DNA from: a virus
Lineage: Duplodnaviria; Heunggongvirae; Uroviricota; Caudoviricetes
Length of the DNA: 41,751 bases
Reading direction: 5' to 3' (one strand)
IMG/VR virus record: IMGVR_UViG_2563366965_000001
Span: 1 to 41,751 of that record
Shown here: positions 1 to 41,751 of the stretch, one piece after another
How the letters are laid out: each line of letters begins with the position of its first letter
Position numbering within the stretch: the stretch's first letter is position 1
Made by a program: the position numbers and the translations under genes
Notes under the pieces: generated by a model
What the model was told of the DNA's origin: nothing
What the model saw: the letters and a program-made list of their open reading frames with translations, nothing else
Database searches by the model: none

Positions 1-573
1 ATGTTTTGCGAAGAAAAAGTAGCTCAAATGGCTGCATACCTACTTCTTAAGAGAGGTGGGCGCATGGCATATCTGAAATTGATGAAGCTGCTCTATCTGT
101 CTAACCGCCAGTCGATTTTGAAGCATGGCAGGATGATCGGCGAAGATAGCCTTTACTCTATGAAATTTGGACCAGTCATGTCGAATACGCTGAACTTGAT
201 TCGCGGTAAGGCTGAAGGCATTGGTGACTACTGGTACAACTTGATAGAGACGAACGGGCATAATGTATCGTTGCGTTCAGATCCGAGGGAAATGGATGCA
301 GACGAGGTCTTTGATGAATTGAGTCGTGCAGATATCCGGATTTTAGATGAAATCTATTCTCGGTATGGGCATATGAACCGATTTGATCTCGCAAATATGA
401 CGCATTTAGAAAGCGTTTGTCCAGAGTGGCACGATCCTGGCAATTCTCGTAAGCCTATAGACCTGAAAGAAATGCTGATCAGTGAGGGTAAAAGCGAGGA
501 TGAGGCTAATCGCATAATTGGCAAAATGGAAGAATCTCAGAAACTTAAGGAATTTTCTTTGCAATTATCATGA
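1..573 (+). CDS. Panacea (DUF4065)-domain protein, antitoxin-like (PanA/SocA/GepA-type); may be 5'-partial because the ORF opens at base 1
   Basis: Translation shows AYLKLMKLLYLSN ... MKFGPVMSN, the KLxKLLY / W-or-F-GPV pattern I associate with DUF4065; stop overlaps the next start (ATGA at 570-573). Confidence 0.55.
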   Translation: MFCEEKVAQMAAYLLLKRGGRMAYLKLMKLLYLSNRQSILKHGRMIGEDSLYSMKFGPVMSNTLNLIRGKAEGIGDYWYNLIETNGHNVSLRSDPREMDADEVFDELSRADIRILDEIYSRYGHMNRFDLANMTHLESVCPEWHDPGNSRKPIDLKEMLISEGKSEDEANRIIGKMEESQKLKEFSLQLS

Positions 574-989
574 CGGATTATCAGCCATACAGGAAAGGAA
601 CTGTGCTTGCACCAACTGGACCATGCAATCATCTTCATGTGATTTGTAATGATCCTGTTTATTACCCCGTTAACGATTGTTATTGTGTTTTAGTTGTTAA
701 TATTTCTAGTATCAAGGATGGTGTCCCCCACGATCCGTCTTGCGTCTTGAATTCTGGTGATCATCGCTTTATCAAGCATCCAAGTTATGTTGTTTACGCT
801 GAAGCTATAATTTGGCGAGTGGATAACATGGTTAGAAAGCAGCGATCGGGTGAGATTTCTGTTCATGATGATATGCCAGAAGCTACATTCAATAGAATTC
901 TGGACGGTTTTGATATCTCTGATGAAGTTACGCCAAAGAACCTTAAATTTAAAAATAAATATTGCGTATCATCTATTGATGATGAGTAA
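570..989 (+). CDS. Small protein translationally coupled to the Panacea gene; putative toxin partner, possibly MazF/PemK/Kid-like fold (tentative)
   Basis: ATGA start/stop overlap with upstream gene; AT-rich; segments CVLVVNISS and SYVVYAEAIIWRVDNMVRK resemble the beta-strand/WR pattern of MazF/Kid toxins by eye only. Confidence 0.35.
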   Translation: MTDYQPYRKGTVLAPTGPCNHLHVICNDPVYYPVNDCYCVLVVNISSIKDGVPHDPSCVLNSGDHRFIKHPSYVVYAEAIIWRVDNMVRKQRSGEISVHDDMPEATFNRILDGFDISDEVTPKNLKFKNKYCVSSIDDE

Positions 990-1028
990 ACAACAGGAAT
1001 TGTTTCGGTATAACTTCTGGAGTTTTCT

Positions 1029-1202
1029 ATGGAAGATCAAAAAGCAACCAAGCCACAGGTTAAGTTCGACACAATGAAAGCATTCGTAGGTATGGGTGCT
1101 GCTGTTGAAGTTCTGATGAAGGCTGCTCCTAATGCGTTCACTCACGCTACTGTCTCTGGTAAAGAGCAGCAGGGTAAGCTTCGTCGTCTCAAAGCAGCAT
1201 GA
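1029..1202 (+). CDS. Hypothetical small protein (57 aa), absent from the supplied ORF track (below its length cut-off)
   Basis: ATG at 1029 preceded by GGAG 8 nt upstream; in-frame to TGA at 1200-1202; followed by a hairpin/T-run. Confidence 0.3.
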   Translation: MEDQKATKPQVKFDTMKAFVGMGAAVEVLMKAAPNAFTHATVSGKEQQGKLRRLKAA

Positions 1203-1225
1203 TCATAGCTGGTGCTTTTTGAAAA

Positions 1226-1249
1226 CCCGCCTTCAGGCGAGTTTTTTCT
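1226..1249. terminator. Candidate bidirectional intrinsic terminator between convergent genes
   Basis: CCCGCC-TTCA-GGCG stem followed by TTTTTT on the plus strand; weaker T-run on the minus strand. Confidence 0.4.
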
Positions 1250-1531
1250 TTAGTGATTTTCTTTGCCCTTCTGTTTGACTGTTCTGACCTGTTCCCACTC
1301 GATACGTCCTTCTTCTCGCCTTTTGTCTATGTATTCCGCAAGATCCTGAATATTGATGCAACGTTTTGCTTTTTGTGATGTGCCGATGCGATATGTTGGA
1401 ACGGGCAACTTACAAGCGTTTGCTTTTGCTTCTGCCGTGGCTGGACTCATACCAAAGTACTTTTGGCTAACTGCTGAGAGTTCAATGTTTGGGGTATTGA
1501 ATTCAGCCATCAGTAAAAACAAGGTGTTCAT
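1250..1531 (-). CDS. PrtN-like (pyocin-activator family) small DNA-binding regulator; could act as excisionase-like/early regulator
   Basis: MNTLFLLMAEF... and IQDLAEYIDKRREEG resemble the PrtN family; start set at the internal ATG (1531) because GGAGAA lies 5 nt upstream. Confidence 0.55.
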   Translation of the reverse strand: MNTLFLLMAEFNTPNIELSAVSQKYFGMSPATAEAKANACKLPVPTYRIGTSQKAKRCINIQDLAEYIDKRREEGRIEWEQVRTVKQKGKENH

Positions 1532-1567
1532 AATTTTCTCCATCAAAACCGGCTGCACCCGGGAAAA

Positions 1568-2140
1568 TCATAATTCTGTGCTGGTGGCAGGAATTAATTT
1601 CTGCCAGATAGCGGAAACATATTTTGCCTGATGACGGGCATCAGCCAGGGCGTTGTGCCGTTCGCCATCGAAAGGCATGTCCATTTTGGGGTCGAATCCG
1701 ATGGAACGCCCAAGCGTAACGATCGTGCGTACATCGTGGTCATTCCAGTATGCCCACGGGCAGATTTGTCCTGCTCGCTCATAAGCTCCACGTAAAATTA
1801 CGTTGTCGAAGGTGGCTCCGTTACCCCAGACTTTTAAATATTTCGTATTGTCTGCGTGCCGGTTAATGAAATGATTTAGTTCTGAGAGAGCATCGCTGAT
1901 CGACAAAGTATCATCAATACAGATTGCAGCTCGTGCTTCAGGGCTTTGTTTCAACCACCACAGGATGGTATCGCCGTCAGGTGTAGCTCCTTGCTCCATA
2001 GCACTTTCCAGGCTAACAACCGTATAGAATTCTTGTCCGATGTCTCCGGTTTCTGGAGTGAAGAACACCGCGCCAATGGAAACGATCGGTGCATCCTTAT
2101 TTTTCCCCATCGTCTCAAGGTCGATCATTAAGTTGTTCAT
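1568..2140 (-). CDS. DnaQ-like 3'-5' exonuclease
   Basis: MIDLETMG...SIGAV and VWGNGATFDNVIL motifs (Exo I/II-like acidic residues); GGAGG RBS 7 nt before the ATG at 2140. Confidence 0.6.
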   Translation of the reverse strand: MNNLMIDLETMGKNKDAPIVSIGAVFFTPETGDIGQEFYTVVSLESAMEQGATPDGDTILWWLKQSPEARAAICIDDTLSISDALSELNHFINRHADNTKYLKVWGNGATFDNVILRGAYERAGQICPWAYWNDHDVRTIVTLGRSIGFDPKMDMPFDGERHNALADARHQAKYVSAIWQKLIPATSTEL

Positions 2141-2706
2141 CACTTCACCTCCAGCGGCGGTTCCGGTAGCGGCATCCAGTGAGTTGCTTGCTCAATACCA
2201 TTACCCGGCTTAATCGTTGCATCTCCGCGCCGAAAGGTGCTTCCGGTATAGCGTGCGGAGCATATTAGCGGTTCAACCTGAGAGCTATCGAAATTCACCG
2301 AAATAAGCACGTTCTGGCCCTTTTCAGGCATTCGATCACTACAGCTTATCCAACTATCCGGAGTTCCCGGAGAGTTGCCATTTACATCGAAGTTTGGCTC
2401 TGCGTCCTGAACTAGGAGGATGTAACCATTTTTGGCTGTATCAAGTTCTAACGCCTCGGTGACGGTACCGAAATAGCGATTACCTAAATCAGCATCACAA
2501 GTGCTTACATCAATGGAAACTTCCATGCCTTCGATTAATTCTGGCAAGTTGTAAGTTTGGCTTACAGGCTCTGCTTCCAGCGATACCAGTGCAATTCGTG
2601 CCAGTTCTTCCGCTTCTTCTGCTGGCAGTACAACGTTGCTGCCAGGTCCGTATGTTTCGCGCCACTGCTGGATTGTCAGCAGGCGTTCTTTGGTAATAGT
2701 GGTCAT
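2140..2706 (-). CDS. DUF551-domain phage protein
   Basis: C-terminal HWMPLPEPP signature typical of DUF551; AAGGTGA RBS. Confidence 0.55.
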   Translation of the reverse strand: MTTITKERLLTIQQWRETYGPGSNVVLPAEEAEELARIALVSLEAEPVSQTYNLPELIEGMEVSIDVSTCDADLGNRYFGTVTEALELDTAKNGYILLVQDAEPNFDVNGNSPGTPDSWISCSDRMPEKGQNVLISVNFDSSQVEPLICSARYTGSTFRRGDATIKPGNGIEQATHWMPLPEPPLEVK

Positions 2707-2708
2707 AG

Positions 2709-2900
2709 CTATTTCACCTTAATCTCAACATTTCGCAGCTTTAGCTCTACTGGCAGGTCTGACTTTCCTGTTAATGCTAATGCGAGATTTTCTGGAGTAA
2801 TGAGAGCAGTTATTGTTTTCCCCCTCGCCAGACGAATAATCATTCGTATTTCGCGATCGTCACATGCTCCCGGTCGAACAATTGATATTTGTCCGTTCAT
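2709..2900 (-). CDS. Hypothetical small protein (63 aa)
   Basis: Internal ATG at 2900 with AAGGAGA RBS; 1-nt spacing from the upstream gene's stop suggests translational coupling. Confidence 0.4.
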   Translation of the reverse strand: MNGQISIVRPGACDDREIRMIIRLARGKTITALITPENLALALTGKSDLPVELKLRNVEIKVK

Positions 2901-2901
2901 C

Positions 2902-3480
2902 TCACTCTCCTTTGATGCGAATGCCAGCGGCGCGCTCGGCTTCACTTTGTTCCCAAAACCACTTGTGAAGCTCCATAAGCTTTTCGTCAATCGGTGCATA
3001 TTTGCGATTAAAGTAGGCCTGAGCATCTTTCTCAGATTCGTCCGGTAATTCGCCTGGGCCAAACAGTGTGTTATAAATCCATGCCAGTCCGCTTTTAGCG
3101 TCGCCAGTCGATTGCCATTCGATAATCGCAGCCTGCATGACCAGAATGTTTTTCCCGATTAATAGGTCCAGTTCTTTGTACCGGTTGCGGATGTATGCAT
3201 TCTCTCTTTGTAATTTTGCGTTGCGCTTCTCTGCGGCTTCCAGCTCAACACGCAGTTTCCCTACCGTTAGCGCAATATCCTCGTTCTCCTGGTCACGGCG
3301 TTTGATGTATTGCAGGTTTCTTTCCCGTTCATCCAGTAACGCCAAGACAGCAGCCTGATTGGCCTCAGCTTCAGCAAATTTACGCACTAGGTACTCAGCG
3401 TTTGTTTCGTTCACTTTCAGATCTCGCGGTACACATCTCCCGTGAAGAAACCCTTCCATTTCGAAAACATTCATGCGCAT
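2902..3480 (-). CDS. Coiled-coil early protein (ead/Ea22-like, tentative)
   Basis: Heptad-rich, charged sequence (LQYIKRRDQENEDIALTVGKLRVELEAAEKRNAKLQREN); position in the early-left operon. Confidence 0.4.
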   Translation of the reverse strand: MRMNVFEMEGFLHGRCVPRDLKVNETNAEYLVRKFAEAEANQAAVLALLDERERNLQYIKRRDQENEDIALTVGKLRVELEAAEKRNAKLQRENAYIRNRYKELDLLIGKNILVMQAAIIEWQSTGDAKSGLAWIYNTLFGPGELPDESEKDAQAYFNRKYAPIDEKLMELHKWFWEQSEAERAAGIRIKGE

Positions 3481-4007
3481 TTGCGTAACTCCGATAACTC
3501 GTTAAAACGTTCCATAAACATCCCATAGGCATGGCCTGGCGACAGTGGAATAACTTTGAACATCTCTGTTGCCGGGATGCCTTCCAGTACAGGCCAGAAA
3601 GAGCCATCATCAAGCCCGAGATCACGGCGTTCGGTTGCCAGCATGATGAGATCGGCATATTTCACGGGCGTACTCATAACCGGGGGTAACCCGTATTTCT
3701 CACGGATTACGGCGTCTATTTTTTCTTCCATCCGTTTATAGTCAGGAAGAAGTCGTTTCAGTGGCGCGGGGATGTCCTGGCAATATGCTTCTGTTGCATC
3801 ATGCATTAACGCTTCAAAAGCAAATTCCTGCGGCACCAGCTGGCTGCAAAGCACCGCATGCTGGGCGACACTGTAGAAGTGTGAAAGATGTCCTGCAAAG
3901 CGACAGATATTTGAAAGGGAAACTGCGATATCGTTAATCACGATGTCGTCTTTATTTATCCTGTCATAATAAAAATGCTTCCCGGAAAAAGTTTTAATAA
4001 ATGACAT
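3471..4007 (-). CDS. HD-domain phosphohydrolase (YfdR-like 5'-deoxynucleotidase family)
   Basis: H...HD motif (SVAQHAVL ... EALMHDATEAY); start placed at the ATG with GGAG RBS, giving 178 aa, the length of E. coli YfdR as I recall it. Confidence 0.65.
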   Translation of the reverse strand: MSFIKTFSGKHFYYDRINKDDIVINDIAVSLSNICRFAGHLSHFYSVAQHAVLCSQLVPQEFAFEALMHDATEAYCQDIPAPLKRLLPDYKRMEEKIDAVIREKYGLPPVMSTPVKYADLIMLATERRDLGLDDGSFWPVLEGIPATEMFKVIPLSPGHAYGMFMERFNELSELRKCA

Positions 4008-4102
4008 TTCGTTCTCCACTTTATATGCGCTGCACCGCGCTGAATTCTGCTAAAAGGAAGCTCTCACCATCCGGCGATTATTGAGTCAATTACGTTTCCA
4101 TA

Positions 4103-4123
4103 AATGCCCCCGCAGGGGCATTT
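4103..4123. other. Intra-operon GC-rich stem-loop between the YfdQ-like and HD genes
   Basis: ATGCCCC-CGCA-GGGGCAT perfect hairpin; no strong T-run, so more likely an RNA stability or processing element than a terminator. Confidence 0.3.
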
Positions 4124-4135
4124 GCAGTAATGAAA

Positions 4136-4960
4136 TCAGGCGGTGAAAGTACCAATAAAGGTTTCTACTTTGCTGTCTTTGAATTTCTCAACAAGCAGAT
4201 CACGAAATTCGTTAGCCATTTCTTCCTGCAATGCTTCCAACTGAATAATGCGCAGAACCAGTACAGGACGATCGCCAGTGATAATGCTGAGGCGTAATTT
4301 AAACGGACGTTCTTTCAGGCCTTCAAACGGAACGCATTTAAATTCAAATGCCACTGGCATAATGTCTTTGGTTTTCGCTTCGACAGACTCCATCAGGGAG
4401 CGTTTGCCGCTGAAGTCATTGTCTTCAAAATCAGCGGTCTGGTTCGCTTCAATTGTGATTTTACGGATCGCCGCAGCCGCTTTGGTTGCCTGAATGGCGT
4501 CACCATTAGCATCAAAGCCCACAAGGTAGTCGGCCCAGTCTTCAATCCATTCTGCCAGTGACTTCTGGGAGTTACGCTCGCCATTAACAGACAACAGAGC
4601 AGAGAACGGTGCTGTCTTTTTCAGTTTGAGAGTGGCGGTGTTATCTGCGTGACCTGGTTCATCAATAGTACCCAGGTTAAGCACACTGACGGCACGCATA
4701 TTATCAGCATCGATAAAGCAGCGGGTGCCTTCATCTGCAAGATCTTTAGAATAACGGGTAAAGTCATCGATACTGGCAGTGGAAAGCGCACCACGGAAAC
4801 GGAAGCGATTTAAATTAAATTTTTCCAGATCATGAATGCGGAAATTCTCAGGCAATGCCACAGCATCGGCACCAATCTTACTGATAATTTCATTAACACC
4901 CTGAGCAGAAATAAGGGCATGGATTTGATTAATTGCGGTTGCGTCTAAGTTCTGAGACAT
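4136..4960 (-). CDS. YfdQ-like protein (DUF2303 family), function unknown
   Basis: 274 aa, same length and gene neighbourhood (yfdP-yfdQ-yfdR) as the CPS-53 prophage block; GAGGA RBS. Confidence 0.55.
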
Positions 4961-5025
4961 AATAAGTCCTCACTATATTAAGATATTCAGTGATGAGATA
5001 AATAATCAGTTAATTAAGAACGATA

Positions 5026-5388
5026 TTAATGACCTGCTGCGCGGAGTTTTCCGTCAGGCTCACCGGCAAGAGTCAGTAATTGTCCCTGGTCTTCCTGCAG
5101 AATAGTCAGGCGACCACCGCGATTGACATACATCGGCGTTTCGGTGGTGTCTTCTTCGGAAATTTTCCCGCGGTTAGTCGGGCGAACATATGAGAGTTTG
5201 TGTTTGATTTTCACACGGTTCTCATCAAATGGTTCGATTTCCAGGTTGAGTGAGACCTTACCTTTGGTTTTCGTGTTCATCACACCGGAAGCGACTTCAC
5301 TTAGAACTGCGCCGATTTTGGTTTCAAATACGCCGCCGTCCAGCTCCCCGATAAATGCCTGCACATCAGTACTGCGTTCGCTAGCCAT
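5026..5388 (-). CDS. YfdP-like hypothetical protein (120 aa)
   Basis: Start at the internal ATG (5388) with GAGGAG RBS gives 120 aa; the longer listed ORF would run into the GC-rich spacer. Confidence 0.5.
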   Translation of the reverse strand: MASERSTDVQAFIGELDGGVFETKIGAVLSEVASGVMNTKTKGKVSLNLEIEPFDENRVKIKHKLSYVRPTNRGKISEEDTTETPMYVNRGGRLTILQEDQGQLLTLAGEPDGKLRAAGH

Positions 5389-5436
5389 TTTGCTGCTCCT
5401 CATCATATCGACCCTGCAAGGTCGGTTGGTTTCTCC

Positions 5437-5525
5437 ACAAAACAGAGAAGAACACCTGCGGTGGCAGCCGCCCGGATGGATTGGGTTATGAGCCCGTCGT
5501 CCGGTGATGCTCTTCTCTGTTTTGT
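5437..5525. repeat. Long inverted repeat: 15-bp perfect arms (ACAAAACAGAGAAGA / TCTTCTCTGTTTTGT) separated by 59 bp, inside a GC-rich structured spacer
   Basis: Arms at 5437-5451 and 5511-5525 are exact reverse complements; a second 9-bp perfect palindrome-hairpin (GGTACCAGC ... GCTGGTACC) lies at 5535-5569. Confidence 0.7.
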
Positions 5526-5702
5526 AAAAAGGACGGTACCAGCCGGAAGCAATGGTACAAGCTGGTACCGCCAGGACTACACACAGCATAAAGTTGTGGT
5601 GCCGGGTGCCTCCCGGTGCCTGGCGAAGGTTGCACACCAGACGGGTGGGTATCCACAGAAGGTCGACTGTCAGCCTCAACCTTAACCCGCGTGCGCTGAG
5701 CC

Positions 5703-5792
5703 GCATTCACCACAACGCTAAGGATTCTCTTTGGTTGAAAATACTTAGCTGTTATGTGCCTGTCTTTTCACCACTTCAGGCTCGGTGGTATC
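5703..5792. repeat. Direct repeat A, copy 1 (90 bp; leader/promoter-like block upstream of small plus-strand ORF)
   Basis: 89/90 identical to 6358-6447; partial similarity extends about 15 bp further upstream. Confidence 0.9.
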
Positions 5793-5825
5793 CTTTTAAG
5801 CCCGTATACATAAAAGGAAAATCAA

Positions 5826-6071
5826 ATGACTTTTGATGAAAAAGAACTTGATAATGCAATTAATAAAATCATCGTAACGTCGCTCTTTTCCTGTCTCAGC
5901 GACACTCAGCAGAAACAGTTCTACGAATCGGCTTTCAACATGATCGAGCGTTGTTGTTTCTGCGATGCCGACGAGTTACCTGAAAAAATCAGGAAACAGT
6001 TGGCTGATGCTCTTCGAGTGCGACTTTCTGACCAATTTTCTGAAATGTGCTCTCCGAATTTGGACAAATAG
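5826..6071 (+). CDS. Hypothetical small protein (81 aa), cassette 1 plus-strand gene
   Basis: AAGGAAA RBS 7 nt before the ATG; only ORF covering 5826-5988; AT-rich. Confidence 0.4.
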   Translation: MTFDEKELDNAINKIIVTSLFSCLSDTQQKQFYESAFNMIERCCFCDADELPEKIRKQLADALRVRLSDQFSEMCSPNLDK

Positions 6072-6264
6072 AAAAAGGCCATTTCCATTCAGGGTCTGAT
6101 GGAAATACTTCAGCCTGTTCCAAAGCACGGCGTAAAGAGAATACAACTCCAGCCATAATCTGATGTTTCCCATTGGTCCAGCTATCGCCGCTCTGATCTA
6201 CAGGAGCGGCTATGTCGTATGACCAAACGACTTCACCACTATTGTTTAAAATCTGGACTTTCAT
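5989..6264 (-). CDS. Hypothetical small protein (91 aa, MKVQILNN...), cassette 1 minus-strand gene; 3' end overlaps the convergent plus-strand ORF by 83 nt
   Basis: Start region lies inside repeat B copy 1; GGAGG upstream (long 12-nt spacing); the C-terminal 25-30 residues may not be translated. Confidence 0.4.
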   Translation of the reverse strand: MKVQILNNSGEVVWSYDIAAPVDQSGDSWTNGKHQIMAGVVFSLRRALEQAEVFPSDPEWKWPFSICPNSESTFQKIGQKVALEEHQPTVS

Positions 6265-6285
6265 TTTGTTCTTTAACCTCCAGAT
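6223..6285. repeat. Direct repeat B, copy 1 (63 bp; contains the RBS and first 14 codons of the MKVQ gene plus a 4-codon remnant ...SGG-stop of an upstream gene)
   Basis: 60/63 identical to 6851-6913. Confidence 0.9.
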
Positions 6286-6357
6286 ACGGGCGTTTAATTG
6301 CCCCGCCGAACAGCTCTTTTCCGCAATAGCTGCAATGTCTTTCGCGCATCAGCCTGC

Positions 6358-6447
6358 GCATTCACCACAACGCTAAGGATTCTCTCTGGTTGAAAATACT
6401 TAGCTGTTATGTGCCTGTCTTTTCACCACTTCAGGCTCGGTGGTATC
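6358..6447. repeat. Direct repeat A, copy 2
   Basis: See copy 1; followed by a different small ORF. Confidence 0.9.
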
Positions 6448-6481
6448 TTGGTGTTTTCATATAGCCAAGAAGGAAATAGTT

Positions 6482-6673
6482 ATGACCAAAGAAGAAAAAA
6501 TTCTTTATTTATTCCAACTATCGGTTAAGACTCACACTGCATATCAGACTGCTGCCATGACATCAGATAAAAATTACAGTACGTCAGAAAACCCGATAGA
6601 CGACATAAGCAAGCTTTACGATAAGTTCGAAGCACTACTCGATAAAAAGTTTGCTGAGGCTGGGCTTGAGTGA
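6482..6673 (+). CDS. Hypothetical small protein (63 aa), cassette 2 plus-strand gene
   Basis: AAGGAAA RBS before the ATG at 6482; only ORF covering 6482-6634. Confidence 0.4.
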   Translation: MTKEEKILYLFQLSVKTHTAYQTAAMTSDKNYSTSENPIDDISKLYDKFEALLDKKFAEAGLE

Positions 6674-6811
6674 TTGTTGAATAATCGACAAAACCCAACT
6701 TAAATTTTCGTCAGTGGGCTCGATGCCATGTGCGGTGAGCTCACTTTTCAAAACTCCAAGCAATTCAGAGCTGATTTTCAATATATCTGCTTGATTTCTA
6801 ACTATTCCCAC
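6635..6811 (-). CDS. Hypothetical small protein (58 aa from GTG; 68 aa if the ATG at 6841 is used), cassette 2 minus-strand gene
   Basis: AGGGAGGA RBS 4-5 nt before the GTG at 6811; 3' end overlaps the convergent plus ORF by 39 nt. Confidence 0.4.
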   Translation of the reverse strand: MGIVRNQADILKISSELLGVLKSELTAHGIEPTDENLSWVLSIIQQSLKPSLSKLFIE

Positions 6812-6850
6812 TTTTTCCTCCCTTGGTCTACGCGCGGTCATGTTTTACGC

Positions 6851-6913
6851 CCAAACGACTTCACAGTTATTGTTTAAAATCTGGACTTTCATTTTGTTCT
6901 TTAACCTCCAGAT
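6851..6913. repeat. Direct repeat B, copy 2 (here the MKVQ reading frame is truncated to 15 codons; the ...SGG-stop belongs to the intact ClpX-ZnF gene)
   Basis: Minus-strand reading gives ATG AAA GTC CAG ATT TTA AAC AAT AAC TGT GAA GTC GTT TGG GCG TAA. Confidence 0.9.
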
Positions 6914-7122
6914 TTCCGCGCATCTAAAGGCGCATTCTCATTTGGTGTGAACTGAATAGTTGTGCTGATATTGATTAATGCCCCGACACACAAGACTACG
7001 CACTCAGAGCAGATAGCAACTTCATCTTTTCCGCCTTTGGCGATGATTTTTTTTGCCTGCAGCTCGTTTGCGCCACAAAACGAGCATGTGAAATAACGGT
7101 TCATTTGCGCTCTCTTACACAT
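6901..7122 (-). CDS. Small protein with a ClpX-type C4 zinc finger (ClpX N-terminal zinc-binding-domain-like)
   Basis: CSFCG...(16 aa)...CSECV spacing mirrors the ClpX N-domain CSFCGK...CDEC; first gene left of the cI operator region. Confidence 0.5.
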   Translation of the reverse strand: MCKRAQMNRYFTCSFCGANELQAKKIIAKGGKDEVAICSECVVLCVGALINISTTIQFTPNENAPLDARKSGG

Positions 7123-7199
7123 AGTATTTAACGAATCATCCGGTCATTCATACGCCACCGGCGGCTACTTCGTGGGCGTCCTGCCTGTTCGTTATCTTT

Positions 7200-7288
7200 G
7201 ATATAAAATCTAACTTAACTTAGTTATTATGGCAAGAGAAAACACCAAACTTTTCTTAGTTCGGTGCCTTAGTTAGAGAAGAGAGGTC
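7200..7288. promoter_or_regulatory. OL/PL-like operator region (leftward early promoter)
   Basis: 14-bp palindrome CTAACTTAACTTAG (7210-7223) matches the CTAAN-N4-CTTAG sites seen between cI and cro; further CTTAG half-sites nearby. Confidence 0.4.
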
Positions 7289-7915
7289 TTAGAGTTCGTA
7301 TTGAACTCCTTTGACTACACCAATGATAAGGCAATTACCATTGATAGGGATGTTGGGATACCGAGGATTTAATGGCACTAAAAACTTTTGAGGGCCATCG
7401 ATGACTAATTTTTTTACTGTAGCTTCGTTTGTTCCATCAAGTCGAGCGATGACTATTTTTCCATGACGAGGTTCTGCATCTGGATCTACAATCACTGTTG
7501 CGCCTTCTGGTATTGTTGGGAGGCCATTAGGGTTAGTCATGGAGTCACCTTTAACCTCTAATGCAAATGAGTTATCACCAATCTTTAATGATGTATCTAC
7601 CCACTTGTCCACTTCACTAAACACTTCTGCTGCCCTGCACTCAGTAAACTGCCCAGCCTGAACCCACGATATTACAGGAACTCTGCGCATGTTTGTGACG
7701 AGTTTGCCTTCAAACTCAGCACCATAAAGAATGTAATCTATTGACGTATTGAAGAACTTCGCTAATTTCGAAAGTGCCTCCCCACCAGGGGTATTGATGT
7801 CTTTCTCCCAGTACCCCACAGCAACGTCGCTTACTCCACAAAATTTACCCAATTCTTTCTGGGACGTTCCGGTAACTCTTCTCAGAGCTTTTATACGCTG
7901 ACCAACCGTTTCCAT
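7289..7915 (-). CDS. cI: CI-type phage repressor (XRE helix-turn-helix + S24 LexA-like autopeptidase)
   Basis: N-terminal HTH (QKELGKFCGVSDVAVGYWE); C-terminal GDSM serine motif and downstream lysine (KIVIARL); divergent from the cro-like gene. Confidence 0.85.
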   Translation of the reverse strand: METVGQRIKALRRVTGTSQKELGKFCGVSDVAVGYWEKDINTPGGEALSKLAKFFNTSIDYILYGAEFEGKLVTNMRRVPVISWVQAGQFTECRAAEVFSEVDKWVDTSLKIGDNSFALEVKGDSMTNPNGLPTIPEGATVIVDPDAEPRHGKIVIARLDGTNEATVKKLVIDGPQKFLVPLNPRYPNIPINGNCLIIGVVKGVQYEL

Positions 7916-8012
7916 AGGAGCACCATTTCTTGAATTGCTAAGTAATCTTAGTTTTTATTGACCAAAGATAGATTTGTAATTAGCATCTAATAAAACTTAG
8001 TTTGGAGGGCGT
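7916..8012. promoter_or_regulatory. OR-like region with divergent PRM/PR promoters and at least two 14-bp operators
   Basis: Operators CTAAGTAATCTTAG (7938-7951) and CTAATAAAACTTAG (7987-8000); TTGACC (7958-7963) followed 17 bp later by TAGCAT as a PR candidate. Confidence 0.55.
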
Positions 8013-8213
8013 ATGACAACTGACGATATCGAAAGCTACTTCGGCAGTATTGAGAAAGTTGCTGCTTTTTTCGGCATAACAACTGAAGCCGTTTATCAGT
8101 GGCGAAACCGTCCGGGCCAGTTAATTCCAAAAGGACGTGCAGCAGAAGCTGCATATAGAACTTGCGGACGGTTGCCATTTAAACCTGAGCTTTATGAAAA
8201 ATCTAATGGATAA
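8013..8213 (+). CDS. cro: Cro-like helix-turn-helix repressor
   Basis: 66 aa, GGAGGG RBS; VAAFFGITTEAVYQW resembles a Cro/YdaS-type HTH; divergent from cI. Confidence 0.7.
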   Translation: MTTDDIESYFGSIEKVAAFFGITTEAVYQWRNRPGQLIPKGRAAEAAYRTCGRLPFKPELYEKSNG

Positions 8214-8802
8214 ATCGATTAACAGAAACCACAGAACGATGAGGCTAACCGTGGGTAAGCATCACTGGAAAGTAGAAAAACAGCCTGAGTGGTACGTGAA
8301 AGCTGTCAGAAAAACTATCGCAGCGTTGCCGGGTGGTTACGCTGAAGCAGCTGACTGGCTGGATGTAACAGAAAACGCATTATTTAACCGCCTTCGTGCC
8401 GATGGCGATCAGATTTTCCCGCTGGGATGGGCAATGATTTTGCAACGTGCTGGTGGAACTCACTTCATTGCTGACGCTGTGGCGCAGTCTGCAAATGGCG
8501 TATTTGTGTCTCTTCCTGACATCGAGGATGTGGACAACGCCGATATCAACCAACGCCTGCTGGAGGTCATTGAACAGATCGGCAGTTATTCAAAACAGAT
8601 TCGTTCAGCAATTGAAGACGGTGTAGTGGAACCGCATGAGAAGACAGCAATTAACGATGAGCTGTACCTCTCAATTTCGAAGCTGCAGGAGCATGCAGCA
8701 CTGGTCTACAAAATCTTTTGCGTTTCAGAAAGTAGTGACGCCCGCGAGTGTGCAGCTCCGGGCGCCGTGGCGTGTCGTGACTGTGGAGAAACTAACGCAT
8801 GA
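8194..8802 (+). CDS. CII-like regulatory protein (Phage_CP76 / YdaT-like, tentative); start codon uncertain (8194, 8206 or 8239)
   Basis: Position directly after cro; HTH-like segment [19 protein letters not shown]; stop overlaps the next ATG. Confidence 0.4.
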
Positions 8803-9137
8803 ACAGTTTAACAACACACTACCGTCGCTCGCAACTGATTGCGCTTCCTGTACCGGGTGGAAAAGCGAAGGTGGAGTATTGCTATGCAGTAAATGTACCA
8901 GGTGACAGGGTAATTGTAACCCACAGCTTTGCAGAGTGGGCTGTGGGTGATTTCAACCGGCAAAAGGAGACAGTCCTTTGCGACAAGTTAACCGCTGGTT
9001 CAAAGATCACTACGGAGTGCCCGTCAGAGTCATTCGTTGGGAGCCGGAAACACAACGGGTTATCTACCTCCGCGAAGGCTATGAGTATGAGTGCTTCAGC
9101 CCGCTCGAACAGTTTCGTCGTAAATTCAGGGAAATAG
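8799..9137 (+). CDS. Hypothetical protein with ambiguous reading frame (see finding on 8799-9157)
   Basis: Frame-0 ORF has a plausible N-terminal half but a serine-rich low-complexity tail; an overlapping frame with an AAGGAG RBS and TTG start (8978-9157) encodes a more protein-like sequence. Confidence 0.3.
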
Positions 9138-9146
9138 AGGTCGGTC

Positions 9147-10088
9147 ATGAGCACTAAATTAACCGGCTATGTATGGGATGGTTGCGCAGCGTCAGGCATG
9201 AAATTATCCAGCGTGGCAATTATGGCCCGCCTGGCTGATTTCAGTAATGACGAAGGTGTGTGCTGGCCATCAATTGAAACCATTGCCCGCCAGATTGGCG
9301 CGGGGATGAGTACCGTCAGAACGGCTATCGCACGGCTGGAAGCAGAAGGCTGGTTAACGCGTAAGGCGCGTCGCCAGGGTAACCGCAATGCGTCGAATGT
9401 TTATCAGCTTAACGTTGCGAAGCTTCAGGCAGCGGCATTTTCTCAACTGTCAGATTCTGACCCGTCAAAATCTGACGCATCAAAATCTGACCCGTCAAAA
9501 TTTGATGCGTCGAAATCTGGCAAAAAAGCGGGTTTTCACCCGTCAGAATCTGGCGGGGATCCGTCAGTAAAATCAAAACATGATCCGTCAGATAAAAAAC
9601 CTTCTCGTCCGGACGCTTCGCAACCGGACACGCAGACGGATGAACAGGATTTTTTAACTCGCCATCCTGATGCGGTTGTATTCAGCCCTAAAAAGCGCCA
9701 GTGGGGAACGCAGGATGATTTGACCTGCGCACAGTGGCTCTGGAAAAAAATCATCGCCCTGTACGAGCAGGCTGCCGAATGTGACGGCGAGGTGGTTCGT
9801 CCCAAAGAACCGAACTGGACAGCCTGGGCAAACGAAATTCGCCTGATGTGTGTGCAGGATGGTCGTACTCACAAACAAATCTGCGAGATGTACAGCCGCG
9901 TCAGCCGCGATCCGTTCTGGTGCCGTAACGTGCTCAGCCCGTCGAAGCTGCGGGAAAAATGGGATGAGCTTTCCCTGCGCTTATCGCCGTCCGTCAGCAC
10001 ATACACAGAAAAACGTGAAGATCCGTACTTCAAATCCAGTTACGACAACGTGGACTACAGCCAGATCCCGGCAGGATTCAGGGGGTGA
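9147..10088 (+). CDS. Replication initiator (O-like; N-terminal winged-helix replication-initiator domain, repeat-rich linker, C-terminal domain)
   Basis: N-terminus VAIMARLADFSNDEGVCWPSIETIARQIGAGMSTVRTAIARLEAEGWL is typical of phage/plasmid replication HTH domains; 15-bp iterons embedded in the linker coding region. Confidence 0.6.
   Translation: MSTKLTGYVWDGCAASGMKLSSVAIMARLADFSNDEGVCWPSIETIARQIGAGMSTVRTAIARLEAEGWLTRKARRQGNRNASNVYQLNVAKLQAAAFSQLSDSDPSKSDASKSDPSKFDASKSGKKAGFHPSESGGDPSVKSKHDPSDKKPSRPDASQPDTQTDEQDFLTRHPDAVVFSPKKRQWGTQDDLTCAQWLWKKIIALYEQAAECDGEVVRPKEPNWTAWANEIRLMCVQDGRTHKQICEMYSRVSRDPFWCRNVLSPSKLREKWDELSLRLSPSVSTYTEKREDPYFKSSYDNVDYSQIPAGFRG
9456..9515. repeat. Four tandem 15-bp iterons (TCTGACCCGTCAAAA-like) inside the initiator gene, followed by an A-rich stretch to about 9600; candidate origin of replication
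   Basis: Units at 9456, 9471, 9486 and 9501; the second and fourth are near reverse complements of each other; analogous to ori-lambda inside gene O. Confidence 0.5.
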
Positions 10089-10090
10089 TC

Positions 10091-10579
10091 ATGAGTCTTT
10101 TGAATGAAGTTCAGAAATTCATTGAAGCCCATCCGGGGTGTACTTCCGGAGACATTGCGGATGCTTTTGCAGGTTACTCACGGCAGCGCGTTCTGCAGTC
10201 AGCAAGCAAGTTACGTCAGAGTGGGCGTGTGGCTCACCGTTGTGAAGGAGATACACGCAGACATTTCTCGCGCCTGACTGAGAGAGCGCAGGAGCCGGAA
10301 CCACAACCAGTTTGTGAAACCAGACCTGTGCGCAAGTTCTATGTCGGCACTAACGCCCCCCGGGTGATTTTGTGCCTGACCCGCCAGGCTGAAGAACTGG
10401 AGTCGAGGGGCTTATACCGTCGTGCTGCAACGGTGTGGATGGAGGCATTCCGTGAAAGCCACTCCCAGCCAGAACGAAACAATTTTCTGGCGCGTCGTGA
10501 GCGGTGTTTACGGAAAAGCAGCAAGCGCGCTGCATCGGGTGAAGAGTGGTATCTGTCAGGGAATTACGTGGGGGCTTAA
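10091..10579 (+). CDS. PerC-family-like transcriptional regulator (Pch/ANR-type)
   Basis: C-terminal AEELESRGLYRRAATVWMEAF...RRERCLRK matches the PerC signature (LE.KGLWRRAA..W) as I recall it; ATG at 10091 with GGGGG RBS. Confidence 0.55.
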   Translation: MSLLNEVQKFIEAHPGCTSGDIADAFAGYSRQRVLQSASKLRQSGRVAHRCEGDTRRHFSRLTERAQEPEPQPVCETRPVRKFYVGTNAPRVILCLTRQAEELESRGLYRRAATVWMEAFRESHSQPERNNFLARRERCLRKSSKRAASGEEWYLSGNYVGA

Positions 10580-10905
10580 TGACTACGTTAACTCAATGCC
10601 AGCAGCAAGTGCTGGATATGCTGATTTCTTATCAGAAAGAACGTGGCTTCCCGCCAACCAATCAGGAGGTAGCAACCATGCTGGGATACCGTTCGGTGAA
10701 TGCAGCGGTGGAGCATCTTCGCGCACTGGAGAAAAAAGGCGTCATCACGATAAAGCGTGGCGTGGCCCGGGGGATAACGCTTCATACCGCGGTGAAGGAC
10801 GACGACAGCGAGGCGGTCGGGATTATCCGCGCACTGCTTGCCGGTGAGGAAAACGCAAGGCTGCGTGCAACCCACTGGTTACATGAGAGGGACCTGAAAG
10901 TATGA
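10579..10905 (+). CDS. LexA N-terminal DNA-binding-domain-only protein (no S24 peptidase domain)
   Basis: QQQVLDMLISYQKERGFPPTNQEVATMLGYRSVNAAVEHLRALEKKGVI aligns by eye with the LexA winged-helix domain; only 108 aa. Confidence 0.6.
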   Translation: MTTLTQCQQQVLDMLISYQKERGFPPTNQEVATMLGYRSVNAAVEHLRALEKKGVITIKRGVARGITLHTAVKDDDSEAVGIIRALLAGEENARLRATHWLHERDLKV

Positions 10906-11291
10906 AGCTGATCCTGCCTTTTCCGCCCAGCGTGAACACGTACTGGCGACACCCCAACAAAGGGGCGTTTGCTGGTAAGAGCCTGATAAGCGCGGCGGGG
11001 CGAAAATTCCAGAGCGCGGCGTGCGCAGCAATAGTTGAGCAGTTACGTCGTCTGCCGAAACCAACGTCGGCACCTGCTTCAGTGGAGATCGTGTTGTTTC
11101 CTCCGGATAACCGGATCCGCGATCTGGACAACTATAACAAGGCGCTGTTTGACGCCCTGACCCACGCGGGTGTGTGGGAAGACGACAGTCAGGTGAAAAG
11201 AATGCTGGTGGAGTGGGGACCGGTTATCCCGGAAGGGAAGGTCGAGATCACTATCAGTAAGTACGAGAAAACGGCGGGTGCAGCTGCCTGA
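10902..11291 (+). CDS. rusA: Holliday-junction resolvase RusA
   Basis: LPFPPSVNTYWRH...RDLDNYNKALFDALTHAGVWEDDSQV is the RusA motif set with catalytic aspartates. Confidence 0.85.
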   Translation: MKLILPFPPSVNTYWRHPNKGAFAGKSLISAAGRKFQSAACAAIVEQLRRLPKPTSAPASVEIVLFPPDNRIRDLDNYNKALFDALTHAGVWEDDSQVKRMLVEWGPVIPEGKVEITISKYEKTAGAAA

Positions 11292-11310
11292 TTAAGAGGA
11301 GAAACGAAGT

Positions 11311-12120
11311 ATGAATAATCTGATGGTCATTGATGGTATTGAAGTTCGTCGTGATGCTTATGGGCGTTACAGCCTGAACGATCTGCATCGCGCAGCAGTA
11401 GCATCTGGTGCAAATGCCAGAACCAAGGAGCCGGGAAAGTTTCTTTCCAGCCAACAAACTGTTGAGCTTGTTCATGAATTGACCAACACCCAGAATTTGG
11501 GTGTTGACCCGGTGAGTGTGATTCATGGGGGAAATGAACGGGGAACGTATGTCTGCAAGGAACTGGTGTATGCCTATGCAATGTGGATCAGCCCGTCATT
11601 CCATCTGAAGGTGATCCGTACTTTCGATATGGTAACCAGCGCACCGGAAAAATTATCCGGACAGGCTGCTGACAAGATGCAGGCTGGCGTGATCCTGCTG
11701 GACTTTATGCGCCGGGAGTTAAACCTGTCTAACTCTTCAGTGCTTGGTGCCTGTCAGAAACTCCAGGAGGCTGTTGGCTTACCGAATCTGGCACCGCGCT
11801 ATGCCATTGATGCTCCTGCTGATGCACACGATGGCTCAAGTCGCCCGACACTGTCACTGAGTGCACTGCTGAAACAGTATGGTATACGCCTGACGGCTAA
11901 TCAGGCATATCACCAGATGGTGAAACTGGGGATCGTCGAGCAGCGCGAACGATACAGCCGTACCGCGATTAACAACATCAAAAAATTCTGGTCGCTGACG
12001 GCGAAAGGCTGCATGTTCGGCAAGAACATCACCAGTCCTGCAAATCCGCGCGAGACGCAGCCGCATTTCTTCGAATCCCGATTCCCTGAGCTGTTAAAGC
12101 TGCTCGATACCGTTCATTGA
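11311..12120 (+). CDS. KilA-N domain protein (antirepressor-like)
   Basis: N-terminal RYSLNDLHRAA... KilA-N-type motif; strong AAGAGGAG RBS. Confidence 0.6.
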   Translation: MNNLMVIDGIEVRRDAYGRYSLNDLHRAAVASGANARTKEPGKFLSSQQTVELVHELTNTQNLGVDPVSVIHGGNERGTYVCKELVYAYAMWISPSFHLKVIRTFDMVTSAPEKLSGQAADKMQAGVILLDFMRRELNLSNSSVLGACQKLQEAVGLPNLAPRYAIDAPADAHDGSSRPTLSLSALLKQYGIRLTANQAYHQMVKLGIVEQRERYSRTAINNIKKFWSLTAKGCMFGKNITSPANPRETQPHFFESRFPELLKLLDTVH

Positions 12121-12121
12121 G

Positions 12122-13117
12122 GTGACCGTGAGAGCACTACTGACCCCTGAAATTGCCCCGCGTATGGGGATCGTATTGTTCAGACCAGGTTCAGAGCTGA
12201 TGCCCCTGTTTATGCAGGGGCGTGTCCTGCTGGAGCCTGAGCCGGAACGTTATTCATCTTTCGCCAGTGGTGCCGTTCCGGCGGCATCACAACCGCTGGC
12301 GGATGATCCTGCCGTTCAGGCCGTGTTCCGCAATGAGGCAGTGATCCGTCGTGCTGGTGGCGTGGAATGTCTTGAAAGCTGGTTACTTCGTGAAAAAGGC
12401 TGCCAGTGGCCTCATTCCGACTGGCACAGCGAGAACATGACCACAATGCGACACGCTCCGGGCGCAATCCGTCTGTGCTGGCACTGCGATAACCAGCTGC
12501 GCGATCAGTTCACGGAACGGCTGGAATCAATGGCAACGGATAACTGTGCCCGCTGGGTGTTGTCTGTTGTGCGTCGGGATCTCGGTTTTGATGACAGTCA
12601 CGTTGTGACAATGCCGGAACTGTGCTGGTGGCTGATTCGTAATGATCTGGCGGATACCTTACCGGAAAGTGCAGCCCGTAAGGCACTGAGATTACCGAAG
12701 CCTGTTGTGCCGTCTGTTACCCGGGAAAGTGACCTTGTGCCTTCGGTTCCTGCCACCAGCATCATCCAGGATAAGGCGAAAAAGGTGCTGGCGCTGAAAG
12801 TGGAGCCGGAGTCGCCGGAGTCTTTTATGTTACGCCCAAAACGTCGCCGCTGGGTTAATGAAAAGTACACGCGCTGGGTTAAGACACAGCCGTGTGCATG
12901 TTGTGGAAAGCCTGCTGATGATCCCCACCACTTGATAGGCCACGGTCAGGGTGGGATGGGTACAAAAGCGCATGACCTCTTTGTGTTGCCTTTGTGCAGA
13001 AAGCATCACGACGAGCTGCATGCGGATACCGTGGCATTTGAAGAGAAGTATGGCTCCCAACTGGAGCTGATATTTCGTTTTATCGATCGTGCGCTGGCAA
13101 TAGGCGTACTGGCGTAA
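12122..13117 (+). CDS. DUF968-domain protein (YdfU-like), C-terminal HNH-like Cys/His cluster
   Basis: C-terminus CACCGKPADDPHHLIGHGQGGMGTKAHD...PLCRKHHDELH; GTG start overlapping the upstream stop. Confidence 0.55.
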   Translation: MTVRALLTPEIAPRMGIVLFRPGSELMPLFMQGRVLLEPEPERYSSFASGAVPAASQPLADDPAVQAVFRNEAVIRRAGGVECLESWLLREKGCQWPHSDWHSENMTTMRHAPGAIRLCWHCDNQLRDQFTERLESMATDNCARWVLSVVRRDLGFDDSHVVTMPELCWWLIRNDLADTLPESAARKALRLPKPVVPSVTRESDLVPSVPATSIIQDKAKKVLALKVEPESPESFMLRPKRRRWVNEKYTRWVKTQPCACCGKPADDPHHLIGHGQGGMGTKAHDLFVLPLCRKHHDELHADTVAFEEKYGSQLELIFRFIDRALAIGVLA

Positions 13118-13130
13118 GTGGAGAACGAGC

Positions 13131-13883
13131 ATGAACCTTGAAGCCTTACCGAAATATTACTCCCCAAAATCTCCAAAATTGAGCGATGACGCACCGGCGA
13201 CAGGCTCTGGTGGTTTAACGATTACGGATGTGATGGCTGCGCAGGGGATGGTGCAGTCGAAAGCACCACTGGGTTTTGCCTTATTCCTGGCAAAAGTTGG
13301 TGTTCAGGATCCTCAGTTTGCGATTGAAGGTCTGCTCAATTACGCGATGGCACTGGATAACCCGACATTGAACAAATTGAGTGAAGAAACCCGGTTACAG
13401 ATCATCCCTTACCTTGTGAATTTTGCCTTTGCTGATTATTCCAGGTCTGCGGCAAGTAAGGCTCGCTGTGAGCATTGTGCTGGTACTGGATTTCATAATG
13501 TATTGCGCGAAGTGGTGAAACACTCCAGAAGCGGGGAATCTGTTATCAAGGAAGAGTGGGTGAAGGAACTATGTCAGCATTGTCATGGTAAGGGAGAAGT
13601 CAGCACAGCGTGCAGAGGGTGTAAGGGTAAAGGTATTGTCCTGGATGAAAAAAGGACCCGGCTTCATGGCACGCCTGTTTATAAGATTTGTGGGCGTTGC
13701 AATGGAAACCGGTTTAGCCGTTTACCAACCACACTGGCGCGGCATCATGTCCAGAAGCTGGTACCAGACCTGACGGATTATCAGTGGTACAAAGGATATG
13801 CAGATGTCATTGATAAACTGGTTACAAAGTGCTGGCAGGAAGAAGCATATGCAGAGATACAATTGAGAAAGGTGACAAGATAA
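13131..13883 (+). CDS. Late-gene antiterminator Q-like protein (QuuQ-type, four CxxCxGxG zinc knuckles)
   Basis: 250 aa; CEHCAGTG, CQHCHGKG, CRGCKGKG, CGRCNGNR motifs; sits immediately upstream of a promoter plus terminator unit and the lysis genes. Confidence 0.55.
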   Translation: MNLEALPKYYSPKSPKLSDDAPATGSGGLTITDVMAAQGMVQSKAPLGFALFLAKVGVQDPQFAIEGLLNYAMALDNPTLNKLSEETRLQIIPYLVNFAFADYSRSAASKARCEHCAGTGFHNVLREVVKHSRSGESVIKEEWVKELCQHCHGKGEVSTACRGCKGKGIVLDEKRTRLHGTPVYKICGRCNGNRFSRLPTTLARHHVQKLVPDLTDYQWYKGYADVIDKLVTKCWQEEAYAEIQLRKVTR

Positions 13884-13914
13884 ATGGTTTTCGCCGAAGA
13901 TGACGACATGATGC

Positions 13915-13943
13915 TTGCATTTTTCAAAAAATATGGATAAGAT
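13915..13943 (+). promoter_or_regulatory. PR'-like late promoter (TTGCAT-N17-TAAGAT)
   Basis: Sequence read directly; located 30 bp downstream of the Q-like gene, as in lambda. Confidence 0.45.
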
Positions 13944-13991
13944 TTTCCCAACGATGGGCTTTGTATGTCTACCGTTGATAAGATTTAGGAA

Positions 13992-14016
13992 CCCGCCACT
14001 GAGCGGGTTTTTTGTA
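13992..14016 (+). terminator. tR'-like intrinsic terminator (target of Q antitermination)
   Basis: CCCGC-CACTGA-GCGGG stem followed by TTTTTT, about 50 nt downstream of the PR'-like -10. Confidence 0.5.
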
Positions 14017-14135
14017 CCTGTAAACTTGGTGCAGTACAGTAAACACGCTGGTGGTCGTGAATACTGACTTTTTATCTTGCTGGATTTTTAGACAAGAGTT
14101 ATTGGTATGTCATGTTAACCAGAAGGGAAAAAGAC

Positions 14136-14339
14136 ATGCTAAAACAGCAAGATATGACAGAAACCGCCGCCGCAGTCCTTCATTTCTTACCTGCTGACAA
14201 GTGGGTAACGCCACGCATGATGACGAGAACTACCGGAGTAAGCGAAGCCCGGTGCCAGTTAATACTGACTCAGTTAGTTCTGGCGGGTCTGGCGAAGGAT
14301 AACGGCGGGTACGGGAATAAATTCAGACGCTGCCAGTAA
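14136..14339 (+). CDS. Hypothetical small protein (67 aa)
   Basis: GAAGGG RBS before the ATG at 14136; first ORF of the late transcript. Confidence 0.35.
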   Translation: MLKQQDMTETAAAVLHFLPADKWVTPRMMTRTTGVSEARCQLILTQLVLAGLAKDNGGYGNKFRRCQ

Positions 14340-14489
14340 TGGCGGTTTCCTGCTGTGAAAATGGGCGGCTGGTGGGTGTTGGTAGCACCTGCCAGCCATT
14401 CGCTCATGCTTACTGGTCACAAGCGAACCACGGCCCACTGCTTTAGCGCAAAAGCAGAGTGAGCCTACCAGAGTTACGCTTACTGATCC

Positions 14490-15542
14490 ATGAAAAATAC
14501 TGTAAAAATAAACAGTGTTGATTTAATCAACGCTGATTGCCTGCATTTTATTCAGTCCCTGCCTGATGATTCCATTGACCTGATTGTTACCGATCCGCCT
14601 TACTTCAAGGTGAAACCTAACGGTTGGGACAATCAGTGGAAAGGGGATGAAGATTACCTTAAGTGGCTGGACCACTGTCTGGCCCAGTTCTGGCGGGTGT
14701 TGAAACCTGCCGGAAGCCTTTACCTGTTCTGTGGGCATCGCCTAGCATCTGATATTGAGATCATGATGCGTGAACGTTTCAACGTGCTTAACCATATCAT
14801 CTGGGCGAAGCCGTCCGGACGTTGGAATGGGTGTAATAAAGAAAGTCTGCGCGCATATTTTCCTGCCACAGAGCGCGTTCTGTTTGCTGAACATTACCAG
14901 GGGCCATATCGCGGCAAAAGTGACGGCTATGCGGCAAAAGAAAGGGAACTCAAACAGCACATAATGGCACCGCTGATATCGTATTTCAGGGATGCTCGTG
15001 CCGAACTGGGTATAACGGCAAAACAAATTGCCGAAGCCACAGGTAAGAAAAATATGGTTTCCCACTGGTTTGGTGCCAGTCAGTGGCAGTTGCCGAATGA
15101 GGCTGACTATCGGAAGTTACAGGCACTGTTTTCCCGTATAGCGGCAGAGAAGTTTCAGGAACAACAACTGGAACAACCACACCACCAGCTGGTGGCATCT
15201 TATGATTCACTGAATCGCAAATATTCTGAATTGCTGGATGAGTTTAAATCTCTCCGGCGCTATTTCTCCGTATCAGTCTCCGTGCCTTATACCGATGTCT
15301 GGACGCATAAGCCCGTTCAGTTCTACCCGGGTAAACATCCGTGCGAGAAACCGGCGGATATGCTCCGGCAAATAATCAATGCCAGTAGTCGACCTGGTGA
15401 TCTGGTTGCTGATTTCTTTATGGGATCCGGTTCCACAATAAAAGCAGCAATGGCGCTGGGGCGTCGGGCGTTAGGTGTTGAACTTGAGTCAGAGCGGTTT
15501 AATCAGACGGTGAAAGAGGTAAGTGAACTGGTGGGGAAATAA
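14490..15542 (+). CDS. Orphan DNA methyltransferase (beta-class, DPPY motif IV before FxGSGS motif I; N6-adenine likely)
   Basis: DLIVTDPPY near the N-terminus and DFFMGSGSTIKAA near the C-terminus; no adjacent restriction endonuclease. Confidence 0.8.
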   Translation: MKNTVKINSVDLINADCLHFIQSLPDDSIDLIVTDPPYFKVKPNGWDNQWKGDEDYLKWLDHCLAQFWRVLKPAGSLYLFCGHRLASDIEIMMRERFNVLNHIIWAKPSGRWNGCNKESLRAYFPATERVLFAEHYQGPYRGKSDGYAAKERELKQHIMAPLISYFRDARAELGITAKQIAEATGKKNMVSHWFGASQWQLPNEADYRKLQALFSRIAAEKFQEQQLEQPHHQLVASYDSLNRKYSELLDEFKSLRRYFSVSVSVPYTDVWTHKPVQFYPGKHPCEKPADMLRQIINASSRPGDLVADFFMGSGSTIKAAMALGRRALGVELESERFNQTVKEVSELVGK

Positions 15543-15618
15543 TTCTGGTGGCCACGTTGCGTGGCCTTTTTATTTCCAACACAGCACCCGCAAATATCGC
15601 GAGGTGAGAGATGACGAA

Positions 15619-15945
15619 ATGCCTCATAACCCAAATACCTGGCTGGACTTGGTCCAGAGCTGGTGGCGTGGAGACACACCGCTGGGTGCAGTGATTATGT
15701 CGATCGTTATGGCTGGTTTGCGCATCGCCTATTTTGGCGGTGGTGGTGGCTGGAAGCGAAAAACGCTCGAGATTTTGCTATGTGGCGCTCTGACGCTGAC
15801 CTTTGCATCCGCTCTTGAGTATGTCGGATGGCCTAAATCACTTTCTGTTGCCATTGGTGGTGGGGTGGGGCTGATCGGTGTCGATGCTATTCGTGGGGCT
15901 GCAATGCGAGTAATCGGTAACAAATTTGGTGGCTCTAAGGAGTAA
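15619..15945 (+). CDS. Holin (multi-TMD, glycine-rich)
   Basis: Hydrophobic segments (AVIMSIVMAGLRIAYFGGGGGW, ILLCGALTLTFASAL, VAIGGGVGLIGV) directly upstream of the endolysin; GAGG RBS. Confidence 0.6.
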   Translation: MPHNPNTWLDLVQSWWRGDTPLGAVIMSIVMAGLRIAYFGGGGGWKRKTLEILLCGALTLTFASALEYVGWPKSLSVAIGGGVGLIGVDAIRGAAMRVIGNKFGGSKE

Positions 15946-15948
15946 TTT

Positions 15949-16425
15949 ATGCAGGTACTAAATTCCCAGCGTAAAGCTTTCCTTGATATGGTGGCTTGGT
16001 CAGAAGGAACGGATAACGGACGACAACCGACACGTAACCACGGTTATGACGTTATTGTCGGTGGTGAACTCTTCACTGATTACTCCGATCACCCTCGCAA
16101 ACTTGTCACGCTAAACCCGAAACTCAAGTCAACAGCCGCCGGACGTTACCAGCTTCTTTCACGCTGGTGGGATGCTTACCGTAAACAGCTTGGCCTGAAA
16201 GATTTTTCTCCAGAAAGCCAGGACGCTGTAGCTCTGCAGCAGATTAAAGAGCGTGGCGCTTTACCGATGATTGACCGTGGCAATATTCGTCAGGCAATCG
16301 ACCGTTGCAGCAATATTTGGGCTTCATTGCCCGGTGCTGGCTACGGTCAGTATGAACACAAGATCGATAGTCTGATTGCCAAATTCAAAGAAGCTGGCGG
16401 GGTGGTTAATGAAACTTCGCTATAA
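15949..16425 (+). CDS. R: Endolysin, lambda R-type lytic transglycosylase
   Basis: 158 aa; closely matches lambda R as I recall it (NSQRKAFLDMVAWSEGTDNGRQ...RNHGYDVIVGG); AAGGAG RBS. Confidence 0.9.
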   Translation: MQVLNSQRKAFLDMVAWSEGTDNGRQPTRNHGYDVIVGGELFTDYSDHPRKLVTLNPKLKSTAAGRYQLLSRWWDAYRKQLGLKDFSPESQDAVALQQIKERGALPMIDRGNIRQAIDRCSNIWASLPGAGYGQYEHKIDSLIAKFKEAGGVVNETSL

Positions 16426-16801
16426 GCTGGTTATTTCTGCTTTCCTCCTGACTTTATTCGGTTCTCTCGTCTGGTCAGCTAACCACTACCACAGCAAATA
16501 CCAGCGCGAAAAGAAACGTGCTGATGAGGCTGTACAAAATGCCGAATCGGCAACCGCTATTACCAATAACGTCCTGCAATCACTGCAAATCGTCAATACA
16601 GTTCTGGAGGCTAACCAGCATGCAAAACAGCAGATCACACTGGAGTCACAGAGAACCCAGGAAGATATCAAAGTGGCTGTTGCGGATGATGATTGTGCTT
16701 CACGTCCTGTGCCTGCTGCCGCTGCTGACCGGTTGCGGAAGTACGCGAACAGTTTACGTGCCTATTCCGGCGGTACCGTTGCCAGCAAGCCTGACTACTG
16801 A
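16409..16801 (+). CDS. Rz: i-spanin (Rz-like)
   Basis: N-terminal TMD (LVISAFLLTLFGSLVW) then coiled-coil; start overlaps the endolysin stop. Confidence 0.7.
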   Translation: MKLRYKLVISAFLLTLFGSLVWSANHYHSKYQREKKRADEAVQNAESATAITNNVLQSLQIVNTVLEANQHAKQQITLESQRTQEDIKVAVADDDCASRPVPAAAADRLRKYANSLRAYSGGTVASKPDY

Positions 16802-16958
16802 AACTCCCCAGCCAGTTATTCCCGATCCTCTGACCTATGGGGCCAGCCTGGATCTGAATGTGAGCCTGCTTTCGGCGTTGGGACAATGCAATATTGACAA
16901 AGCGGGGATTAGAAGTATCGAGATGCGCCGTAACGTTTTGCTGGCAGCAGGCAAATAG
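16686..16958 (+). CDS. Rz1: o-spanin (Rz1-like lipoprotein), overlapped architecture
   Basis: +1-frame ORF starting inside Rz; lipobox LLTGC after a signal peptide; proline-rich mature region; extends beyond the Rz stop. Confidence 0.65.
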   Translation: MMIVLHVLCLLPLLTGCGSTRTVYVPIPAVPLPASLTTETPQPVIPDPLTYGASLDLNVSLLSALGQCNIDKAGIRSIEMRRNVLLAAGK

Positions 16959-16984
16959 TCTGGACAAAGAACAGGAATATATTT

Positions 16985-17335
16985 ATGCCTCCTCGAACCC
17001 CAAAAGCCTGCCGCGTTCGCGGCTGCCCCCATACCACCACTGACTCGTCAGGCTATTGCGAAAGGCACAAAAGCGAAGGCTGGAAGCAATACAAGCCAGG
17101 CCAGTCCCGTCATCAGCGCGGTTATGGTTCGAAGTGGGACAGTATCCGCGCGCGCGTCCTGAAGCGTGACAAAGGTTTATGTCAGTTATGTCTGCGTGCC
17201 GGTGTGGTGCGTGAAGCTAAAACCGTTGACCACATCATCCCTAAAGCGCATGGCGGCACCGATGCAGACAGTAATCTGCAGAGCCTGTGCTGGCCGTGCC
17301 ATAAGACGAAGACGGCCCGTGAACGGCTAAAGTGA
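16985..17335 (+). CDS. HNH endonuclease (terminase-associated)
   Basis: Cys-rich N-terminus, HNH core (VDHIIPKAHGG...N...CWPCH); sits immediately upstream of the terminase genes, as HK97 gp74 does in a circularised genome. Confidence 0.8.
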   Translation: MPPRTPKACRVRGCPHTTTDSSGYCERHKSEGWKQYKPGQSRHQRGYGSKWDSIRARVLKRDKGLCQLCLRAGVVREAKTVDHIIPKAHGGTDADSNLQSLCWPCHKTKTARERLK

Positions 17336-17460
17336 TAATAATTCTCAACTGCTTGAGGGGAGGGGCGGGTCAAATCCCTGTGGCCTGACGTCTTCCGGAC
17401 TGCCCGCCCCATCGTTTTTTTATACCCGCGAAAAATGAAATTTAACCAGGAGTGCCGCAT
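17336..17460. other. Candidate cos/packaging-recognition region (also contains a GC-rich hairpin plus T-run)
   Basis: Intergenic between HNH and small terminase; GGGGCGGG (17362-17369) pairs with CCCGCCCC (17403-17410), then TTTTTTT. Assignment by position only. Confidence 0.3.
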
Positions 17461-17955
17461 ATGGCTGGAACGGCGGGGCGTTCCGGGCGTCGCCCCAAGC
17501 CAACGGCGCGCAAGGCGCTGGCCGGAAACCCCGGCAAGCGAGCCCTGAACAAAGATGAACCTGTTTTTACGCCCATCAAAGGTGTTGAGCCACCGGAGTG
17601 GTTCGCTGAAGAGGATCTCCCTCTCGCCACGATCATGTGGCAACTGACAACCAAAGAACTCTGCGGTCAGGGCCTGCTGTGCGTGACTGACCTAGCGGTA
17701 CTTGAGCGGTGGTGCGTGGCCTATGAGTTCTGGCGACGTGCCGTGAAAAATATTGCCAGACAGGGCAACACCATCACCGGTGCAATGGGCGGTATGGTCA
17801 AAAATCCGGAGCTGACCGCCAAAAAAGAACAGGAGTCCGAGATGAGCAGTACGGGGGCAATGCTCGGACTCGACCCCAGCAGCCGCCAGCGTCTGATTGG
17901 CCTGGCGGGGAAGAAGAAAGCCACTAACCCGTTTCTGAAAATCATCGAATCATGA
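17461..17955 (+). CDS. Terminase small subunit (P27 family)
   Basis: [15 protein letters not shown]-terminus characteristic of P27-family TerS; AGGAG RBS 8 nt upstream. Confidence 0.8.
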
Positions 17956-19685
17956 GCCGGAAATCTTACCCCAACGTAAATGCTGCCAATCAGTATGCCC
18001 GGGATGTCGTGCGCGGAAAGATTGTGGCCTGCCAGTTTGTGATTCAGGCCTGCCAGCGCCATCTTGATGACCTGATGGCGGAAAAAAGTAAGTCGTTTCG
18101 TTACCGCTTCGACAAGGACCTGGCTGAACGGGCCGCCAAATTTATTCAGCTGTTGCCGCACACCAAGGGTGAGTGGGCATTCAAGAGGATGCCCATCACG
18201 CTGGAGCCGTGGCAGCTCTTTGTGATCTGCTGCGCGTTTGGCTGGGTCAATAAAGGCTCCCGGCTGCGCCGCTTCCGGGAGGTGTATACCGAAATCCCCC
18301 GTAAGAACGGCAAATCAGCAATCTCTGCCGGTGTCGCCCTGTATTGTTTTGCCTGTGATAACGAGTTCGGCGCGGAAGTGTATTCCGGTGCCACGACGGA
18401 GAAACAGGCATGGGAAGTCTTTCGTCCGGCAAGACTGATGTGTAAACGCACACCCATGCTGACGGAAGCGTTCGGGATTGAGGTTAACGCCTCAAACATG
18501 AATCGTCCGGAGGATGGCGCGCGGTTTGAACCGCTGATCGGTAACCCCGGTGATGGTTCATCACCCCACTGTGCGGTGGTGGATGAATATCACGAGCACG
18601 CCACCGATGCGCTTTACACCACGATGCTTACCGGGATGGGGGCGCGACGTCAGCCACTGATGTGGGCCATTACTACTGCCGGGTACAACATTGAGGGGCC
18701 GTGCTACGACAAGCGGCGGGAAGTCATCGAGATGCTCAACGGCTCGGTGCCTAACGATGAACTGTTCGGGATCATCTATACCGTTGATGAAGGTGACGAC
18801 TGGACCGACCCGCAGGTGCTGGAAAAAGCCAATCCAAATATTGGCGTGTCGGTTTATCGCGAATTTTTGTTAAGTCAGCAGCAGCGTGCGAAAAATAACG
18901 CCCGTCTGGCAAACGTCTTTAAAACAAAACACCTCAATATCTGGGTGTCGGCGCGTTCGGCGTATTTCAACCTGGTGAGCTGGCAGAGCTGCGAGGATAA
19001 ATCACTGACCCTTGAGCAGTTCGAGGGGCAGCCGTGCATTCTGGCCTTTGACCTGGCGCGTAAGCTGGATATGAACAGCATGGCGCGACTTTATACCCGC
19101 GAGATTGACGGTAAAACGCATTACTACAGTGTGGCCCCGCGTTTCTGGGTACCGTATGACACGGTGTACAGCGTCGAGAAAAATGAAGATCGACGGACAG
19201 CCGAACGCTTTCAGAAATGGGTGGAAATGGGCGTTCTGACCGTTACCGATGGTGCGGAGGTGGATTATCGCTACATCCTCGAGGAGGCCAAAGCGGCGAA
19301 CAAAATCAGCCCGGTCAGTGAGTCACCCATCGACCCCTTCGGGGCGACCGGGTTGTCACATGACCTTGCTGATGAAGACCTGAACCCCGTCACTATCATT
19401 CAGAACTACACCAACATGTCCGACCCGATGAAAGAGCTGGAAGCGGCAATTGAATCGGGGCGCTTTCATCATGATGGCAATCCCATCATGACCTGGTGTA
19501 TCGGCAACGTGGTCGGCAAAACTATTCCGGGTAACGATGATGTGGTGAAGCCCGTCAAAGAGCAGGTGGAAAACAAAATCGATGGTGCAGTTGCGCTGAT
19601 TATGGCGGTTGGCAGAGCCATGCTGTACGAGAAAGAAGACACGCTGTCTGACCACATTGAGTCCTACGGGATCCGCTCGCTTTAA
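17952..19685 (+). CDS. Terminase large subunit
   Basis: 577 aa; Walker A-like IPRKNGKS, Walker B-like AVVDEYHE, C-terminal nuclease region. Confidence 0.9.
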
Positions 19686-19696
19686 CTGAGGTAATT

Positions 19697-19879
19697 ATGA
19701 TCATGCTGATTCTCGCGCCTCTGGTGGGCGTGCTGGGGGCGCTTTTGCTGGCGTATGGTGCCTGGCTGATTTATCCCCCGGCGGGGTTTGTTGTTGCCGG
19801 GGCGTTGTGCCTGTTCTGGTCGTGGCTGGTGGCGCGATATCTCGACCGTACACAGTCGTCTGTCGGCGGAGGTAAATAG
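19697..19879 (+). CDS. Small hydrophobic protein (60 aa)
   Basis: Two predicted TMDs; GAGGT RBS; between terminase and portal. Confidence 0.4.
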
Positions 19880-21120
19880 TGTTCTTTTCGGGATTATTTC
19901 AACGAAAAAGTGACGCACCGGTGACCACGCCAGCAGAGCTGGCGGATGCTATCGGGTTGTCCTACGACACCTATACCGGAAAGCAGATCAGCAGCCAGCG
20001 GGCCATGCGACTGACGGCGGTTTTTTCCTGTGTCAGGGTGCTGGCGGAGTCGGTCGGGATGTTGCCCTGCAACCTGTATCACCTGAACGGCAGTCTGAAG
20101 CAGAGAGCCGCTGGCGAACGTCTGCATAAGCTGATCTCCACGCATCCCAATGGCTATATGACGCCGCAGGAGTTCTGGGAGCTGGTGGTCACCTGTCTGT
20201 GCCTGCGGGGAAACTTTTACGCCTACAAAGTGAAAGCATTTGGCGAAGTGGCTGAACTGCTGCCCGTCGATCCCGGCTGTGTGGTACCGAAGCTTAACAG
20301 TAGCTGGGAGCCGGTCTATCAGGTCACATTCCCGGATGGCTCCACGGATGTACTGAGCCAGGAGGATATCTGGCATGTGCGCACGCTGACGCTGGACGGA
20401 CTGGTGGGGCTGAATCCCATCGCCTATGCCCGCGAGGCAATATCGCTGGCGGCAGCGACCGAAGAGCACGGGGCCAGACTGTTCAGCAATGGCGCGGTGA
20501 CGTCGGGTGTGTTGCGTACAGAGCAGACGCTGTCAGATCAGGCTTATGAGCGCCTGAAGAAAGATTTTGAGGAGCGTCACACCGGGCTTGGCAATGCTCA
20601 CCGCCCGATGATCCTTGAGATGGGGCTGGACTGGAAGTCGATGGCGCTGAACGCCGAGGACAGCCAGTTCCTGGAAACCCGCAAGTTTCAGCTTGAAGAA
20701 ATCTGTCGTCTGTTCCGGGTGCCGTTGCACATGGTGCAGAACACCGATCGCGCCACCTTCAACAATATCGAAGAGCTGGGGCTGGGATTTATCAACTATT
20801 CACTGGTGCCGTATCTGACCCGCATCGAACAGCGGATCAACACCGGACTGGTACGAAAAAGTAAGCAGGGCGTTTATTACGCCAAATTTAACGCCGGGGC
20901 GTTACTGCGCGGGGATATGAAGTCCCGTTTTGAAGCCTACGCCACCGGGATCAACTGGGGAATTTACTCTCCCAATGACTGCCGCGACCTGGAAGATATG
21001 AATCCACGACCCGGTGGTGATGTCTATCTCACACCGATGAACATGACCACGAAACCCTCCGATGGCAGTAAAGCCGGTAAGCAGAAGGATAACGCCAATG
21101 CAGACGAAACAACGTCTTGA
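19879..21120 (+). CDS. Portal protein (HK97 family)
   Basis: 413 aa, position after TerL; GTG start with GGAGGT RBS. Confidence 0.85.
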   Translation: MFFSGLFQRKSDAPVTTPAELADAIGLSYDTYTGKQISSQRAMRLTAVFSCVRVLAESVGMLPCNLYHLNGSLKQRAAGERLHKLISTHPNGYMTPQEFWELVVTCLCLRGNFYAYKVKAFGEVAELLPVDPGCVVPKLNSSWEPVYQVTFPDGSTDVLSQEDIWHVRTLTLDGLVGLNPIAYAREAISLAAATEEHGARLFSNGAVTSGVLRTEQTLSDQAYERLKKDFEERHTGLGNAHRPMILEMGLDWKSMALNAEDSQFLETRKFQLEEICRLFRVPLHMVQNTDRATFNNIEELGLGFINYSLVPYLTRIEQRINTGLVRKSKQGVYYAKFNAGALLRGDMKSRFEAYATGINWGIYSPNDCRDLEDMNPRPGGDVYLTPMNMTTKPSDGSKAGKQKDNANADETTS

Positions 21121-21748
21121 TGTACCGCTGAGTCTGAAATCTGTCAGTGACTCCGGTGAGTTTGAAGGGTATGGCTCCGTCTTTGGTGTAAAGGACAGCC
21201 ACGATGATGTGGTGATGTCCGGGGCATTTGCTGCTTCCCTGCGGGCGTGGAGTGACAGAAAAGCGTTACCTGCGCTGCTCTGGCAGCACCGCATGGATGA
21301 ACCCATCGGTGTTTACACCGAAATGAAGGAAGACGATGTCGGGCTTTACGTCAGGGGACGGTTGCTTATTGATGATGATCCCCTCGCAAAACGCGCACAT
21401 GCACACATGAAGGCCGGTTCGTTAACCGGCCTTTCTATTGGGTACGTCCTGAAAGACTGGGAATACGACCGGAGCAAAGAAGCCTTTCTGCTGAAAGAAA
21501 TCGACCTCTGGGAAGTCAGCCTGGTGACGTTCCCGTCTAACGACGAGGCGCGGATCAGCGACGTCAAGAACGCACTGGCCCGCGGGGAAATCCCCGAACA
21601 GAAAAAAATCGAAAGAGTCCTGCGTGATGTCGGACTCTCCCGTACCCAGGCCAAAGCATTCATGGCCGGGGGCTATGGCGCACTGTCCCTGCGCGACGCT
21701 GAGGATGTGGGCTCTGCACTGAATGCACTGAAAAATCTGAACTTCTAA
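21098..21748 (+). CDS. Prohead protease (HK97 family)
   Basis: Start at ATG 21098 (AAGGATAA RBS); conserved His/Ser-containing region. Confidence 0.8.
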   Translation: MQTKQRLDVPLSLKSVSDSGEFEGYGSVFGVKDSHDDVVMSGAFAASLRAWSDRKALPALLWQHRMDEPIGVYTEMKEDDVGLYVRGRLLIDDDPLAKRAHAHMKAGSLTGLSIGYVLKDWEYDRSKEAFLLKEIDLWEVSLVTFPSNDEARISDVKNALARGEIPEQKKIERVLRDVGLSRTQAKAFMAGGYGALSLRDAEDVGSALNALKNLNF

Positions 21749-21762
21749 TCAGGAGAAATACG

Positions 21763-22968
21763 ATGGCGGTTGATATTAAAGATGTCGAACAGGTCGCGCA
21801 GGAGCTGCAGCAGAAGTTTGACGACTTCAAAGCAAAGAACGACAAGCGCGTGGATGCGATTGAGCAGGAAAAAGGCAAGCTTGCCGGGCAGGTGGAAACC
21901 CTGAACGGGAAACTCAGCGAGCTGGAAAATCTCAAAAGCGACCTTGAAAAAGAGCTGCTTGAGCTGAAACGTCCGGCAGGTGGAGCGCAAAATAAACTGG
22001 CCACCGAGCATAAAGAGGCGTTTGTGGGCTTCCTGCGTAAAGGCCGTGAAGACGGTCTGCGCGATCTGGAGCGTAAGGCATTGCAGGTGGGTACCGATGA
22101 AGACGGTGGCTACGCCGTGCCGGAAGAACTGGATCGCAACATTCTTAACCTGCTGAAAGATGAAGTGGTGATGCGTCAGGAAGCCACGGTGATCACCGTT
22201 GGCGGTTCCGACTACAAAAAACTGGTGAATCTGGGCGGTACGGCTTCCGGATGGGTGGGGGAAACGGATACGCGATCCCAGACTGCCACCTCCAGACTGG
22301 AGCTGATTGAACCTCTCATGGGGGAAATCTACGGCAACCCGCAGGCTACCCAGAAAATGCTGGACGATGCCTTCTTCAACGTGGAGGCCTGGATCAACAG
22401 CGAGCTGGCAACCGAATTTGCCGAACAGGAAGAAATTGCCTTTACCTCAGGCGATGGCACCAAGAAGCCGAAAGGGTTCCTGGCGTATGAATCCACTGAT
22501 GAAACCGACAAGGTCCGGGCGTTCGGCAAACTTCAGCATATTGTATCCGGCGAAGCGACCGCGGTGACCGCAGACGCCATTATCAAACTGATTTACACGC
22601 TGCGTAAGGCACACCGCACTGGCGCGAAGTTCATGATGAACAACAACAGCCTGTTTGCCATCCGTCTGCTGAAAGACACCGAGGGTAACTATCTGTGGCG
22701 TCCGGGGCTGGAACTGGGGCAGCCGTCCTCTCTGGCGGGTTACGGTATCGCTGAAAACGAACAGATGCCGGATATCGCCGCTGATGCGAAAGCCATTGCA
22801 TTTGGTAACTTCAAACGGGGTTACACCATCGTTGACCGTATCGGCACCCGCATTCTGCGTGACCCGTACACCAATAAACCGTTTGTCGGTTTTTATACCA
22901 CCAAGCGCACCGGCGGGATGCTGGTCGATTCGCAGGCCATCAAACTGCTGAAGATTGCAGCGGCGTAA
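21763..22968 (+). CDS. Major capsid protein (HK97 fold)
   Basis: 401 aa with N-terminal coiled-coil delta/scaffold-like region (residues about 1-100) followed by the capsid domain; AGGAGA RBS. Confidence 0.85.
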   Translation: MAVDIKDVEQVAQELQQKFDDFKAKNDKRVDAIEQEKGKLAGQVETLNGKLSELENLKSDLEKELLELKRPAGGAQNKLATEHKEAFVGFLRKGREDGLRDLERKALQVGTDEDGGYAVPEELDRNILNLLKDEVVMRQEATVITVGGSDYKKLVNLGGTASGWVGETDTRSQTATSRLELIEPLMGEIYGNPQATQKMLDDAFFNVEAWINSELATEFAEQEEIAFTSGDGTKKPKGFLAYESTDETDKVRAFGKLQHIVSGEATAVTADAIIKLIYTLRKAHRTGAKFMMNNNSLFAIRLLKDTEGNYLWRPGLELGQPSSLAGYGIAENEQMPDIAADAKAIAFGNFKRGYTIVDRIGTRILRDPYTNKPFVGFYTTKRTGGMLVDSQAIKLLKIAAA

Positions 22969-22973
22969 TCACT

Positions 22974-22997
22974 CAGGGGCGCGGAACCGCGCCCCCT
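22974..22997 (+). terminator. Strong 10-bp GC hairpin after the capsid gene (terminator or mRNA-stabilising element; no poly-T)
   Basis: CAGGGGCGCG-GAAC-CGCGCCCCTG perfect stem. Confidence 0.45.
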
Positions 22998-23017
22998 GTT
23001 CTGACGGGTGAAGAATC

Positions 23018-23218
23018 ATGATCCTGAAACAAGATCTGAAATGGTCACCGGACGGTATGCGTGTTGAGGTCATTCGGGCCGGTGAGTATGACGACGGGGC
23101 GCTTCCTGCCCGGGTGCAGGAGATTGCACTTCAGGCCGGGTTAGCAGAGCGCGGAATCAGTGCAAAAAGCAGTAAAGCGGCAAAAGAGAAAAAAGCCACG
23201 ACCAGTAAAGAGGGCTGA
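23018..23218 (+). CDS. Hypothetical small protein (66 aa)
   Basis: ORF between capsid and connector genes. Confidence 0.4.
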   Translation: MILKQDLKWSPDGMRVEVIRAGEYDDGALPARVQEIALQAGLAERGISAKSSKAAKEKKATTSKEG

Positions 23219-23220
23219 GT

Positions 23221-23544
23221 ATGCTTCTGACAATGGAAGAGATTAAAGCCCAACTCCGGCTGGATGAGGATTTCGATGCTGATGACCGCCATCTGCAACG
23301 GCTGGCCTGTGCGGCGCAAAAGCGGACGGAAACGTATCTGAACCGGAAGCTCTATGCTCCGGATGAAACCATTCCGGACAGCGATCCGGACGGGCTGCAC
23401 CTGCCGGATGATATTCGTCTGGGGATGCTGATGCTTATCAGCCATTTTTACGAAAACCGCTCGTCGGTTACGGAAGTGGAGAAACTCGACATGCCGCAGA
23501 GTTTTGGCTGGCTTGTCGGCCCGTACAGGTACTTTCCGCAATGA
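23221..23544 (+). CDS. Head-tail connector protein (gp6-like)
   Basis: 107 aa; position and overall composition typical of gp6-like head-tail connectors. Confidence 0.6.
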   Translation: MLLTMEEIKAQLRLDEDFDADDRHLQRLACAAQKRTETYLNRKLYAPDETIPDSDPDGLHLPDDIRLGMLMLISHFYENRSSVTEVEKLDMPQSFGWLVGPYRYFPQ

Positions 23545-23951
23545 AAATTCGTCAGGCGCAGACCAGCGCAACCTACATTCTGCCGGACCCCGGTGAACTG
23601 AATAAACGCGTCCTGATCCGCCAGCGGGTGGATATGCCCGCGGATAACTTTGGCGTGGATCCTCAATACCCGGTTGCGTTCCGGACATGGGCGAAGGTTG
23701 TCCAGACCAGTGCCACCACCTGGCAGGAAACCGCGCAGACCGGGGACGCCATCACCCATTACATCACCATTCGTTACCGCCGGGGGATCACCGCTGATTA
23801 TGAGGTGGTCTGCGGTGACAGTGTGTACCGGGTGAAACGTCAGCGCGATCTGAACGGGGCGCGGCGCTTTCTGCTGCTGGAGTGTACGGAACTGGGCGAA
23901 TTTACGCAGAGTCACGGAGGCAGCAATGGCGACTCCCTTTTTTCACGTTGA
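23541..23951 (+). CDS. Head-tail adaptor / head closure protein
   Basis: 136 aa, overlapping start; position. Confidence 0.55.
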   Translation: MKIRQAQTSATYILPDPGELNKRVLIRQRVDMPADNFGVDPQYPVAFRTWAKVVQTSATTWQETAQTGDAITHYITIRYRRGITADYEVVCGDSVYRVKRQRDLNGARRFLLLECTELGEFTQSHGGSNGDSLFSR

Positions 23952-24432
23952 TGTTCAGCAGCCCGCGGAGATGCGCTTTAACCGTGCCCGTGTCCGGCGG
24001 GCGTTTGTCACGATTGGGCAGCGTCATATGCGTGATGCCCGTCGGCTGGTGATGCGCCGTGCGCGGTCGGCACCGGGTGAAAACCCCGGTTATCAGACCG
24101 GACGCCTGGCTCGTTCGATTGGTTACATGGTGCCGGGAGCCAGTAAAAAGCGAGCCGGTTTTATGACACGCATTGCCCCTAACCAGCGCAACGGGAAGGG
24201 GAACCGGATGATCTCTGGTGACTTCTATCCGGCGTTTCTGTTTTTTGGTGTCCGGGGAGGAGCAAAGCGTCGTCGCAGCCATCATCGTGGTGCATCCGGT
24301 GGCAGCGGCTGGCGACTGGCTCCACGTAATAACTTTATGGTGGAAACGCTTGAAAAGAACCGCAGCTGGACACGCTATTTTCTGGCGCGGGAATTACGTA
24401 AATCACTGAAGCCGGAGCGACGACACAGATGA
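23926..24432 (+). CDS. HK97 gp10-family tail-component protein
   Basis: 168 aa; arginine-rich, position. Confidence 0.6.
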   Translation: MATPFFHVDVQQPAEMRFNRARVRRAFVTIGQRHMRDARRLVMRRARSAPGENPGYQTGRLARSIGYMVPGASKKRAGFMTRIAPNQRNGKGNRMISGDFYPAFLFFGVRGGAKRRRSHHRGASGGSGWRLAPRNNFMVETLEKNRSWTRYFLARELRKSLKPERRHR

Positions 24433-24989
24433 AACTGACGCCTGTTATTGCTGCGCTGCGTGCCCGCTGCCCGTATTTTGAAAACCGGGTGGCAGGCGCG
24501 GCACAGTTCAAAAATCTGCCGGAGGTCGGAAAGCTGAGACTCCCGGCGGCGTATGTGGTACCGGGTGATGACTCTCCGGGAGAAAACAAAAGCCAGACCG
24601 ACTACTGGCAGGAGCTGAAAGAGGGCTTCTCCGTGGTTGTCATACTGAGTAACGGGCGTGATGAGCGCGGTCAGTTTGCTTCGTATGATGTGGTGGACGA
24701 TGTCCGGCAGATGCTCTTTAAGGCCCTGCTGGGCTGGAACCCGGAAGCGTGCGGTAACCCGATTACCTATGACGGCGGCACGCTGCTGGATCTGAATCGT
24801 CATGAGCTGATTTATCAGTTCGATTTTTCGGTCATCAGCGAGCTGACCGAAGACGATACCCGCCAGCAGGATGACCTGAACAGTCTGGATGAACTGCGAA
24901 CGCTGGCGATTGATGTTGATTATCTCGATCCCGGTAACGGGCCTGACGGCGATATCGAACATCACACCGAAATAACCCTTCCTTCCTGA
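24429..24989 (+). CDS. Tail terminator/completion-like protein (Mu gp37-like, tentative)
   Basis: 186 aa, immediately upstream of the sheath module. Confidence 0.4.
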   Translation: MKLTPVIAALRARCPYFENRVAGAAQFKNLPEVGKLRLPAAYVVPGDDSPGENKSQTDYWQELKEGFSVVVILSNGRDERGQFASYDVVDDVRQMLFKALLGWNPEACGNPITYDGGTLLDLNRHELIYQFDFSVISELTEDDTRQQDDLNSLDELRTLAIDVDYLDPGNGPDGDIEHHTEITLPS

Positions 24990-24997
24990 GAATCTTC

Positions 24998-25168
24998 ATG
25001 TTTGTGAAACCTGTTAAAGGGCGGTCAGTTCCTGACCCTGCCCGTGGCGACCTTTTGCCCGCCGAGGGGCGAAATGTTGACGAGAACAACTACTGGCTGC
25101 GCCGTGAAGCAGCGGGTGATATCCGGCGCGTGAATAAAAAGGTGAATACCGATGACGATAAGCTTTAA
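24998..25168 (+). CDS. Small protein (56 aa, MFVKPVKGRSVPDPARGDLLPAEG...), DUF2635-like; absent from the supplied ORF track
   Basis: ATG 8 nt after the upstream stop; resembles the small Mu-like protein encoded just before the sheath gene; overlaps the sheath start by 17 nt. Confidence 0.5.
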   Translation: MFVKPVKGRSVPDPARGDLLPAEGRNVDENNYWLRREAAGDIRRVNKKVNTDDDKL

Positions 25169-26648
25169 CACCATTCCGTCGAATACGCTGGTTCCGTTGT
25201 TTTATGCGGAAATGGATAACCAGGCGGCGAATACTGCACAGGACAGCGGAGCATCACTGCTGATTGGTCATGCCAATAACGGTGCAGAGATTGTTGCCAA
25301 CAGTCTGGTGCTGATGCCGTCGGCAGACTATGCACGCCAGATTTGTGGTGCGGGAAGTCAGCTGGCGCGTATGGTCGAGGCTTATCGCCAGACCGACCCG
25401 TTTGGTGAGCTGTATGTGATTGCCGTTCCTGAATCCACGGGCGCGGCGGCAACGGTTACGCTGACGGTGACCGGGGCGGCAACCGAAACCGGCACGGTGA
25501 ATGTGTATGTGGGACGTACCCGCGTGCAGGCACCGGTGACTAACGGCGATAACGTCACGATGATTGCCAGCAGTATCCAGGATGCCATCAATGCCGTTCC
25601 GACCCTGCCGTTTACGGCTTCATCTTCGGCAGGCGTGGTCACACTGACCGCGCGTCATAAGGGGCTTTGCGGGAATGAAATTCCTGTCAGCCTCAATTAC
25701 TACGGCTTTGGTGGGGGCGAAGTGCTGCCAGCGGGCGTAAAGATTGCCGTGGCGACGGGGACCGCCGGAACGGGCTCTCCTGTTCTCACCGGCGCGGTGG
25801 CTGCAATGGCGGATGAGCCGTTTGATTATATCGGCCTGCCGTTCAACGACACGGCCTCCGTTAACACGCTGGTGACCGAGATGAACGATACCAGCGGTCG
25901 CTGGAGCTATGCGCGTCAGCTGTATGGTCATGTGTATACGGCAAAGATCGGCACGTTGTCAGAACTGGTGACCGCAGGTGACCAGTTTAACCAGCAGCAC
26001 ATTACCCTGGCGGGGTACGAAAAAGAGACCCAGACGCCTGCCGACGAGCTGGCGGCAAGCCGTACCGCCCGCGCAGCGGTGTTTATTCGCAACGATCCGG
26101 CACGTCCCACGCAGACCGGTGAGCTGGTGGGTATGCTGCCTGCGCCGAAGGGGAAACGGTTCACGATGACCGAGCAACAGACCCTGCTGTCTCATGGCGT
26201 GGCAACGGCGTATGTCGAAAGTGGGGTACTACGCATTCAGCGTGATGTCACCACGTACAGGAAAAACGCTTACGGGGTTGCGGATAACAGCTACCTCGAC
26301 AGTGAGACGCTGCATACCAGCGCGTATGTACTGCGCAAACTGAAATCCGTTATTACCAGTAAGTACGGGCGTCACAAGCTTGCCAGTGACGGTACCCGCT
26401 TTGGTCCCGGTCAGGCGATTGTCACCCCGGCGGTGATCAAAGGGGAACTGCTGGCAACCTACCGTCAGCTCGAGCGTGCGGGGATCGTGGAAAACTACGA
26501 ACTGTTTAAGCAGTACCTGGTTGTGGAGCGTGATGCCAGCGATCCGAACCGCCTGAACACGCTGTTCCCGCCTGACTATGTTAACCAGTTGCGTGTTTTT
26601 GCCGTGGTTAACCAGTTCCGTCTTCAGTATTCAGAGGAGTCTGCATAA
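25152..26648 (+). CDS. Contractile tail sheath protein
   Basis: 498 aa; position before the tube gene; AAGGTGA RBS. Confidence 0.8.
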   Translation: MTISFNTIPSNTLVPLFYAEMDNQAANTAQDSGASLLIGHANNGAEIVANSLVLMPSADYARQICGAGSQLARMVEAYRQTDPFGELYVIAVPESTGAAATVTLTVTGAATETGTVNVYVGRTRVQAPVTNGDNVTMIASSIQDAINAVPTLPFTASSSAGVVTLTARHKGLCGNEIPVSLNYYGFGGGEVLPAGVKIAVATGTAGTGSPVLTGAVAAMADEPFDYIGLPFNDTASVNTLVTEMNDTSGRWSYARQLYGHVYTAKIGTLSELVTAGDQFNQQHITLAGYEKETQTPADELAASRTARAAVFIRNDPARPTQTGELVGMLPAPKGKRFTMTEQQTLLSHGVATAYVESGVLRIQRDVTTYRKNAYGVADNSYLDSETLHTSAYVLRKLKSVITSKYGRHKLASDGTRFGPGQAIVTPAVIKGELLATYRQLERAGIVENYELFKQYLVVERDASDPNRLNTLFPPDYVNQLRVFAVVNQFRLQYSEESA

Positions 26649-27004
26649 TGGCCCGTATCGGGGGAACCTGTTATTTCAAAATTGACGGTCAGCAGCTATC
26701 GCTGACCGGCGGCATTGAGGTGCCCATGAACAGGACGGTCAATGATGACATCATCGGCCTGGACGGCTCAGTGGACCGCAAGGAAACTCACCGTGCGCCT
26801 TATGTCAAAGGGACCTTCAAGGTGCCGAAGAATTTTCCGGTGAACAAAATCACCTCGTCTGATGAGATGACCATCACTGCCGAGCTGGCGAACGGTCAGG
26901 TCTATGTACTGTCGTCTGCCTGGCTGCACGGCGAAGCGAACCATAATGCCGAAGAAGGCACGGTTGATCTTGAGTTCCACGGTGAAGAAGGGGATTACCA
27001 GTAA
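26648..27004 (+). CDS. Tail tube protein
   Basis: 118 aa, start overlaps the sheath stop. Confidence 0.7.
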   Translation: MARIGGTCYFKIDGQQLSLTGGIEVPMNRTVNDDIIGLDGSVDRKETHRAPYVKGTFKVPKNFPVNKITSSDEMTITAELANGQVYVLSSAWLHGEANHNAEEGTVDLEFHGEEGDYQ

Positions 27005-27273
27005 TGAAAGAGCTTGAGTTAAAGAAACCGATTACCGCTCATGGCGAGACACTCTCCGTACTGGAGTTTGATGAGCCCACCGGGAAAGATGTCCGCGAGC
27101 TGGGATATCCCTACCAGATGAATCAGGATGAGTCCGTCAGACTTCTGGCGCATGTGGTATCGAAATACATCGTGCGGCTGGCGAAAGTGCCGCAAAGCTC
27201 TGTCGACCAGATGTCTCCGGCAGACCTGAATGCAGCGGCGTGGCTTGTGGCCGGTTTTTTCCTCCAGGCCTGA
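27004..27273 (+). CDS. Tail assembly chaperone (short form)
   Basis: 89 aa between tube and tape measure; ends just after a TTTTTTC slippery heptamer. Confidence 0.6.
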   Translation: MKELELKKPITAHGETLSVLEFDEPTGKDVRELGYPYQMNQDESVRLLAHVVSKYIVRLAKVPQSSVDQMSPADLNAAAWLVAGFFLQA

Positions 27274-27422
27274 CGGCTGAATACCTCACTGATCGCTTCT
27301 TTGACTGCGCCAGTTACTGGCGCATTAATCCCTTCGAATTGCTGAATATGCCGATCAGTGAAATTCCCTTGCTGGTCAGTCAGGCAAACAGGATAGAGCA
27401 GGAGAAACGCACACATGGCTGA
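27255..27422 (+). promoter_or_regulatory. Programmed -1 frameshift site (T TTT TTC at 27255-27261) and -1-frame extension encoding the long chaperone form
   Basis: Canonical X XXY YYZ heptamer in the zero frame (GGT TTT TTC); the -1 frame is open to 27422 and overlaps the tape-measure start. Confidence 0.5.
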
Positions 27423-29490
27423 ATTTGAGCTTAAGGCGTTGATCACCGGTGTCGACAGGCTTTCTCCCGCGCTGTCGAAAATGCAAAAGAAAATCCGGGG
27501 ATTTAAACGCCAGGCGGAAGAAGCGTCAAAGGGTGGGCTGGCGCTTGGTGGCGGACTGGCAGCGGGTCTGACGCTTTCCCTGAAATCTTATGCCGATCAG
27601 GAAAACGCCGCCACCGGGCTGAAAGTCGCCATGATGGATGCGAATGGCGAGGTTGGAAAGAGCTTTCAGGACATCAATAAACTGGCTATTGGCCTGGGTA
27701 ACCAGCTACCCGGTACAACGGCTGATTTCCAGAACATGATGCAGATGCTGGTGCGTCAGGGGATCCCGGCAGAAAACATTCTTGGCGGTGTGGGTAAAGC
27801 GACAGCTTATCTTGCGGTACAACTGAAAAAAACACCGGAAGCGGCTGCTGAGTTTGCTGCAAAGATGCAGGATGCTACCGGAACGGCGTCAGAAGACATG
27901 ATGGGGCTGTTCGACACTATCCAGAAGGCGTTTTATCTGGGCGTTGACGATACCAACATGTTGTCCTTCTTCACTAAAACCAGTTCTGTTCTGAAGATGG
28001 TGAACAAGGACGGTCTTCAGGCTGCACAGAGCCTTGCCCCCATCAGCGTCATGATGGATCAGATGGGGATGAACGGGGAGTCGGCAGGTAATGCCCTGCG
28101 AAAAGTTATCCAGTCCGGATTAAGCGTTAAGAAAATCAGGGACGTCAATAAAATCATGGCCCGCCAGAAACTCGGGGTACAGCTCGATTTTACTGACGGC
28201 AAAGGAAGTTTTGGCGGTCTTGATAACATGTTCAGGCAACTGGCAAAGCTGCGAAAACTGACCGACGTTAAGCGAACAGGCGTACTTAAGGCAATATTTG
28301 GTGATGATGCCGAAACCCTTCAGGTGGTCAATGCACTAATCGATAAAGGAAAGGATGGTTACGATCAGATCCAGCAGAAGATGAATAAACAGGCCAGCCT
28401 GAATAAACGTGTTCAGGCACAGCTTGGTACGCTGTCCAACCTGTGGGAGGCAATGACGGGGACCGCAACTAACGGCCTTGCGGCTATTGGCGGCGCATTT
28501 TCTGGTGACGCCAAAAATATCACGCAATGGCTGGGGGAGTTGGGGGAAAAATTCACGAAGTTTGCGGATGAAAATCCCCGGGTTATTCGCGGCGTCGTCG
28601 GGCTTGCTGCCGGTCTTGCGATTCTGAAACTGGGATTGATGGGCGTGGGCAGTGCCATCAGTATCGTCAGCAGGATCATGTCGATGACGCCGATTGGCAT
28701 GATTGCGACGGCGATTGCCTTGGCTGCGGGATTAATTATCACTAACTGGGATGTTGTTGGACCTTATTTCAAGAAGCTCTGGGAAACCATTGGTCCTTAT
28801 TTTGAGGCTGGCTGGGAACTTCTGAAGAAGGTTTTTGCCTGGTCGCCGCTGGGGATGGTAATCAATAACTGGGGACCGGTTGTTAAGTGGTTTCAGGATA
28901 TGTGGGACAAGCTGAAGCCAATTATTGAGTGGTTTACCGACAGTTCCGGTGACACGGTCGATGCCATTAACTCGGCGCAGTGGGGCGCGGGTGCTTATGA
29001 TGCTTATGGGACGGGAATACCGCCACGGGGATACACTCCTTATCCGGCGCAGTCAAACAACGCCTCCGGTGACACGGTCGATGCCATTAACTCGGCGCAG
29101 TGGGGCGCGGGTGCTTATGATGCTTATGGGACGGGAATACCGCCACGGGGATACACTCCTTATCCGGCGCAGTCAAACAACGCCTCCGGTGACACGGTCG
29201 ATGCCATTAACTCGGCGCAGTGGGGCGCGGGTGCTTATGATGCTTATGGGACGGGAATACCGGCGCGGGGATACACACCTTATCCGGCGGTAGATCCGGC
29301 TCAGTCAAACAACGCCTCCGATGCTACAGGCCCGAATCCCTTCATGATTAACAAAGCTTCTGCGCCAAAAGTTGACGGTGAGATCAAGGTCTCTTTTGTG
29401 AATTCGCCTCCGGGTATGCGGGTTATGGAAACGCGATCCAGCGGTTTTGATATAAATCACGATGTTGGCTATACGCATATTGGCAGATGA
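27415..29490 (+). CDS. Tail tape measure protein
   Basis: 691 aa, alpha-helical N-terminal two thirds, hydrophobic segment, internal tandem repeats. Confidence 0.8.
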   Translation: MAEFELKALITGVDRLSPALSKMQKKIRGFKRQAEEASKGGLALGGGLAAGLTLSLKSYADQENAATGLKVAMMDANGEVGKSFQDINKLAIGLGNQLPGTTADFQNMMQMLVRQGIPAENILGGVGKATAYLAVQLKKTPEAAAEFAAKMQDATGTASEDMMGLFDTIQKAFYLGVDDTNMLSFFTKTSSVLKMVNKDGLQAAQSLAPISVMMDQMGMNGESAGNALRKVIQSGLSVKKIRDVNKIMARQKLGVQLDFTDGKGSFGGLDNMFRQLAKLRKLTDVKRTGVLKAIFGDDAETLQVVNALIDKGKDGYDQIQQKMNKQASLNKRVQAQLGTLSNLWEAMTGTATNGLAAIGGAFSGDAKNITQWLGELGEKFTKFADENPRVIRGVVGLAAGLAILKLGLMGVGSAISIVSRIMSMTPIGMIATAIALAAGLIITNWDVVGPYFKKLWETIGPYFEAGWELLKKVFAWSPLGMVINNWGPVVKWFQDMWDKLKPIIEWFTDSSGDTVDAINSAQWGAGAYDAYGTGIPPRGYTPYPAQSNNASGDTVDAINSAQWGAGAYDAYGTGIPPRGYTPYPAQSNNASGDTVDAINSAQWGAGAYDAYGTGIPARGYTPYPAVDPAQSNNASDATGPNPFMINKASAPKVDGEIKVSFVNSPPGMRVMETRSSGFDINHDVGYTHIGR
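28945..29304 (+). repeat. Three tandem 120-bp repeats within the tape measure gene (40-aa unit SGDTVDAINSAQWGAGAYDAYGTGIPPRGYTPYPAQSNNA)
   Basis: Copies 1 and 2 are identical base for base; copy 3 has a few substitutions and a 12-bp insertion. Confidence 0.95.
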
Positions 29491-29506
29491 CGGAACCAGA
29501 TATAAT
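29480..29506 (+). promoter_or_regulatory. Candidate sigma70 promoter for the tail-cluster moron (TTGGCA-N15-TATAAT)
   Basis: Perfect TATAAT at 29501-29506 inside the 3' end of the tape measure gene. Confidence 0.4.
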
Positions 29507-29542
29507 TTGTCTTTAAGTTTGTTATCAACTGAAGGGAAATCT

Positions 29543-29920
29543 ATGGGTCTGTTACATGCCATTATAGGTAATGCCGGTGAAATTAATGCATCAGATGCAC
29601 AACAGGAATTAGGGGCTGTTTTAGGTGAGGGAGAAAATGTCGAACTTGCCTATAAACTCATTCGTGACCAAATTATTCTGACTAACAGAAGGTTAATTTT
29701 TATTGATAAGCAGGGTGTCACAGGGAAAAAAGTAGAGTATCGTTCGATTCCTTATAAATCTGTGACAAACTTTTCTATTGAAACCGCCGGGCATCTTGAT
29801 CTTGATGCTGAAATGAAGATATGGATTTCTGGTATTGCAGAACCGATAAAAAAACAGTTCAGTAAAGGAGCAAACATTTATAAATTGCAGGCTCATCTGG
29901 CTCAAAAAATAGCAGGGTAA
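29543..29920 (+). CDS. Moron-encoded hypothetical protein (125 aa), possibly a bacterial PH-like domain (tentative)
   Basis: AT-rich relative to neighbouring tail genes; GAAGGG RBS; own promoter candidate and a strong terminator immediately downstream. Confidence 0.5.
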   Translation: MGLLHAIIGNAGEINASDAQQELGAVLGEGENVELAYKLIRDQIILTNRRLIFIDKQGVTGKKVEYRSIPYKSVTNFSIETAGHLDLDAEMKIWISGIAEPIKKQFSKGANIYKLQAHLAQKIAG

Positions 29921-29946
29921 ACCTTACATTAATTTATGTCGTTCAT

Positions 29947-29969
29947 GCCCACTTCGGTGGGCTTTTTTA
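29947..29969 (+). terminator. Intrinsic terminator of the moron
   Basis: GCCCAC-TTCG-GTGGGC followed by TTTTTT. Confidence 0.7.
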
Positions 29970-29983
29970 TATCCGGAGTTTAT

Positions 29984-31354
29984 ATGACGTGGAAAGACAG
30001 GCTTCAGGACGCGTCATTTCGCGGTGTGCCGTTTAAGGTTGAAGAAGAAAGTGCGGGAACAGGTCGCCGTGTGGAAACACACGAATATCCGAACCGCGAC
30101 AAACCCTATACCGAAGATCTGGGAAAAGTCACTTTCCGCCCGTCCATCACGGCTTATGTGGTGGGCGATGACTGCTTTGACCAGCGCGATCGCCTGATTG
30201 ACGCGCTGAATAAACCCGGTCCCGGCACGCTTGTCCACCCGACTTACGGTGAGCTGAAAGTCTGTGTTGACGGAGAGGTTCGGGTCAGCACATCGAAAAG
30301 TGAAGGGCGTATTGTCCGCTTTGACCTGAAGTTTGTCGAAGCGGGAGAACTCTCTTACCCCACATCAGGTGCGGCGACGGCGCAGACGCTGATGTCATCC
30401 TGTTCTGCACTGGATGACTGCATCAGTGACAGCTTCAGCGGTTTCAGTATCGATGGTGTGGCGGATTTCGTGCAGAACGACGTTATCGGTAATGCCAGCA
30501 TAATGCTGGGGTATGTTTCTGATGCGATGAAAGTGGTGGATTCTGCCGTATCGGATGCCGCCAGGCTGTTGCAGGGGGATATCTCGGTACTTCTGCCGCC
30601 GCCATCGTCAGGCAAAAATTTCGTTGAGCAGGTGCAGAAAATGTGGCGTACCGGGAAACGCCTTTATGGTAACGCCAGCGACCTGGTCACCATGATCAAA
30701 ACGCTTTCCGGTGTCAGCCTCGGCAGCGATCTGCAACCGCGCGGCGTCTGGAAAACGGACAGTAAAACCACCGCCACGGCGACGCAGCAGCGTAACGTGG
30801 TTGCCAGCACCCTTCGTGCGACCGCAATCAGCGAAGCGGCGTATGCCGTCACCCGATTGCCTGCGCCAACAACTTCCGCGGTGATGCAGAATGCCGCAGT
30901 GGGGCAGTCAACAACTTCCGCGGTGATGCAGAATGCCGCAGTGGGGCAGTCAACAACTTCCGCGCAGAGCACCGGCTGGCCTTCCGTCACGCATCCGGCA
31001 CTGAACAATGCACCGGCGGTGAAAAACACGGTTGACCTGCCAACGTGGGAAGAACTGACTGACATTCGCGACACACTGAATACGGCAATTGATAAGGAGT
31101 TGTCCCGTACAACCAGTGATGCGCTGTTTCTGGCGCTGCGCCGGGTGAAAGCAGATCTGAATGCGGATATCAACACGCGCCTTGAACAGTCTGCTCGGAT
31201 CATTCAGCGCACGCCGGATGAGGTCTTACCCGCGCTGGTGCTGGCGGCGACCTGGTTTGATAACGCGGCGCGTGACGCGGACATTATCCGGCGTAATGCC
31301 ATTACGCATCCCGGCTTTGTGCCGGTGATCCCTCTGAAGGTGCCAGTGCAATGA
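29984..31354 (+). CDS. DNA circulation protein (Mu gpN-like)
   Basis: N-terminal ASFRGVPF...HEYPNRDKPYTEDLG motif; GGAG RBS; contains a 42-bp tandem duplication (30867-30950). Confidence 0.7.
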   Translation: MTWKDRLQDASFRGVPFKVEEESAGTGRRVETHEYPNRDKPYTEDLGKVTFRPSITAYVVGDDCFDQRDRLIDALNKPGPGTLVHPTYGELKVCVDGEVRVSTSKSEGRIVRFDLKFVEAGELSYPTSGAATAQTLMSSCSALDDCISDSFSGFSIDGVADFVQNDVIGNASIMLGYVSDAMKVVDSAVSDAARLLQGDISVLLPPPSSGKNFVEQVQKMWRTGKRLYGNASDLVTMIKTLSGVSLGSDLQPRGVWKTDSKTTATATQQRNVVASTLRATAISEAAYAVTRLPAPTTSAVMQNAAVGQSTTSAVMQNAAVGQSTTSAQSTGWPSVTHPALNNAPAVKNTVDLPTWEELTDIRDTLNTAIDKELSRTTSDALFLALRRVKADLNADINTRLEQSARIIQRTPDEVLPALVLAATWFDNAARDADIIRRNAITHPGFVPVIPLKVPVQ

Positions 31355-32430
31355 ACGATAACGTCACGCTACGGGTAAATGGCCGGGAGTGGAATGGCTG
31401 GACATCGGTGCGCATCGGTGCCGGTATTGAACGGCTGGCGCGGGATTTCAGCGTGGAGATCACCCGCCAGTGGCCGGGAGATGAGGGTATCACCACGCTT
31501 CAGCCGCGCATTAAAAATGGTTCAAAAGTGGAAGTGCTGATTGGTGATGAGCTGGTGATCACCGGCTGGGTGGAGGCGACCCCCGTTCGTTACGATGCCC
31601 GTTCGGTCAGCACCGGTATTGCCGGACGTAGTCTGACGGCTGACCTGATTGACTGTGCAGCCGAACCGACACAGTTTAACGGACGCTCGCTGGTGCAGAT
31701 TGCGCAGGCGCTTGCTGCGCCTTTCGGCATTGAGGTGGTGAACAGCGATGCGCCGTCGGGTGTTATTCCGGATGTCCAGCCTGATCACGGTGAAACGGTG
31801 ATCGAGGTGATCAACAAAATACTCGGTCAGCAGCAGGCGCTGGCTTATGACGACCCGCACGGCAGGCTGGTGATTGGTGGTATTGGCTCAACGCGGGCAC
31901 ATACCGCGCTGGTACTTGGGGAAAACATCCTTTCCTGTGATACGGAGAAGAGTATCCGGGAGCGGTTTTCAGTTTACCAGGTGGCGGGGCAGCGTGCCGG
32001 AAACGACGATGATTTCGGTGAGGCCACCACCACCGCGCTGCGGGCCCGCACAGAGGACGCATTTATTGCCCGTTACCGTCCGATGTATATCAGGCAGACA
32101 GGGCAGGCTACGGGGGCAGGCTGTATTGCCCGTGCGGACTTTGAAGCCCGACAACGGGCGGCGCGGACGGATGAAACCACCTATGTGGTGCAGGGCTGGC
32201 GACAGGGTAACGGTACGCTGTGGCAGCCCAACCAGCGGGTGATTGTCTTTGATCCGGTCTGTGGTTTCGACAATACCGAACTGCTTGTCTCGGAAGTCAC
32301 GTTTACTCAGGACCAGAACGGCACCCTGACGGAAATCCGTGTCGGCCCACCTGATGCTTATCTGCCTGAACCCGAAGCCCCCGGCGCGCGGAAAAAGAAA
32401 AAAGCCAGAGTACAGGAGGAGCCGTTCTGA
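31351..32430 (+). CDS. Baseplate hub / tail protein (Mu gpP-like)
   Basis: 359 aa; position after the DNA circulation gene. Confidence 0.6.
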   Translation: MNDNVTLRVNGREWNGWTSVRIGAGIERLARDFSVEITRQWPGDEGITTLQPRIKNGSKVEVLIGDELVITGWVEATPVRYDARSVSTGIAGRSLTADLIDCAAEPTQFNGRSLVQIAQALAAPFGIEVVNSDAPSGVIPDVQPDHGETVIEVINKILGQQQALAYDDPHGRLVIGGIGSTRAHTALVLGENILSCDTEKSIRERFSVYQVAGQRAGNDDDFGEATTTALRARTEDAFIARYRPMYIRQTGQATGAGCIARADFEARQRAARTDETTYVVQGWRQGNGTLWQPNQRVIVFDPVCGFDNTELLVSEVTFTQDQNGTLTEIRVGPPDAYLPEPEAPGARKKKKARVQEEPF

Positions 32431-32978
32431 TGAGGACGATTGAAGCCATGCAGCGACAACTCCTCGGCCTGATTGGGCGGGCCGTGGTGAAAAGCATCAG
32501 TGCCGCCACGAAATGTCAGACCGTGGATGTGTCCCTGATTGCCGGTGAACCCAAAGCCGGGGTTGAACATCTTGAACCCTACGGTTTTACCGCAAGGGCA
32601 AACAGCGGTGCGGAAGCGGTGGTGTTGTTTCCGGATGGCGACCGTTCTCATGCGGTGGTTGTTACGGTGTCGGACCGGCGCTACCGCCTGAAAGGGCTGC
32701 AGACGGGTGAGGTGGCTGTCTATGACGATCAGGGGCAGTCTGTGACGCTGACCCGGGAGGGGATCGTGGTGGACGGTGCAGGTAAAACGATCACGTTTCG
32801 CAATGCGCCTAAGGCACGTTTTGAAATGGACCTGGAAGTGACCGGACAGGTGAAAGACCTGTGCGACTCCGGCGGTACCACCATGTCAGCGATGCGGCTT
32901 GCCTATAACGGGCATCGTCACAGAGAGAACGGTCAGGGCAGTAACACCGACAAACCTGATAAAGCGATGGAGGCATGA
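32430..32978 (+). CDS. Baseplate assembly protein (gpV / Mu gp45-like)
   Basis: 182 aa; position in baseplate block. Confidence 0.6.
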   Translation: MRTIEAMQRQLLGLIGRAVVKSISAATKCQTVDVSLIAGEPKAGVEHLEPYGFTARANSGAEAVVLFPDGDRSHAVVVTVSDRRYRLKGLQTGEVAVYDDQGQSVTLTREGIVVDGAGKTITFRNAPKARFEMDLEVTGQVKDLCDSGGTTMSAMRLAYNGHRHRENGQGSNTDKPDKAMEA

Positions 32979-33403
32979 TGGAACTGTGGCTGACGGTGAA
33001 CGGTAAACGCACCTGCGCCAGCGCACCGCTGGATCCGCTGCCCCGCGCCGTGGTGATTTCCCTGTTTACCTGGCGGCGGGCGGAGCCTGATGACAACGCC
33101 GACGTCCCGATGGGATGGTGGGGGGATACCTGGCCTGCGGTACAGAATGACCGTTACGGCTCCCGACTGTGGCTGCTTCAGCGCAGCAAACTGACCAATC
33201 AGCTGGTGCAGACGGTAAGGGGGTATATCCGCGAATGCCTGCAATGGATGATTGATGACGGCGTGGTGTCCCGTATTGATCTGGATATCCGCCGCACCGG
33301 GATTAATGAACTGGGTAACAGTATCACTCTCTGGCGTCGTGACGGACCGGTAATGATTTCTTTTGATGATCTGTGGAGTGCGATAACGCATGGCGGACAG
33401 TGA
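32975..33403 (+). CDS. Baseplate protein (phage GP46 family-like)
   Basis: 142 aa; position. Confidence 0.55.
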   Translation: MMELWLTVNGKRTCASAPLDPLPRAVVISLFTWRRAEPDDNADVPMGWWGDTWPAVQNDRYGSRLWLLQRSKLTNQLVQTVRGYIRECLQWMIDDGVVSRIDLDIRRTGINELGNSITLWRRDGPVMISFDDLWSAITHGGQ

Positions 33404-34448
33404 ATTTCAGCGCCCGACGCTGGCAGAAAATATCAGTATGCTCCGTAACGATTTATTCGCCAGGCTGGACGTCAGCGACACGCTCCGGCGCATGGATGAA
33501 GACGTGCGGGCAAAGGTGTATGCGGCGGCGCTGCATACGGTTTACGGGTACATCGATTATCTGGCAATGAATATGCTGCCTGACCTGTGCGATGAGTCCT
33601 GGCTGGCGCGACATGCTGCGATGAAACGGTGTCCGCGCAAGGGGGCCACGACTGCCAGCGGGTATATGCGCTGGGAAGGCGTCAGCGATGGCCTGAAGGT
33701 GACCGCCGGGAGTGTTATTCAGCGCAATGACCTGGTTCAGTACACGGCAACTGCCGATGCAACCAGCGCCGGTGGTGTCCTGCGCGTGCCGATCACCTGC
33801 TCAAGTGCAGGCGCGGTCGGTAACGCTGACGACGGTACGTCATTAATCCTGGTCACGCCGGTTAATGGTCTGCCGTCTTCCGGCGTGGCAGATACCCTGA
33901 CAGGTGGATTTGATACTGAAGAGCTGGAAACGTGGCGCGCCCGCGTCATTGAGCGGTATTACTGGACGCCTCAGGGCGGGGCTGACGGGGACTATGTCGT
34001 CTGGGCTAAAGAAGTGCCCGGCATTACCCGCGCATGGACATACCGTCACTGGATGGGAACGGGAACTGTCGGTGTGATGATTGCCAGCAGTGACCTGATT
34101 AATCCCATTCCGGAAGAATCAACGGAAACGGCGGCAAGACAACACATTGAGCCACTGGCCCCGGTGGCAGGCTCTGATTTGTATGTATTCAGGCCGGTGG
34201 CACATACGGTGGATTTTCATATCCGCGTGACGCCGGACACACCGGAAATACGGGCTGCCATTACCGCGGAGTTGCGTTCGTTCCTGCTGCGTGATGGTTA
34301 TCCGCAGGGAGAACTGAAGGTGTCACGTATCAGTGAAGCGATTTCCGGTGCGAACGGGGAATACAGCCATCAGTTGCTTGCACCGGCAGACAATATCTCC
34401 ATTGCAAAAAATGAACTGGCGGTTCTGGGGACGATTTCATGGACGTGA
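33390..34448 (+). CDS. Baseplate J-like protein (Mu gp47-like)
   Basis: 352 aa; position. Confidence 0.65.
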
Positions 34449-35023
34449 CAAACGATGATTACATCCGTCTGTTGTCGGCACTGCTGCCGCCCGGTCCGGC
34501 GTGGTCAGCCAGCGATCCGGCGATTGCCGGTGCGGCACCGTCATTAACCCGCGTTCATCAGCGTGCGGATGCCATGATGCGGGAGCTGGATCCGCGCACC
34601 ACCACTGAACTGATAAACCGCTGGGAGCGTCTGTGCGGTCTGCCGGATGAATGTATTCCCGCAGGGACACAGACCCTTCGCCAGCGTCAGCAACGACTGG
34701 ATGCGAAGGTTAACCTGGCGGGCGGCATCAATGAGGATTTTTACCTTGCACAGCTTGCTGCCCTGGGCAGACCAGACGCTACCATCACGCGATACGACAA
34801 AAGCACGTTCACCTGCTCATCAGCCTGCACTGACGCTGTGAATGCGCCGGAATGGCGGTATTACTGGCAGGTCAACATGCCAGCCGCCACCAACACCACC
34901 TGGATGACATGTGGCGATCCCTGTGATTCCGCACTGCGTATCTGGGGCGACACCGTTGTCGAGTGTGTGCTTAACAAACTCTGCCCGTCGCATACCTACG
35001 TAATTTTTAAATATCCGGAGTAA
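34439..35023 (+). CDS. DUF2313 (YmfQ-like) tail protein (Mu gp48-like)
   Basis: 194 aa; position immediately before the tail-fibre gene. Confidence 0.55.
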
Positions 35024-35026
35024 TTC

Positions 35027-35674
35027 ATGCATCGTATAGACACGAAAACCGCGCAGAAGGATAAGTTCGGCGCGGGTAAGAACGGTTTTACCCGTGGTAA
35101 CCCCCAGACCGGCACACCTGCCACCGATCTGGATGATGACTACTTTGACATGTTGCAGGAGGAGCTTTGCAGCGTTGTGGAGGCATCCGGTGCCAGCCTG
35201 GAGAAAGGGCGGCACGACCAGTTGCTTACCGCGCTTCGTGCGCTGCTGTTAAGCCGCAAGAATCCGTTTGGCGATATCAAATCAGATGGCACGGTGAAAA
35301 CGGCTCTCGAAAACCTTGGTTTGGGAGAAGCGGCGAAAAGGGATGTGGGCACAGGAGATAATCAGATACCGGATATGGGAGCATTCGCTTCTGGTTCGGG
35401 ATGGTTCAGGCTACCAGGTGGATATATTGTTCAGTTTGGCACTTTTGCAGGAAACACGACCCGCTTTATCAGTGGACACTTCCCTATACCATTCCCTAAT
35501 CAGCCGATGGTTTCAGTCAGTGTTATGTCTGATGCCGTTCAGTCAGACCCGTCGAATCCTGCCCCGCAGGTTTTGTCTGTAAATTTTGAACATATCAGTA
35601 ATTCAGCGTGGCGTGTGGCAACCAGTGATATCTCATATCAATACAGATTCAGTTATATTTCGATAGGACGGTAG
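35027..35674 (+). CDS. Tail fibre protein: constant N-terminal part (about residues 1-100) fused to the currently expressed variable C-terminal part
   Basis: A crossover site lies in-frame at codons [10 protein letters not shown]; downstream partner tfa gene. Confidence 0.6.
35307..35330. promoter_or_regulatory. Invertase crossover site, left (gix/hix/cix-like), inside the tail-fibre gene
   Basis: TCGAAAACCTTGGTTTGGGAGAAG; its inverted partner is at 37134-37157 (21/24 identical as reverse complement). Confidence 0.6.
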
Positions 35675-35676
35675 AA

Positions 35677-36117
35677 ATGCAGAAATATATTTTCAGTGCC
35701 GATAAAAATGCGTTTTTCCCTGTGGAGCTTAAAATCGCTTATCAGGAATCCGGCGAATGGCCCGGTGATGGAATCGAAATTGACGACACTGTTGCCGCCG
35801 AATTTATGAAGGAAGCACCAGAAGGAAAATACAGAGGCGTCATCGACGGAATGCCTGCATGGATTGATATTCCACCGCCAACTCATGAGGAACAAATTGC
35901 CGCAGCCGAACTGGAAAAGCAGCAATTGATTAATCAGGTCAACGAATACATAAACAGTAAGCAATGGCCTGGTAAAGCGGCGATTGGTCGCCTGAAAGGT
36001 GAGGAACTGGCGCAATATAATTTGTGGCTGGATTATCTGGACACACTGGAACTGGTCGATACTTCCGGTGCGCCAGATATTGAATGGCCTACGCCTCCGG
36101 CAGTTCAGGCCAGATGA
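35677..36117 (+). CDS. Tail fibre assembly protein (Tfa), current orientation
   Basis: 146 aa, N-terminal MQKYIFSADKNAFFP typical of Tfa; follows the fibre gene. Confidence 0.65.
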   Translation: MQKYIFSADKNAFFPVELKIAYQESGEWPGDGIEIDDTVAAEFMKEAPEGKYRGVIDGMPAWIDIPPPTHEEQIAAAELEKQQLINQVNEYINSKQWPGKAAIGRLKGEELAQYNLWLDYLDTLELVDTSGAPDIEWPTPPAVQAR

Positions 36118-36682
36118 CATCCGGCGCGGTGCTGGTATCTGTTACCGTCACCGCGTCAATGTAATCCAGCACGGCGTTAAGTCGGGTTGTTTCTGCCTGC
36201 GTCAGCTTCCGTCCGGCCTGTAATTTCAGTTGAATCAGACTGATGGAAGCCATTGCAGCATCAATCAGCGACTGGCGCTGTGCTTCTGCCGCGTCTACTG
36301 CGGCACTATGCTGTGCCTCAGTATCTGTCACCCATTTCTCACCATCCCATTTATCGTATGGCGTTAACGGTGAAAGCGTGACATAACCGTCTTTGATGGC
36401 ACCGATATAATCCACTGTAACAGCTGCGCCATTTTCGATTGAGTAAACAGTCTCATTGCGGTGGTCTTCTTCATGGCTCCATCCCTTACCCGTAAATACT
36501 GCCACTTTCCCCGGAATGTATTCGCCCGGGTCAATACCAGTGGAACAGGCGGGCATACTTACGCCAGTATTAATATATTCATCAGACCAGCCCGTATATT
36601 CAGACGTTACTGCATCATAATAAAAACAACGCATATCACCCGGCACTGTAGCCAGCCCATTTTCATCAAAAACAGGTTTCAT
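36089..36682 (-). CDS. Alternative tail fibre assembly protein (Tfa'), used after inversion
   Basis: 197 aa, Tfa-like N-terminus (MKPVFDENGLATVPGDMRCFYYDA); convergent with tfa. Confidence 0.65.
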   Translation of the reverse strand: MKPVFDENGLATVPGDMRCFYYDAVTSEYTGWSDEYINTGVSMPACSTGIDPGEYIPGKVAVFTGKGWSHEEDHRNETVYSIENGAAVTVDYIGAIKDGYVTLSPLTPYDKWDGEKWVTDTEAQHSAAVDAAEAQRQSLIDAAMASISLIQLKLQAGRKLTQAETTRLNAVLDYIDAVTVTDTSTAPDVIWPELPEA

Positions 36683-37157
36683 TATGCAGCCCTCACAATA
36701 TAATTAAAGGCGATGTTACGTGGACGGTTTTCATTAGCTGTTGGCACGACACGAGAGGCGTCGAATCCAAGGTCATCGGTTTTGTCTATAGTAGTTGTGT
36801 TATTCGGCATTCTCGCTGATCGTGTTCCTGCATCGTAAAAAGCCCCTCTGATTGCATCAAAAGACATACCGATCCCGCCATCTGCGAATCCCTCAATATT
36901 TCTTATTGCATCCCCCTGTGAAGATAATAATTGTCGCCCGGCATCCACTCCACGTCCGTCATCCCAGCCACGAATAAATTCACCGCGTAAATCAGGCAAT
37001 TTATTTGTCGGATAAACCTTTGCCAGTTCCGGGTATTCTTCAGCAGAAAAAGCCGCACCATTGCATTTTAGCCAGCCTGTTGGCGGAGTGGCGGAAGGCC
37101 ACGGGACAGGCACACCAACGGGTAATGCCGAACCTTCTCCCAAACCAACGTTTATGA
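36682..37157 (-). other. Alternative tail-fibre variable C-terminal segment (no start of its own; expressed only when inverted and fused to the constant N-terminus)
   Basis: Reading frame through the crossover site gives INVGLGEGS, in-frame with [10 protein letters not shown] at the left site; typical fibre-tip motifs (GWLKCNGAAFSAEEYPELAKVYP). Confidence 0.55.
37134..37157. promoter_or_regulatory. Invertase crossover site, right
   Basis: CTTCTCCCAAACCAACGTTTATGA, resembling hix/gix (TTCTTGAAAACCAAGGTTTTTGATAA). Confidence 0.6.
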
Positions 37158-37214
37158 AAATGCAGAAATAGCGCGCAAATGGCATCATTCCTGTTTTTGT
37201 CAGGAGGAGCTATC

Positions 37215-37771
37215 ATGCTTATTGGCTATGTTCGCGTATCAACAAATGACCAGAACACCGATCTACAACGTAATGCGTTGAACTGTGCAGGATGCGAGCT
37301 GATTTTTGAAGACAAGATAAGCGGTACAAAGTCCGACAGACCAGGACTGAAAAAGCTGCTCAGGACATTATCGGCAGGTGACACGCTGGTGGTCTGGAAA
37401 CTGGACCGACTGGGGCGCAGTATGCGGCATCTTGTCGTGCTGGTGGAAGAGTTGCGCGAACGTGGCGTTAATTTTCGCAGCCTGACGGATGCTATTGATA
37501 CCAGCACACCAATGGGGCGCTTTTTCTTTCATGTGATGGGTGCCCTGGCTGAAATGGAGCGAGAGTTTATTGTCGAACGTACTAGGGCGGCTTTGCCGCA
37601 GCACGACAAGAAGGGAGGAACGGTGGGCGAAAGCCAAAGCTGACAGTAGAACAATGGGGGCAGGCTGGCAGGTTGATTGAATCGGGAATATATCAGCAGC
37701 AAGTCGCACTGATTTATGATCTGGGTATTTCAACGGTGTATAAAAAATTCCCTGTAGCAAGTAAACCATAG
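37215..37771 (+). pseudogene. Serine DNA invertase (Pin/Gin/Hin/Cin family) interrupted by a 1-nt deletion-type frameshift near 37586-37591
   Basis: Catalytic domain (MLIGYVRVSTNDQ...) is in frame 0 to ...ERTRA; the C-terminal HTH domain (GRNGGRKPKLTVEQWGQAGRLIESGIYQQQVALIYDLGISTVYKKFP) is open only in the -1 frame and ends at TAG 37769-37771. Confidence 0.6.
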
Positions 37772-37797
37772 CCTTACGCCACATTGATGATCGCGGA

Positions 37798-38493
37798 TTA
37801 TGCACTATTTTTAGGTCTTGTAACCCGAGGTGGGAGTTGTTTGGTTATATGTTCAAGTGATTTTTTGCCCAAGATAGTTCTTTGGACAAAACTTTCTATA
37901 GCTTCTAGCATTTGTTCGAACTCACTTTTATTCGGGCTCCAACTGCGATGTGCGGCGGCGTTTCCTGCATCAATTACTGAAGATATAACGCATGCCTCAG
38001 TGTCGCCTATGACTCCATCTTGTTTTAATTTTTCAACTTTTTCACCAAGTGGCAAACCGGGGTGAATTTGTAACAGTTCAGCAGTTCGATCAAAAATCGT
38101 CCGTAAACCGATGGACGAAAGAATGAAATGGTCAGAAGTATATGAAGAATACATTTCATTAAATATTTGAAAGAGCTGACGATCAACTGATTCAAGCTTG
38201 GATAACCATATCGGAGCTTGAAATGTTTCAGCGGCAGGATAGGTAGTGATCATATCTATAGGCGTTTCTACAAATTCACCATCACGATATTCGTGGGTAG
38301 TATGCTCACTGAAGTGTTCGTTGTGGTGATAGAAGACAGTATCACAGCCATTGCATTGGAGTAGGTGATGGTAATGGTACCCATAAACTGGATATTGGGA
38401 ATCCTCCCAGCTAGTGGTTAGCTTCCCATGCACAGTGCAGTTACGTAACCCACCGCATGTAGGGCAAAGAGCCTTGAGTATTTCCTTTTTCAT
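37798..38493 (-). CDS. Zinc-ribbon + DUF4145-like protein (231 aa), function unknown; candidate accessory/defence gene
   Basis: N-terminal CPTCGG ... CNGCDT cysteine pairs; C-terminal LRTIFDRTAELL...GEKVEKLKQDGVIGDTEACVISSVIDAGNAAAHR resembles the DUF4145 pattern from memory; AT-rich; solo gene between invertase and dinI. Confidence 0.5.
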   Translation of the reverse strand: MKKEILKALCPTCGGLRNCTVHGKLTTSWEDSQYPVYGYHYHHLLQCNGCDTVFYHHNEHFSEHTTHEYRDGEFVETPIDMITTYPAAETFQAPIWLSKLESVDRQLFQIFNEMYSSYTSDHFILSSIGLRTIFDRTAELLQIHPGLPLGEKVEKLKQDGVIGDTEACVISSVIDAGNAAAHRSWSPNKSEFEQMLEAIESFVQRTILGKKSLEHITKQLPPRVTRPKNSA

Positions 38494-38573
38494 AAAGTCT
38501 CTGATTCTATATGTAGGTTAAGACCACTATTAGCTATACGGACCTAATAATCAATCGTGTGCAGATACAAAAA

Positions 38574-38598
38574 AGCCCGTATAGCGGGATTTCATGTC
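38574..38598 (-). terminator. Weak intrinsic terminator downstream of dinI (minus strand)
   Basis: CCCG-CTATA-CGGG followed by TTTTTTT when read on the minus strand; the stem is only 4 bp. Confidence 0.3.
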
Positions 38599-38841
38599 AC
38601 TAAGGGCCGCGGCTACTTTGCGTATCTTTTTTGTCTTCTCACCGTCTGGCCGGTATTTTGCTGAGACTGCTTATTTCCAGTTTTTACTAGTGCTGTACTG
38701 GTACTGCCCAATCATGATTGGTGGGGGACGGAGTTGAGACCGCAGCCACGTCGTATGCAAGAACGCGCTGCGGTTGGCTGGTGAACTTTCGATAGTGCGA
38801 GTATTGAATGATTTCCAGCCGTTACAGATTTTACGTGTTTA

Positions 38842-39090
38842 TTAGTGAACAAACCACTCGTCAGCAGATTCCCAGGTATCTTTCAGAGTCTCCTGAACAA
38901 AAGTTTTTGCAGAATCCTTATCTGCGGTGCGTGTAACAGAAAGGCCATCATTGCTGGTGGCTTTTACTAACACCTCAACATCGTCATAACGCTTACTGAT
39001 GCGTCGGGTTAATTCTTCCTTTAACGCATCCACAGCACCGGTTGGCATTTTAGTCATTTTTTCTTTGGCTATGCAGATTTCAATACGCAT
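38842..39090 (-). CDS. dinI: DinI-like DNA-damage-inducible protein
   Basis: [11 protein letters not shown]...[11 protein letters not shown] ... [15 protein letters not shown] closely parallels E. coli DinI; GGAGGG RBS; two LexA boxes upstream. Confidence 0.8.
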
Positions 39091-39103
39091 AAAAGTCCCT
39101 CCA

Positions 39104-39123
39104 TACTGTGTTTGTATACAGCA
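39104..39123. promoter_or_regulatory. LexA box 1 (TACTGTGTTTGTATACAGCA), 14 bp upstream of the dinI start
   Basis: CTGT-N8-ACAG with flanking TA/CA, close to the SOS-box consensus. Confidence 0.65.
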
Positions 39124-39131
39124 TTATTTTT

Positions 39132-39151
39132 AACTGTATGGATAAACAGTG
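39132..39151. promoter_or_regulatory. LexA box 2 (AACTGTATGGATAAACAGTG)
   Basis: CTGT-N8-ACAG; ends at the integrase stop codon. Confidence 0.55.
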
Positions 39152-40249
39152 TCAAGAGGTCTTATTTCTGCTCCTTTGGAGCTCTTCAAAACGATTATGT
39201 AAAGATTTCGGATACAGTTCGGTATATACCTGCCATAGCACGTTTAATGAACGATGCCCTGTAACTTGGGCGACTTCCTCAATACTAAAACCAGCCTCAA
39301 ATAAGCGACTTGCCCCTTCTCTACGCAAATCATGGTATCGCAGATCCTTAATACCTAATTTGCTTCTTACTCTCTGAAATCCCGCAGTAACAGAAGTGCT
39401 GTTATATGGAAAAATGAATTCCGATTTTTGGGGCTGTCGTTGGACGATATCCCAGGCTTCCCCAAGCAAGGCTACTTTCATGTGGTTGCCTTCCTTTTTG
39501 CGTGGATCTTTCCTGTCTCTTACGAGTATAGATTTTTGTTCCTGGTCGAGATCTTCCCATCTTAACCGGCATACTTCTCCGATTCGCATACAGGACCATA
39601 CAGAAAATTTGAGGATATCAACGAACGGAATTTTTGAGCATTTATGAGTAGATCGTTGTTGAAGGCCTGCAATGAGCATGTCCAGTTCATCAGATGCTGG
39701 TCTACGATTACGACGGTTTGATTTACCAATCAAACCAAGTTTAAGTAGATATGGGCGAGCGCTTTTCGCCGGGTTTGATGTGTAATTAATTCCGTATACA
39801 GGTTTGGCCGCATCCAGAACACTGCCAAGATAACTAACATCGTGGCTGACTGTTGCAGGACCTGCACCAGCGTTGTTTCTTAGCCTGCAATGTTCAATTA
39901 CGTCATTTTCTGTCAGTTCAGATAGTTTGATCGCGGAGATGTCACTATCCATAAGCAGTTCCAGCACATATCTTTTAGTACGGCCTGCTTTACCTCCGGC
40001 ATTTGGGTCATTTAAATATTTGTGTAGTAAGTCACGGACTGTAAGTCCGTCAACTGCATTTGATGATGGAATACCATATAGATCTAATTCCATCACTTTC
40101 TGTGTGCCCCATGTTTTGGCATGAGCATGTTTAGGGAATGTTTTGCTTTCCCTGTAAGTGATAACACCTTTTTCTTTGATAATCACATTACAGCGATAGC
40201 GTGGTGTGCCATCGGATTTTAGTCGTTTCTCTATGTTATAGTACGCCAT
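39152..40249 (-). CDS. int: Tyrosine-type phage integrase (dusA-associated class by position)
   Basis: 365 aa; C-terminal catalytic box (R...HDLRR...LLGH-like...Y); GAGG RBS; start 88 bp from the dusA start. Confidence 0.9.
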   Translation of the reverse strand: MAYYNIEKRLKSDGTPRYRCNVIIKEKGVITYRESKTFPKHAHAKTWGTQKVMELDLYGIPSSNAVDGLTVRDLLHKYLNDPNAGGKAGRTKRYVLELLMDSDISAIKLSELTENDVIEHCRLRNNAGAGPATVSHDVSYLGSVLDAAKPVYGINYTSNPAKSARPYLLKLGLIGKSNRRNRRPASDELDMLIAGLQQRSTHKCSKIPFVDILKFSVWSCMRIGEVCRLRWEDLDQEQKSILVRDRKDPRKKEGNHMKVALLGEAWDIVQRQPQKSEFIFPYNSTSVTAGFQRVRSKLGIKDLRYHDLRREGASRLFEAGFSIEEVAQVTGHRSLNVLWQVYTELYPKSLHNRFEELQRSRNKTS

Positions 40250-40337
40250 TACACGACCTCGTTATTTCGGGTTCCCATAAAACGTGGGAACCTGTGCGGG
40301 AACCTAACGCGAGAAAAATAGCCTGAAATGTTCAAAA

Positions 40338-41375
40338 ATGCACGATAATCATGAAACACAAAAAATTAATCAAACCAGCGTGATGCCTGAAAAAACTGGT
40401 GTTTACTGGAATTCTCGGTTTAGCATTGCTCCTATGCTCGACTGGACGGACAGACATTGCCGCTATTTCTTGCGTCTGCTTTCCCGCAATACGTTGCTGT
40501 ATACTGAAATGGTAACTACAGGGGCGATTATTCACGGTAAAGGTGATTACCTGGCGTATAGTGAAGAAGAACATCCGGTAGCGTTGCAACTCGGCGGTAG
40601 CGATCCGGCGGCGCTGGCGCAGTGTGCGAAGCTGGCAGAAGCGCGTGGATATGATGAGATCAACCTGAATGTCGGCTGCCCGTCTGACCGGGTGCAGAAC
40701 GGCATGTTTGGTGCGTGTCTGATGGGTAATGCGCAGCTGGTTGCCGACTGCGTGAAAGCGATGCGCGATGTGGTGTCGATTCCGGTGACGGTGAAAACGC
40801 GTATTGGCATCGACGACCAGGACAGCTATGAATTTCTCTGCGATTTCATCAACACCGTTTCCGGCAAAGGCGAGTGTGAGATGTTCATCATCCATGCACG
40901 TAAAGCCTGGCTTTCGGGGTTAAGTCCGAAAGAAAACCGTGAGATCCCGCCGCTCGATTATCCGCGTGTGTATCAACTGAAGCGTGACTTTCCGCATCTG
41001 ACAATGTCGATTAACGGTGGTATCAAGTCGCTGGAAGAGGCCAAAGCACACCTGCAACATATGGATGGCGTGATGGTCGGGCGCGAGGCGTATCAGAATC
41101 CGGGTATTCTGGCGGCGGTAGACCGGGAGATCTTTGGTTCCTCGGATATCGATGCCGATCCGGTGGCGGTAGTGCGCGCCATGTATCCGTACATTGAGCG
41201 TGAACTCAGCCAGGGGACGTATCTCGGTCATATTACCCGGCATATGTTGGGCTTGTTCCAGGGTATTCCTGGCGCGCGGCAGTGGCGGCGTTATTTAAGT
41301 GAAAATGCCCATAAAGCGGGTGCAGACATTAATGTGCTGGAACACGCGCTCAAACTGGTGGCGGATAAGCGTTAA
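40338..41375 (+). CDS. dusA: tRNA-dihydrouridine(20/20a) synthase DusA; the first 25-30 codons are AT-rich and probably supplied by the prophage
   Basis: Near-identity to E. coli DusA as recalled ([59 protein letters not shown]...); true start codon may be internal. Confidence 0.9.
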
Positions 41376-41457
41376 CTTTTCACCAAAAAATAGTCAAATT
41401 CACCACGCCCTGCGCACCGTCGCGGGGCGTTTTGCTGTTAAATCAATAGATTATTTT

Positions 41458-41473
41458 TGGCATGATTCTTGTA
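41458..41473 (+). promoter_or_regulatory. Candidate sigma54 promoter of pspG (TGGCAT-N5-TTGTA)
   Basis: GG and GT elements spaced as -24/-12; pspG is known to be sigma54/PspF-dependent; about 35 nt upstream of the ATG. Confidence 0.4.
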
Positions 41474-41508
41474 ATGCCAGCAAGAGATTTCATATTTGGG
41501 AGTGCATC

Positions 41509-41751
41509 ATGCTGGAACTACTTTTTGTGATTGGCTTTTTTGTCATGCTGATGGTCACCGGCGTTTCGTTGCTGGGCATTATCGCCGCGCTGGTTGTGGC
41601 GACGGCCATTATGTTCCTCGGCGGTATGCTGGCATTGATGATTAAGTTGCTGCCGTGGTTACTACTGGCGATTGCGGTGGTGTGGGTTATTAAGGCGATT
41701 AAAGCACCAAAAGTGCCGAAATATCAGCGTTATGACCGCTGGCGTTACTAA
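41509..41751 (+). CDS. pspG: Phage shock protein G (host membrane protein)
   Basis: 80 aa, matches E. coli PspG as recalled (MLELLFV...KVPKYQRYDRWRY); GGGAG RBS. Confidence 0.85.
   Translation: MLELLFVIGFFVMLMVTGVSLLGIIAALVVATAIMFLGGMLALMIKLLPWLLLAIAVVWVIKAIKAPKVPKYQRYDRWRY

Follow-up and report, generated by a model that had tools for sequence, protein, structure and literature searches.

The PanAT toxin-antitoxin family, including its toxin cluster T6, was described by Kurata et al. 2022 (PNAS, PMC8832971). The T6 pair of Pseudomonas moraviensis LMG 24280 (PanA WP_083354365.1 / PanT WP_083201923.1) is the member whose function has been validated: its PanT is toxic, is neutralized by PanA, is pulled down in complex with it and specifically inhibits translation (PMC8832971). 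Dataset S1 of the same paper also lists in T6 the pairs of Pantoea septica LMG 5345 (gene spacing -4), Yersiniaceae 2016Iso4 (-1) and Proteus vulgaris (-4). An E. coli pair, that of STEC O31 (WP_000287252.1 / WP_000019185.1; Kurata 2022), is likewise neutralized by its PanA, but its toxin is a small membrane-depolarizing peptide that differs in toxin cluster and mechanism from the PanT considered here. When screened in E. coli by Kurata et al., several predicted PanTs from outside T6 proved non-toxic (PMC8832971), among them the T1 'mRNase' candidates of E. coli MOD1 (prophage) and Salmonella phage Emek.

Two other groups of systems resemble the panA-panT pair reported here in part. MazEF and Kid-Kis (PemIK) share with it an antitoxin-first gene order with (apparent) translational coupling, and their toxins inhibit translation, an activity also demonstrated for the T6 relative of PanT. 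Their antitoxins, however, have an AbrB/MazE or Kis fold, whereas PanA is a Panacea protein and lacks a DNA-binding domain. SocAB of Caulobacter crescentus (a type VI toxin-antitoxin system) is comparable on the antitoxin side, in that SocA carries PF13274, the Pfam domain that is named after it, as does PanA. On the other hand, SocA is a ClpXP adaptor for the degradation of SocB (a DnaN-binding inhibitor of replication) and does not sequester it, whereas in the related PanAT the two proteins stay together in a stable complex. SocB also differs from PanT, for which a MazF fold is predicted.

The panA-panT gene pair

The stretch of DNA analyzed (the window, 41,751 nucleotides) is an integrated lambdoid E. 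coli prophage and not the circular phage genome originally supposed; its right end reads into the host genes dusA and pspG. Bases 1-989 probably constitute a two-gene toxin-antitoxin module of type II, a member of the PanAT class that this dusA-integrated prophage carries as accessory cargo (Table 1). The class, the toxin cluster and the mode of action are already published, and the finding confirms known biology: it adds no new kind of system. What is new is an E. coli prophage pair that is, as judged by sequence, a further T6 PanAT member.

Table 1. Coordinates of the features at the left end of the window
Feature	Position	Strand	Remarks
panA (ORF1), 190-aa putative antitoxin	1..573	+	PF13274 match; phrog_1281; RefSeq 'Panacea domain-containing protein'
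panT (ORF2), 139-aa putative toxin	570..989	+	Predicted MazF/CcdB-type fold; assigned to Kurata 2022 cluster T6
ATGA overlap, panA stop / panT start	570..573	+	TCA TGA / ATG ACG
panAT cargo cassette, part in the window	1..1015	+	mEp460 homology restarts only at window base 1016
ORF3, 57 aa, lambdoid backbone gene	1029..1202	+	phrog_2741, full-length match, E 1e-34
Hairpin and T-run	1221..1246		Between convergent ORF3 (+) and a PrtN-family xis-like gene (1250-1558, -)

The KLMKLLYL...KFGPV pattern that had suggested a Panacea/DUF4065 domain is present in ORF1, and the protein scores well above the gathering cut-off of Pfam PF13274 (SocA_Panacea; 70.9 bits, cut-off 25.7, E 2.2e-19). The match covers residues 27-137 (profile positions 1-109 of 113), and these constitute the Panacea/DUF4065 core of a protein without an N-terminal domain. 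The SocA equivalog of NCBIfam, NF047745, gives 14.4 bits on PanA against a cut-off of 190. Mapping of 43 homologues shows a conserved end motif, TH..CPEW.DP.GSS.PI, followed by a C-terminal tail of ~40 residues that is variable in sequence but constant in presence. The suspicion that the gene extends past base 1 did not hold. Upstream sequence was checked in two phages of 99-99.8% identity and in an E. coli chromosome with 100% identity to bases 1-1000. In these relatives an in-frame stop precedes this ATG with no other start in between, and a GAGG Shine-Dalgarno sequence lies 8 nt upstream of the ATG, so that ORF1 is complete at base 1. Truncation at the window edge is thereby ruled out.

The first two ORFs do overlap by the predicted ATGA, and this indicates that panT is probably translationally coupled to panA; a well-spaced Shine-Dalgarno sequence for panT is absent (AAGGAA lies ~18 nt upstream). 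The same -4 overlap is found in 20 of 43 homologous pairs, the others being spaced by -1 to +33 nt. RefSeq starts panT 11 codons late, at GTG 603; ATG 570 is favored because residues P6 and G10 of the N-terminus that it adds are conserved. The AT-richness ascribed to this ORF is also borne out (GC 0.381, window mean 0.512; GC3 0.30), and places it in the lowest 0.7% of all 420-bp segments of the window. The gene is a "hypothetical protein" in RefSeq and in all phage records examined, and is left unannotated in Pseudomonas phage Sirocco; its identification as the PanT partner of a Panacea protein improves annotation in ~4% of the complete genomes of E. coli as well as in many temperate phages.

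Pairing of the two genes, as originally proposed, is strict: a PanA homologue lies directly upstream of the ORF2 relative, on the same strand, in 42/42 genomes that carry such a relative. These loci range from Gamma- to Alphaproteobacteria, and the arrangement recurs in all phage and island loci examined, in elements of Shewanella, Vibrio, Proteus, Pantoea, Pseudomonas, Klebsiella and Yersinia. Across pairs, the identities of PanA and PanT co-vary (r = 0.95). Throughout the Proteobacteria the two genes are inherited together, as an obligate unit.

The assignment to T6 comes from toxin comparisons. ORF2 is 56% identical to the toxin of Pantoea septica LMG 5345 (L022, identical to P0035; E 2e-48), 55% identical to that of Chimaeribacter 2016-Iso4 and 63% identical to a Proteus toxin; the first two match T6 rows of Dataset S1 by genome and gene spacing. 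ORF2 is thus, by sequence relationship, placed in T6, and its tie to the validated P. moraviensis toxin runs through cluster membership (WP_083201923.1 is not among the named matches listed in the profile search with the ORF2 family). The P. moraviensis pair resembles the prophage pair in layout, with PanA first and lacking an N-terminal domain, a toxin of ~130 aa and a -1 or -4 overlap, and its PanT, like the one described here, has structural similarity to MazF/PemK/EndoA and no CDD/Pfam match. The PanA N-termini read MIFSEQKVAQ in P. moraviensis and MFCEEKVAQ here. In contrast, the P. moraviensis pair is flagged 'NotPhage' by Kurata, while the present one is prophage-borne in E. coli. Placement of ORF2 in the non-toxic T1 cluster was considered and rejected: Emek gives no tblastn match, and relatives of ORF2 from Enterobacterales are assigned to T6.

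If the pair works as its T6 counterpart in P. moraviensis does, free PanT would stop growth by blocking protein synthesis, and PanA would neutralize it by binding directly, in a stable complex. Gene order suggests that translational coupling would hold PanT at or below the level of PanA. The absence of a DNA-binding domain from PanA counts against the type II reading of the pair, in that it leaves autoregulation unaccounted for. What the module does for a lysogen is a matter of speculation: it might stabilize the prophage, or abort superinfection once PanA has been inactivated or titrated.

The cassette and its genomic slots

The expected cargo position beside the attachment site is confirmed, in that the cassette lies just inside attL and the same slot of phage mEp460 is occupied by an unrelated gene, gp23. 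The cassette is ~1.25 kb in all, of which ~190-235 bp is upstream DNA lying beyond the window, and its left edge is ~235 bp 5' of the panA ATG, right after the dusA-derived att sequence. The part inside the window has a GC content of 0.409, below the 0.512 of the window as a whole. panAT is a swappable accessory cargo cassette of this dusA-integrated lambdoid prophage. A promoter scan of the region upstream of panA in phage Lys8385Vzw yields one weak 9/12 site, with no enrichment relative to shuffled sequence. A 60-aa ORF upstream of panA (L001 4786-4968) was considered as a regulator and rejected; it is conserved only in near-identical E. coli prophages.

Of 5,426 complete E. coli genomes, 208 (~4%) contain a panAT match, and in 206 of these the match spans 80% or more of bases 1-1000. 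One partial copy among the matches listed covers bases 1-717 only, and therefore keeps panA and has a truncated panT. Elsewhere the pair occupies other positions: between cI and N (the rexAB slot) in Pantoea prophages, adjoining the S24 repressor in a P2-like phage of Vibrio, and, in Proteus, next to Abi_2 or an S8 peptidase. The cI-N position and those beside the repressor and Abi_2 are expected to be expressed in the lysogen. As a ~1.25-kb cassette, panAT moves between accessory slots in temperate phages and islands that are unrelated to one another.

The module may also have a role in anti-phage defense. An invading phage would inactivate or trigger PanA as a sensor and release PanT, which would shut down translation before the invader could complete its program, so that the main role of the pair would be abortive infection. 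Such a role concerns what the module is for and not how it works, and is compatible with the type II mechanism set out above. The slots that panAT occupies (att-adjacent here, cI-N, beside a repressor, beside Abi_2 or S8 peptidase) are always accessory ones, and its exchange as a cassette points the same way, as does the proposal by Ernits et al. 2023 that Panacea is a sensor of cues that activate toxin-antitoxin systems, and the link that these authors draw between such systems and defense systems. Location is circumstantial, however, and toxin-antitoxin modules can also merely stabilize the element that carries them. Models of PADLOC-DB v2 do not match PanA or PanT (nor ORF3) at E<=1, and no report of defense by a PanAT of cluster T6 was found in the literature examined. 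A defense role is a serious possibility, but one that falls somewhat short of an even chance. A native E. coli T6 PanAT is in any case usable for probing the triggers of Panacea and any phage defense by prophage PanAT.

Predicted fold and candidate active site of PanT

The original prediction that ORF2 is 'loosely MazF/Kid-like' stands with regard to structure and falls with regard to sequence family. A high-confidence model of PanT retrieves MazF, Kid and CcdB as its top structural matches in three independent searches, so that a MazF/CcdB SH3-like barrel is confidently predicted; in every one of these searches MazF-type RNases rank above CcdB. By sequence, Pfam PF02452 (PemK_toxin) does not match PanT at E<=1 and finds a single one of 71 family members, at E 0.11, while the PanT family profile matches no PDB sequence and hhalign of PanT to the single EndoA and Kid sequences gives insignificant probabilities (<1%). 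Membership of ORF2 in PemK/MazF, CcdB or any other Pfam, NCBIfam or PADLOC family by sequence was rejected, there being no matches.

The hallmark catalytic residue of MazF is an Arg (R29 in EcMazF), which is accompanied by a Thr/Ser (T52). In the PanT family no Arg or Lys is conserved at the level of at least 90% among 71 diverse members. H21 is invariant instead, L22, D55, C58, G63, H65, F67, S72, Y76, G113 and S117 are each conserved in at least 90%, and an S/T pair follows strand 3 (VNISS/VNITT). The WR motif (W82 R83) that had figured in the comparison with MazF is confined to Enterobacterales members and missing from Vibrio and Shewanella homologues, and so is not a feature of the family. 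PanT also differs from MazF and Kid in a long conserved loop (residues 48-71) that carries D55, C58 and H65, and in two extra C-terminal helices (139 aa versus ~110). The protein has a pI of 5.6 (family median 6.7); it is not basic, which is unusual in an RNA-binding toxin.

The predicted fold suggests that PanT may be a metal-independent endoribonuclease acting on mRNA, tRNA or rRNA. Secondary-structure register would locate its active site as in MazF, with H21 at the start of strand 2, in the place of MazF's catalytic Arg, S46/S47 after strand 3, and the D55/C58/H65 loop as the candidate residues. The same features can be turned into an argument that PanT has nothing but its scaffold in common with MazF and CcdB and does not work as an mRNA interferase, having another catalytic or metal site directed at a different component of translation, or being a gyrase poison like CcdB. 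The replacement of a conserved Arg by H21, D55, C58 and H65, the acidic to neutral pI and the missing PemK sequence signal would all fit. Against this, the structural searches consistently favor MazF-type RNases over CcdB, and the validated T6 toxin specifically inhibits translation and not replication. Moreover, His and Asp also take part in catalysis in other MazF-fold RNases, such as Kid. A scaffold-only relationship is accordingly unlikely.

The two departures can also be combined: T6 PanT would be a distinct MazF-scaffold enzyme, with His/Asp/Cys/His in place of the Arg/Thr dyad and a different target or chemistry, and prophage PanAT would be an abortive infection system with Panacea as its phage sensor. 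This combination is doubtful; were it true, the rexAB-like and att-adjacent slots would mark a widespread and unrecognized prophage defense module, one that ~4% of complete E. coli genomes carry and that PADLOC-DB v2 lacks.

A further reading denies that the genes form a toxin-antitoxin system in E. coli at all: PanT would be non-toxic, and the pair would serve some other conserved function of mobile elements. This reading could draw on the non-toxic pairs of Kurata et al., but is quite improbable, since the MOD1 and Emek candidates belong to a different cluster (with no tblastn match of ORF2 in Emek), the cluster of ORF2 has a member that is toxic and neutralizable, and the gene order, 4-nt overlap, strict co-occurrence and toxin-type fold are typical of type II systems.

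ORF3 and the downstream hairpin

The 57-aa ORF downstream of panT is confirmed, with GGAG 8 nt 5' of its ATG, but it does not belong to the module in which it had been included. It occurs in mEp460, which lacks panAT, at 97% nucleotide identity and beside a different cargo gene, and none of the loci from Shewanella, Vibrio, Proteus and Pantoea has it next to panAT. A part for ORF3 as a third toxin-antitoxin component was rejected on these two counts; it is possibly co-transcribed with panAT. Of the terminator predicted to follow ORF3, the hairpin and T-run are there, but the stem is imperfect (one mismatch; -12.4 kcal/mol, z -1.5) and a terminator scan made no call. It is probably a terminator that the mismatch has weakened in this prophage: the counterpart in phage Lys8385Vzw has a perfect 11-bp stem.

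The PanA-PanT pair and toxin cluster T6

The pairing of a Panacea gene with a putative toxin gene, which was the core of the original prediction, is supported: a homologue of PanA (ORF1) ends a few bases upstream of the relative of PanT (ORF2), on the same strand, in 42/42 genomes (one per species; the sole locus left out is a 277-bp contig), with E values of 1e-112 to 3e-19 against the window PanA. These loci range from Enterobacterales to Methylococcales, Beggiatoaceae, Rhodobacterales and Sphingomonadales. The two genes overlap by 4 nt in 20/43 pairs and are spaced -1 to +33 nt in the remainder. The identities of PanA and of PanT to the window pair are correlated (r = 0.95; r = 0.90 over all 903 pairs), and panA and panT therefore diverge together as one unit. 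Peripheral details of the prediction (an upstream extension of the first gene, a WR motif in the toxin, and membership of ORF3 in the module) do not stand.

Panacea antitoxins (PanA) and their toxins (PanT) were defined by Kurata et al. 2022 (PMC8832971), whose toxin cluster T6 includes, in Dataset S1, Pantoea septica LMG 5345 (gene spacing -4), "Yersiniaceae bacterium 2016Iso4" (-1) and Proteus vulgaris (-4), with Pluralibacter, Photorhabdus, Methyloprofundus, Beggiatoa and several Alphaproteobacteria as further members. The first two are among the loci fetched here (L022 and L021), with gene spacings equal to those of Dataset S1 and toxins 56% and 55% identical to ORF2, respectively; P0035, an ORF2 relative found by searching, has the same sequence as the Pantoea toxin. 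Judged from sequence, the window pair appears to be an E. coli prophage member of this already published PanAT class, in toxin cluster T6.

The PanT of P. moraviensis, validated by experiment, likewise belongs to T6 (PMC8832971). It is toxic and is neutralised by its PanA, with which it forms a stable complex in pull-downs; it specifically inhibits 35S-Met incorporation, and HHpred detects its similarity to EndoA/PemK/MazF (PMC8832971). (Its comparison with ORF2 is by way of T6 membership, not direct alignment; the N-terminus of P. moraviensis PanA as restored in PMC8832971, MIFSEQKVAQ, mirrors MFCEEKVAQ of the window protein.) Because of this common membership, the window pair is expected to behave like the characterised one: free PanT would arrest translation, PanA would sequester PanT, and the antitoxin-first, ATGA-coupled gene order would tie toxin synthesis to antitoxin synthesis. 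Some predicted PanTs are non-toxic in E. coli, one of them an E. coli prophage candidate of cluster T1 (PMC8832971); the cluster of that candidate is unrelated to ORF2 at the tblastn level.

Sequence and predicted fold of the two proteins

The assignment of ORF1 to the Panacea family is confirmed by PF13274 (SocA_Panacea), which matches residues 27-137 with 70.9 bits (gathering score 25.7; E 2e-19), and RefSeq already names the protein "Panacea domain-containing protein". Orthology with SocA is rejected (NCBIfam equivalog: score 14 bits, cut-off 190). Mapping of conservation among homologues delineates a Panacea core bearing the conserved motif TH..CPEW.DP.GSS.PI, followed by a ~40-residue tail that is present in all and variable in sequence. 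Panacea can itself neutralise a toxin or can provide the platform for a neutralising element at a terminus, and it has been proposed to be a sensor (Ernits et al. 2023, PMC10440598).

ORF2 has no match in Pfam, NCBIfam or PADLOC, an unannotated PHROG being the sole match in searches that covered these and PHROG. Its relatives comprise 62 clusters in a word-indexed search, every one "hypothetical", and 2,653 representatives at 50% identity in an exhaustive profile search (E<=1e-3). The likeness to MazF/Kid that had been proposed holds at the level of fold and not of sequence. An AlphaFold2 model built on an alignment of 30 sequences is confident (mean pLDDT 90.7, pTM 0.85) and predicts a barrel of five strands and, C-terminal to it, three helices. 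All of its best 50 Foldseek matches in the PDB are MazF (best E 7e-4, probability ~1.0), and proteins named "PemK-like" or "Endoribonuclease" head its matches in a viral structure library. The PemK_toxin profile gives no signal with ORF2 and matches 1/71 relatives (E 0.11); the family profile finds no match among PDB sequences, and hhalign comparison with EndoA or Kid is insignificant.

Catalysis by MazF is Arg-dependent; in contrast, no Arg or Lys is conserved among 71 diverse PanT members. Their sole invariant residue is H21, while L22, D55, C58, G63, H65, F67, S72, Y76, G113 and S117 are each conserved in at least 90%. In terms of secondary-structure register only, H21 (at the opening of strand 2) occupies the position of the MazF catalytic Arg, and an S/T pair at the close of strand 3 that of the MazF Thr. 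D55, C58 and H65 lie in a long loop (residues 48-71) devoid of regular secondary structure, and the protein is not basic (pI 5.6; family median 6.7). These features leave room for a different chemistry on the MazF scaffold.

Gene starts, prophage junction and cargo cassette

The three ORFs lie where they were originally placed, and the ATGA overlap of the first two is seen in the sequence (…TCA TGA / ATG ACG…). ORF1 does not extend past base 1: the same 573-bp gene is annotated in two phages, Lys8385Vzw (99.8% identical to the window over 1-1300) and SKA5 (99.0%), as well as in an E. coli chromosome (100% over 1-1000), and the DNA upstream of it in these contains an in-frame stop and, 8 nt from the ATG, a GAGG. 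(A 60-aa ORF preceding panA was dismissed as not conserved.) RefSeq/PGAP starts panT at GTG 603 (WP_014640052.1, 128 aa; fetched locus L016, 4603-4989). However, the 11 residues upstream of that GTG (window 570-603; MTDYQPYRKGT) contain the family-conserved P6 and the invariant G10, which, together with the frequency of the ATGA overlap among homologous pairs, makes ATG 570 the likely true start. An AAGGAA ~18 nt 5' of panT is too distant for a Shine-Dalgarno role. ORF2 is AT-rich, as noted originally (GC 0.381, GC3 0.30, against a window mean GC of 0.512), its GC ranking among the lowest 0.7% for windows of 420 bp.

Features at the two ends of the window
Feature	Position	Strand	Product or remark
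ORF1 (panA)	1-573	+	190 aa
ORF2 (panT)	570-989	+	139 aa
ORF3	1029-1202	+	57 aa
Hairpin	1221-1246		-12.4 kcal/mol, z -1.5
Gene convergent with ORF3	1250-1558	-	PrtN/pyocin-activator family (PF11112, E 4e-23)
dinI	38842-39090	-
Tyrosine integrase	39152-40249	-
dusA	40338-41375	+	intact
pspG	within ORF 41299-41751

The window had been read as a circular phage genome. Its right end (38842-41751) instead holds a junction with the host, which identifies the element as a lambdoid prophage integrating at dusA and the window as chromosomal DNA. In the E. coli chromosome identical over 1-1000, a 5' fragment of dusA (attL) lies ~250 bp to the left of panA. Phage mEp460 has the integrase and dusA-derived att region in common with the window; homology is lost ~235 bp 5' of the panA ATG and regained at base 1016. 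Exactly in the panAT slot, between the dusA-type att site and an ORF3 homologue, mEp460 carries gp23 (YP_007112097.1, L007 2284-2817), whose unrelated product (177 aa) has no Pfam match and which is a candidate alternative cargo or defence gene. Thus, panAT with its own upstream DNA constitutes an exchangeable cassette of ~1.25 kb. ORF3, a phrog_2741 backbone gene present in mEp460 next to gp23, is outside it. The terminator proposed to follow ORF3 exists as a hairpin but is imperfect; its counterpart in Lys8385Vzw is perfect. The convergent gene beyond it, an excisionase according to the mEp460 annotation, probably encodes the prophage Xis.

Distribution and possible role

The elements that carry the pair are mutually unrelated: a P4-like integrase/AlpA island in Shewanella, a P2-like prophage (adjoining the S24 repressor) in Vibrio, and the tail-fibre end of Proteus prophages, adjoining Abi_2 or S8 peptidase. 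In phage lambda, rexAB occupies the cI-N interval; Pantoea lambdoid prophages (L012-L015, 3435-4405) have the pair in that slot, between a cI-like repressor and an N-like antiterminator. It is also found in Pseudomonas phage Sirocco, Klebsiella phage ST13-OXA48phi12.5 and Yersinia phage YeP1, and in 208/5,426 complete E. coli genomes, chromosomal in all (206/208 matches cover at least 80% of bases 1-1000). Among the matches listed, one partial copy (H18) covers bases 1-717 only, keeping panA and truncating panT. Placement in cargo slots, exchange as a cassette and low GC are consistent with an accessory module expressed in the lysogen, whose role could be prophage stabilisation or abortive infection. 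PanA, like PanT, matches no PADLOC model, and the literature searched yielded no report of defence by the T6 PanAT cluster. Interest is left in the toxin's non-canonical conserved residues, the trigger of the Panacea antitoxin and the possible defence role.

In Proteus/Providencia (L008-L011, 947-2984), the slot by the pair, past the tail-fibre gene, differs among strains, holding an S8 peptidase with either a UPF0167 or an Abi_2 protein, a pattern suggestive of a variable hotspot for accessory or defence genes. The closest non-Escherichia pairs, in Kosakonia sp. S29 (L017) and a Pluralibacter MAG (L018), have toxins 86-87% identical to ORF2 with a C-terminal extension ending …(Q)LTGS (likewise in relatives P0002, P0004 and P0007); upstream, a short stretch matching the dusA att region suggests the same kind of dusA-integrated prophage. 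The Sirocco panT homologue (OR683410.1, L060 1501-1863; 48% identity over 87% of ORF2), which directly follows a PanA-sized gene of 185 aa, has no annotation; what is annotated instead is a 44-aa ORF inside it on the opposite strand. In a 90%-identity protein collection (look-up of 1-570 and 570-986), PanA and PanT, despite their unrelatedness, share one cluster (541 members, 53-232 aa), perhaps as the result of a gene call that ran across the two ORFs.

Follow-up and report, generated by a model that had tools for sequence, protein, structure and literature searches.

Prophage accessory genes that lie next to the repressor are a main source of superinfection exclusion and of host-altering functions. 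To our knowledge, this repressor-adjacent position has so far been described case by case in lambdoid phages. Small accessory genes of elevated AT content are known from beside the lambdoid immunity region as morons and exclusion genes, for example rexAB and sieB (lambda, P22, and Rac), and their placement allows prophage expression independent of the lytic operons. Two counterparts of the locus analyzed here are found in E. coli K-12: the gene order is ymfH, block A (defined below), ymfI/ymfJ, and ymfK in e14, and KilS, sieB/ydaF, ydaG, and racR in Rac. The pairs ymfI–ymfJ and sieB–ydaF were listed as convergent excludons from RNA-seq data (ExcludonFinder, PMC12288877), in a study confined to a list of such overlaps, with no description of the leader or the slot. 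In the SOS response, ymfJ RNA and protein rise late and ymfI hardly changes (PMC11002266). In addition, ymfI is not on the lytic YmfT iModulon list.

The window (the whole stretch of 41,751 nucleotides analyzed here) is an SfV/e14-like lambdoid prophage of E. coli, with the early-left operon on the minus strand. Two units lie in tandem to the left of its repressor (Table 1), and each unit consists of a plus-strand leader of ~70 nt, a small plus-strand cargo gene, and a minus-strand early-left gene whose 3′ end overlaps that of the cargo gene. The order of small RNA region, leader, plus-strand gene, overlapping minus-strand early gene, and repressor is the same as in e14 and Rac, but the cargo and partner proteins belong to different families and the window contains two units instead of one. 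We consider it probable that the region represents the double occupancy of a variable cargo slot of SfV-, e14-, and Rac-like lambdoid prophages, which separates the immunity repressor gene from the remainder of the early-left (pL) operon and operates by an excludon mechanism. In this phage, the zinc-finger gene opens the early-left operon, and the repressor gene is followed on the right by cro (8013–8213, plus strand).

Table 1. Features of the tandem locus and its surroundings (window positions; a dot denotes no strand).
Feature	Position	Strand	Basis or remark
Prophage small RNA gene (sRNA-17/KilS/STnc100 relative)	5526–5717	−	predicted 5′ end, inside block A; ends at terminator before yfdP
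Intrinsic terminator of the small RNA (predicted)	5526–5572	−	GGCGGUACCAGC...GCUGGUACCGUCC hairpin 5531–5572, then U run 5526–5530; sequence and fold
Block A, copy 1	5702–5792	.	repeat comparison; composite
Structured 5′ leader of cargo gene 1	5758–5828	+	covariance model R1, 62.5 bits, E 4.6e-11
Cargo gene 1, 81 aa (phrog_3311)	5826–6071	+	R-C-C-x-C-x-A-D motif conserved; homologues, dN/dS
Early-left gene 1, 91 aa (SfV orf33 family, phrog_3195), MKVQILNN	5989–6264	−	homologues, dN/dS
Block B, copy 1	6206–6285	.	RBS, ATG (6264), and first 19 codons of the 91-aa gene
Truncated 5′ part of mEp460-type sRNA-17/early-left leader, fused to block B	6286–6376	−	90/91 identical to mEp460
Block A, copy 2 (A′)	6357–6447	.	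repeat comparison
Structured 5′ leader of cargo gene 2	6413–6484	+	covariance model R1, 90.8 bits, E 2.7e-17
Cargo gene 2, 63 aa (phrog_2605)	6482–6673	+	convergent 63-aa genes in the corresponding place in Kluyvera (L132), L133, and L134
Early-left gene 2, 58 aa from GTG 6811 (68 aa from ATG 6841; 6635–6841)	6635–6811	−	homologue lengths
Block B, copy 2 (B′)	6834–6913	.	15-codon remnant of the MKVQ gene, 6892–6845
ClpX-type C4 zinc-finger protein, 73 aa	6901–7122	−	Pfam PF06689, E 1.4e-10; PGAP annotation of identical locus
pL-like promoter TTGCCA-17-TAGATT	7207–7235	−	consensus match only
cI-like (LexA family, S24) immunity repressor	7289–7915	−	context of the slot

The initial annotation of this DNA had reported tandem cassettes with near-identical flanks, each enclosing a convergent overlapping pair of small ORFs, in an AT-rich region adjoining cI, and all of these observations were reproduced. 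Block A is a repeat of 91 nt (99% identity, spacing 655 nt) and block B a repeat of 80 nt (89% identity, spacing 628 nt), the latter including the 63-nt core first noticed; repeats of this length and identity cannot be due to chance. The 3′ ends of the two genes overlap by 83 nt in cassette 1 and by 39 nt in cassette 2, and AAGGAAA is present upstream of both plus-strand ORFs, as had been described. The GC content of the two cassettes is 0.42 and 0.40, compared with 0.51 for the whole window, which agrees with the base composition expected of a moron. Block B is the 5′ end of an early-left coding gene (SfV orf33 family); as originally noted, it carries the RBS and start of the MKVQILNN gene, which is intact in unit 1 and cut to 15 codons in unit 2. 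Because block B is the start of a coding gene, unit 2 is inserted inside the MKVQ gene and not at a cassette boundary. Block A is composed of two back-to-back functional pieces, the 5′ end of a small RNA (5702–5717) and the first half of a structured mRNA leader (5758–5792), separated by a divergent control region (~5718–5757). Block A of e14 is identical to that of the window over its full length, except at the C/T site where the two copies in the window differ.

The left piece can be compared with known prophage RNAs. sRNA-17 (E. coli K1 RS218), KilS (Rac), and STnc100/PasD (RF02076) are minus-strand RNAs directly upstream of early-left genes, as is the small RNA here, although STnc100 and PasD are mostly located in the late region near Q or stx, unlike the small RNA here. 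Discrete transcripts with mapped ends or Hfq association have been shown only in RS218, by RACE and northern blotting for sRNA-17, and in K-12, by RIL-seq and northern blotting for KilS. These RNAs and the small RNA here share the 5′ sequence GUUGUGGUGAAUGCG or the 3′ sequence GCUGUGUGUAGUCCUGGCGG with the terminator. The first 16 nt of the small RNA, CGTTGTGGTGAATGCG, are identical to the terminal sequence of the sRNA-17 primer published as “full length”, and the sRNA-17 RACE primers place that RNA on the strand matching the small RNA here (PMC7719688). The terminator region is homologous to the 3′ ends of sRNA-17 and KilS, and the 3′ half of the region aligns with K-12 KilS, so that the locus agrees with the sRNA-17/KilS class in homology, strand, and position. 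It differs from sRNA-17 in the middle part, and the ends given here are those indicated by homology. No match to STnc100 at the gathering level was obtained from Rfam; a full-length match at 5523–5738 (minus strand) scored 39.5 bits (E 1.4e-6), below the gathering score of 47. The predicted fold consists of a closing helix, a single-stranded stretch, and the terminator (z = −2.3). Judged by this homology, a minus-strand Hfq-type small RNA begins in the left part of block A, which probably also contains its promoter, and this RNA is predicted to stop at a strong terminator ahead of yfdP. Deletion of sRNA-17 de-represses yfdP, and the small RNA here is likewise upstream of yfdP. The whole region is near-identical to the “ymfH” region of e14, and we propose a correction to the annotation: K-12 “ymfH” and the PGAP “frameshifted hypothetical protein” overlie the small RNA gene. 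Base pairing of the small RNA with the leader (GCUGUGUG with the CACACAGC loop) was also considered, and was dropped since the duplex energies were no better than those of shuffled sequences.

The right piece of block A begins a leader in which two interleaved 5-bp stems (S1 and S2) are followed by a hairpin (P3) that holds or abuts the Shine–Dalgarno (SD) sequence. In leader 1, the stems are S1 5758–5762/5777–5781, S2 5770–5774/5785–5789, and P3 5791–5798/5811–5818, with the SD AAGGA (5814–5818) inside P3 and the ATG at 5826. In leader 2, they are S1 6413–6417/6432–6436, S2 6425–6429/6440–6444, and P3 6446–6452/6464–6470, with the SD AGGA beginning at 6471 and the ATG at 6482. The minimum free energy fold contains S1 and P3 in leader 1 and S2 and P3 in leader 2. 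The covariance model R1 detected exactly two copies in the window and 56 elsewhere in the loci searched, a count that leaves out eight weak extended-variant (type-2) matches and one probable false match. A MAFFT/RNAalifold consensus recovered only S1, because P3 was out of register; P3 was resolved with a same-register subset and the covariance model.

P3 covaries strongly. It occurs with 29 distinct complementary arm pairs, all six base pairs are changed on both sides, 94% of the cells are paired, and none of 500 shuffles matched the observed values. S1 and S2 are almost invariant, with one clear compensatory change each in the alignment (both in locus L130) and one more for S1 in the diverged leader of Rac, and S2 has an unpaired C-U in three sequences; for these reasons the S1/S2 pseudoknot is only suggested by the alignment. 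The G·U pairs in S1 and S2 appear only if the element is read on the plus strand. Within the leader there is an invariant TGGTATnnT, which resembles an extended −10 box. An ATG is often found just before GCCTG, in three different frames, and a conserved upstream small ORF was therefore rejected.

Translation-gating structured 5′ leaders are known from the fourU and ROSE RNA thermometers and the T4 gene 32 pseudoknot operator. In many members of the present family a hairpin pairs the pyrimidine stretch UCCUU with the SD sequence, and the start codon is preceded at ~35 nt by a compact element that may be a pseudoknot. In contrast to those systems, no sequence or model match links it to them, and the SD sequence lies just after P3, not within it, in about half of the leaders, so simple masking of the SD sequence is not the whole story. 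No match to the plus-strand leader was found in Rfam 15 at the gathering level, and the best hit in a 91-nt search (12.7 bits, E 4.1) was at chance level. It is possible, and we suggest this tentatively, that the leader represents a class of cis-regulatory RNA not described before. Across Enterobacterales, it would control how prophage accessory or exclusion genes expressed in the lysogen are translated, with temperature, a small molecule, or a factor of the host or phage as the signal, and with the convergent early gene it would form a plug-in socket for swapped small cargo. As a defined RNA motif absent from Rfam, it is open to tests of regulation.

The core of block A was found in 120 viral contigs, in which the DNA to its right belonged to at least 11 unrelated classes, and block B in other phages is followed on the right by three different sequences. 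Using a degenerate DNA motif scan with one genome per species, we detected the leader before unrelated small genes in about 45 species of Enterobacterales, including E. coli K-12, and it preceded 24 cargo families. In 47 of the 59 leader copies, a repressor homologue was located 0.5–3 kb downstream, always on the opposite strand, and the leader was shown to adjoin repressor genes of many immunity types. Convergent ORFs overlapping by at least 4 nt accompanied 44 of the 51 cargo genes. A single design, made up of the leader, swappable small cargo, an overlapping early-lytic gene, and a divergent small RNA, is thus shared by about 45 enterobacterial species, and the leader motif offers a simple route to about two dozen unstudied families of small prophage proteins. 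Protein-based retrieval of diverged loci returned nothing from the genome collection and only near-identical copies from the viral collection. The initial suggestion of cassette exchange at conserved linkers, together with the expectation that block A would flank variable inserts elsewhere, is borne out as far as the inserts are concerned; the blocks themselves, however, are not neutral linkers, since they are a small RNA end with a leader and the start of a coding gene. Integron-like cassettes were set aside: what is conserved here is an mRNA leader in front of the genes, and homology accounts for the recombinants. Fixed accessory-gene slots of another phage type similarly have conserved flanks and many unrelated genes swapped between related elements. 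The slot here differs from them in phage type and position, its cargo is very small (about 60–170 aa) and includes no recognized defence systems, and, unlike those slots, it has a conserved RNA leader and a convergent early gene as its framework.

Comparison with diverged loci showed that all four small genes of the window encode protein. Both pairs reappear in diverged prophages (Rac-like, Salmonella, Kluyvera, and Edwardsiella) with the convergent, overlapping layout kept. Codon-position polymorphism counts among near-identical cassettes were uninformative owing to the low divergence, and dN/dS was therefore calculated from diverged loci. Homologues of cargo gene 1 with 62–63% identity occupy the corresponding position in three loci (L125, L128, and L130), and homologues of early-left gene 1 (57–71% identity) directly follow the repressor gene in Rac-like and Salmonella prophages. 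In the 54 non-overlapping codons of cargo gene 1, pN was ~0.2 and pS 0.64–0.88, and dN/dS was 0.12–0.17 where dS was computable; in the 64 non-overlapping codons of early-left gene 1, dN/dS was 0.12–0.25. Both genes of cassette 1 are under purifying selection in their non-overlapping parts. The structure prediction for the 91-aa protein had a mean pLDDT of 46 and was unusable. Homologues of early-left gene 2 have 64–81% identity, and because all diverged homologues are 58–59 aa long, this gene most likely starts at GTG 6811, which is preceded at 5 nt by GGGAGG. Edwardsiella phage EPP-1 has a homologue of cargo gene 2 (40% identical) in the same arrangement as here, and early-left gene 2 is 41% identical to the C-terminal half of the 121-aa protein that partners this homologue in EPP-1.

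None of the four proteins had a Pfam match reaching the curated cutoff or a PADLOC match. Apart from one HTH and one sub-threshold LprI match, searches of Pfam, PHROGs, and PADLOC with these four and other cargo proteins yielded nothing but PHROGs of unknown function, in line with the first impression that the four proteins fall in no recognized family. Likewise, the cargo proteins tested with PADLOC (the two of the window and six others) matched no known defence model. Neither the 81-aa nor the 63-aa cargo protein showed homology to SieB by Pfam or PADLOC, and only the genomic position is common to them and Rac sieB. Such a position had been associated with exclusion genes from the outset, and Rac does have sieB at the matching place. 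By analogy with Rac sieB, the most likely role of the cargo genes is that of exclusion-type accessory genes expressed in the lysogen; we base the term “exclusion-type” on position and on sieB, because no tested cargo protein matches a known defence model. Compared with morons, a crude consensus scan found no promoter or terminator on the plus strand around the cargo genes (no terminator was predicted after either of them), there is no SieB, Pfam, or PADLOC match, and the locus has a common structured leader, which is absent from the moron concept.

In the mechanism that we propose, pL would be off in the lysogen and the cargo gene would be transcribed and translated on its own, governed by its leader. 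After induction, transcription from pL would run antisense through the cargo gene and its leader, and as a result the two convergent genes would exclude each other as an excludon, with the cargo product switched off during phage growth. The convergent overlap is seen in the window as ORF overlaps, and transcript overlap is known for K-12 ymfI–ymfJ and sieB–ydaF only. The convergent overlaps that first suggested antisense-coupled pairs are real and recurrent, and for the coupling itself the term convergent excludon, already in print for the K-12 counterparts (PMC12288877), is the better description. Lambda OOP RNA and cII similarly form convergent transcripts with 3′ overlap in a lambdoid control region, and RNase III-type or collision-type interference would be possible in both cases; here, by contrast, both partners are protein-coding, and the overlap is that of the genes. 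The ymfI/ymfJ genes of e14 and sieB/ydaF of Rac are ready-made test cases, and the locus offers a concrete model for separating lysogenic from lytic expression.

Another explanation of the pairs is that each cassette is a cognate toxin/antitoxin or exclusion/anti-exclusion module, in which the early-left protein would neutralize the cargo and the 3′ overlap would provide antisense coupling. This agrees with the persistence of both pairs over large divergence: the cassette 1 pair recurs in four lineages at 61–68% amino acid identity, the cassette 2 pair is kept in Kluyvera and two further loci and at ~40% for both partners in EPP-1, and the overlap segments are conserved in both reading frames. 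However, co-inheritance is already predicted by the overlap and may result from it alone. Whereas the two pairs of the window are conserved together, families re-assort across the slot, where a single partner family is found beside six different cargo families and more than one partner family is found for each of four cargo families, and in three loci (L013, L024, and L056) the cargo gene has no minus-strand partner at all. The genes are also convergent, not co-directional as in the operons of type II systems, and Pfam and PADLOC assigned them to no known toxin or antitoxin family. The toxin/antitoxin-like character proposed in the initial annotation thus receives little support, and we consider a two-protein module unlikely compared with the excludon described above. 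The right half of block A could alternatively act mainly as a DNA element, namely an extended −10 promoter (TGGTATnnT) for the cargo gene, and not as an RNA structure. The T, G, T, A, T, and final T of this motif are invariant or nearly so in 42 diverse sequences, a crude consensus scan (which did not cover extended −10 promoters) found no other sigma-70-like promoter upstream of the leaders, and in some phages the divergent gene starts ~20 nt upstream of the motif, leaving little room for a promoter. Yet a transcript starting ~7 nt past the box would omit the 5′ arm of P3, the hairpin for which covariation is strong, and the compensatory changes in S1 and S2 and the wobble pairs that fit only the plus strand also argue for RNA. 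We regard a purely promoter function as quite improbable. The promoter and RNA-structure readings are compatible if there are two start sites.

It could further be argued that blocks A and B are functionless mosaic joints, that the tandem is a neutral recombination accident, and that the opposite-strand ORFs are of little import. The tandem is indeed rare (9 of 5,426 E. coli genomes), the joints coincide with sequence common to phages, and the right edge of unit 2 cuts a gene. Nevertheless, conservation and covariation of the leader extend over about 45 species, beside otherwise unrelated DNA, the mapped end of a small RNA has its match in the left part of block A, and all four ORFs are conserved coding genes. 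The dN/dS values, the leader survey, and the covariation of P3 largely refute this explanation, which we judge highly improbable.

The 71 nt between block B and A′ (6286–6356) are not filler; together with the start of A′, they match the 5′ part of the mEp460 sRNA-17 gene at 90 of 91 positions. This segment (6286–6376) overlaps the start of A′ and contains most of a 40-aa ORF (6239–6361), and in three other loci (L047, L100, and L106) the matching segment follows a consensus TTGACA promoter with palindromic operators. Some phages have two copies of the segment GTTGTGGTGAATGCG..., one within block A and the other as the early-left leader on the right side of block B. If two phages, one with the order A–cassette 1–B–leader and one with the order A–cassette 2–B–zinc-finger gene–cI, crossed over unequally at this repeat, the product would have exactly the order observed in the window. 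We infer from these matches that the tandem arose by unequal recombination at the repeated leader segment.

The locus is best explained as a standard cargo slot that is doubly occupied. The initial annotation had described two near-identical pairs of flanking repeats and four small ORFs in convergent pairs with overlaps of 83 nt (cassette 1) and 39 nt (cassette 2). Both were confirmed, as was the AT-richness of the region (cassette GC 0.42 and 0.40 vs. 0.51 for the window). Each cassette comprises a cargo gene, the small plus-strand gene behind a leader (81 aa in cassette 1 and 63 aa in cassette 2), and a partner, the convergent minus-strand early-left gene (91 and 58 aa). A single cassette is the usual state in related prophages, and the tandem was found in only 9 of 5426 complete E. 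coli genomes. The window prophage is related to phages SfV, SfII, and mEp460, and the prophage of E. coli 1332KP is 100% identical to it.

Features of the cassette region and its surroundings
Feature	Position	Strand	Remarks
Block A	5702-5792 and 6357-6447		91 nt, 99% identity between copies
Block B	6206-6285 and 6834-6913		80 nt, 89% identity between copies
Leader copy 1	5758-5828	plus	R1 62.5 bits
Leader copy 2	6413-6484	plus	R1 90.8 bits
cI-like repressor	7289-7915	minus	head of early-left order
pL-like promoter	7235-7207	minus	follows repressor
ClpX-type zinc-finger gene	6901-7122	minus	between pL-like promoter and cassettes
Two cassettes, then GC-rich non-coding stretch, then yfdP, yfdQ, yfdR			early-left order, after zinc-finger gene
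STnc100 match	5523-5738	minus	39.5 bits, E 1.4e-6
sRNA-17 5' end	5717-5702	minus	CGTTGTGGTGAATGCG, within block A
sRNA-17 3' end	5572-5526	minus	GGTACC hairpin and U run
PGAP label	5403-5713	minus	frameshifted hypothetical protein
Long inverted repeat	5437-5525		25-nt arms, 84% complementary, 39-nt spacer
40-aa ORF	6239-6361	minus	MRRLMRERHCSYCGKELFGG...
Right of block B, type 1			SfV-type N-terminal extension
Right of block B, type 2			ClpX zinc-finger gene
Right of block B, type 3			leader segment ACGGGCG...GCCTG, then CGCATTCACCACAAC

Block A also flanks variable inserts elsewhere, a question raised by the initial annotation: when 120 viral contigs containing the core of block A were compared over the 600 nt right of it, at least 11 classes of unrelated sequence were distinguished, nearly all opening with an RBS and a plus-strand ORF. 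In diverged prophages, which were located through protein homologues, the upstream DNA is unrelated and a 35-nt element from the right part of block A (GCCTG TCTTTTC ACCAC TT CAGGC TCG GTGGT ATC) is retained about 35-40 nt before the plus start codon. When one genome per species was scanned with a degenerate motif, the leader element was detected in about 45 Enterobacterales, and in other phyla the hits occurred at the number expected by chance; the exact 35-nt variant was present in 852 of 5426 E. coli genomes. For 47 of 59 leader copies, a repressor homologue lay 0.5-3 kb downstream, on the opposite strand in all 47, and these repressors included several immunity types. The leader matched no Rfam family, and our literature search found no paper containing its sequence. 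Leader-bearing contigs L259, L261, L266, L238, and L270 come from assemblies labelled Geobacteraceae, Veillonella, "Proteobacteria," Chryseobacterium, or Vagococcus; the sequence they carry is typical of enterobacterial prophages, and they are probably contaminants of those assemblies.

In every true copy, the element is followed by a hairpin, P3, which begins at the U of GGUAU, has a C/A-rich loop of the form (G)UUCUCACACAG, and contains or abuts the SD in its 3' arm; 29 distinct complementary arm pairs were observed. The covariance model R1, built on 18 in-register sequences, identified exactly two copies in the window and 56 more in the other loci searched; this count leaves out one hit that is probably false and eight weak matches of the extended variant (type 2). 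On the R1-derived alignment, 94% of the P3 cells were paired, and both-side changes occurred in all six P3 pairs; the observed values were reached in 0 of 500 shuffles, and the slid controls were all far lower. The stems S1 (GCCUG/CAGGC) and S2 (ACCAC/GUGGU) are nearly invariant and interleave in the manner of a possible H-type pseudoknot. Changes that compensate each other in both stems at locus L130, a compensatory S1 (GCCCG/CGGGC) upstream of Rac sieB, and G.U pairs in S1/S2 that are compatible with the plus strand only argue for a pseudoknot, whereas an unpaired C-U in S2 of three sequences argues against it. P3 was present in the MFE folds of both window leaders, accompanied by S1 in one leader and by S2 in the second. 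The motif TGGTATnnT, invariant within the leader, offers a rival or additional reading of the leader. No promoter was identified for the plus genes. A second leader variant, GCCTG-CTTTTAGCCACATCAGGCGAGGTGGA followed by an extension, lies right of block A in seven loci (L007, L013, L005, L010, L024, L056, and L097) and scores only 28-35 bits with R1; before the RBS, the extension carries two CCCCAACAAC motifs and one ACAAGGATTC motif, with GGA sites (CsrA type) and ARN repeats (Hfq type).

The small genes are coding, and their pairing recurs. All four ORFs matched PHROG families of unknown function and no Pfam or PADLOC family, in agreement with the initial annotation, which had recognized none. 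In Rac-like and Salmonella prophages, homologues of the 91-aa protein (57-71% identity) directly follow the repressor, and in every such locus a homologue of the 81-aa protein (62-63% identity) is convergent and overlapping. In the non-overlapping parts of both cassette 1 genes, pN was about 0.2 and pS 0.5-0.9, and dN/dS was 0.12-0.25 where dS was computable. The start of the cassette 2 minus gene was placed at GTG 6811 because its homologues (64-81% identity) are 58-59 aa long. In Kluyvera and two other loci the minus gene likewise faces a convergent 63-aa gene, with a 39-nt overlap, and the arrangement recurs in Edwardsiella phage EPP-1, at about 40% identity for both partners.

Over all leader loci, there were 24 cargo and 20 partner families, and in 44 of 51 cases the cargo gene shared at least 4 nt with a convergent ORF. 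The convergent overlap that had suggested toxin/antitoxin-like pairs is real and recurrent, but the toxin/antitoxin reading itself is weakened: the partners re-assort across leader loci, with six cargo families sharing one partner family and some cargo genes having no partner, and the four proteins lack family matches. It may still apply, with lower probability, to the window's own two pairs.

Block B covers the RBS of the 91-aa gene and its first 19 codons; in unit 2 that gene is cut after 15 codons, as had been described. In other phages, three different sequences occur to its right, each found with either cassette. The ACGGGCG leader segment is preceded by a consensus TTGACA promoter with palindromic operators in three loci (L100, L047, and L106), and in mEp460 it is the 5' part of sRNA-17. 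Since window 6286-6376 matches this mEp460 segment (90/91 identical), the first nucleotides of block A are present twice in some phages. A crossover between the leader-segment copy and block A of a cassette 2 phage would produce the order seen in the window. Independent tandems of two leader-cargo-partner units with different gene content were found in L133 (2833-3402) and L134 (2831-3402), and unit stacking is therefore recurrent, not unique to the window. The 40-aa ORF lies within the early-left leader fragment and extends into block B; it has a 25-aa version in mEp460 sRNA-17, its CSYCGKE motif recalls a ClpX-type zinc-finger start, and it could represent a remnant or encode a small leader peptide.

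The left part of block A overlaps a small RNA region. Its STnc100 match is below the Rfam gathering score (47) but significant. sRNA-17 of E. coli K1 RS218, a 193-nt RNA of an mEp460-like prophage, was confirmed by RACE and northern blot, and its deletion raised yfdP about 95-fold; the strand of the published primers is the window minus strand. The window region hardly differs from the K-12 e14 stretch annotated ymfH, and its 3' half aligns with KilS of Rac, an Hfq-associated sRNA. Its predicted structure combines a closing helix with a single-stranded stretch and a strong terminator. The region has a high GC content and the fold of an RNA related by homology to sRNA-17 and KilS; the PGAP protein and the 103-aa "YmfH" annotated over the matching K-12 stretch (L290 4070-4381) are probably annotation artefacts. 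No support was found for base pairing of the small RNA with the leader. The long inverted repeat separates the terminator of the small RNA from the start of yfdP and is kept in mEp460 and K-12 e14. The phages of this type that have it (window, mEp460, and e14) lack an N gene. Put-like RNA antitermination has been suggested for yfdP-type phages (PMC12315714); candidate elements for such a role are this hairpin and the region of the small RNA.

K-12 carries two counterparts. The e14 order is ymfH, block A (identical to that of the window except for one C/T site), ymfI (plus), ymfJ (minus, 63-nt overlap), and the ymfK repressor; the Rac order is kilR, KilS, a diverged leader, sieB (plus), ydaF (minus, 4-nt overlap), ydaG, and racR. 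Both ymfI-ymfJ and sieB-ydaF are on the RNA-seq-based list of convergent excludons from ExcludonFinder (PMC12288877). In the late SOS response, ymfJ RNA and protein are up and ymfI is little changed (PMC11002266), and the lytic YmfT iModulon list does not include ymfI. We infer that the cargo gene would be expressed in the lysogen and silenced by pL read-through, that the leader would have a regulatory role, and that the cargo function may be of the exclusion type.

Many cargo proteins (L230, L256, L237, L277, L240, L221, L244, and L133) share a CPxC zinc-ribbon-like N-terminal motif (e.g., MKSITKPCPICG, MEIISRCPVC) and form several related families of 63-97 aa and unknown function. Panacea domains are associated with toxin-antitoxin antitoxins, and a Panacea-domain protein is annotated in the 1332KP host record (L001 702-1274; window about 1-570), ~5 kb left of the cassettes, at the prophage end beside a tRNA-dihydrouridine synthase remnant, and is followed by a small hypothetical gene.

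Follow-up and report, generated by a model that had tools for sequence, protein, structure and literature searches.

Several phages are known to modulate the AAA+ proteases of their bacterial hosts. For example, lambda CIII acts on FtsH, and both T4 PinA and T7 gp4.5 act on Lon. These are small early phage proteins, and CIII is encoded in the PL operon, as is the zinc-binding-domain (ZBD) gene described here. None of the three has any sequence or fold kinship to the ZBD protein and none copies a protease domain; their activities are demonstrated.

The protease that concerns us is ClpXP, which determines how stable phage replication initiators and transposases are, along with SOS proteins, sigma-S, and several antitoxins. 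The ZBD of ClpX is indispensable for the degradation of lambda O (PMC7804408). A hydrophobic side pocket of the domain, to which residue F16 belongs, overlaps the binding site of lambda O, and the same region is bound by trigger factor and by adaptors (PMC7804408). The purified ZBD dimerises and cross-links to RssB, and when supplied in trans at 5-20 uM it inhibits RssB-mediated sigma-S degradation by ClpXP (PMC7226468). This isolated domain is a ZBD without a motor, as is the phage protein, but it is an experimental fragment of ClpX, whereas the phage protein is a paralogue that arose naturally and has diverged.

Domains of the same Pfam family (zf-C4_ClpX, PF06689) are also found apart from the ClpX motor in Pseudomonas phage PP9W2 (a 65-aa “Clp protease”) and in gp683 of Bacillus phage G. 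Distant stand-alone proteins, and others with two to four domains in tandem, occur in many bacteria and a few phages, and cyanobacterial sigma factors carry the domain as an accessory module. All of these proteins lie in other genomic contexts and are uncharacterised. Their profile E values range from 1e-5 to 1e-10, compared to less than 1e-15 within the enterobacterial family that is the subject of this report. Full-text literature searches for stand-alone phage ZBD proteins and for phage inhibitors of ClpX returned nothing relevant. At the RNA level, the described system to be compared is the put element of phage HK022, a cis-acting antiterminator RNA (PMC9378689).

The DNA analysed here, called the window, is a stretch of 41,751 nucleotides (IMG/VR record IMGVR_UViG_2563366965_000001). 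It comes from an E. coli lambdoid prophage of the e14/SfV/SfII/CPS-53 type, and a prophage of E. coli 1332KP is 99.6% identical to it over the stretch tested. The neighbours annotated in 1332KP are yfdP, yfdQ, yfdR, a LexA-family repressor, a Cro/CI regulator, YmfL, DUF4222, an O-like helix-turn-helix protein, YfdN, RusA, and Q. The genes that frame the early region of the window are as follows:

7289..7915, minus strand: CI-like repressor of the LexA family, 208 aa, with HTH_3 and Peptidase_S24 domains (Pfam and PHROG; RefSeq “LexA family protein”)
8013..8213, plus strand: Cro
8137..8802, plus strand: open reading frame containing a CII/YmfL-like protein
9147..10088, plus strand: O-like initiator

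The ZBD gene and its early-left promoter

The ZBD gene lies on the minus strand, past the stop codon of the repressor, and the elements that surround it are listed here in the order of transcription:

7239..7270, minus strand: terminator-like 13-bp hairpin with a U-rich run, just past the repressor stop codon (folding energy -15.1 kcal/mol, z -2.5)
7210..7259: operator-like repeats CTAAC-N4-CTTAG (7210-7223) and CAAAC-N4-CTTAG (7246-7259), from direct-repeat families D2 and D6
7207..7235, minus strand: PL-like sigma-70 promoter, -35 TTGCCA (7235-7230), 17-nt spacer, -10 TAGATT (7212-7207), scoring 9/12 in a consensus scan
7128..7194, minus strand: conserved structured 5' leader of 67 nt between PL and the ZBD gene (covariance model, 92 bits)
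7110..7116, minus strand: Shine-Dalgarno-like AAGAGAG, 5 nt 5' of ATG 7104, read from the sequence
6901..7104, minus strand: stand-alone ClpX-type ZBD coding sequence, 67 aa (open reading frame list, Pfam, and RefSeq WP_001083098.1)

The gene was originally predicted as a 73-aa open reading frame spanning 6901-7122, and the mechanical translation of that frame on the minus strand is MCKRAQMNRYFTCSFCGANELQAKKIIAKGGKDEVAICSECVVLCVGALINISTTIQFTPNENAPLDARKSGG. The frame is present as described, but its start is most likely ATG 7104, which shortens the product to 67 aa. This start is preferred because of the Shine-Dalgarno-like AAGAGAG in front of it, because all homologues begin with MN[RNS]Y, and because the RefSeq entry WP_001083098.1 also gives 67 aa. 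In phage F1055, AGGAG occupies the equivalent Shine-Dalgarno position of the homologue. All residue numbers below refer to the 67-aa form.

The -35 and -10 hexamers align with equally placed promoters of e14 and of two Salmonella phages that have different repressors. Repeats matching those at the promoter are also found between cI and cro (7938-7951 and 7987-8000), with the general form CTAAG-N4-CTTAG. The repeats that flank PL and those between cI and cro are thus putative repressor sites, similar to OL and OR. The terminator-like hairpin overlaps one of the operator-like repeats, and equivalents made of a hairpin and a U run stand behind two unrelated repressors, those of e14 and Salmonella phage F1055. 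Since the hairpin follows directly on the repressor stop codon, the repressor transcript is apparently insulated, which would place the ZBD gene in the repressed early-left transcript. The layout of promoter, leader, and gene is seen behind at least 8 repressor families of the HTH or S24 type, and among 75 IMG/VR loci whose ZBD homologue is intact, the distance from this leader to the gene is constant. The proposal that this is the first gene of the leftward early operon is supported by the predicted promoter, the operator-like repeats, the hairpin, and the recurrence of the layout.

Relation to the ClpX zinc-binding domain

The product matches the zf-C4_ClpX profile PF06689 with 41.3 bits against a gathering cut-off of 27 (E 1.4e-10, profile positions 2-34 of 39), and its homologues score 26-42 bits against the same profile. 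The motif pair CSFCG...CSECV, on which the likeness to ClpX was originally based, is found in the reading frame, so that motif and profile agree. When all PDB sequences were searched with phmmer, only ClpX chains (2ds5 and 1ovx) were matched below E 0.01. The match to the NCBIfam equivalog profiles of ClpX is confined to the first ~45 residues, with no AAA+ module, and falls below both cut-offs (NF003745, 25.8 bits against 359; TIGR00382, 22.7 against 370.75).

An AlphaFold model was computed from eight family members; its pLDDT is 74-85 over residues 1-45 and less than 50 in the tail. The top seven PDB fold matches of the model are all entries of the ClpX ZBD or of ClpX (rmsd 1.4-2.0 A), and the eighth-ranked match drops to a probability of 0.2. 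Six of the matched chains are ZBD chains, from entries 2ds5, 2ds6, 2ds8, and 1ovx, with target-normalised TM scores of 0.70-0.82. In the fold alignments the phage protein is only 36-41% identical to the E. coli ClpX ZBD; it was not captured recently from the host. Profile and model together indicate that the gene encodes a genuine stand-alone ClpX-type ZBD, and that the resemblance is real and specific. The 67-aa product is best explained as a free-standing zinc-ribbon protein, a diverged paralogue of the N-terminal domain of ClpX.

The phage protein and the E. coli ClpX ZBD (1OVX, 2DS5-2DS8) have in common a Cys4 ribbon with CSFCG and C-[SD]-E-C-V knuckles, as well as two short strands with a C-terminal helix after them. 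The phage protein also keeps the K-[KR]-[IL]-I-A strand and the I-C-x-E-C-V-x-L-C motif of ClpX. It differs in being free-standing, phage-encoded, and repressor-controlled, without the AAA+ motor. The predicted zinc ligands C7, C10, C32, and C35 align with C14, C17, C36, and C39 of ClpX, in two C-x2-C knuckles that are invariant in the family. The spacing between the knuckles, however, is not the same as in ClpX, as had been claimed, but reads C-x2-C-x21-C-x2-C here versus C-x2-C-x18-C-x2-C in ClpX. The longer spacing is due to an insertion of three residues (KGGKDE) in the hairpin between the zinc knuckles, where AKGGKDEVAIC of the phage protein is aligned with AGPSVYIC of ClpX. The inserted residues are charged.

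The comparison of the ligand pocket rests on two ClpX residues, F16 and I46 (PMC7804408). F9 of the phage protein (equivalent to ClpX F16) and the four cysteines are invariant across the family and ClpX, and G11 (ClpX G18) is nearly invariant. The counterpart of ClpX I46 varies, being G, A, T, S, or V (A42 here), and ClpX Y34 is replaced by an alanine that is invariant in the family. On the helix, ClpX residues D41, N44, and D45 are replaced by V, V, and G, so that the helix is markedly more hydrophobic than the acidic and polar one of ClpX.

The domain assignment itself is not new. It is already in public annotation, the PGAP name for the protein being “ClpX C4-type zinc finger protein,” which makes the product a new and uncharacterised member of a known domain family. 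Domain identity, the predicted fold, and the conservation of the zinc ligands are established for this product, as are its promoter context and its distribution.

Close relatives (E < 1e-15) are few and are confined to prophages of E. coli, Salmonella, and Citrobacter, where they are named as hypothetical proteins or by their domain. The invariant columns of the family include the four ligand cysteines, F9, G11, K18-K19-I20, A22-K23-G24, A30-I31, C39, and V40, among others. Conservation covers residues 1-47, and everything past ~47 varies. Short-tailed members are 57-67 aa long and others of 86-147 aa carry unrelated helical extensions; forms of 61-147 aa have varied C-termini. The helical C-terminal extensions of the 86-147-aa forms matched no Pfam family. 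A C-terminal motif, F-x-DAP-x-LGT, was considered and dropped, being found in 5 of the 20 family members examined and matched loosely at best in the window. Two possible relatives were also set aside. YdaE of the Rac prophage, a “zinc-binding protein” encoded beside kilR, has no ClpX-type finger according to Pfam. For the ClpX-related CxaR of S. aureus, the paper describing it never mentions zinc and offers no tie to zf-C4_ClpX.

Of 5,426 complete E. coli genomes, about 98 carry the ZBD gene together with the leader. The leader is found in 1,823 of the 5,426, making it ~19-fold commoner than the gene. The slot behind the conserved leader holds 30 unrelated clusters of small open reading frames in 95 loci, the ZBD gene among them. 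The ZBD gene is therefore an optional occupant of a hypervariable accessory slot and no fixed partner of the replication module; such a slot also means that it is no core regulator. The loci in which co-occurrence of the ZBD gene and an O-type initiator was considered had 3-kb flanks, which often end short of the replication gene.

Downstream of the ZBD gene, a 91-aa gene begins 9 nt past its stop codon in 32 of 45 related loci, and in 11 of the 45 a 68-aa gene intervenes, as it does in the window. The junction that follows the ZBD gene is itself a repeat:

6834..6913: junction of 80 nt with the last ZBD codons, a ribosome binding site, and the beginning of the gene that follows (repeat family D1)

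A second copy lies at 6206-6285 with 89% identity. The two copies bracket a mosaic insertion of 628 bp, which carries two genes, the 68-aa one (minus strand) and another of 63 aa (plus strand), and is missing from most relatives. A 40-aa open reading frame at 6239..6361, with the sequence HCSYCGKEL, was considered as the remnant of a second ZBD. Its alignment covers only the shared 80-nt junction, and the frame is not a decayed copy.

Possible action on ClpXP

It is inferred that the protein would bind zinc and dimerise and that it may contact ClpX or its ligands and affect proteolysis. In the mechanism proposed, the ZBD protein would be synthesised once the CI-like repressor vacates the PL-like promoter, and it would act on ClpXP where the N-domain recognises its partners. 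One possibility is that it titrates the ligands of the ClpX ZBD, such as the adaptor tails of SspB and RssB, UmuD, and N-domain-dependent substrates (e.g., the phage O-type initiator). By an alternative route, it could pair with the N-domains of ClpX. Either route would dampen the proteolysis that depends on adaptors or on the N-domain and would leave ssrA-type degradation unblocked. The ZBD protein would in that case be an accessory factor for early host takeover, comparable to lambda CIII acting on FtsH. The O-like initiator of the window begins with MSTKLTG, which we take to resemble loosely the N-terminal ClpX motifs of Dps (STAKL) and lambda O (TNTAKI), a weak hint.

The idea first raised in the original prediction, that the protein may be a decoy or modulator of ClpXP which might, for instance, stabilise the O-like initiator, is plausible. 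It is mechanistically credible because the ClpX ZBD inhibits in trans (PMC7226468) and because lambda O degradation needs that domain (PMC7804408). The position behind a promoter that appears to be repressor-controlled, the ClpX-specific predicted fold, and the invariant F9 support it, and a slot in which small accessory genes alternate is as expected for early genes that modulate the host. Other features argue for caution, namely the variability at the I46 position, the change of Y34 to alanine, the hairpin insertion, and the hydrophobic helix. Caution is also advised by the presence of PF06689 in proteins without a known link to ClpXP (sigma factors and proteins with two to four tandem ZBDs) and by the absence of the gene from most of the prophage relatives (98 genomes versus 1,823 with the leader). 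Interference with recognition through the ClpX N-domain is the best supported of the readings, but we hold it tentatively, at somewhat less than an even chance.

Since the C-terminal extensions vary so widely, the ZBD could instead be a generic dimerisation handle. The ribbon would then be a mere scaffold for dimerisation or binding, carried by an interchangeable accessory gene at the head of the PL operon, and its target would be unrelated to ClpXP, for instance a protein of host defence or of the cell cycle, some other protein of the phage, or a phage that superinfects the cell. Such a gene would be moron-like and possibly anti-defence. This is the main rival, which we rate almost as high as interference with ClpX recognition, and the evidence is divided. 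Above all, the slot is shared by 30 unrelated small-protein clusters in 95 loci, the ZBD gene is optional within its phage group, only residues 1-47 are kept while tails and C-terminal domains vary, zf-C4_ClpX is found in other architectures, and the surface residues of the helix are strongly unlike those of ClpX. However, both fold and sequence are specific to ClpX, with no other PDB entry near, F16 of the ClpX ligand pocket is kept, and no result points to another partner. The PADLOC models gave no match at E <= 0.1 for the ZBD protein and three of its neighbours, although these models describe defence systems, and anti-defence proteins are not among them.

A zinc ribbon in this position could also bind nucleic acids, as a substitute for N (a transcription factor, antiterminator, or antirepressor) or as a regulator acting on the leader RNA. 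The gene does occupy the position of lambda N, first after PL, the leftward operon yielded no homologue of N, and a conserved structured leader RNA lies 23 nt 5' of it. In addition, Pfam gives a weak match to Zn_ribbon_Elf1, and one source names the protein “transcription elongation factor Elf1.” But that match, at 13.7 bits, is far under its cut-off of 29.8, the leader is found in 1,823 E. coli genomes and the gene in about 98, and a core role is inconsistent with an optional gene that is swapped for 30 unrelated families of open reading frames. Nor is nucleic-acid binding known for the ClpX ZBD. Such a regulator is accordingly an improbable explanation. Still more so, to the point that we give it very little credence, is a Lar/Ral-type zinc ribbon for restriction alleviation, one of the small Cys4 proteins of early-left operons. 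Size, Cys4 pattern, and operon position are similar, and a “restriction alleviation protein” in BFVD is a weak fold match (probability 0.51, TM about 0.42), but the ClpX ZBD matches are far stronger, and at E <= 0.1 Pfam returns only zf-C4_ClpX and the sub-threshold Elf1.

If the ZBD protein does act on recognition by the ClpX N-domain, copying the docking domain of ClpX alone would amount to a very selective re-programming of the protease. It would also be a case of phage anti-protease activity through domain mimicry, a mechanism as yet undescribed for ClpXP. The protein could then serve as a tool for separating the N-domain-dependent functions of ClpXP from the N-domain-independent ones in vivo.

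The leader RNA

The leader between PL and the ZBD gene is a separate lead. It is better supported than the ClpXP function of the protein, and it may be the more novel of the two. Because it is present in 1,823 genomes and the gene in ~98, the leader RNA is independent of the ZBD protein. The covariance model finds a single copy in the window and none on the PR side. The predicted structure consists of an outer helix, P1, in which 7193-7188 pairs with 7135-7130, and a hairpin, P2, in which 7161-7157 pairs with 7144-7140. The 5' strand of P1 is followed by an invariant stretch of 26-27 nt between the helices, CAGGCAGGACGCCCACGAAGUAGCCG.

Covariation argues for this fold. Among 36 distinct copies of the leader, 93.9% of cells hold a pair, compared to 67% in shuffles, and 10 of the 11 pairs vary on both sides. 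The covariation score is 0.698 versus 0.176 for shuffled alignments, and sliding the partners by 1-3 columns leaves 19-43% paired. The strand is assigned mainly by position, as the count of G-U pairs versus A-C mismatches is just 8 to 4.

In the 1,823 of 5,426 complete E. coli genomes that carry it, the leader is 83-100% identical and always lies in unannotated DNA. It has thus stayed without annotation even though one in three complete E. coli genomes carries it, among them K-12, where the copy lies between ymfJ and ymfK/cohE of e14. It is also present in SfV, SfII, SfIV, ST64B, mEp460, mEp237, and ZF40, and in phages of Yersinia, Klebsiella, Providencia, and Aeromonas. A search of Rfam gave no match at E <= 1, and a full-text search found no paper that holds the sequence. 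Exact matches to 19-mers from the core of the leader turn up in distant phyla (Planctomycetota and Acidobacteriota among them), mostly inside open reading frames and typically as the antisense of GYFVGV codons. These were rejected as relatives, since scores of 22-35 bits with the model mark them as coincidences.

The leader and HK022 put are alike in several ways. Both are structured RNAs of ~65-75 nt that start a few nucleotides past the PL start, and both are found in lambdoid phages without an N homologue (PMC9378689). The leader begins ~13 nt past the -10 hexamer. The architectures differ, however: the leader consists of one helix that encloses a single hairpin and an invariant single-stranded stretch, whereas put has two long stem-loops. 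Homology between the two was considered and rejected, because the best hit of the covariance model in the HK022 genome has an E value of 0.7 and lies in a tail gene. It is a reasonable guess that the leader acts in cis on elongation or termination.

The two lines can be joined in a wider proposal. The first early product would mimic the docking domain of ClpX and selectively stop N-domain-dependent proteolysis by ClpXP, of adaptor-delivered substrates and those of the O/MuA type, with ssrA-type degradation intact, and the leader would represent a new cis-acting RNA class, one that modifies RNA polymerase or Rho sensitivity where PL transcripts begin. That both halves hold is rather unlikely. 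If the part on the leader is right, the RNA class would be spread over very many enterobacterial prophages, e14 of K-12 among them. In genome contigs the covariance model finds 56 full-length copies with scores of 69-94 bits, all but two of them in Enterobacterales, and Xenorhabdus genomes carry several copies each.

A conserved leader ahead of the first early gene

Between the PL-like promoter and the gene of the stand-alone zinc-binding-domain (ZBD) protein lies a structured RNA element, here called the leader, in which an invariant core of 26-27 nt (CAGGCAGGACGCCCACGAAGUAGCCG) is surrounded by two covarying helices.

Leader copies in the window and in e14
7128-7194, minus strand: the single leader copy of the window, 67 nt, beginning about 13 nt past the -10 hexamer of the PL-like promoter
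L005 2501-2566: leader copy in e14 of E. coli K-12

Complete E. coli genomes carry the leader in 1,823 of 5,426 cases, and prophages across Enterobacterales have it as well. It is without annotation in every case, and an Rfam search with it returned no match. The element might, as a guess, act in cis, as an antitermination or leader element. It is no homologue of the put RNA of HK022. In Xenorhabdus, the genome of Xenorhabdus sp. TCT-1 has four copies (L230, L232, L271, and L275), and several further copies are found in other species of the genus; this implies that there are several related prophages or that the element is also put to another use.

The first open reading frame (ORF) downstream of the leader is hypervariable. 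Across 95 loci from IMG/VR (L087-L206), this position is occupied by 30 unrelated clusters of small proteins of 40-195 aa, among them the ZBD protein, the 91-aa phrog_3195 protein, and proteins like YmfJ of e14. The slot has the appearance of a hot spot for early accessory genes.

A repeat-flanked insertion and a hairpin

An 80-nt direct repeat, whose copies share 89% identity, spans the ZBD stop codon, a ribosome binding site, and the start of the 91-aa gene with its first few codons. Its two copies flank a mosaic insertion of 628 bp, and the copy at 6834-6913 has left a 15-codon stub (MKVQILNNNCEVVWA).

Features of the insertion and of the repressor end
6206-6285 and 6834-6913: copies of the 80-nt direct repeat
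6635-6841, minus strand: 68-aa gene in the insertion, phrog_15476
6482-6673, plus strand: 63-aa gene in the insertion, phrog_2605
7239-7270, minus strand: hairpin with a U-rich tail

Three different immunity types have a hairpin of this kind, U-rich tail included, directly 3' of the repressor gene and just ahead of the -35 of the leftward promoter; the equivalents of the window's hairpin are in L005 (e14) and L002 (phage F1055). The window's copy overlaps one operator-like repeat and may therefore serve as a terminator, as an operator, or in both roles.

Other observations

Among distant relatives, bacterial proteins that consist solely of two to four tandem ClpX-type zinc fingers occur commonly (P0024, P0027, and many others); a literature search on such bacterial proteins found no information. 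Upstream of yfdP, long ORFs overlap on the minus strand (5026-5713), and the matching gene of a near-identical RefSeq prophage is annotated as a frameshifted pseudogene.

Follow-up and report, generated by a model that had tools for sequence, protein, structure and literature searches.

A yfdN-type PerC gene and a truncated lexA gene in the early-right region of a lambdoid prophage: probably separate accessory regulators, one of them a possible SOS-insensitive LexA stand-in

Introduction

Two adjacent genes of a lambdoid prophage, a yfdN-type gene of the PerC family and lexN, which encodes a LexA-like DNA-binding domain, are on comparative sequence grounds separate accessory regulators, each co-varying with a different neighbouring module. 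Their pairing looks incidental. Judged from its sequence, LexN most likely belongs to the SOS circuit, as a DNA binder of the LexA type that does not respond to RecA. Taken together, two separate accessory regulators with LexN as an SOS-insensitive stand-in for LexA form the best explanation of the locus, and it is put forward tentatively, at somewhat below an even chance. Both genes are commonplace in prophages, had been annotated before and have putative functions. An earlier sequence-only reading had joined them as a notable unit made of a member of a family that includes virulence activators and a cleavage-resistant LexA-like protein, and that interpretation is partly supported. The useful results are a correction (the pair does not form one functional unit), the predicted domain anatomy of YfdN and LexN, and a comparative tie of the truncated-LexA family to LexA-box promoters, dinI and recA.

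The prophage and its early-right region

The window, that is, the whole stretch of 41,751 nucleotides that was analysed, is 100% identical to E. coli 1332KP and holds an SfII/mEp460-type lambdoid prophage integrated at dusA. The order of its early-right genes is cI, a pR-like promoter, cro, a CII-like gene, DUF4222, an O-like gene, yfdN, lexN, rusA, kilA-N, DUF968 and Q. All genes from cro through Q lie on the plus strand and are tightly packed. The repressor gene cI (7289-7915, minus strand) is located to the left of the pR-like promoter TTGACC-17-TAGCAT (7958-7986, plus strand), which was identified by a consensus scan of the cI-cro intergenic region and by gene order. By analogy with lambda, the transcript with yfdN and lexN on it presumably comes from this promoter. 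The O-like replication gene (9147-10088, plus strand) was recognized by the Pfam profile HTH_36, and Q (13131-13883, plus strand), the antiterminator for the late genes, forms the 3' end of the run. Pfam profiles and RefSeq annotation place no helicase-loader gene between the O-like gene and Q in the window. Both regulator genes are accessories of this early-right, nin-like region. The sequence-only reading was right to place them in the early-right operon, and right on the overlap of stop and start codons at their junction. A PADLOC search for defence systems gave no meaningful match, and the sole match of an Rfam scan of positions 7000-15600 was a spurious microRNA in a low-complexity repeat.

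Neither gene is new. RefSeq already annotates gene 1 as yfdN/PerC family (WP_077633800.1) and lexN as 'LexA family protein' (WP_000210155.1). Of 5426 complete E. coli genomes, 2675 have the cassette, which is about half. It is also found in the phages SfII, SfIV and mEp460 and in Stx2/Stx2c phages. Both genes are under purifying selection, with a dN/dS of about 0.2 where dS is unsaturated.

Domain anatomy of YfdN

The yfdN-type gene (10091-10579, plus strand) encodes 162 aa when its open reading frame is taken from the ATG at 10091; the RefSeq start is the GTG at 10085, which gives 164 aa. Its PerC-type assignment had been made from the motif AEELESRGLYRRAATVW (aa 100-116) and held up in a profile search, where Pfam PerC PF06069 matched aa 98-149 with 37.7 bits, above the cut-off of 22.6. 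The protein also matches PHROG 1324 (4.7e-77). The NCBIfam model ANR_neg_reg remained sub-threshold (25 vs 32), and a PDB sequence search gave no matches. An AF2 model predicts an N-terminal winged helix (aa 3-60), a disordered linker (aa 63-84) and a PerC domain of three helices (aa 90-147), with the hairpin YLSGNYVG at the C-terminus. The winged helix has weak fold matches to ArsR/SmtB/MarR proteins, at about 2 A over 60 residues. As modelled, YfdN is a winged-helix domain joined to a PerC domain.

This anatomy departs from the small single-domain architecture of the PerC, PchA-C and PchE type. The PerC domain of PchE is 42% identical to that of YfdN over 52 residues and AEELE.(K/R)G.YRRAA is found in both. 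However, Pch proteins are PerC-only (PchE has 90 aa and the pchA/B/C genes have 315 bp; PMC5931665), and PchE lacks both the N-terminal winged helix and the C-terminal YLxGNYVG motif of YfdN. The pchE gene is also located in the small element Sp7 rather than in a lambdoid early-right operon. YfdN was considered as a PchE orthologue and this was rejected, PchE being a 90-aa PerC-only protein in Sp7. The closest named relative is YfdN of the K-12 prophage CPS-53, which belongs to the same gene family and whose name RefSeq gives to the window gene. It has been described as the "K12 unique PerC homologue", the sole PerC homologue of E. coli K-12, and was deleted only as a background control (PMC5931665). 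No functional assay of YfdN was found in the literature.

The methylase slot and the neighbours of the two genes

The two genes abut in the window because the DNA-methylase cassette that usually intervenes is missing in this variant. The stop codon TAA of yfdN (10577-10579) overlaps the ATG of lexN (10579-10581), and the resulting TAATG (10577-10581, plus strand), read from the sequence, is specific to the variant without the cassette. One related locus (L002) has a dam gene of 654 bp at the corresponding position. Of 80 close viral (IMG/VR) loci, 58 have Dam between the two genes and 20 lack it. In other genera the same slot is occupied by the non-homologous methylases PF05869, PF02086 and PF00145. 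The claim that the pair forms a notable unit is not supported by this comparison, a methylase gene intervening in most relatives and the module partners of the two genes being different.

The PerC-like gene is part of the replication-gene module, with the HTH_36 gene as its constant upstream partner. It lies directly 3' of the O-like gene in the window and in L084, L086, L099/L100, L101, L103 and L105. No PerC-like gene was recorded in L097, L102, L104 and L107, whose replication module is of another kind or missing. LexN is followed by RusA and/or DUF968 and then by Q. In the window, lexN and rusA, the latter identified by Pfam, overlap by ATGA (10902-10905, plus strand). Among the 11 divergent lineages examined, RusA is immediately 3' of LexN in 8 and is separated from it by a 67-aa ORF in two more; the loci compared for this synteny come from Kosakonia, Citrobacter, Cronobacter, Salmonella, Atlantibacter and Enterobacter. 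LexN also occurs without a recorded PerC-family match in Klebsiella, Salmonella (L102), Enterobacter and the metagenomic loci L106 and L107.

What, then, does the PerC-like protein do? By analogy with Pch, which relieves H-NS silencing (PMC4764244), YfdN probably affects silencing of the H-NS type, or transcription, wherever its own winged helix directs it. The constant position behind the HTH_36 / Phg_2220_C replication gene invites another explanation, in which the protein is a replication-module accessory at the helicase-loader position, a partner of the HTH_36 initiator and not a transcription factor. Loci with a lambda-P or DnaC-type loader lack the PerC-like gene, the window has no loader gene of its own in this region, and YfdN has a weak PHROG match to a Ren-like exclusion protein (E 0.0077); in lambda, ren comes after P. 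This explanation is drawn from synteny, the Cronobacter form is a 78-aa PerC-only protein, and the PerC domain has elsewhere been linked to transcription and H-NS (PMC4764244), so that we regard it as unlikely. The virulence link of the sequence-only reading fares worse. The PerC family membership of YfdN stands, the AExLExxGxYRRAA motif is shared, and Stx2 and Stx2c phages carry the cassette. However, activation of ler is limited to group 1, that is, PchA/B/C, whereas PchD and PchE barely activate it (PMC5931665; PMC6265319), with no effect of PchD and a less than 2-fold effect of PchE (PMC5931665). LEE1/ler activation by relief of H-NS silencing has likewise been shown for group 1 only (PMC4764244; PMC5931665), and these are the products of 315-bp genes, unlike the 162-aa YfdN with its added winged helix. 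As yfdN is moreover present in non-pathogenic K-12 (PMC5931665) and in roughly every second complete E. coli genome, action on LEE or ler in the manner of PerC and PchA/B/C is extremely improbable for this protein. It is also very unlikely that YfdN and LexN are a functional pair, be it a complex or an activator/repressor couple, whose adjacency and coupling reflect a joint task. The TAATG overlap would suit such a pair, as would the presence of both genes in the same block of E. coli, Citrobacter, Kosakonia, Cronobacter, Atlantibacter and Salmonella prophages. Against it stand the methylase gene that separates them in most close loci and most other genera, the LexN lineages without a PerC match, the co-variation of the PerC-like gene with the HTH_36 replication gene instead, and the description of yfdN as the only PerC homologue of K-12 (PMC5931665).

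LexN, a LexA-type winged helix with a predicted two-helix tail

The lexN gene (10579-10905, plus strand) encodes 108 aa. Pfam LexA_DNA_bind PF01726 matches aa 1-65 with 69 bits against a cut-off of 23.7, no Peptidase_S24 match was found in LexN by Pfam, and the protein ends at residue 108. The lexA model TIGR00498 scores 70.6, which is under its cut-off of 110.95, and covers only model positions 1-91 of 203. A phmmer search of PDB returned E. coli LexA (E 6e-16), and Foldseek with the AF2 model of LexN returned the LexA-DNA complex 3jso with an rmsd of 1.3 A over 68 residues and 50% identity. The description of the second gene product as a LexA-like protein without an autoprotease domain is thereby confirmed. 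LexN further matches PHROG 362, a LexA-domain-only family of phage 'transcriptional repressor' proteins, over its whole length (3.8e-59; aa 1-108 against profile positions 1-106 of 106), and the long forms of LexN from Klebsiella and Enterobacter match the same family.

The C-terminal S24 domain of LexA carries the protease, with a Ser119/Lys156 dyad, and serves in dimerisation; the cleavage site is Ala84-Gly85. According to sequence and model, LexN is the LexA-type winged-helix domain (aa 1-68, nt 10579-10782, plus strand) without the autoprotease domain, and a conserved C-terminal two-helix tail (aa 76-103, nt 10804-10887, plus strand) takes the place of the latter. The AF2 model places the tail helices at aa 76-87 and 93-103 with a pLDDT of about 85, and the tail is conserved among relatives down to about 40% identity. 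A possible remnant of the cleavage site, the 'AGE' at aa 88-90, was rejected as unconserved: where it aligns with the LexA site, close relatives have ANE or VGE, and distant ones lack it. Compared with E. coli LexA (1lea, 3jso), LexN thus shares the winged-helix fold and differs in having a 40-residue two-helix tail instead of the S24 protease/dimerisation domain, in lacking a conserved Ala-Gly cleavage site, and in being encoded by a phage, in a nin-like region.

The recognition helix of LexN keeps 10 of 14 residues of LexA. Residues S39, N41, A42, E44 and E45 of LexA are involved in DNA binding, as reported for Knegtel 1995 in a later citing paper (PMC13416735). Of these five LexN keeps S39, N41, A42 and E45, and it also keeps the RGI motif of the wing. 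The fifth, E44, is replaced by V in the window and is lost in 9 of the 9 LexN lineages compared. Position 45 varies among E, D, G, I and L in these lineages and is hydrophobic in Klebsiella (L) and in Salmonella L102 (I), both of which have a canonical LexA box at the operon. SOS-box binding by LexN is plausible on the strength of the retained residues. A report of DNA binding by any member of the LexN family was not found in the searchable literature.

LexA boxes and the SOS connection

The two SOS boxes noted in the sequence-only reading are indeed present at 39104-39123 and 39132-39151, as exact CTGT-N8-ACAG sites scoring 21.9 and 21.7 bits on a LexA matrix built from E. coli sites. A DinI-family gene (38842-39090, minus strand; Pfam DinI, 71 bits) follows a short distance downstream; as read from the sequence, the boxes overlap its promoter, including a perfect -35 hexamer (TTGACA), and they are candidate targets of host LexA and possibly of LexN. 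A third canonical box, TACTGTAAAAATAAACAGTG (14498-14517; 22.6 bits), overlaps codons 3-9 of a late-region N6/N4 DNA-methylase gene (14490-15542) and is a candidate LexA or LexN site. Eleven related viral loci have this box too, as does Salmonella L102, and Kosakonia L083 keeps a form with changed spacing. The N8 spacing of CTGT/ACAG is enriched in the window, with 3 observed vs 0.48 expected, a count reached by 5 of 200 shuffles. The remaining CTGT/ACAG spacings show no enrichment there, and an alternative LexN operator with another spacing was rejected on this ground; a conserved alternative palindrome for LexN was not found either. The matrix scan located no LexA box near pR, pL or Q in the window, and lexN of the window has no LexA box of its own.

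In five divergent lineages, a canonical LexA-box promoter precedes the LexN operon. These are Klebsiella L097/L098, Salmonella L102, Enterobacter L104, and metagenomic L106 and L107. Their promoters are sigma-70-like and are overlapped by a LexA box of 20-27 bits. The operons begin with DinI, RecA or neither, followed by a PHROG 1813 ORF and then by LexN; dinI is found in one LexN lineage (Klebsiella) and recA in one. A LexA-box promoter ahead of LexN mirrors, by analogy, the autoregulation of lexA.

A possible LexA stand-in

From the family identity and gene context of LexN, both directly observed, we infer its binding, target choice and repression as follows. LexN would descend from the N-terminal domain of an enterobacterial LexA, with the RecA-responsive protease/dimerisation domain swapped for the short two-helix tail, which may act as a new dimerisation element. 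Lacking both a catalytic domain and a conserved Ala-Gly site for cleavage, it would be immune to inactivation by activated RecA. In the window, loss of the cI repressor would allow LexN to be made from pR; other lineages would make it from its own LexA-repressed promoter, together with DinI in one and with RecA in one. LexN most likely binds LexA-box-like palindromes with CTGT-type half-sites. After cleavage of host LexA, it may restore repression at phage and host SOS-box promoters and, as an SOS-insensitive stand-in, may damp or time the damage response. In its full form, a widespread RecA-proof LexA substitute that re-occupies phage and host SOS boxes and shuts down or times SOS, this proposal is possible and somewhat doubtful. 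With E44 lost throughout the lineages compared and a hydrophobic residue at position 45 in Klebsiella and L102, LexN recognition may differ from that of LexA, and so could the half-site spacing, since LexN lacks the dimerisation domain of LexA.

Should LexN indeed recognise SOS boxes, a damage-insensitive LexA surrogate would be present in many lysogens of E. coli, Shigella, Klebsiella and Salmonella. This could alter the duration of SOS, the induction of co-resident prophages (Shiga-toxin phages included) and SOS mutagenesis after antibiotics. LexN could also affect cross-induction of LexA-controlled prophages, and its carriers amount to about half of complete E. coli and many Stx2/Stx2c phages.

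The specificity of LexN may instead have diverged, so that it acts at an operator of its own as a phage-specific activator or repressor of a phage promoter, as gp6 does at P3, and not at SOS boxes. The model for this is gp6 of the Bacillus tectivirus GIL01, a truncated LexA homologue with a new site that acts as an activator (PMC6182141) and the only characterised analogue of LexN found in the literature. Like LexN, gp6 is phage-encoded, consists essentially of one LexA_DNA_bind domain (PF01726) and is produced early, once LexA control has been lifted. It recognises GaCACAnnTGTGaC, a non-LexA palindrome, and activates late transcription from a promoter that host LexA represses (PMC6182141); activators of the gp6 type work from a site at about -43. 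The replacement of E44 in all lineages compared and the variable position 45 are in keeping with such a change, and the sequences of the five lineages suggest that LexN expression is itself LexA-controlled there, like that of gp6 from P1. On the other side, LexN of the window keeps most recognition-helix residues and four of the five contact residues, the window yields neither another enriched CTGT/ACAG spacing nor a conserved alternative palindrome, and its late genes already have the Q antiterminator. Unlike LexN, gp6 has 66 aa, lacks a C-terminal tail and is of Firmicute LexA origin. Direct homology of the two was rejected, as BLASTP gave no alignment and only the Pfam domain is common to them. 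A diverged LexN of this kind is possible and somewhat doubtful. Repression of SOS-type sites by a RecA-insensitive LexN is the role we consider likeliest.

Comparison with the Gifsy dinI operon

The Gifsy prophages have a LexA-controlled dinI-antirepressor-irsA operon (PMC3121763). The long-form LexN operons are positionally analogous to it, between the replication genes and Q. LexN was considered as a counterpart of irsA and rejected, since Gifsy-1 STM2620, taken as irsA by its position, is a DUF1367 protein without similarity to LexN. The PHROG 1813 ORF upstream of long-form LexN was considered as a GfoA-type antirepressor; it has no BLAST similarity to Gifsy-1 STM2621.1n, at the position of gfoA. 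The LexA-like mention in an mEp phage paper concerns the S24 domain of cI. The likeness to the Gifsy operon lies in its layout: a terminator (L102, L106), a LexA-box promoter, dinI (in Klebsiella only), a small ORF and a further gene. The small ORF of the LexN operons starts with GTG in 4 of the 5 loci.

Genomic Setting of the Two Genes

The 815-nt region under study (10091-10905) is 100% identical to NZ_CM173849.1, the sequence of E. coli strain 1332KP, whose prophage makes up the window. A dusA remnant and an intact dusA flank the prophage, and the host lexA and zur lie a few kilobases leftward. The left end of the window (1-989), immediately within the dusA remnant, carries a gene that RefSeq assigns to a Panacea-domain protein and, after it, a 128-aa open reading frame (ORF) without a Pfam match; the two may be a toxin-antitoxin-type pair.

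Gene 1 (10091-10579, + strand) is a yfdN-type ORF of 162 aa, for which RefSeq gives a GTG start at 10085. Gene 2 (10579-10905, + strand) encodes 108 aa and is here called lexN. In the window sequence, the gene 1 stop and gene 2 start overlap as TAATG, and the gene 2 stop and rusA start overlap as ATGA. The S24-type repressor gene cI (7289-7915, - strand) and a pR-like promoter (7958-7986) precede cro, a CII-like gene, a DUF4222 gene and an O-like HTH_36 replication gene (9147-10088). Gene 1 and gene 2 come next, followed by rusA, kilA-N, a DUF968 gene and Q (13131-13883). From this gene order, the early-right operon to which the sequence-only reading assigned the two genes is a fair label. The O-like protein contains the low-complexity repeat DPSKSDASKSDPSKFDASKS (9440-9560), which gave rise to the sole Rfam match in the region, a spurious one to mir-5880 far under the gathering score. 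A 67-aa ClpX-type C4 zinc finger protein is encoded immediately beyond cI in the early-left direction (6901-7104, - strand).

Both genes were previously annotated and are very widespread. RefSeq names them "yfdN: PerC family transcriptional regulator" and "LexA family protein," and phage records label them "PerC transcriptional activator family protein" and "LexA DNA binding domain protein." The 815-nt region is carried by 2675 of 5426 complete E. coli genomes and by 50 phage records, including SfII, SfIV, mEp460, and Stx2/Stx2c-converting phages. Our literature search found no paper testing YfdN or LexN; yfdN is described as a "K12 unique PerC homologue" that serves only as a deleted background (PMC5931665).

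A Methylase Slot Separates Two Modules

The yfdN-lexN junction is a swapping hot spot for unrelated DNA methylases (Dam PF05869, D12 PF02086, C5 PF00145, and apparent fusions). Phage vB_EcoS-569R4 has a 654-bp dam gene exactly at this junction. Among 80 IMG/VR loci chosen for a LexN at least 98% identical, Dam lies between the two genes in 58, is absent in 20, and two are cut off. In more distant relatives, with LexN 42-66% identical, this slot is filled by non-homologous methylases: a 607-aa ORF in Kosakonia that we read as a putative C5/Dam fusion, a 392-aa Dam in Cronobacter, Dam plus a C5 methylase in the Salmonella locus L101, and a D12-class methylase in Atlantibacter and in viral locus L105. 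The slot is empty in Citrobacter and in the window (10577-10581); in the comparison loci it spans L002:3680-4333, L084:3156-4979, L099:3826-5004, L101:2403-5004, and L103:4167-4991.

The genes on either side keep different company. An HTH_36/Phg_2220_C replication gene is always immediately 5' of the PerC-like gene, which is missing where the replication module differs (DnaA/IstB-type in Salmonella L102, lambda-P in Enterobacter L104 and in L107) or is absent on that side (Klebsiella L097). LexN co-travels with its downstream genes. RusA is directly 3' of it in 8 of 11 lineages and follows a 67-aa ORF in two more. Klebsiella and L106 have a small ORF and DUF968 instead, and Q or a Q-like gene lies further 3'. 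The methylase slot and the separate co-travelling partners thus mark genes 1 and 2 as the ends of separate modules, and their adjacency looks incidental: the last gene of one module meets the first of another across an empty slot. We saw no evidence for joint action, and the earlier idea of a functional pair is unsupported.

YfdN Combines a Winged Helix With a PerC Domain

The gene 1 product matches Pfam PerC with 37.7 bits over residues 98-149 (cut-off 22.6) and also matches PHROG 1324, which confirms the family membership proposed from a motif. In its AlphaFold model (mean pLDDT 77.7), a winged helix (residues 3-60, pLDDT 82-91) is joined by a disordered linker (63-84) to a PerC domain of three helices (90-147, pLDDT about 90), and a short C-terminal hairpin follows. 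The hairpin bears a YLSGNYVG motif that is shared by the versions from E. coli, Citrobacter, Cronobacter, and Atlantibacter. Fold comparison of the N-terminal domain gave weak matches to the winged helices of ArsR, SmtB, MarR, and BlaI, with about 2 A over 60 residues, and its MarR/BilQ sequence matches are weak too.

Classical PerC family members are PerC-only, whereas YfdN has a winged helix as well. PchE of O157 Sakai, for example, has 90 aa, sits in the small element Sp7, and aligns with YfdN over only 52 residues, at 42% identity. At LEE1, Pch proteins relieve silencing by H-NS (PMC4764244), and ler is activated by PchA, PchB, and PchC only, with PchD and PchE barely active (PMC5931665; PMC6265319). 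Because the architecture differs and ler activation is confined to these three proteins, the virulence link drawn in the sequence-only reading finds no support. Our best inference is a transcription or anti-silencing role targeted by the protein's own winged helix; synteny argues for a replication accessory, a minority alternative.

LexN Is a LexA DNA-Binding Domain With a Conserved Tail

We use LexN for the family of LexA N-terminal-domain-only proteins of PHROG 362, the match to which covers the whole length of the gene 2 product. This product matches Pfam LexA_DNA_bind with 69 bits (residues 1-65), retrieves E. coli LexA structures with E about 1e-15, and with 70.6 stays below the cut-off of the full-length lexA equivalog model, 110.95. 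The profile search gave no S24 peptidase match. Its AlphaFold model (mean pLDDT 77.6) deviates by 1.3 A over 68 residues, at 50% identity, from the N-terminal domain of LexA in the LexA-DNA complex 3jso. These results bear out a LexA winged-helix domain that has lost the autoprotease.

The winged helix (residues 1-68 of the model) is followed by a tail of two helices (76-87 and 93-103, pLDDT about 85). The tail is kept family-wide down to about 40% identity, with the pattern EA..(I/L)R.L(L/M)A....AR..A...L and invariant A97 and L101. An "AGE" lines up with the Ala84-Gly85 cleavage site of LexA but was rejected as a conserved cleavage site, since close relatives have ANE or VGE. Five residues of E. 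coli LexA, S39, N41, A42, E44, and E45, are reported to take part in DNA binding (Knegtel, 1995, as cited in PMC13416735). The window LexN retains S39, N41, A42, and E45, has V at position 44, and contains the wing RGI motif. All nine LexN lineages compared have S39 and N41, and none has E at position 44; at position 45, six carry E or D, two carry I or L, and one carries G. Where measurable, dN/dS is about 0.2. The family is found in E. coli, Shigella, Citrobacter, Salmonella, Kosakonia, Cronobacter, Atlantibacter, Enterobacter, Klebsiella, and Hafnia.

LexN Operons Under LexA Boxes

The window contains three canonical LexA boxes against 0.46-0.48 expected, and N8 alone is enriched among its CTGT/ACAG spacings. 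Two boxes (39104-39123 and 39132-39151) belong to an 82-aa DinI-family gene that adjoins the integrase gene (- strand; 38842-39151 together with its promoter region). A perfect TTGACA -35 hexamer lies under one box and the second covers the start region, a predicted promoter of the textbook LexA-repressed type. The box TACTGTAAAAATAAACAGTG (14498-14517, 22.6 bits) lies over codons 3-9 of a late-region N6/N4 DNA-methylase gene; it also occurs in Salmonella L102, and Kosakonia (L083) keeps both arms with a changed spacer.

Stronger evidence for an SOS link comes from long-form LexN (118-135 aa) in five divergent lineages. At the head of each operon, a sigma-70-like promoter, picked out by eye, is overlapped by a canonical LexA box. 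The order is DinI, PHROG 1813 ORF, LexN in Klebsiella L097/L098 (box 27.0 bits; L097:4385-5593), PHROG 1813 ORF, LexN, RusA in Salmonella L102 (26.6 bits; L102:4561-5357), and PHROG 1813 ORF, LexN in Enterobacter L104 (20.5 bits; L104:4560-5608), with PHROG 1813 assigned by profile in these three. In two metagenome loci the corresponding ORFs can be aligned with the PHROG 1813 ORFs: phage RecA, a 77-aa ORF, and LexN in L106 (25.6 bits; L106:340-2428), and a 99-aa ORF and LexN in L107 (24.4 bits; L107:4564-5608). This conserved ORF of 75-99 aa is always 5' of long-form LexN, with a GTG start called in 4 of 5 loci, and a 66-67-aa ORF (PHROG 1212 for the one profiled) is usually 3'. The layout mirrors the LexA-controlled dinI-antirepressor-irsA operon of Gifsy prophages (PMC3121763), although DUF1367, unlike LexN, occupies the irsA position in Gifsy-1, and the PHROG 1813 ORF does not resemble the Gifsy-1 ORF in the gfoA position. 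Because a LexA-domain protein is repeatedly found under LexA control, once with dinI and once with recA, LexN very likely belongs to a damage-response circuit.

How LexN May Act

We tentatively propose, at somewhat less than an even chance, that LexN is a RecA-insensitive LexA-type DNA binder that re-establishes repression at LexA-box promoters. It would dimerise via its two-helix tail, bind CTGT-type palindromes, and restore repression at these promoters after host LexA is cleaved. In the window phage LexN would be made from pR once cI is lost; in the long-form lineages its own LexA-repressed promoter would create lexA-like negative feedback. The isolated LexA N-terminal domain keeps weak operator binding and dimerises on DNA, and the natural LexA cleavage fragment is cleared by ClpXP via its new C-terminal VAA. 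LexN, with LKV at its end, presumably lacks this signal. Of the earlier interpretation, a non-cleavable LexA-like binder stays plausible; the virulence link and the functional pair lack support.

The characterised precedent for a LexA-domain-only phage protein is gp6 of the Bacillus tectivirus GIL01, a 66-aa protein that binds GaCACAnnTGTGaC and activates a late promoter (PMC6182141). LexN could likewise be a phage-specific regulator with its own operator, a reading consistent with the family-wide loss of E44 and with the hydrophobic position 45 in two lineages whose operons retain canonical LexA boxes. The recognition helix is otherwise conserved, however, no alternative palindrome is enriched in the window, and a Q antiterminator is already present for the late genes; we consider an own operator, the main rival reading, rather unlikely. 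The Pfam domain is all that gp6 and LexN share, and they appear to be independent truncations. A wider reading of LexN as a LexA-type repressor, in which prophages encode a damage-proof substitute for LexA and so reshape the SOS response of many enterobacterial lysogens, a large share of them, seems rather unlikely to us.

Other Features of the Window and Its Relatives

The methylase box is preceded by about 150 nt of non-coding sequence (14340-14517 including the box) that hardly differs between E. coli, Salmonella L102, and Kosakonia L083. A long hairpin is predicted in it (z = -2.6), and Rfam gave no match. Outside the window, the linker-coding part of a different cI allele contains a near-perfect LexA box, TACTGTTTTTAyATACAGTA, of up to 27 bits (L086:1865-1884; L099:1190-1209; L003:444-463); this holds for 14 E. 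coli viral loci as well as for loci of Citrobacter and Cronobacter. The E. coli-type allele has an in-frame GTG with a GAGGA Shine-Dalgarno-like sequence 3' of the box; an SOS-induced truncated repressor with the C-terminal domain only is a speculative product. In 10 related loci, a 150-nt spacer with the LexA box TACTGTATTTATGAACAGTG (L031:4765-4784; compare window 11291-11311) lies downstream of rusA and upstream of a variant KilA-N gene, which suggests SOS control of that gene; it may be antirepressor-like. The window KilA-N gene starts 20 nt after rusA, with no LexA box there.

A serine invertase gene (36089-37643; Resolvase domain, 142-154 aa) appears truncated, since no C-terminal DNA-binding domain was detected. 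It adjoins oppositely oriented tail-fibre and tail-fibre-assembly-like ORFs, an arrangement like that of an invertible region of the Mu G-segment type, perhaps one that has become fixed. Between the invertase and the dinI-like gene, a 231-aa ORF (37798-38493, - strand) with an N-terminal cysteine-rich motif and DUF4145 may be a moron.

What the first reader, a model, noticed from the sequence alone, without database searches (positions are those of the whole stretch)
29480..29973. Self-contained moron inserted between the tape measure and DNA circulation genes
A 125-aa ORF (29543-29920) is visibly more AT-rich than the tail genes around it. It is preceded by a perfect TATAAT (29501-29506) with a TTGGCA -35 candidate and followed by a textbook intrinsic terminator (GCCCAC-TTCG-GTGGGC-TTTTTT). 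That is the promoter-gene-terminator signature of a moron likely expressed from the lysogen. The protein has no family I can name with confidence (possibly a bacterial PH-like fold). Morons in tail clusters often encode lysogenic-conversion or exclusion functions.
Basis: partly seen in the sequence, partly recalled or inferred. Interest (0 to 1): 0.5.

Follow-up and report, generated by a model that had tools for sequence, protein, structure and literature searches.

The report
Bacterial PH-domain cargo gene in prophage tail
A small foreign gene for a ring-forming "bacterial PH domain" protein sits between two tail genes of an E. coli prophage as optional cargo that most related phages lack; it is a real but fairly ordinary "moron" whose function is still unknown.

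Summary
ORF 29543-29920 (125 aa) is AT-rich (GC 0.38, GC3 0.29; flanks GC 0.53-0.57) and lies between the tape-measure gene (TMP) and the Mu-N-type DNA-circulation gene (gpN) of an SfV-like prophage integrated at dusA. It is a full-length Pfam bPH_1 (PF08000) protein, about 60% identical to the solved Shewanella PHb1 pentameric rings.

It is accessory. About 1094 of 5426 complete E. coli genomes carry this tail junction, and only about 28 carry the gene, 4 of them split by IS1. SfV, SfII and SfIV have an empty junction. Other relatives carry unrelated cargo at the same spot.

It is under strong purifying selection (dN/dS about 0.02, dS saturated).

"Self-contained" is only partly right. The hairpin plus T-run is backbone: an empty junction carries the identical sequence. 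The -35-like TTGGCA is the last codons of the TMP gene, 15 bp from the TATAAT. A diverged allele in Edwardsiella phages carries a relic of that TMP tail together with the gene.

Homologs in unrelated temperate phages lie in lysogeny operons between repressor and integrase. That favours a role in the lysogen, but expression and function are untested.

Verdict: new member of a known kind, modest interest.

The parts
29450..29490 (+). Variable 3' tail of the tape-measure (TMP) gene, the last ~14 codons (...DINHDVGYTHIGR*). It travels with the cassette and marks the left mosaic boundary.
   Evidence: Against SfV and ECC-1470, 8 mismatches cluster at 29452-29479, compared with ~2% divergence in 29185-29451. 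A non-coding relic of this tail precedes the bPH gene in EPP-1, L022 and L023, whose own TMP ends ~150 nt upstream.
29480..29485 (+). -35-like hexamer TTGGCA (5 of 6 to consensus), formed by TMP codons Ile-Gly-Arg.
   Evidence: Sequence. Also present at empty junctions as TTTGGCAGG. Conserved in the non-coding relic of the diverged allele.
29501..29506 (+). -10-like hexamer TATAAT, 15 bp after the -35-like hexamer. An alternative register is TTGGCA-17 bp-TAATTT. It lies 37 nt upstream of the ATG.
   Evidence: It reads TATAAC in the three EPP-1-type sequences. The consensus scan did not list it. Function not tested.
29531..29537 (+). Shine-Dalgarno-like GAAGGGA, 6 nt before the ATG.
   Evidence: Sequence. 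GAAGGG is conserved in all four alleles.
29543..29920 (+). bPH_1 / PHb1 gene: 125 aa, soluble bacterial PH-domain protein, identical to RefSeq WP_001514801.1.
   Evidence: PF08000 E = 3.1e-48, full length; phrog_7115 E = 6e-54. PDB 3DCX and 3HSA at E ~1e-39. AF2 pLDDT 82, TM 0.8 to 3DCX. dN/dS 0.016-0.024. PGAP annotation.
29947..29968 (+). Intrinsic-terminator-like hairpin GCCCAC-UUCG-GUGGGC plus U6. This is a backbone element shared with junctions that lack the gene.
   Evidence: An identical 36-bp segment (29948-29983) is present at the empty junction of ECC-1470. A variant is present in SfV. Annotated as a terminator in SfII.
29975..29986 (+). gpN ribosome-binding site (GGAG) and likely true start ATG at 29984. 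This is the right-hand conserved flank.
   Evidence: Sequence. PGAP start in 1332KP. Identity with relatives resumes at 29948.

Best explanation
What it is (shown). This is a moron-type cargo cassette of about 0.5 kb (roughly 29450-29947). It sits at a recombination hot spot between the tape-measure gene (TMP) and the Mu-N-type DNA-circulation gene (gpN) of SfV-like temperate phages. It encodes a captured cellular-type PHb1 (bPH_1) protein: a soluble PH-fold subunit whose solved homologs form C5 dome-shaped rings with five conserved inter-subunit binding sites. The gene is dispensable for making phage but is kept under strong purifying selection.

How it is expressed (inferred).
- During lytic growth it is transcribed with the late operon. 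No terminator precedes it, and Q antitermination reads through the terminator after it.
- In the lysogen it is probably transcribed at a low level from a hybrid sigma-70 promoter. The -35 is the TMP tail (TTGGCA) and the -10 (TATAAT) is supplied by the cassette. The pre-existing TMP terminator would stop this transcript before the baseplate genes.

What it does (inferred, lower confidence). The ring acts as a protein-binding adaptor or cap on a conserved, probably envelope-associated, host component. This benefits the lysogen, most likely by excluding or resisting other phages, or else by raising tolerance to envelope stress.

My sub-confidences: optional cargo under selection 0.9; expressed from the repressed prophage 0.5; phage exclusion or defence as the benefit 0.3.
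For: Presence/absence:
- Empty junctions in SfV, SfII, SfIV and ECC-1470.
- The cassette is in 24 intact and 4 IS1-split copies among 5426 genomes, ~1094 of which have this junction.
- Alternative cargos occupy the same spot: a 170-aa protein with a signal peptide in 85 genomes, and a membrane-anchored OB-fold protein on the reverse strand in ~74.

Foreign origin: GC3 of 0.29 against ~0.6 in the flanks.

Selection: dN/dS 0.016-0.024 with dS > 2 between allele classes.

Mobility as a unit:
- The EPP-1-type allele carries a TMP-tail relic, the -35/-10 block, the gene and the hairpin behind a different TMP end.
- That allele sits in an Edwardsiella hoshinae prophage whose tail genes are 94-98% identical to the window's.
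- The identical gene is found next to a TMP only 62% identical (L012).

Protein identity. All residues that Xu et al. 2010 single out (R41, D42, T47, R50, T60, D86, D88) are invariant in the 21-sequence alignment that includes this protein (PMC2817789 read).

Promoter: a rare motif that is conserved in a non-coding context across alleles whose synonymous sites are saturated.

Q antiterminator: present in this prophage type (PMC3851460).

Lysogen role by position:
- Homologs lie on the same strand between the CI repressor and the integrase in ul36 and in a Vibrio 186-like prophage. In the latter the gene is directly upstream of a defence-type SIR2 protein.
- L028 has the same arrangement.
- Among 113 neighbouring ORFs from 21 dereplicated viral loci, the most frequent families are Cro/CI HTH (11), ImmA/IrrE protease (6) and integrase (4). 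Abi/OLD-type ATPases (2) and an Ltp exclusion lipoprotein (1) also appear.
- Lactococcal sie285 has a membrane anchor plus a PHb domain (PMC6127208).

Precedent: the HK97 gp15 moron next to the TMP gene is a superinfection-exclusion protein (PMC3594210).
Against: - There are no expression data.
- The spacer is 15 bp and the consensus scan does not call the promoter.
- The diverged allele has TATAAC, which loses the conserved last T of the -10 hexamer.
- The terminator is not specific to the cassette.
- The protein has no signal peptide or membrane segment, unlike characterised Sie proteins.
- It matches no PADLOC defence model and no NCBIfam model.
- No functional study of any PF08000 member was found.
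- Cellular homologs are stand-alone genes with no conserved partner and are not linked to mobile elements. The family's native role is therefore not obviously phage-related.
Confidence: 0.6

Rival explanations
1. Late-only accessory. The gene is expressed only as part of the Q-dependent late transcript and serves the lytic cycle, for example by stabilising the host envelope until lysis or by countering a host abortive-infection response. The TATAAT would then be fortuitous.
For: - The gene lies inside the late operon, with no terminator between it and the TMP gene, and it has its own ribosome-binding site.
- The promoter has a 15-bp spacer and reads TATAAC in the other allele.
- The plaque-forming phage EPP-1 retains the gene (PMC11043334).
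Against: - In unrelated temperate phages the homolog sits in the repressor-integrase operon, not in late operons.
- The -35/-10 block is conserved in a non-coding context while synonymous sites are saturated.
- More than 97% of related tail modules do without it.
Confidence: 0.2
2. Host-physiology conversion, not phage exclusion. The prophage supplies E. coli with a PHb1 ring that it otherwise lacks. This raises tolerance to envelope stress or antimicrobial peptides, as suggested for the sigma-W-regulated B. subtilis YozO.
For: - Xu et al. report that YozO is induced by antibiotics, heat and alkaline shock under sigma-W, and that YvbH and other homologs are found in membrane-associated fractions (PMC2817789).
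- The family shows 50-66% identity across phyla, which points to a universal cellular partner.
- No E. coli-named cluster other than the prophage protein appears among the best 120 hits.
Against: - It is purely correlative.
- Removing bIL285, which encodes the PHb-containing sie285, made L. lactis more resistant, not less, to lysozyme and nisin (PMC6127208).
- Neighbours in prophage contexts are of the immunity or defence type more than the stress type.
Confidence: 0.15
3. Tail structural or assembly component, for example a factor that acts with the tape measure or the baseplate hub.
For: Its position between the TMP gene and gpN. C5 rings are reminiscent of virion symmetry (PMC2817789).
Against: - It is absent from SfV, SfII and SfIV, which are isolated phages with the same tail module, and from more than 97% of E. 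coli junctions.
- IS1-split copies persist.
- The composition is foreign.
- The closest homologs outside these phages are chromosomal stand-alone genes.
- A Mu-type tail has 6-fold/3-fold symmetry, not 5-fold (own knowledge).
Confidence: 0.03
4. A neutral hitch-hiker or decaying remnant with no function.
For: Low frequency (~0.5% of E. coli genomes) and four IS1-disrupted copies.
Against: - dN/dS is about 0.02 over saturated synonymous divergence.
- Both allele classes have intact reading frames.
- All family-invariant residues are retained.
Confidence: 0.02

Closest known systems
HK97 gene 15 moron (Juhala et al. 2000; Cumby et al. 2012; reviewed in PMC3594210)
   Same: Both are small, compositionally foreign genes inserted in the tail operon of a lambdoid-regulated phage, directly next to the tape-measure gene. 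Both are absent from close relatives and are flanked by promoter-like and terminator elements. Both are related to a cellular gene family (YebO for gp15, PF08000 here).
   Different: gp15 is an inner-membrane protein with demonstrated prophage expression and superinfection exclusion. The protein here is soluble, has a PH fold, has no membrane segment, and has no demonstrated expression or phenotype. The proteins are unrelated. Here the terminator is shared with empty junctions.
PHb1 proteins of Shewanella (PDB 3DCX, 3HSA; Xu et al. 2010, PMC2817789), Pfam bPH_1 PF08000
   Same: Same family and length. About 60% identity by sequence alignment. The predicted fold superposes with TM ~0.8. All conserved core and rim-site residues are retained.
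   Different: Those are chromosomal genes of unknown function. This copy is phage cargo in a host species that otherwise seems to lack the family. The oligomeric state of the phage copy has not been tested.
PHb genes in lysogeny modules: Lactococcus phage ul36 ORF124, Microbacterium phage Min1 ORF77, Lactococcus bIL285 ORF2 (sie285)
   Same: Same domain family, carried by temperate phages as non-essential cargo. ul36 ORF124 is 39% identical and lies between repressor and integrase. sie285 lies at the canonical sie position.
   Different: Those sit in the early/lysogeny region, not the tail operon. sie285 has an added membrane anchor. The text read here reports resistance only for sie309 and sie312. 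No phenotype for the PHb proteins was found.
Cargo and defence hot spots of temperate phages (lambda rexAB downstream of cI; P2/186 hot spots)
   Same: A fixed junction with interchangeable, unrelated cargo genes, at least three kinds here. A Vibrio 186-like prophage carries a homolog beside a SIR2 defence-type gene between cI and int.
   Different: The hot spot here is inside the late tail operon. None of its three cargos matches a known defence model.

Membership tests
Pfam bPH_1 / PHb1 (PF08000, former DUF1696) | Profile match above the curated gathering score over the full domain | tested here: met
   163.2 bits against a cut-off of 27.7; residues 3-122 match profile positions 2-121 of 122.
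Pfam bPH_1 / PHb1 (PF08000, former DUF1696) | Group-1 architecture: single domain, ~125 aa, no membrane segment | tested here: met
   125 aa. Aligns with at most a one-residue C-terminal length difference to 124-127-aa homologs. The model is a beta-sandwich with a C-terminal helix.
Pfam bPH_1 / PHb1 (PF08000, former DUF1696) | PH-like fold superposable on solved PHb1 structures | tested here: met
   AF2 pLDDT 82. Foldseek top hits are 3DCX and 3HSA, E ~1e-12 to 1e-13, TM 0.80-0.86.
Pfam bPH_1 / PHb1 (PF08000, former DUF1696) | Conserved buried Thr/Arg pair and rim binding-site residues described by Xu et al. 2010 | tested here: met
   R41, D42, T47, R50, T60, D86 and D88 are invariant in alignment A1, which includes this protein (residues named in PMC2817789).
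Pfam bPH_1 / PHb1 (PF08000, former DUF1696) | C5 pentameric dome-shaped ring | not testable with these tools
   Only a monomer was predicted. Needs SEC-MALS, a crystal structure or cryo-EM.
Moron (Juhala et al. 2000; as summarised in PMC3594210) | Extra DNA present in one phage and absent from otherwise closely related phages | tested here: met
   Empty junctions in SfV, SfII, SfIV and ECC-1470. About 28 of ~1094 E. coli junctions hold the gene.
Moron (Juhala et al. 2000; as summarised in PMC3594210) | Base composition different from the surrounding genes | tested here: met
   GC 0.378 and GC3 0.286, against 0.53-0.57 and 0.57-0.62 in the flanks.
Moron (Juhala et al. 2000; as summarised in PMC3594210) | Own promoter | tested here: inconclusive
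   TTGGCA-15 bp-TATAAT is rare in the window and conserved as a non-coding block in the diverged allele. Against this, the -35 is TMP coding sequence, the spacing is suboptimal, the other allele reads TATAAC, and the scan does not list it. No activity data.
Moron (Juhala et al. 2000; as summarised in PMC3594210) | Own terminator | tested here: not met
   A good hairpin plus T6 follows the gene. The identical element is present at the empty ECC-1470 junction, and a variant is present in SfV and SfII. It is a backbone terminator that the cassette sits upstream of.
Moron (Juhala et al. 2000; as summarised in PMC3594210) | Expressed from the repressed prophage | not testable with these tools
   No transcriptome data available. 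No paper mentions WP_001514801.
Superinfection-exclusion proteins (HK97 gp15, lactococcal Sie, P22 SieA type) | Membrane-spanning or lipoprotein N-terminus that places the protein in the envelope | tested here: not met
   No hydrophobic segment. Residues 1-9 (MGLLHAIIG) are short and have low confidence in the model. The rest is a soluble PH fold.
Superinfection-exclusion proteins (HK97 gp15, lactococcal Sie, P22 SieA type) | Blocks genome entry of superinfecting phage | not testable with these tools
   Needs plating and DNA-entry assays.
Known or candidate anti-phage defence systems (PADLOC-DB v2) | Match to any defence-protein model | tested here: not met
   0 families at E <= 1.

The most novel reading that the evidence does not exclude
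PHb1 (bPH_1) rings may be an unrecognised, widespread class of single-gene, prophage-borne protective factor. On this reading, a soluble C5 ring docks on a universally conserved envelope or nucleic-acid-handling machine and blocks superinfecting phages, or arms a neighbouring effector such as the adjacent SIR2 protein in the Vibrio prophage. The chromosomal copies found across many phyla would be the same system in domesticated form. The TMP-gpN junction of SfV-like phages would then be a previously undescribed defence-cargo hot spot inside a late tail operon.
Probability: 0.2. Interest if true: 0.6.

Novelty: new member of a known kind. Interest (0 to 1): 0.35.

Why it matters
- PF08000 is conserved at 50-66% identity from Proteobacteria to Firmicutes, Bacteroidota and Actinomycetota. 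It has had solved structures since 2008, yet no known function.
- Unrelated temperate phages have captured it repeatedly, in lysogeny operons and here in a tail-operon hot spot, and it is under strong purifying selection. This gives a simple experimental handle. E. coli appears to lack the family apart from this prophage gene, so adding or deleting the 0.5-kb cassette is a clean gain- or loss-of-function test.
- The locus also shows how a moron can assemble its expression signals from backbone parts: a -35 from the end of the tape-measure gene and a terminator that was already there.
- Practically, EPP-1, a phage proposed for aquaculture therapy, carries this cargo.

Tried and rejected
- Shared "expression platform" between the bPH cassette and the SKA5-type cassette. 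The leaders looked alike by eye (ATAATTTG..., TGAAGGGA...ATG). The local alignment score is not above shuffles: 649 of 2000 reach it for the window leader, and 1011 of 2000 for the EPP-1 leader. Rejected.
- RNA element in the cassette or its 3' UTR. Rfam gave nothing above gathering score; the best was isrB at 26.8 bits against 35. The 5' leader fold is not unusual, z = -1.2.
- Known defence or named family. PADLOC gave 0 hits and NCBIfam 0 hits. PHROGs gave only a family of unknown function.
- Conserved operon partner in cellular genomes. Three individual contexts and 68 immediate neighbours from 34 species show none, and no integrases.
- Functional literature on PF08000, DUF1696, YozO, YvbH and YjqA, on bPH with prophage defence, and on the protein accession. 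Nothing beyond Xu et al. 2010. Mahony et al. 2008 (PMC2570291) is not held.
- Viral structure library. No functionally characterised match. The top hit is a 340-aa "putative tape measure" of Anoxybacillus phage A403 at TM 0.62, probably a PH-domain fusion.
- I first read L023 as an E. coli phage. The genome scan shows it is an Edwardsiella hoshinae contig.
Full report
**1. Observation**

The sequence features are exactly as described.
- The ORF at 29543-29920 encodes 125 aa.
- GC drops to 0.37-0.40 across the region, against 0.50-0.60 in the flanks. CDS GC is 0.378 and GC3 0.286. The tape-measure gene (TMP) has 0.526/0.568 and the downstream gene 0.567/0.621.
- The flanking genes are a tape-measure protein (PF10145, 27415-29490) and a Mu-N-type DNA-circulation/baseplate-hub protein (gpN; PF07157, phrog_184). 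Its likely start is ATG 29984, behind a GGAG. The next gene is a Mu-P-type baseplate protein.
- TATAAT at 29501-29506 is the only perfect TATAAT on the + strand of the late operon.
- TTGGCA at 29480-29485 lies 15 bp upstream of it. The 16-18-bp consensus scan therefore does not report the pair. TTGGCA-N14-19-TATAAY occurs once, against 0.09 expected.
- The hairpin GCCCAC-UUCG-GUGGGC plus U6 (29947-29968) is called by the scan. It folds at -12.7 kcal/mol, z = -3.4.

**2. Setting**

The window is 99.5-99.99% identical to a dusA-integrated prophage of E. coli 1332KP. The exceptions are one extra 120-bp repeat in the TMP gene and a different tail-fibre segment. The prophage has a lambda-like CI/Cro region, a Q antiterminator, a lysis cassette, an HK97-type head and a Mu-type contractile tail. 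This is the SfV/SfII/SfI/SfIV group of Shigella and E. coli phages. These phages are described as using Q antitermination for late genes (PMC3851460).

**3. Is the gene optional? Yes**

- In SfV the TMP gene and gpN are 45 bp apart, and in SfIV 24 bp. SfII and E. coli ECC-1470 are also empty.
- A 1.6-kb probe across the junction finds 1094 of 5426 complete E. coli genomes. Only 28 cover it fully.
- The cassette alone is found intact in 24 genomes and split by IS1 in 4.
- Other relatives carry different cargo at the same point:
  - a 170-aa protein with an N-terminal signal-peptide-like segment, + strand, in 85 genomes;
  - a 148-aa membrane-anchored tRNA_anti-like OB-fold protein on the opposite strand, in about 74 genomes.

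**4. Boundaries and the "self-contained" claim**

- Against empty-site relatives, divergence is about 2% up to 29451. Then 8 mismatches cluster in 29452-29479. Segment 29485-29947 is absent. Identity resumes at 29948.
- The hairpin, T-run and gpN ribosome-binding site (29948-29983) are identical at the empty ECC-1470 junction. SfV has a close variant, TCCCAC-TCCG-GTGGGA-T5, which folds at -14.3 kcal/mol. The SfII depositors annotated it as a rho-independent terminator.
- The terminator is therefore a backbone feature after the TMP gene, and the cargo sits upstream of it.
- The -35-like TTGGCA is formed by TMP codons Ile-Gly-Arg and is also present at empty sites as TTTGGCAGG. Only the -10-like element is supplied by the insert.

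**5. A second, diverged allele shows that the unit moves**

- Edwardsiella phage EPP-1 is a plaque-forming temperate phage (PMC11043334). It carries an 89%-identical protein at the same junction, as do two Edwardsiella prophages.
- Their TMP ends with a different tail (...VGRRAW*) about 150 nt upstream. The intergenic region holds a non-coding relic of the window-type TMP tail, followed by ATTGGCAGATAAC..AAC..GGATATAAC, a conserved TATCAA..GAAGGG ribosome-binding region, the gene and the same hairpin.
- Between the allele classes, synonymous sites are saturated (dS 2-4) while dN is 0.05-0.07, giving dN/dS of 0.016-0.024.
- Against that background, the -35/-10 block (11/11 and 7/7 identical cores) is a conserved non-coding footprint. 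That is moderate evidence for function.
- A further block of the relic (TTGAT.TAAATCACGAT) is also conserved, so the footprint is not exclusive to the promoter hexamers. The -10 reads TATAAC in that allele. An alternative register with a 17-bp spacer (TAATTT / TAACCT) keeps the critical A2 and T6 in both alleles.
- The E. hoshinae prophage (L023 = L076) combines tail genes 94-98% identical to the window's with the diverged allele. L012 combines the identical bPH gene with a TMP only 62% identical. This is classic mosaic exchange.

**6. The protein**

- It is a full-length PF08000 bPH_1 match (E = 3e-48) and a phrog_7115 match (unknown function).
- By sequence alignment it is about 60% identical to the Shewanella PHb1 structures 3DCX and 3HSA.
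- The AF2 model (pLDDT 82) superposes on them with TM 0.80-0.86.
- Xu et al. 2010 showed that these proteins form C5 dome-shaped pentamers with a conserved inter-subunit site at the rim. They predicted protein binding, not lipid binding. They already noted PHb1 genes in the lysogeny modules of ul36 and Min1.
- All residues they highlight are invariant in a 21-sequence alignment that includes this protein. So is an N-terminal motif (M1, G2, G9, N10, A11, E13) that is predicted with low confidence.
- The family is unusually conserved, at 50-66% identity to Photobacterium, Clostridium, Paenibacillus, Bacteroides, Nocardia and cyanobacteria.
- Cellular copies are stand-alone genes with no conserved neighbour and no integrase nearby.
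- Relatives at or above 88% identity occur only at this phage junction, in E. coli and Edwardsiella.

**7. Function by context**

- In ul36 the order is CI repressor, metalloprotease, ORF355, bPH, integrase, all on one strand.
- In a Vibrio 186-like prophage the order is CI, bPH, SIR2-like protein, integrase. The SIR2-like protein matches PADLOC Argonaute-associated SIR2 at E = 3.5e-64 and the candidate family PDC-S65 at E = 7e-29.
- In L028 the order is HTH, small ORF, bPH, DUF6414 protein, then integrase further on. In L027 a Schlafen/AlbA_2 protein lies directly upstream.
- Across 21 dereplicated non-SfV viral loci, the commonest neighbour families are Cro/CI HTH (11 ORFs), ImmA/IrrE protease (6) and integrase (4). 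Abi/OLD-type ATPases (2) and an Ltp exclusion lipoprotein (1) also occur. A few loci place bPH just upstream of the terminase genes.
- Lactococcal sie285 combines a membrane anchor with a PHb domain at the canonical sie position (PMC6127208).
- Together this points to a gene that works in the lysogen and keeps company with immunity and defence cargo.
- It does not match any PADLOC model. It lacks the membrane anchor of characterised Sie proteins. No phenotype is published.

**8. Proposed mechanism (steps marked)**

- Shown: optional cargo, foreign origin, purifying selection, PHb1 identity, backbone terminator, no terminator upstream.
- Inferred: late read-through expression under Q. Low-level lysogen expression from a hybrid promoter (TMP-tail -35 plus cassette -10), stopped by the TMP terminator.
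- Inferred, with lower confidence: the ring binds a conserved host partner, and the benefit is phage exclusion or defence, or else envelope-stress tolerance.
- The closest precedent in architecture is the HK97 gp15 moron beside the tape-measure gene (PMC3594210).

**9. Verdict**

- This is a genuine moron-type insertion. It is correctly located and largely correctly interpreted. Two corrections apply: the terminator and the -35 are backbone-derived, and expression and function are unproven.
- The gene is already annotated in RefSeq as "PH domain-containing protein". Phage carriage of PHb1 was noted in 2010.
- Rating: new member of a known kind, interest about 0.35. The upside is that it offers a clean system in which to find the function of PF08000.

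Noticed in passing
window 28945-29289: A 120-bp tandem repeat (2.9 copies, 98% matches) lies inside the tape-measure gene. E. coli 1332KP has one copy fewer. TMP length is 691 aa here, 651 aa in 1332KP and 611 aa in SfV, ECC-1470 and pMTY18781-3. This predicts tail-length variation among otherwise near-identical phages.
   Followed up: partly
window 30867-30964: A perfect 42-bp tandem repeat (2.3 copies) lies inside the DNA-circulation/baseplate-hub gene gpN. gpN length varies among relatives, with genes of 1329-1377 nt.
   Followed up: no
L002:1930-2442 (phage SKA5) and L003:1881-2327, minus strand (E. coli PBS4): Two other cargo genes occupy the same TMP-gpN junction. One is a 170-aa protein with a signal-peptide-like N-terminus and no Pfam or PADLOC match, in 85 E. 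coli genomes. The other is a 148-aa membrane-anchored tRNA_anti-like OB-fold protein on the opposite strand, in ~74 genomes. Functions unknown.
   Followed up: partly
L008:1636-2789 (E. coli EC_J_9): The bPH gene is split by an IS1B insertion in four E. coli genomes (EC_J_9, B1S11, 2196, MINF_2E). The gene is therefore dispensable for keeping the prophage.
   Followed up: partly
L035:2440-6602 (Vibrio phage 10N.286.45.B12_PE001): The lysogeny operon runs CI repressor, bPH_1 protein, 612-aa SIR2-like protein (PADLOC Argonaute-associated SIR2, E = 3.5e-64), integrase. This could be a two-gene unit or just adjacent cargo.
   Followed up: partly
L023 = L076 (Edwardsiella hoshinae NBRC 105699 contig, 42,390 bp): An Edwardsiella prophage has sheath, tube, gpN and gpP proteins 94-98% identical to this E. 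coli prophage but carries the diverged (89%) bPH allele. A nearly identical tail module is thus shared across genera.
   Followed up: partly
L010 (E. coli TUM18781 'plasmid' pMTY18781-3, 70,209 bp): The same tail module with the bPH cassette lies on a record deposited as a 70-kb circular plasmid. It may be a phage-plasmid, an excised prophage or an assembly artefact.
   Followed up: no
window 29936-29983: The longest ORF for gpN starts at ATG 29936 and would run through the terminator hairpin. The SfII record uses such an upstream start, which overlaps its annotated terminator. PGAP and the GGAG at 29975-29978 favour ATG 29984.
   Followed up: partly
window 1-573, 603-989 and 37798-38493 (minus strand): Other likely accessory genes lie at the prophage ends. 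At the left end are a Panacea-domain protein and a 128-aa hypothetical protein. Between the tail-fibre invertase region and DinI/integrase is a DUF4145 protein. None matches a PADLOC model.
   Followed up: partly
window 14490-15542: A DNA methyltransferase gene lies between Q and the holin gene, with no restriction partner nearby. PADLOC matches it to Type II MTase at E = 1.6e-152. SfIV is reported to lack the methylase found in SfII and SfV.
   Followed up: partly
window 35380-36934: The tail-fibre / fibre-assembly segment next to a site-specific recombinase gene is the only long stretch that differs from E. coli 1332KP (87-95% or no match). This fits an invertible or exchanged host-range cassette.
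   Followed up: no

Follow-up and report, generated by a model that had tools for sequence, protein, structure and literature searches.

What is the function of the AT-rich gene that stands alone beside the attachment site of an Escherichia coli prophage integrated at dusA? The window, that is, the whole stretch of DNA analyzed here (41,751 nucleotides, positions 1 to 41,751 of the IMG/VR virus record IMGVR_UViG_2563366965_000001), corresponds to nearly the whole of a prophage of ~40 kb, which is inserted into the 5' end of dusA and combines an HK97-type head with a contractile tail of the Mu/e14 type. The initial annotation, made from the sequence alone, had described a 231-aa ORF on the minus strand between the tail-fibre invertase and the dinI/int genes, and a gene beginning with an ATG codon was found exactly there (Table 1). 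Its product is identical to WP_001514810.1, annotated by PGAP as "DUF4145 domain-containing protein" in 34 E. coli genomes. The results presented below show that this cargo gene is genuine and is one of the accessory genes of an E. coli prophage, in which it stands alone, and by analogy with characterized systems we consider it probable that it is a prophage-borne phage-defence gene, in which one protein would combine a sensor with a HEPN effector.

The GC content of the cargo gene is 41.4% (34% at third codon positions), compared to a mean of 51.2 ± 5.4% for the window, which places it among the lowest 2.8% of all 696-bp windows of the stretch. The gene had been described as clearly more AT-rich than the flanking phage genes, and this is so with respect to the invertase (51%) and the structural genes (55%), but not with respect to dinI (43%) and int (42.5%). 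As these last two genes are equally AT-rich, the contrast in composition holds towards the tail side only.

Table 1. Features of the att-proximal end of the prophage, with positions in the window.
Feature	Position	Strand	Evidence
Tail-fibre invertase, Pin/Gin family, frameshifted	37215..37771	+	Three-frame translation vs pinE; PGAP
Lineage-specific block, 1155 bp	37580..38734	.	blastn vs CX21 (L096) and 23CRST032 (L099)
Cargo gene CDS, 231 aa, stop codon included	37798..38493	-	ORF list, Pfam, PHROG, PGAP
HEPN/DUF4145 helical domain, aa 97-220 (H182 codon, 37948-37950)	37834..38205	-	
Linker, aa 87-96, with conserved P94 and W96	38206..38235	-	Conservation table; coil in AF2 model
N-terminal Cys4 beta-rich zinc domain, aa 1-86 (C10/C13 and C47/C50)	38236..38493	-	
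Candidate promoter TTGATT-N16-TAATAG	38527..38554	-	String present; weak consensus match
Small hairpin followed by U6, candidate intrinsic terminator	38569..38594	-	Sequence, folding
dinI-like gene	38842-39090	-	Pfam DinI, E 1e-19
dusA-specific tyrosine integrase gene (int)	39152-40249	-	Pfam Phage_integrase, E 8e-21; annotation

The dinI and int genes (38842..40249) constitute the att-proximal end of the prophage, with dusA beyond them. A search across 5426 complete E. coli genomes detected this dinI-int module in 724 and the cargo gene in 34, always with at least 99.6% identity, and in all six records inspected by annotation, three of which were picked for their differing coordinates, the cargo gene occupies the same slot. 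In the two closest prophages examined, those of CX21 and 23CRST032, pinE is followed directly by dinI and the slot is empty. Comparison by blastn with the nearest empty-slot prophage showed that 187 bp of the latter are replaced here by the lineage-specific block of Table 1, which comprises a divergent 3' end of the invertase gene, the cargo gene and the 240 bp that precede it. On the other hand, the same slot at dusA is filled with effector genes in lambdoid prophages of the EHEC strains O121:H19 (L097) and O157:H7 (L098). The proposal that the gene sits in a position typical of accessory cargo was therefore sustained: since the slot is empty in close prophages and holds effectors in EHEC, it is a genuine variable cargo slot, and the best explanation for the gene is that it is a horizontally acquired "moron" of the dusA-integrated prophage. 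The existence of near-identical dusA prophages with and without the gene also provides a clean natural comparison at this locus. The contents of the EHEC slots are NleG7, three DUF1076/NleG-like genes, an EspS pseudogene and IS elements.

Some observations concern other parts of the prophage. The invertase gene converges on the cargo gene, with 26 bp between their stop codons, and carries a frameshift near codon 125 (frame 1, then frame 3). PGAP labels it "frameshifted" in strains 1332KP and 720632, whereas the same allele is intact in SX12 and AVS0790; the invertase is probably inactive in this window and in the two former strains. The frameshift was considered as a possible recombination junction, and this was rejected because the intact alleles of other strains have the same 3' end, which makes it a secondary mutation. 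At the opposite (attL) end of the window, positions 1-573 (+) encode a SocA/Panacea-domain protein (Pfam E 2e-19), followed at 603-989 (+) by an ORF of 128 aa for which Pfam gave no match; the two resemble a Panacea-antitoxin/toxin pair and may be a second accessory or defence module. The 55.6-kb record NZ_CP142787.1, named "plasmid pSX12-2" (L147), contains this end of the prophage along with dusA, pspG, qorA and dnaB of the chromosome, and is probably an assembly artefact instead of a plasmid copy of the gene.

The two halves of the protein suggested by the initial annotation were both recovered. At the C-terminus, the Pfam profile DUF4145 (PF13643) matched residues 115-199 over positions 4-87 of its 88 with an E-value of 8.8e-10 (39 bits, gathering cutoff 23.1), and the domain has the all-alpha helical-bundle fold of HEPN proteins. 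Among the HEPN RNases, DUF4145 is a family for which fusions to zinc ribbons are known (Anantharaman 2013, PMC3710099), and the same work agrees with the initial annotation in that the domain recurs fused or adjacent to restriction and abortive-infection components. Nearly the whole protein (residues 2-225) also matches positions 11-224 of the 226 in PHROG 1305 (phrog_1305; E 5.3e-43), which carries the label "DNA binding protein", a putative annotation, and the category "DNA, RNA and nucleotide metabolism". At the N-terminus, the two Cys pairs are C10/C13, within CPTC, and C47/C50, within CNGC. A conservation table was built from 150 family representatives clustered at ≤50% identity, in which the four Cys are kept in 141, 140, 148 and 147 sequences, respectively (94-99%), so that chance does not account for the pairs. 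These Cys belong to a 7-strand beta domain with no close solved relative, which by analogy would bind zinc and is presumed to be a sensor or interaction module.

An exhaustive profile search with the family returned 2708 cluster representatives at E≤1e-3, 289 of them at E≤1e-30, most of which are full-length proteins of ~230 aa. Variability is higher in the zinc domain than in the HEPN domain, with mean column entropies of 2.65 and 2.19, respectively. All ten of the longer relatives tested also match Pfam DUF4145. Relatives of 400-507 aa (P0078, P0105, P0108, P0164) have an additional segment at the N-terminus that weakly matches zinc ribbons of the Lar type, which suggests, on sequence grounds, tandem zinc domains ahead of the HEPN domain. 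A profile search with the zinc domain alone, aimed at fusions to other effectors, returned a 66-aa fragment as its sole match.

The conservation table also allowed identification of the putative active-site residues. Among the 150 representatives, R131, K152, H182 and W185 are invariant, and T132, D135, R183, P187 and E200 are kept in more than 90%, giving the family signature ...D-A-G-[NS]-A-A-A-H-R-x-W-x-P. The canonical HEPN motif Rx4-6H is absent from the protein, as no Arg or Lys is found in the 23 residues preceding H182, between residues 158 and 181. This motif, whose Arg is at position H-8 in the E. coli defence protein RAZR (R146), is reportedly conserved in about 80% of DUF4145 members (PMC13017515, PMC3710099), whereas the equivalent position is I174 here and T, V or I in 141 of the 150 representatives. 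With the canonical Arg missing, catalysis would need R183, R131 or K152, or the domain may be no RNase, and this is the main weakness of the reading as a defence RNase. The label of PHROG 1305 in turn suggests a zinc-dependent regulator with a HEPN fold, which would bind nucleic acids or a ligand and have no catalytic activity. We consider such a regulator unlikely, because the absolute conservation of H182, R131, K152 and W185, together with the near-absolute conservation of D135, R183 and E200, is the pattern of an active or ligand-binding site, and because the mutation H154A abolishes defence in RAZR, in which both R146 and H154 are required (PMC13017515); the PHROG name, for its part, is a putative annotation. 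By analogy, the HEPN domain would be the likely RNase.

To determine in which genetic contexts the family is found, the loci of homologues in other genomes were inspected. An identical Enterobacter protein of 231 aa, 69% identical to that of E. coli, is encoded in L003, L004 and L005 at the ends of three unrelated types of prophage, which comprise a P2-like, a lambda-like and a P22-like type, the last with gtrABC. These Enterobacter copies are located near the liv transporter operon, adjoining it in L003 and at ~3.5 kb from it in L004 and L005, and a conserved tRNA-like 3' fragment lies ~200 bp upstream of the gene; a search with ARAGORN for intact tRNA genes beside the homologues found none, the tRNA-like fragment being restricted to the Enterobacter loci. 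The Enterobacter gene has either been exchanged among phages at one att site or is part of a small remnant beside that site. The Citrobacter copy is the terminal gene of its prophage, adjoining genes for an S24 peptidase and DinI, and on one contig it follows the integrase gene directly. In Pseudomonas, the homologue is inserted between the GpR/GpS and GpV/GpW genes of a P2-like prophage, on the same strand. Outside prophages, one homologue lies beside the conjugative-transfer genes TraF/TraH/TraG, and the Burkholderia copy adjoins Gabija-like genes, a PRTase gene and a reverse transcriptase gene; type IIG restriction genes are also found among the neighbours of homologues. Co-localization of homologues with prophage ends and defence genes was observed at the Enterobacter and Citrobacter prophage ends and among the defence or restriction neighbours of the Burkholderia and Rahnella copies, whereas many homologues have no recognizable defence gene alongside. 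In none of the homologues examined was a partner gene conserved, in keeping with the solo status first proposed for the gene.

Two loci of this survey deserve separate description. In Rahnella aceris (L095), a gene for an Mrr_cat restriction nuclease has a DUF4145 paralogue on either side (248 and 255 aa), with an integrase gene and an ART-PolyVal-like gene close by, in what looks like a small defence island with duplicated family members. In the Sphingomonadales (L030-L045), more than 12 genera, including Aurantiacibacter, Qipengyuania, Novosphingobium and Citromicrobium, gave the same match range and identity with near-identical scores, which suggests the spread of a single mobile element, bearing the homologue, among these genera. 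The matches in genomes as a whole span Alpha-, Beta- and Gammaproteobacteria, Acidobacteriota, Bacteroidota and Chloroflexi. Regarding viruses, a tblastn search of 50,697 phage records from GenBank was negative at 1e-5, but PHROG and IMG/VR do show the occurrence of the family in phages, with 47 IMG/VR viral contigs carrying a homologue. The family is common in temperate phages, and it is also present in a conjugative element with tra genes and in genomic islands of Proteobacteria and beyond.

The region upstream of the cargo gene was analyzed for signals that could separate its expression from that of dinI and int. The hairpin followed by a T-run that had been noticed between dinI and the cargo gene is real: on the minus strand it reads CCCG-CUAUA-CGGG followed by U6, ~75 nt upstream of the start codon, with a folding energy of -12.1 kcal/mol (z = -2.8 with respect to shuffled sequences). 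Its stem consists of just 4 G-C pairs, and a consensus terminator scan listed the site on the plus strand only; as a candidate terminator, it would insulate the cargo gene from read-through from dinI/int. The promoter proposed at the same time fared worse. The string is present, with TTGATT at 38554-38549 and TAATAG at 38532-38527, but it matches the consensus at only 7 of 12 positions, the conserved T that closes the -10 hexamer is missing, and the string was not among the sites reported by a sigma-70 promoter scan.

The position of the Pseudomonas homologue raises the possibility that the protein serves the phage, as an RNase or RNA-binding factor that would act in the lytic cycle of the prophage, for instance in cleavage of host or competitor RNA, in takeover of the host or in counter-defence, and confer no immunity on the lysogen. 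Located on the same strand between the R/S tail-completion genes and the V/W baseplate genes, the Pseudomonas copy is co-oriented inside a late tail operon and would be transcribed with the late genes, and both the functional category of phrog_1305 and the 47 viral contigs are in line with such a role. In the window, on the other hand, the gene is on the strand opposite to the tail genes and behind the terminator-like hairpin, the close relatives of the prophage that do without it show that it is dispensable, and the copies found outside phages, in the conjugative element and in the Gabija and restriction islands, are typical of defence cargo. For these reasons a role in the lytic cycle appears improbable to us.

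The non-coding gap between dinI and the cargo gene (38494-38841) is unusually long (348 bp). Its 107 bp proximal to dinI are common to the empty-slot prophages and contain a 12-pair hairpin at ~38738-38773 (-18.8 kcal/mol) that is not followed by a T-run. A search of the gap for small RNAs or riboswitches gave no Rfam match, the gap folds no better than shuffled sequence (z -0.88), and no regulatory region in common with the Enterobacter and Citrobacter homologues was found upstream of the gene. An addiction module stabilizing the prophage, in which a HEPN toxin would be paired with an unannotated antitoxin encoded in this gap as a small ORF or RNA, is suggested by the length of the gap, by the HEPN toxins of HEPT and HEPN-MNT being among the best structural matches and by the Panacea-domain antitoxin-like gene at the other end of the prophage, yet it is the least probable of the alternatives, because neither an adjacent MNT gene nor any other conserved partner was found in any locus examined, and because the upstream region has no Rfam match, no conservation with Enterobacter or Citrobacter and no unusual folding.

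A role in defence against phages is the best-supported reading of the cargo gene, plausible but unproven, by analogy with RAZR and with the prophage-encoded systems HepS and Tha. In the mechanism that we propose, the protein would be made in the lysogen and kept inactive until the zinc domain binds a protein or assembly made by an infecting phage. This binding would reposition the HEPN domains, which normally form dimers, so that an active site is formed, and cleavage of RNA (tRNA, rRNA or mRNA) would then stop translation and abort the superinfecting phage. The resident prophage would have to avoid triggering its own protein, as is the case for HepS and Tha. The analyses above establish the gene, its domains and fold, the pattern of conserved residues, the mobility, the variability of the slot and the solo status, whereas each functional element of this scheme, from zinc binding and the trigger to oligomerization, catalysis and the resulting phenotype, is predicted by analogy with those systems. 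If the gene produced no phenotype, it would be one more DUF4145 moron.

Among the prophage-borne systems, HepS is a "HEPN solo" anticodon nuclease of the Gifsy-1 prophage, triggered by the tail-tip protein J of siphoviruses. Like the present gene as we read it, HepS is a prophage accessory gene whose single HEPN protein both senses the phage and executes abortive infection, with the same need to avoid self-triggering by the resident prophage. In contrast, HepS-type proteins consist of the HEPN domain alone with a canonical RX4-6H (R100-H105 in HepS), whereas the protein described here has an extra zinc domain of 86 aa and lacks the canonical Arg; neither single-sequence nor profile searches of the PDB returned a HepS chain. 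Tha, from an S. aureus prophage, is likewise described as a HEPN RNase that is encoded by a prophage for defence and is switched on by a structural protein of the phage that comes in, but it belongs to another HEPN family with a different architecture and Gram-positive hosts.

Other relatives share single parts of the design. BxaP and Ishtar, for which defence against T4 and against the plasmid RP4, respectively, was shown experimentally, also have a DUF4145/HEPN domain as presumed effector, but in BxaP and Ishtar1 this domain is N-terminal and fused to a HEAT-like or a beta/alpha domain, respectively, with no zinc domain. DS-38 of DefensePredictor (WP_001313577.1) is a single-gene defence protein of E. 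coli with HEPN and zinc-finger parts, and was considered as a possible identity for the cargo protein; it was rejected because the domain order is reversed, with an N-terminal HEPN domain carrying RKHRNRVVH and a C-terminal multi-CxxC region in a protein of 366 aa. Neither the motif strings of the present family nor the DS-38 accession was found in the parts of the DefensePredictor supplementary tables that were searched. According to the DefensePredictor authors, DS-38 shows that Zn-finger/HEPN proteins can differ mechanistically from PD-T7-4. When folds were compared, the C-terminal domain scored best with the toxins of HEPN-MNT and HEPT-MntA (5yep, 7ae2/7ae8), from which the cargo protein differs in its zinc domain and in lacking the canonical Arg; no adjacent MNT antitoxin gene was found in the window or in the Enterobacter, Citrobacter, Burkholderia and Rahnella loci.

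The closest parallel is RAZR (ring-activated zinc-finger RNase), formerly PD-T7-4, an E. coli system made of one protein, in which a Cys4 zinc finger at the N-terminus is combined with a DUF4145/HEPN domain at the C-terminus. This protein is activated by phage proteins that form rings, namely portal proteins and an Erf-like recombinase, and assembles into an active 24-mer RNase that aborts infection, with the zinc domain setting its specificity (Zhang et al., Nature 2026, PMC13017515). RAZR is the protein RRL46918.1 of E. coli UMB1727 (PDB 9Y9C, 9Y6U). RAZR and the cargo protein are single proteins of similar size (~219 aa in RAZR, 231 aa here), in each of which a short conserved linker connects the Cys4 zinc domain at the N-terminus to the DUF4145/HEPN domain at the C-terminus. 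In either case variability is highest in the zinc domain, and both proteins are encoded on mobile elements beside an integrase gene. On the other hand, the sensor of RAZR is a small zinc ribbon of the RPB9/TFIIS type, compared to what appears to be a larger 7-strand beta domain in the cargo protein, and the Arg of RAZR at H-8 has no counterpart in the present family. At the sequence level, phmmer and two family-profile searches of the PDB sequences returned no RAZR chain at E≤10, even though the sequence set does contain 9Y6U and 9Y9C, as Gp77 of both was returned. PADLOC 2.0.0 gave no family match to WP_001514810.1 at E≤10, its PD-T7-4 model (PDLC04109) included, and that model matched just 4 of 121 family members, with a best E-value of 0.021. 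As judged from these comparisons, the cargo protein shares the design of RAZR but belongs to a separate family.

As the pair of domains was catalogued in 2013, defence was shown in RAZR and the gene was already annotated as DUF4145, the finding is not categorically new. By sequence criteria, what is new is a distinct and widespread family in which the zinc domain appears to differ and the active-site motif is a variant one, and which PADLOC does not detect; the absence of a PADLOC match to the protein and the marginal detection of its family imply that such genes are missed by this tool. It is possible, and we put it forward only tentatively, that these proteins constitute a separate, very widespread family of immune sensors that each consist of one protein, comprising at least 2700 clusters at 50% identity, with a previously undescribed zinc-stapled 7-strand beta domain, a class of phage trigger other than the rings that activate RAZR, and a HEPN domain whose non-canonical active site (AAAH-R-x-W with R131 and K152, in place of Rx4-6H) might have a different substrate or chemistry. 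Validation of this reading would make the family a new named defence system, one that escapes current defence-finding tools. Should the cargo gene prove to be a working defence, it would represent a second, sequence-unrelated branch of the zinc-domain/HEPN design so far shown for RAZR only, and its different sensor fold and altered catalytic motif would help to define which parts of sensing and HEPN activation are general.
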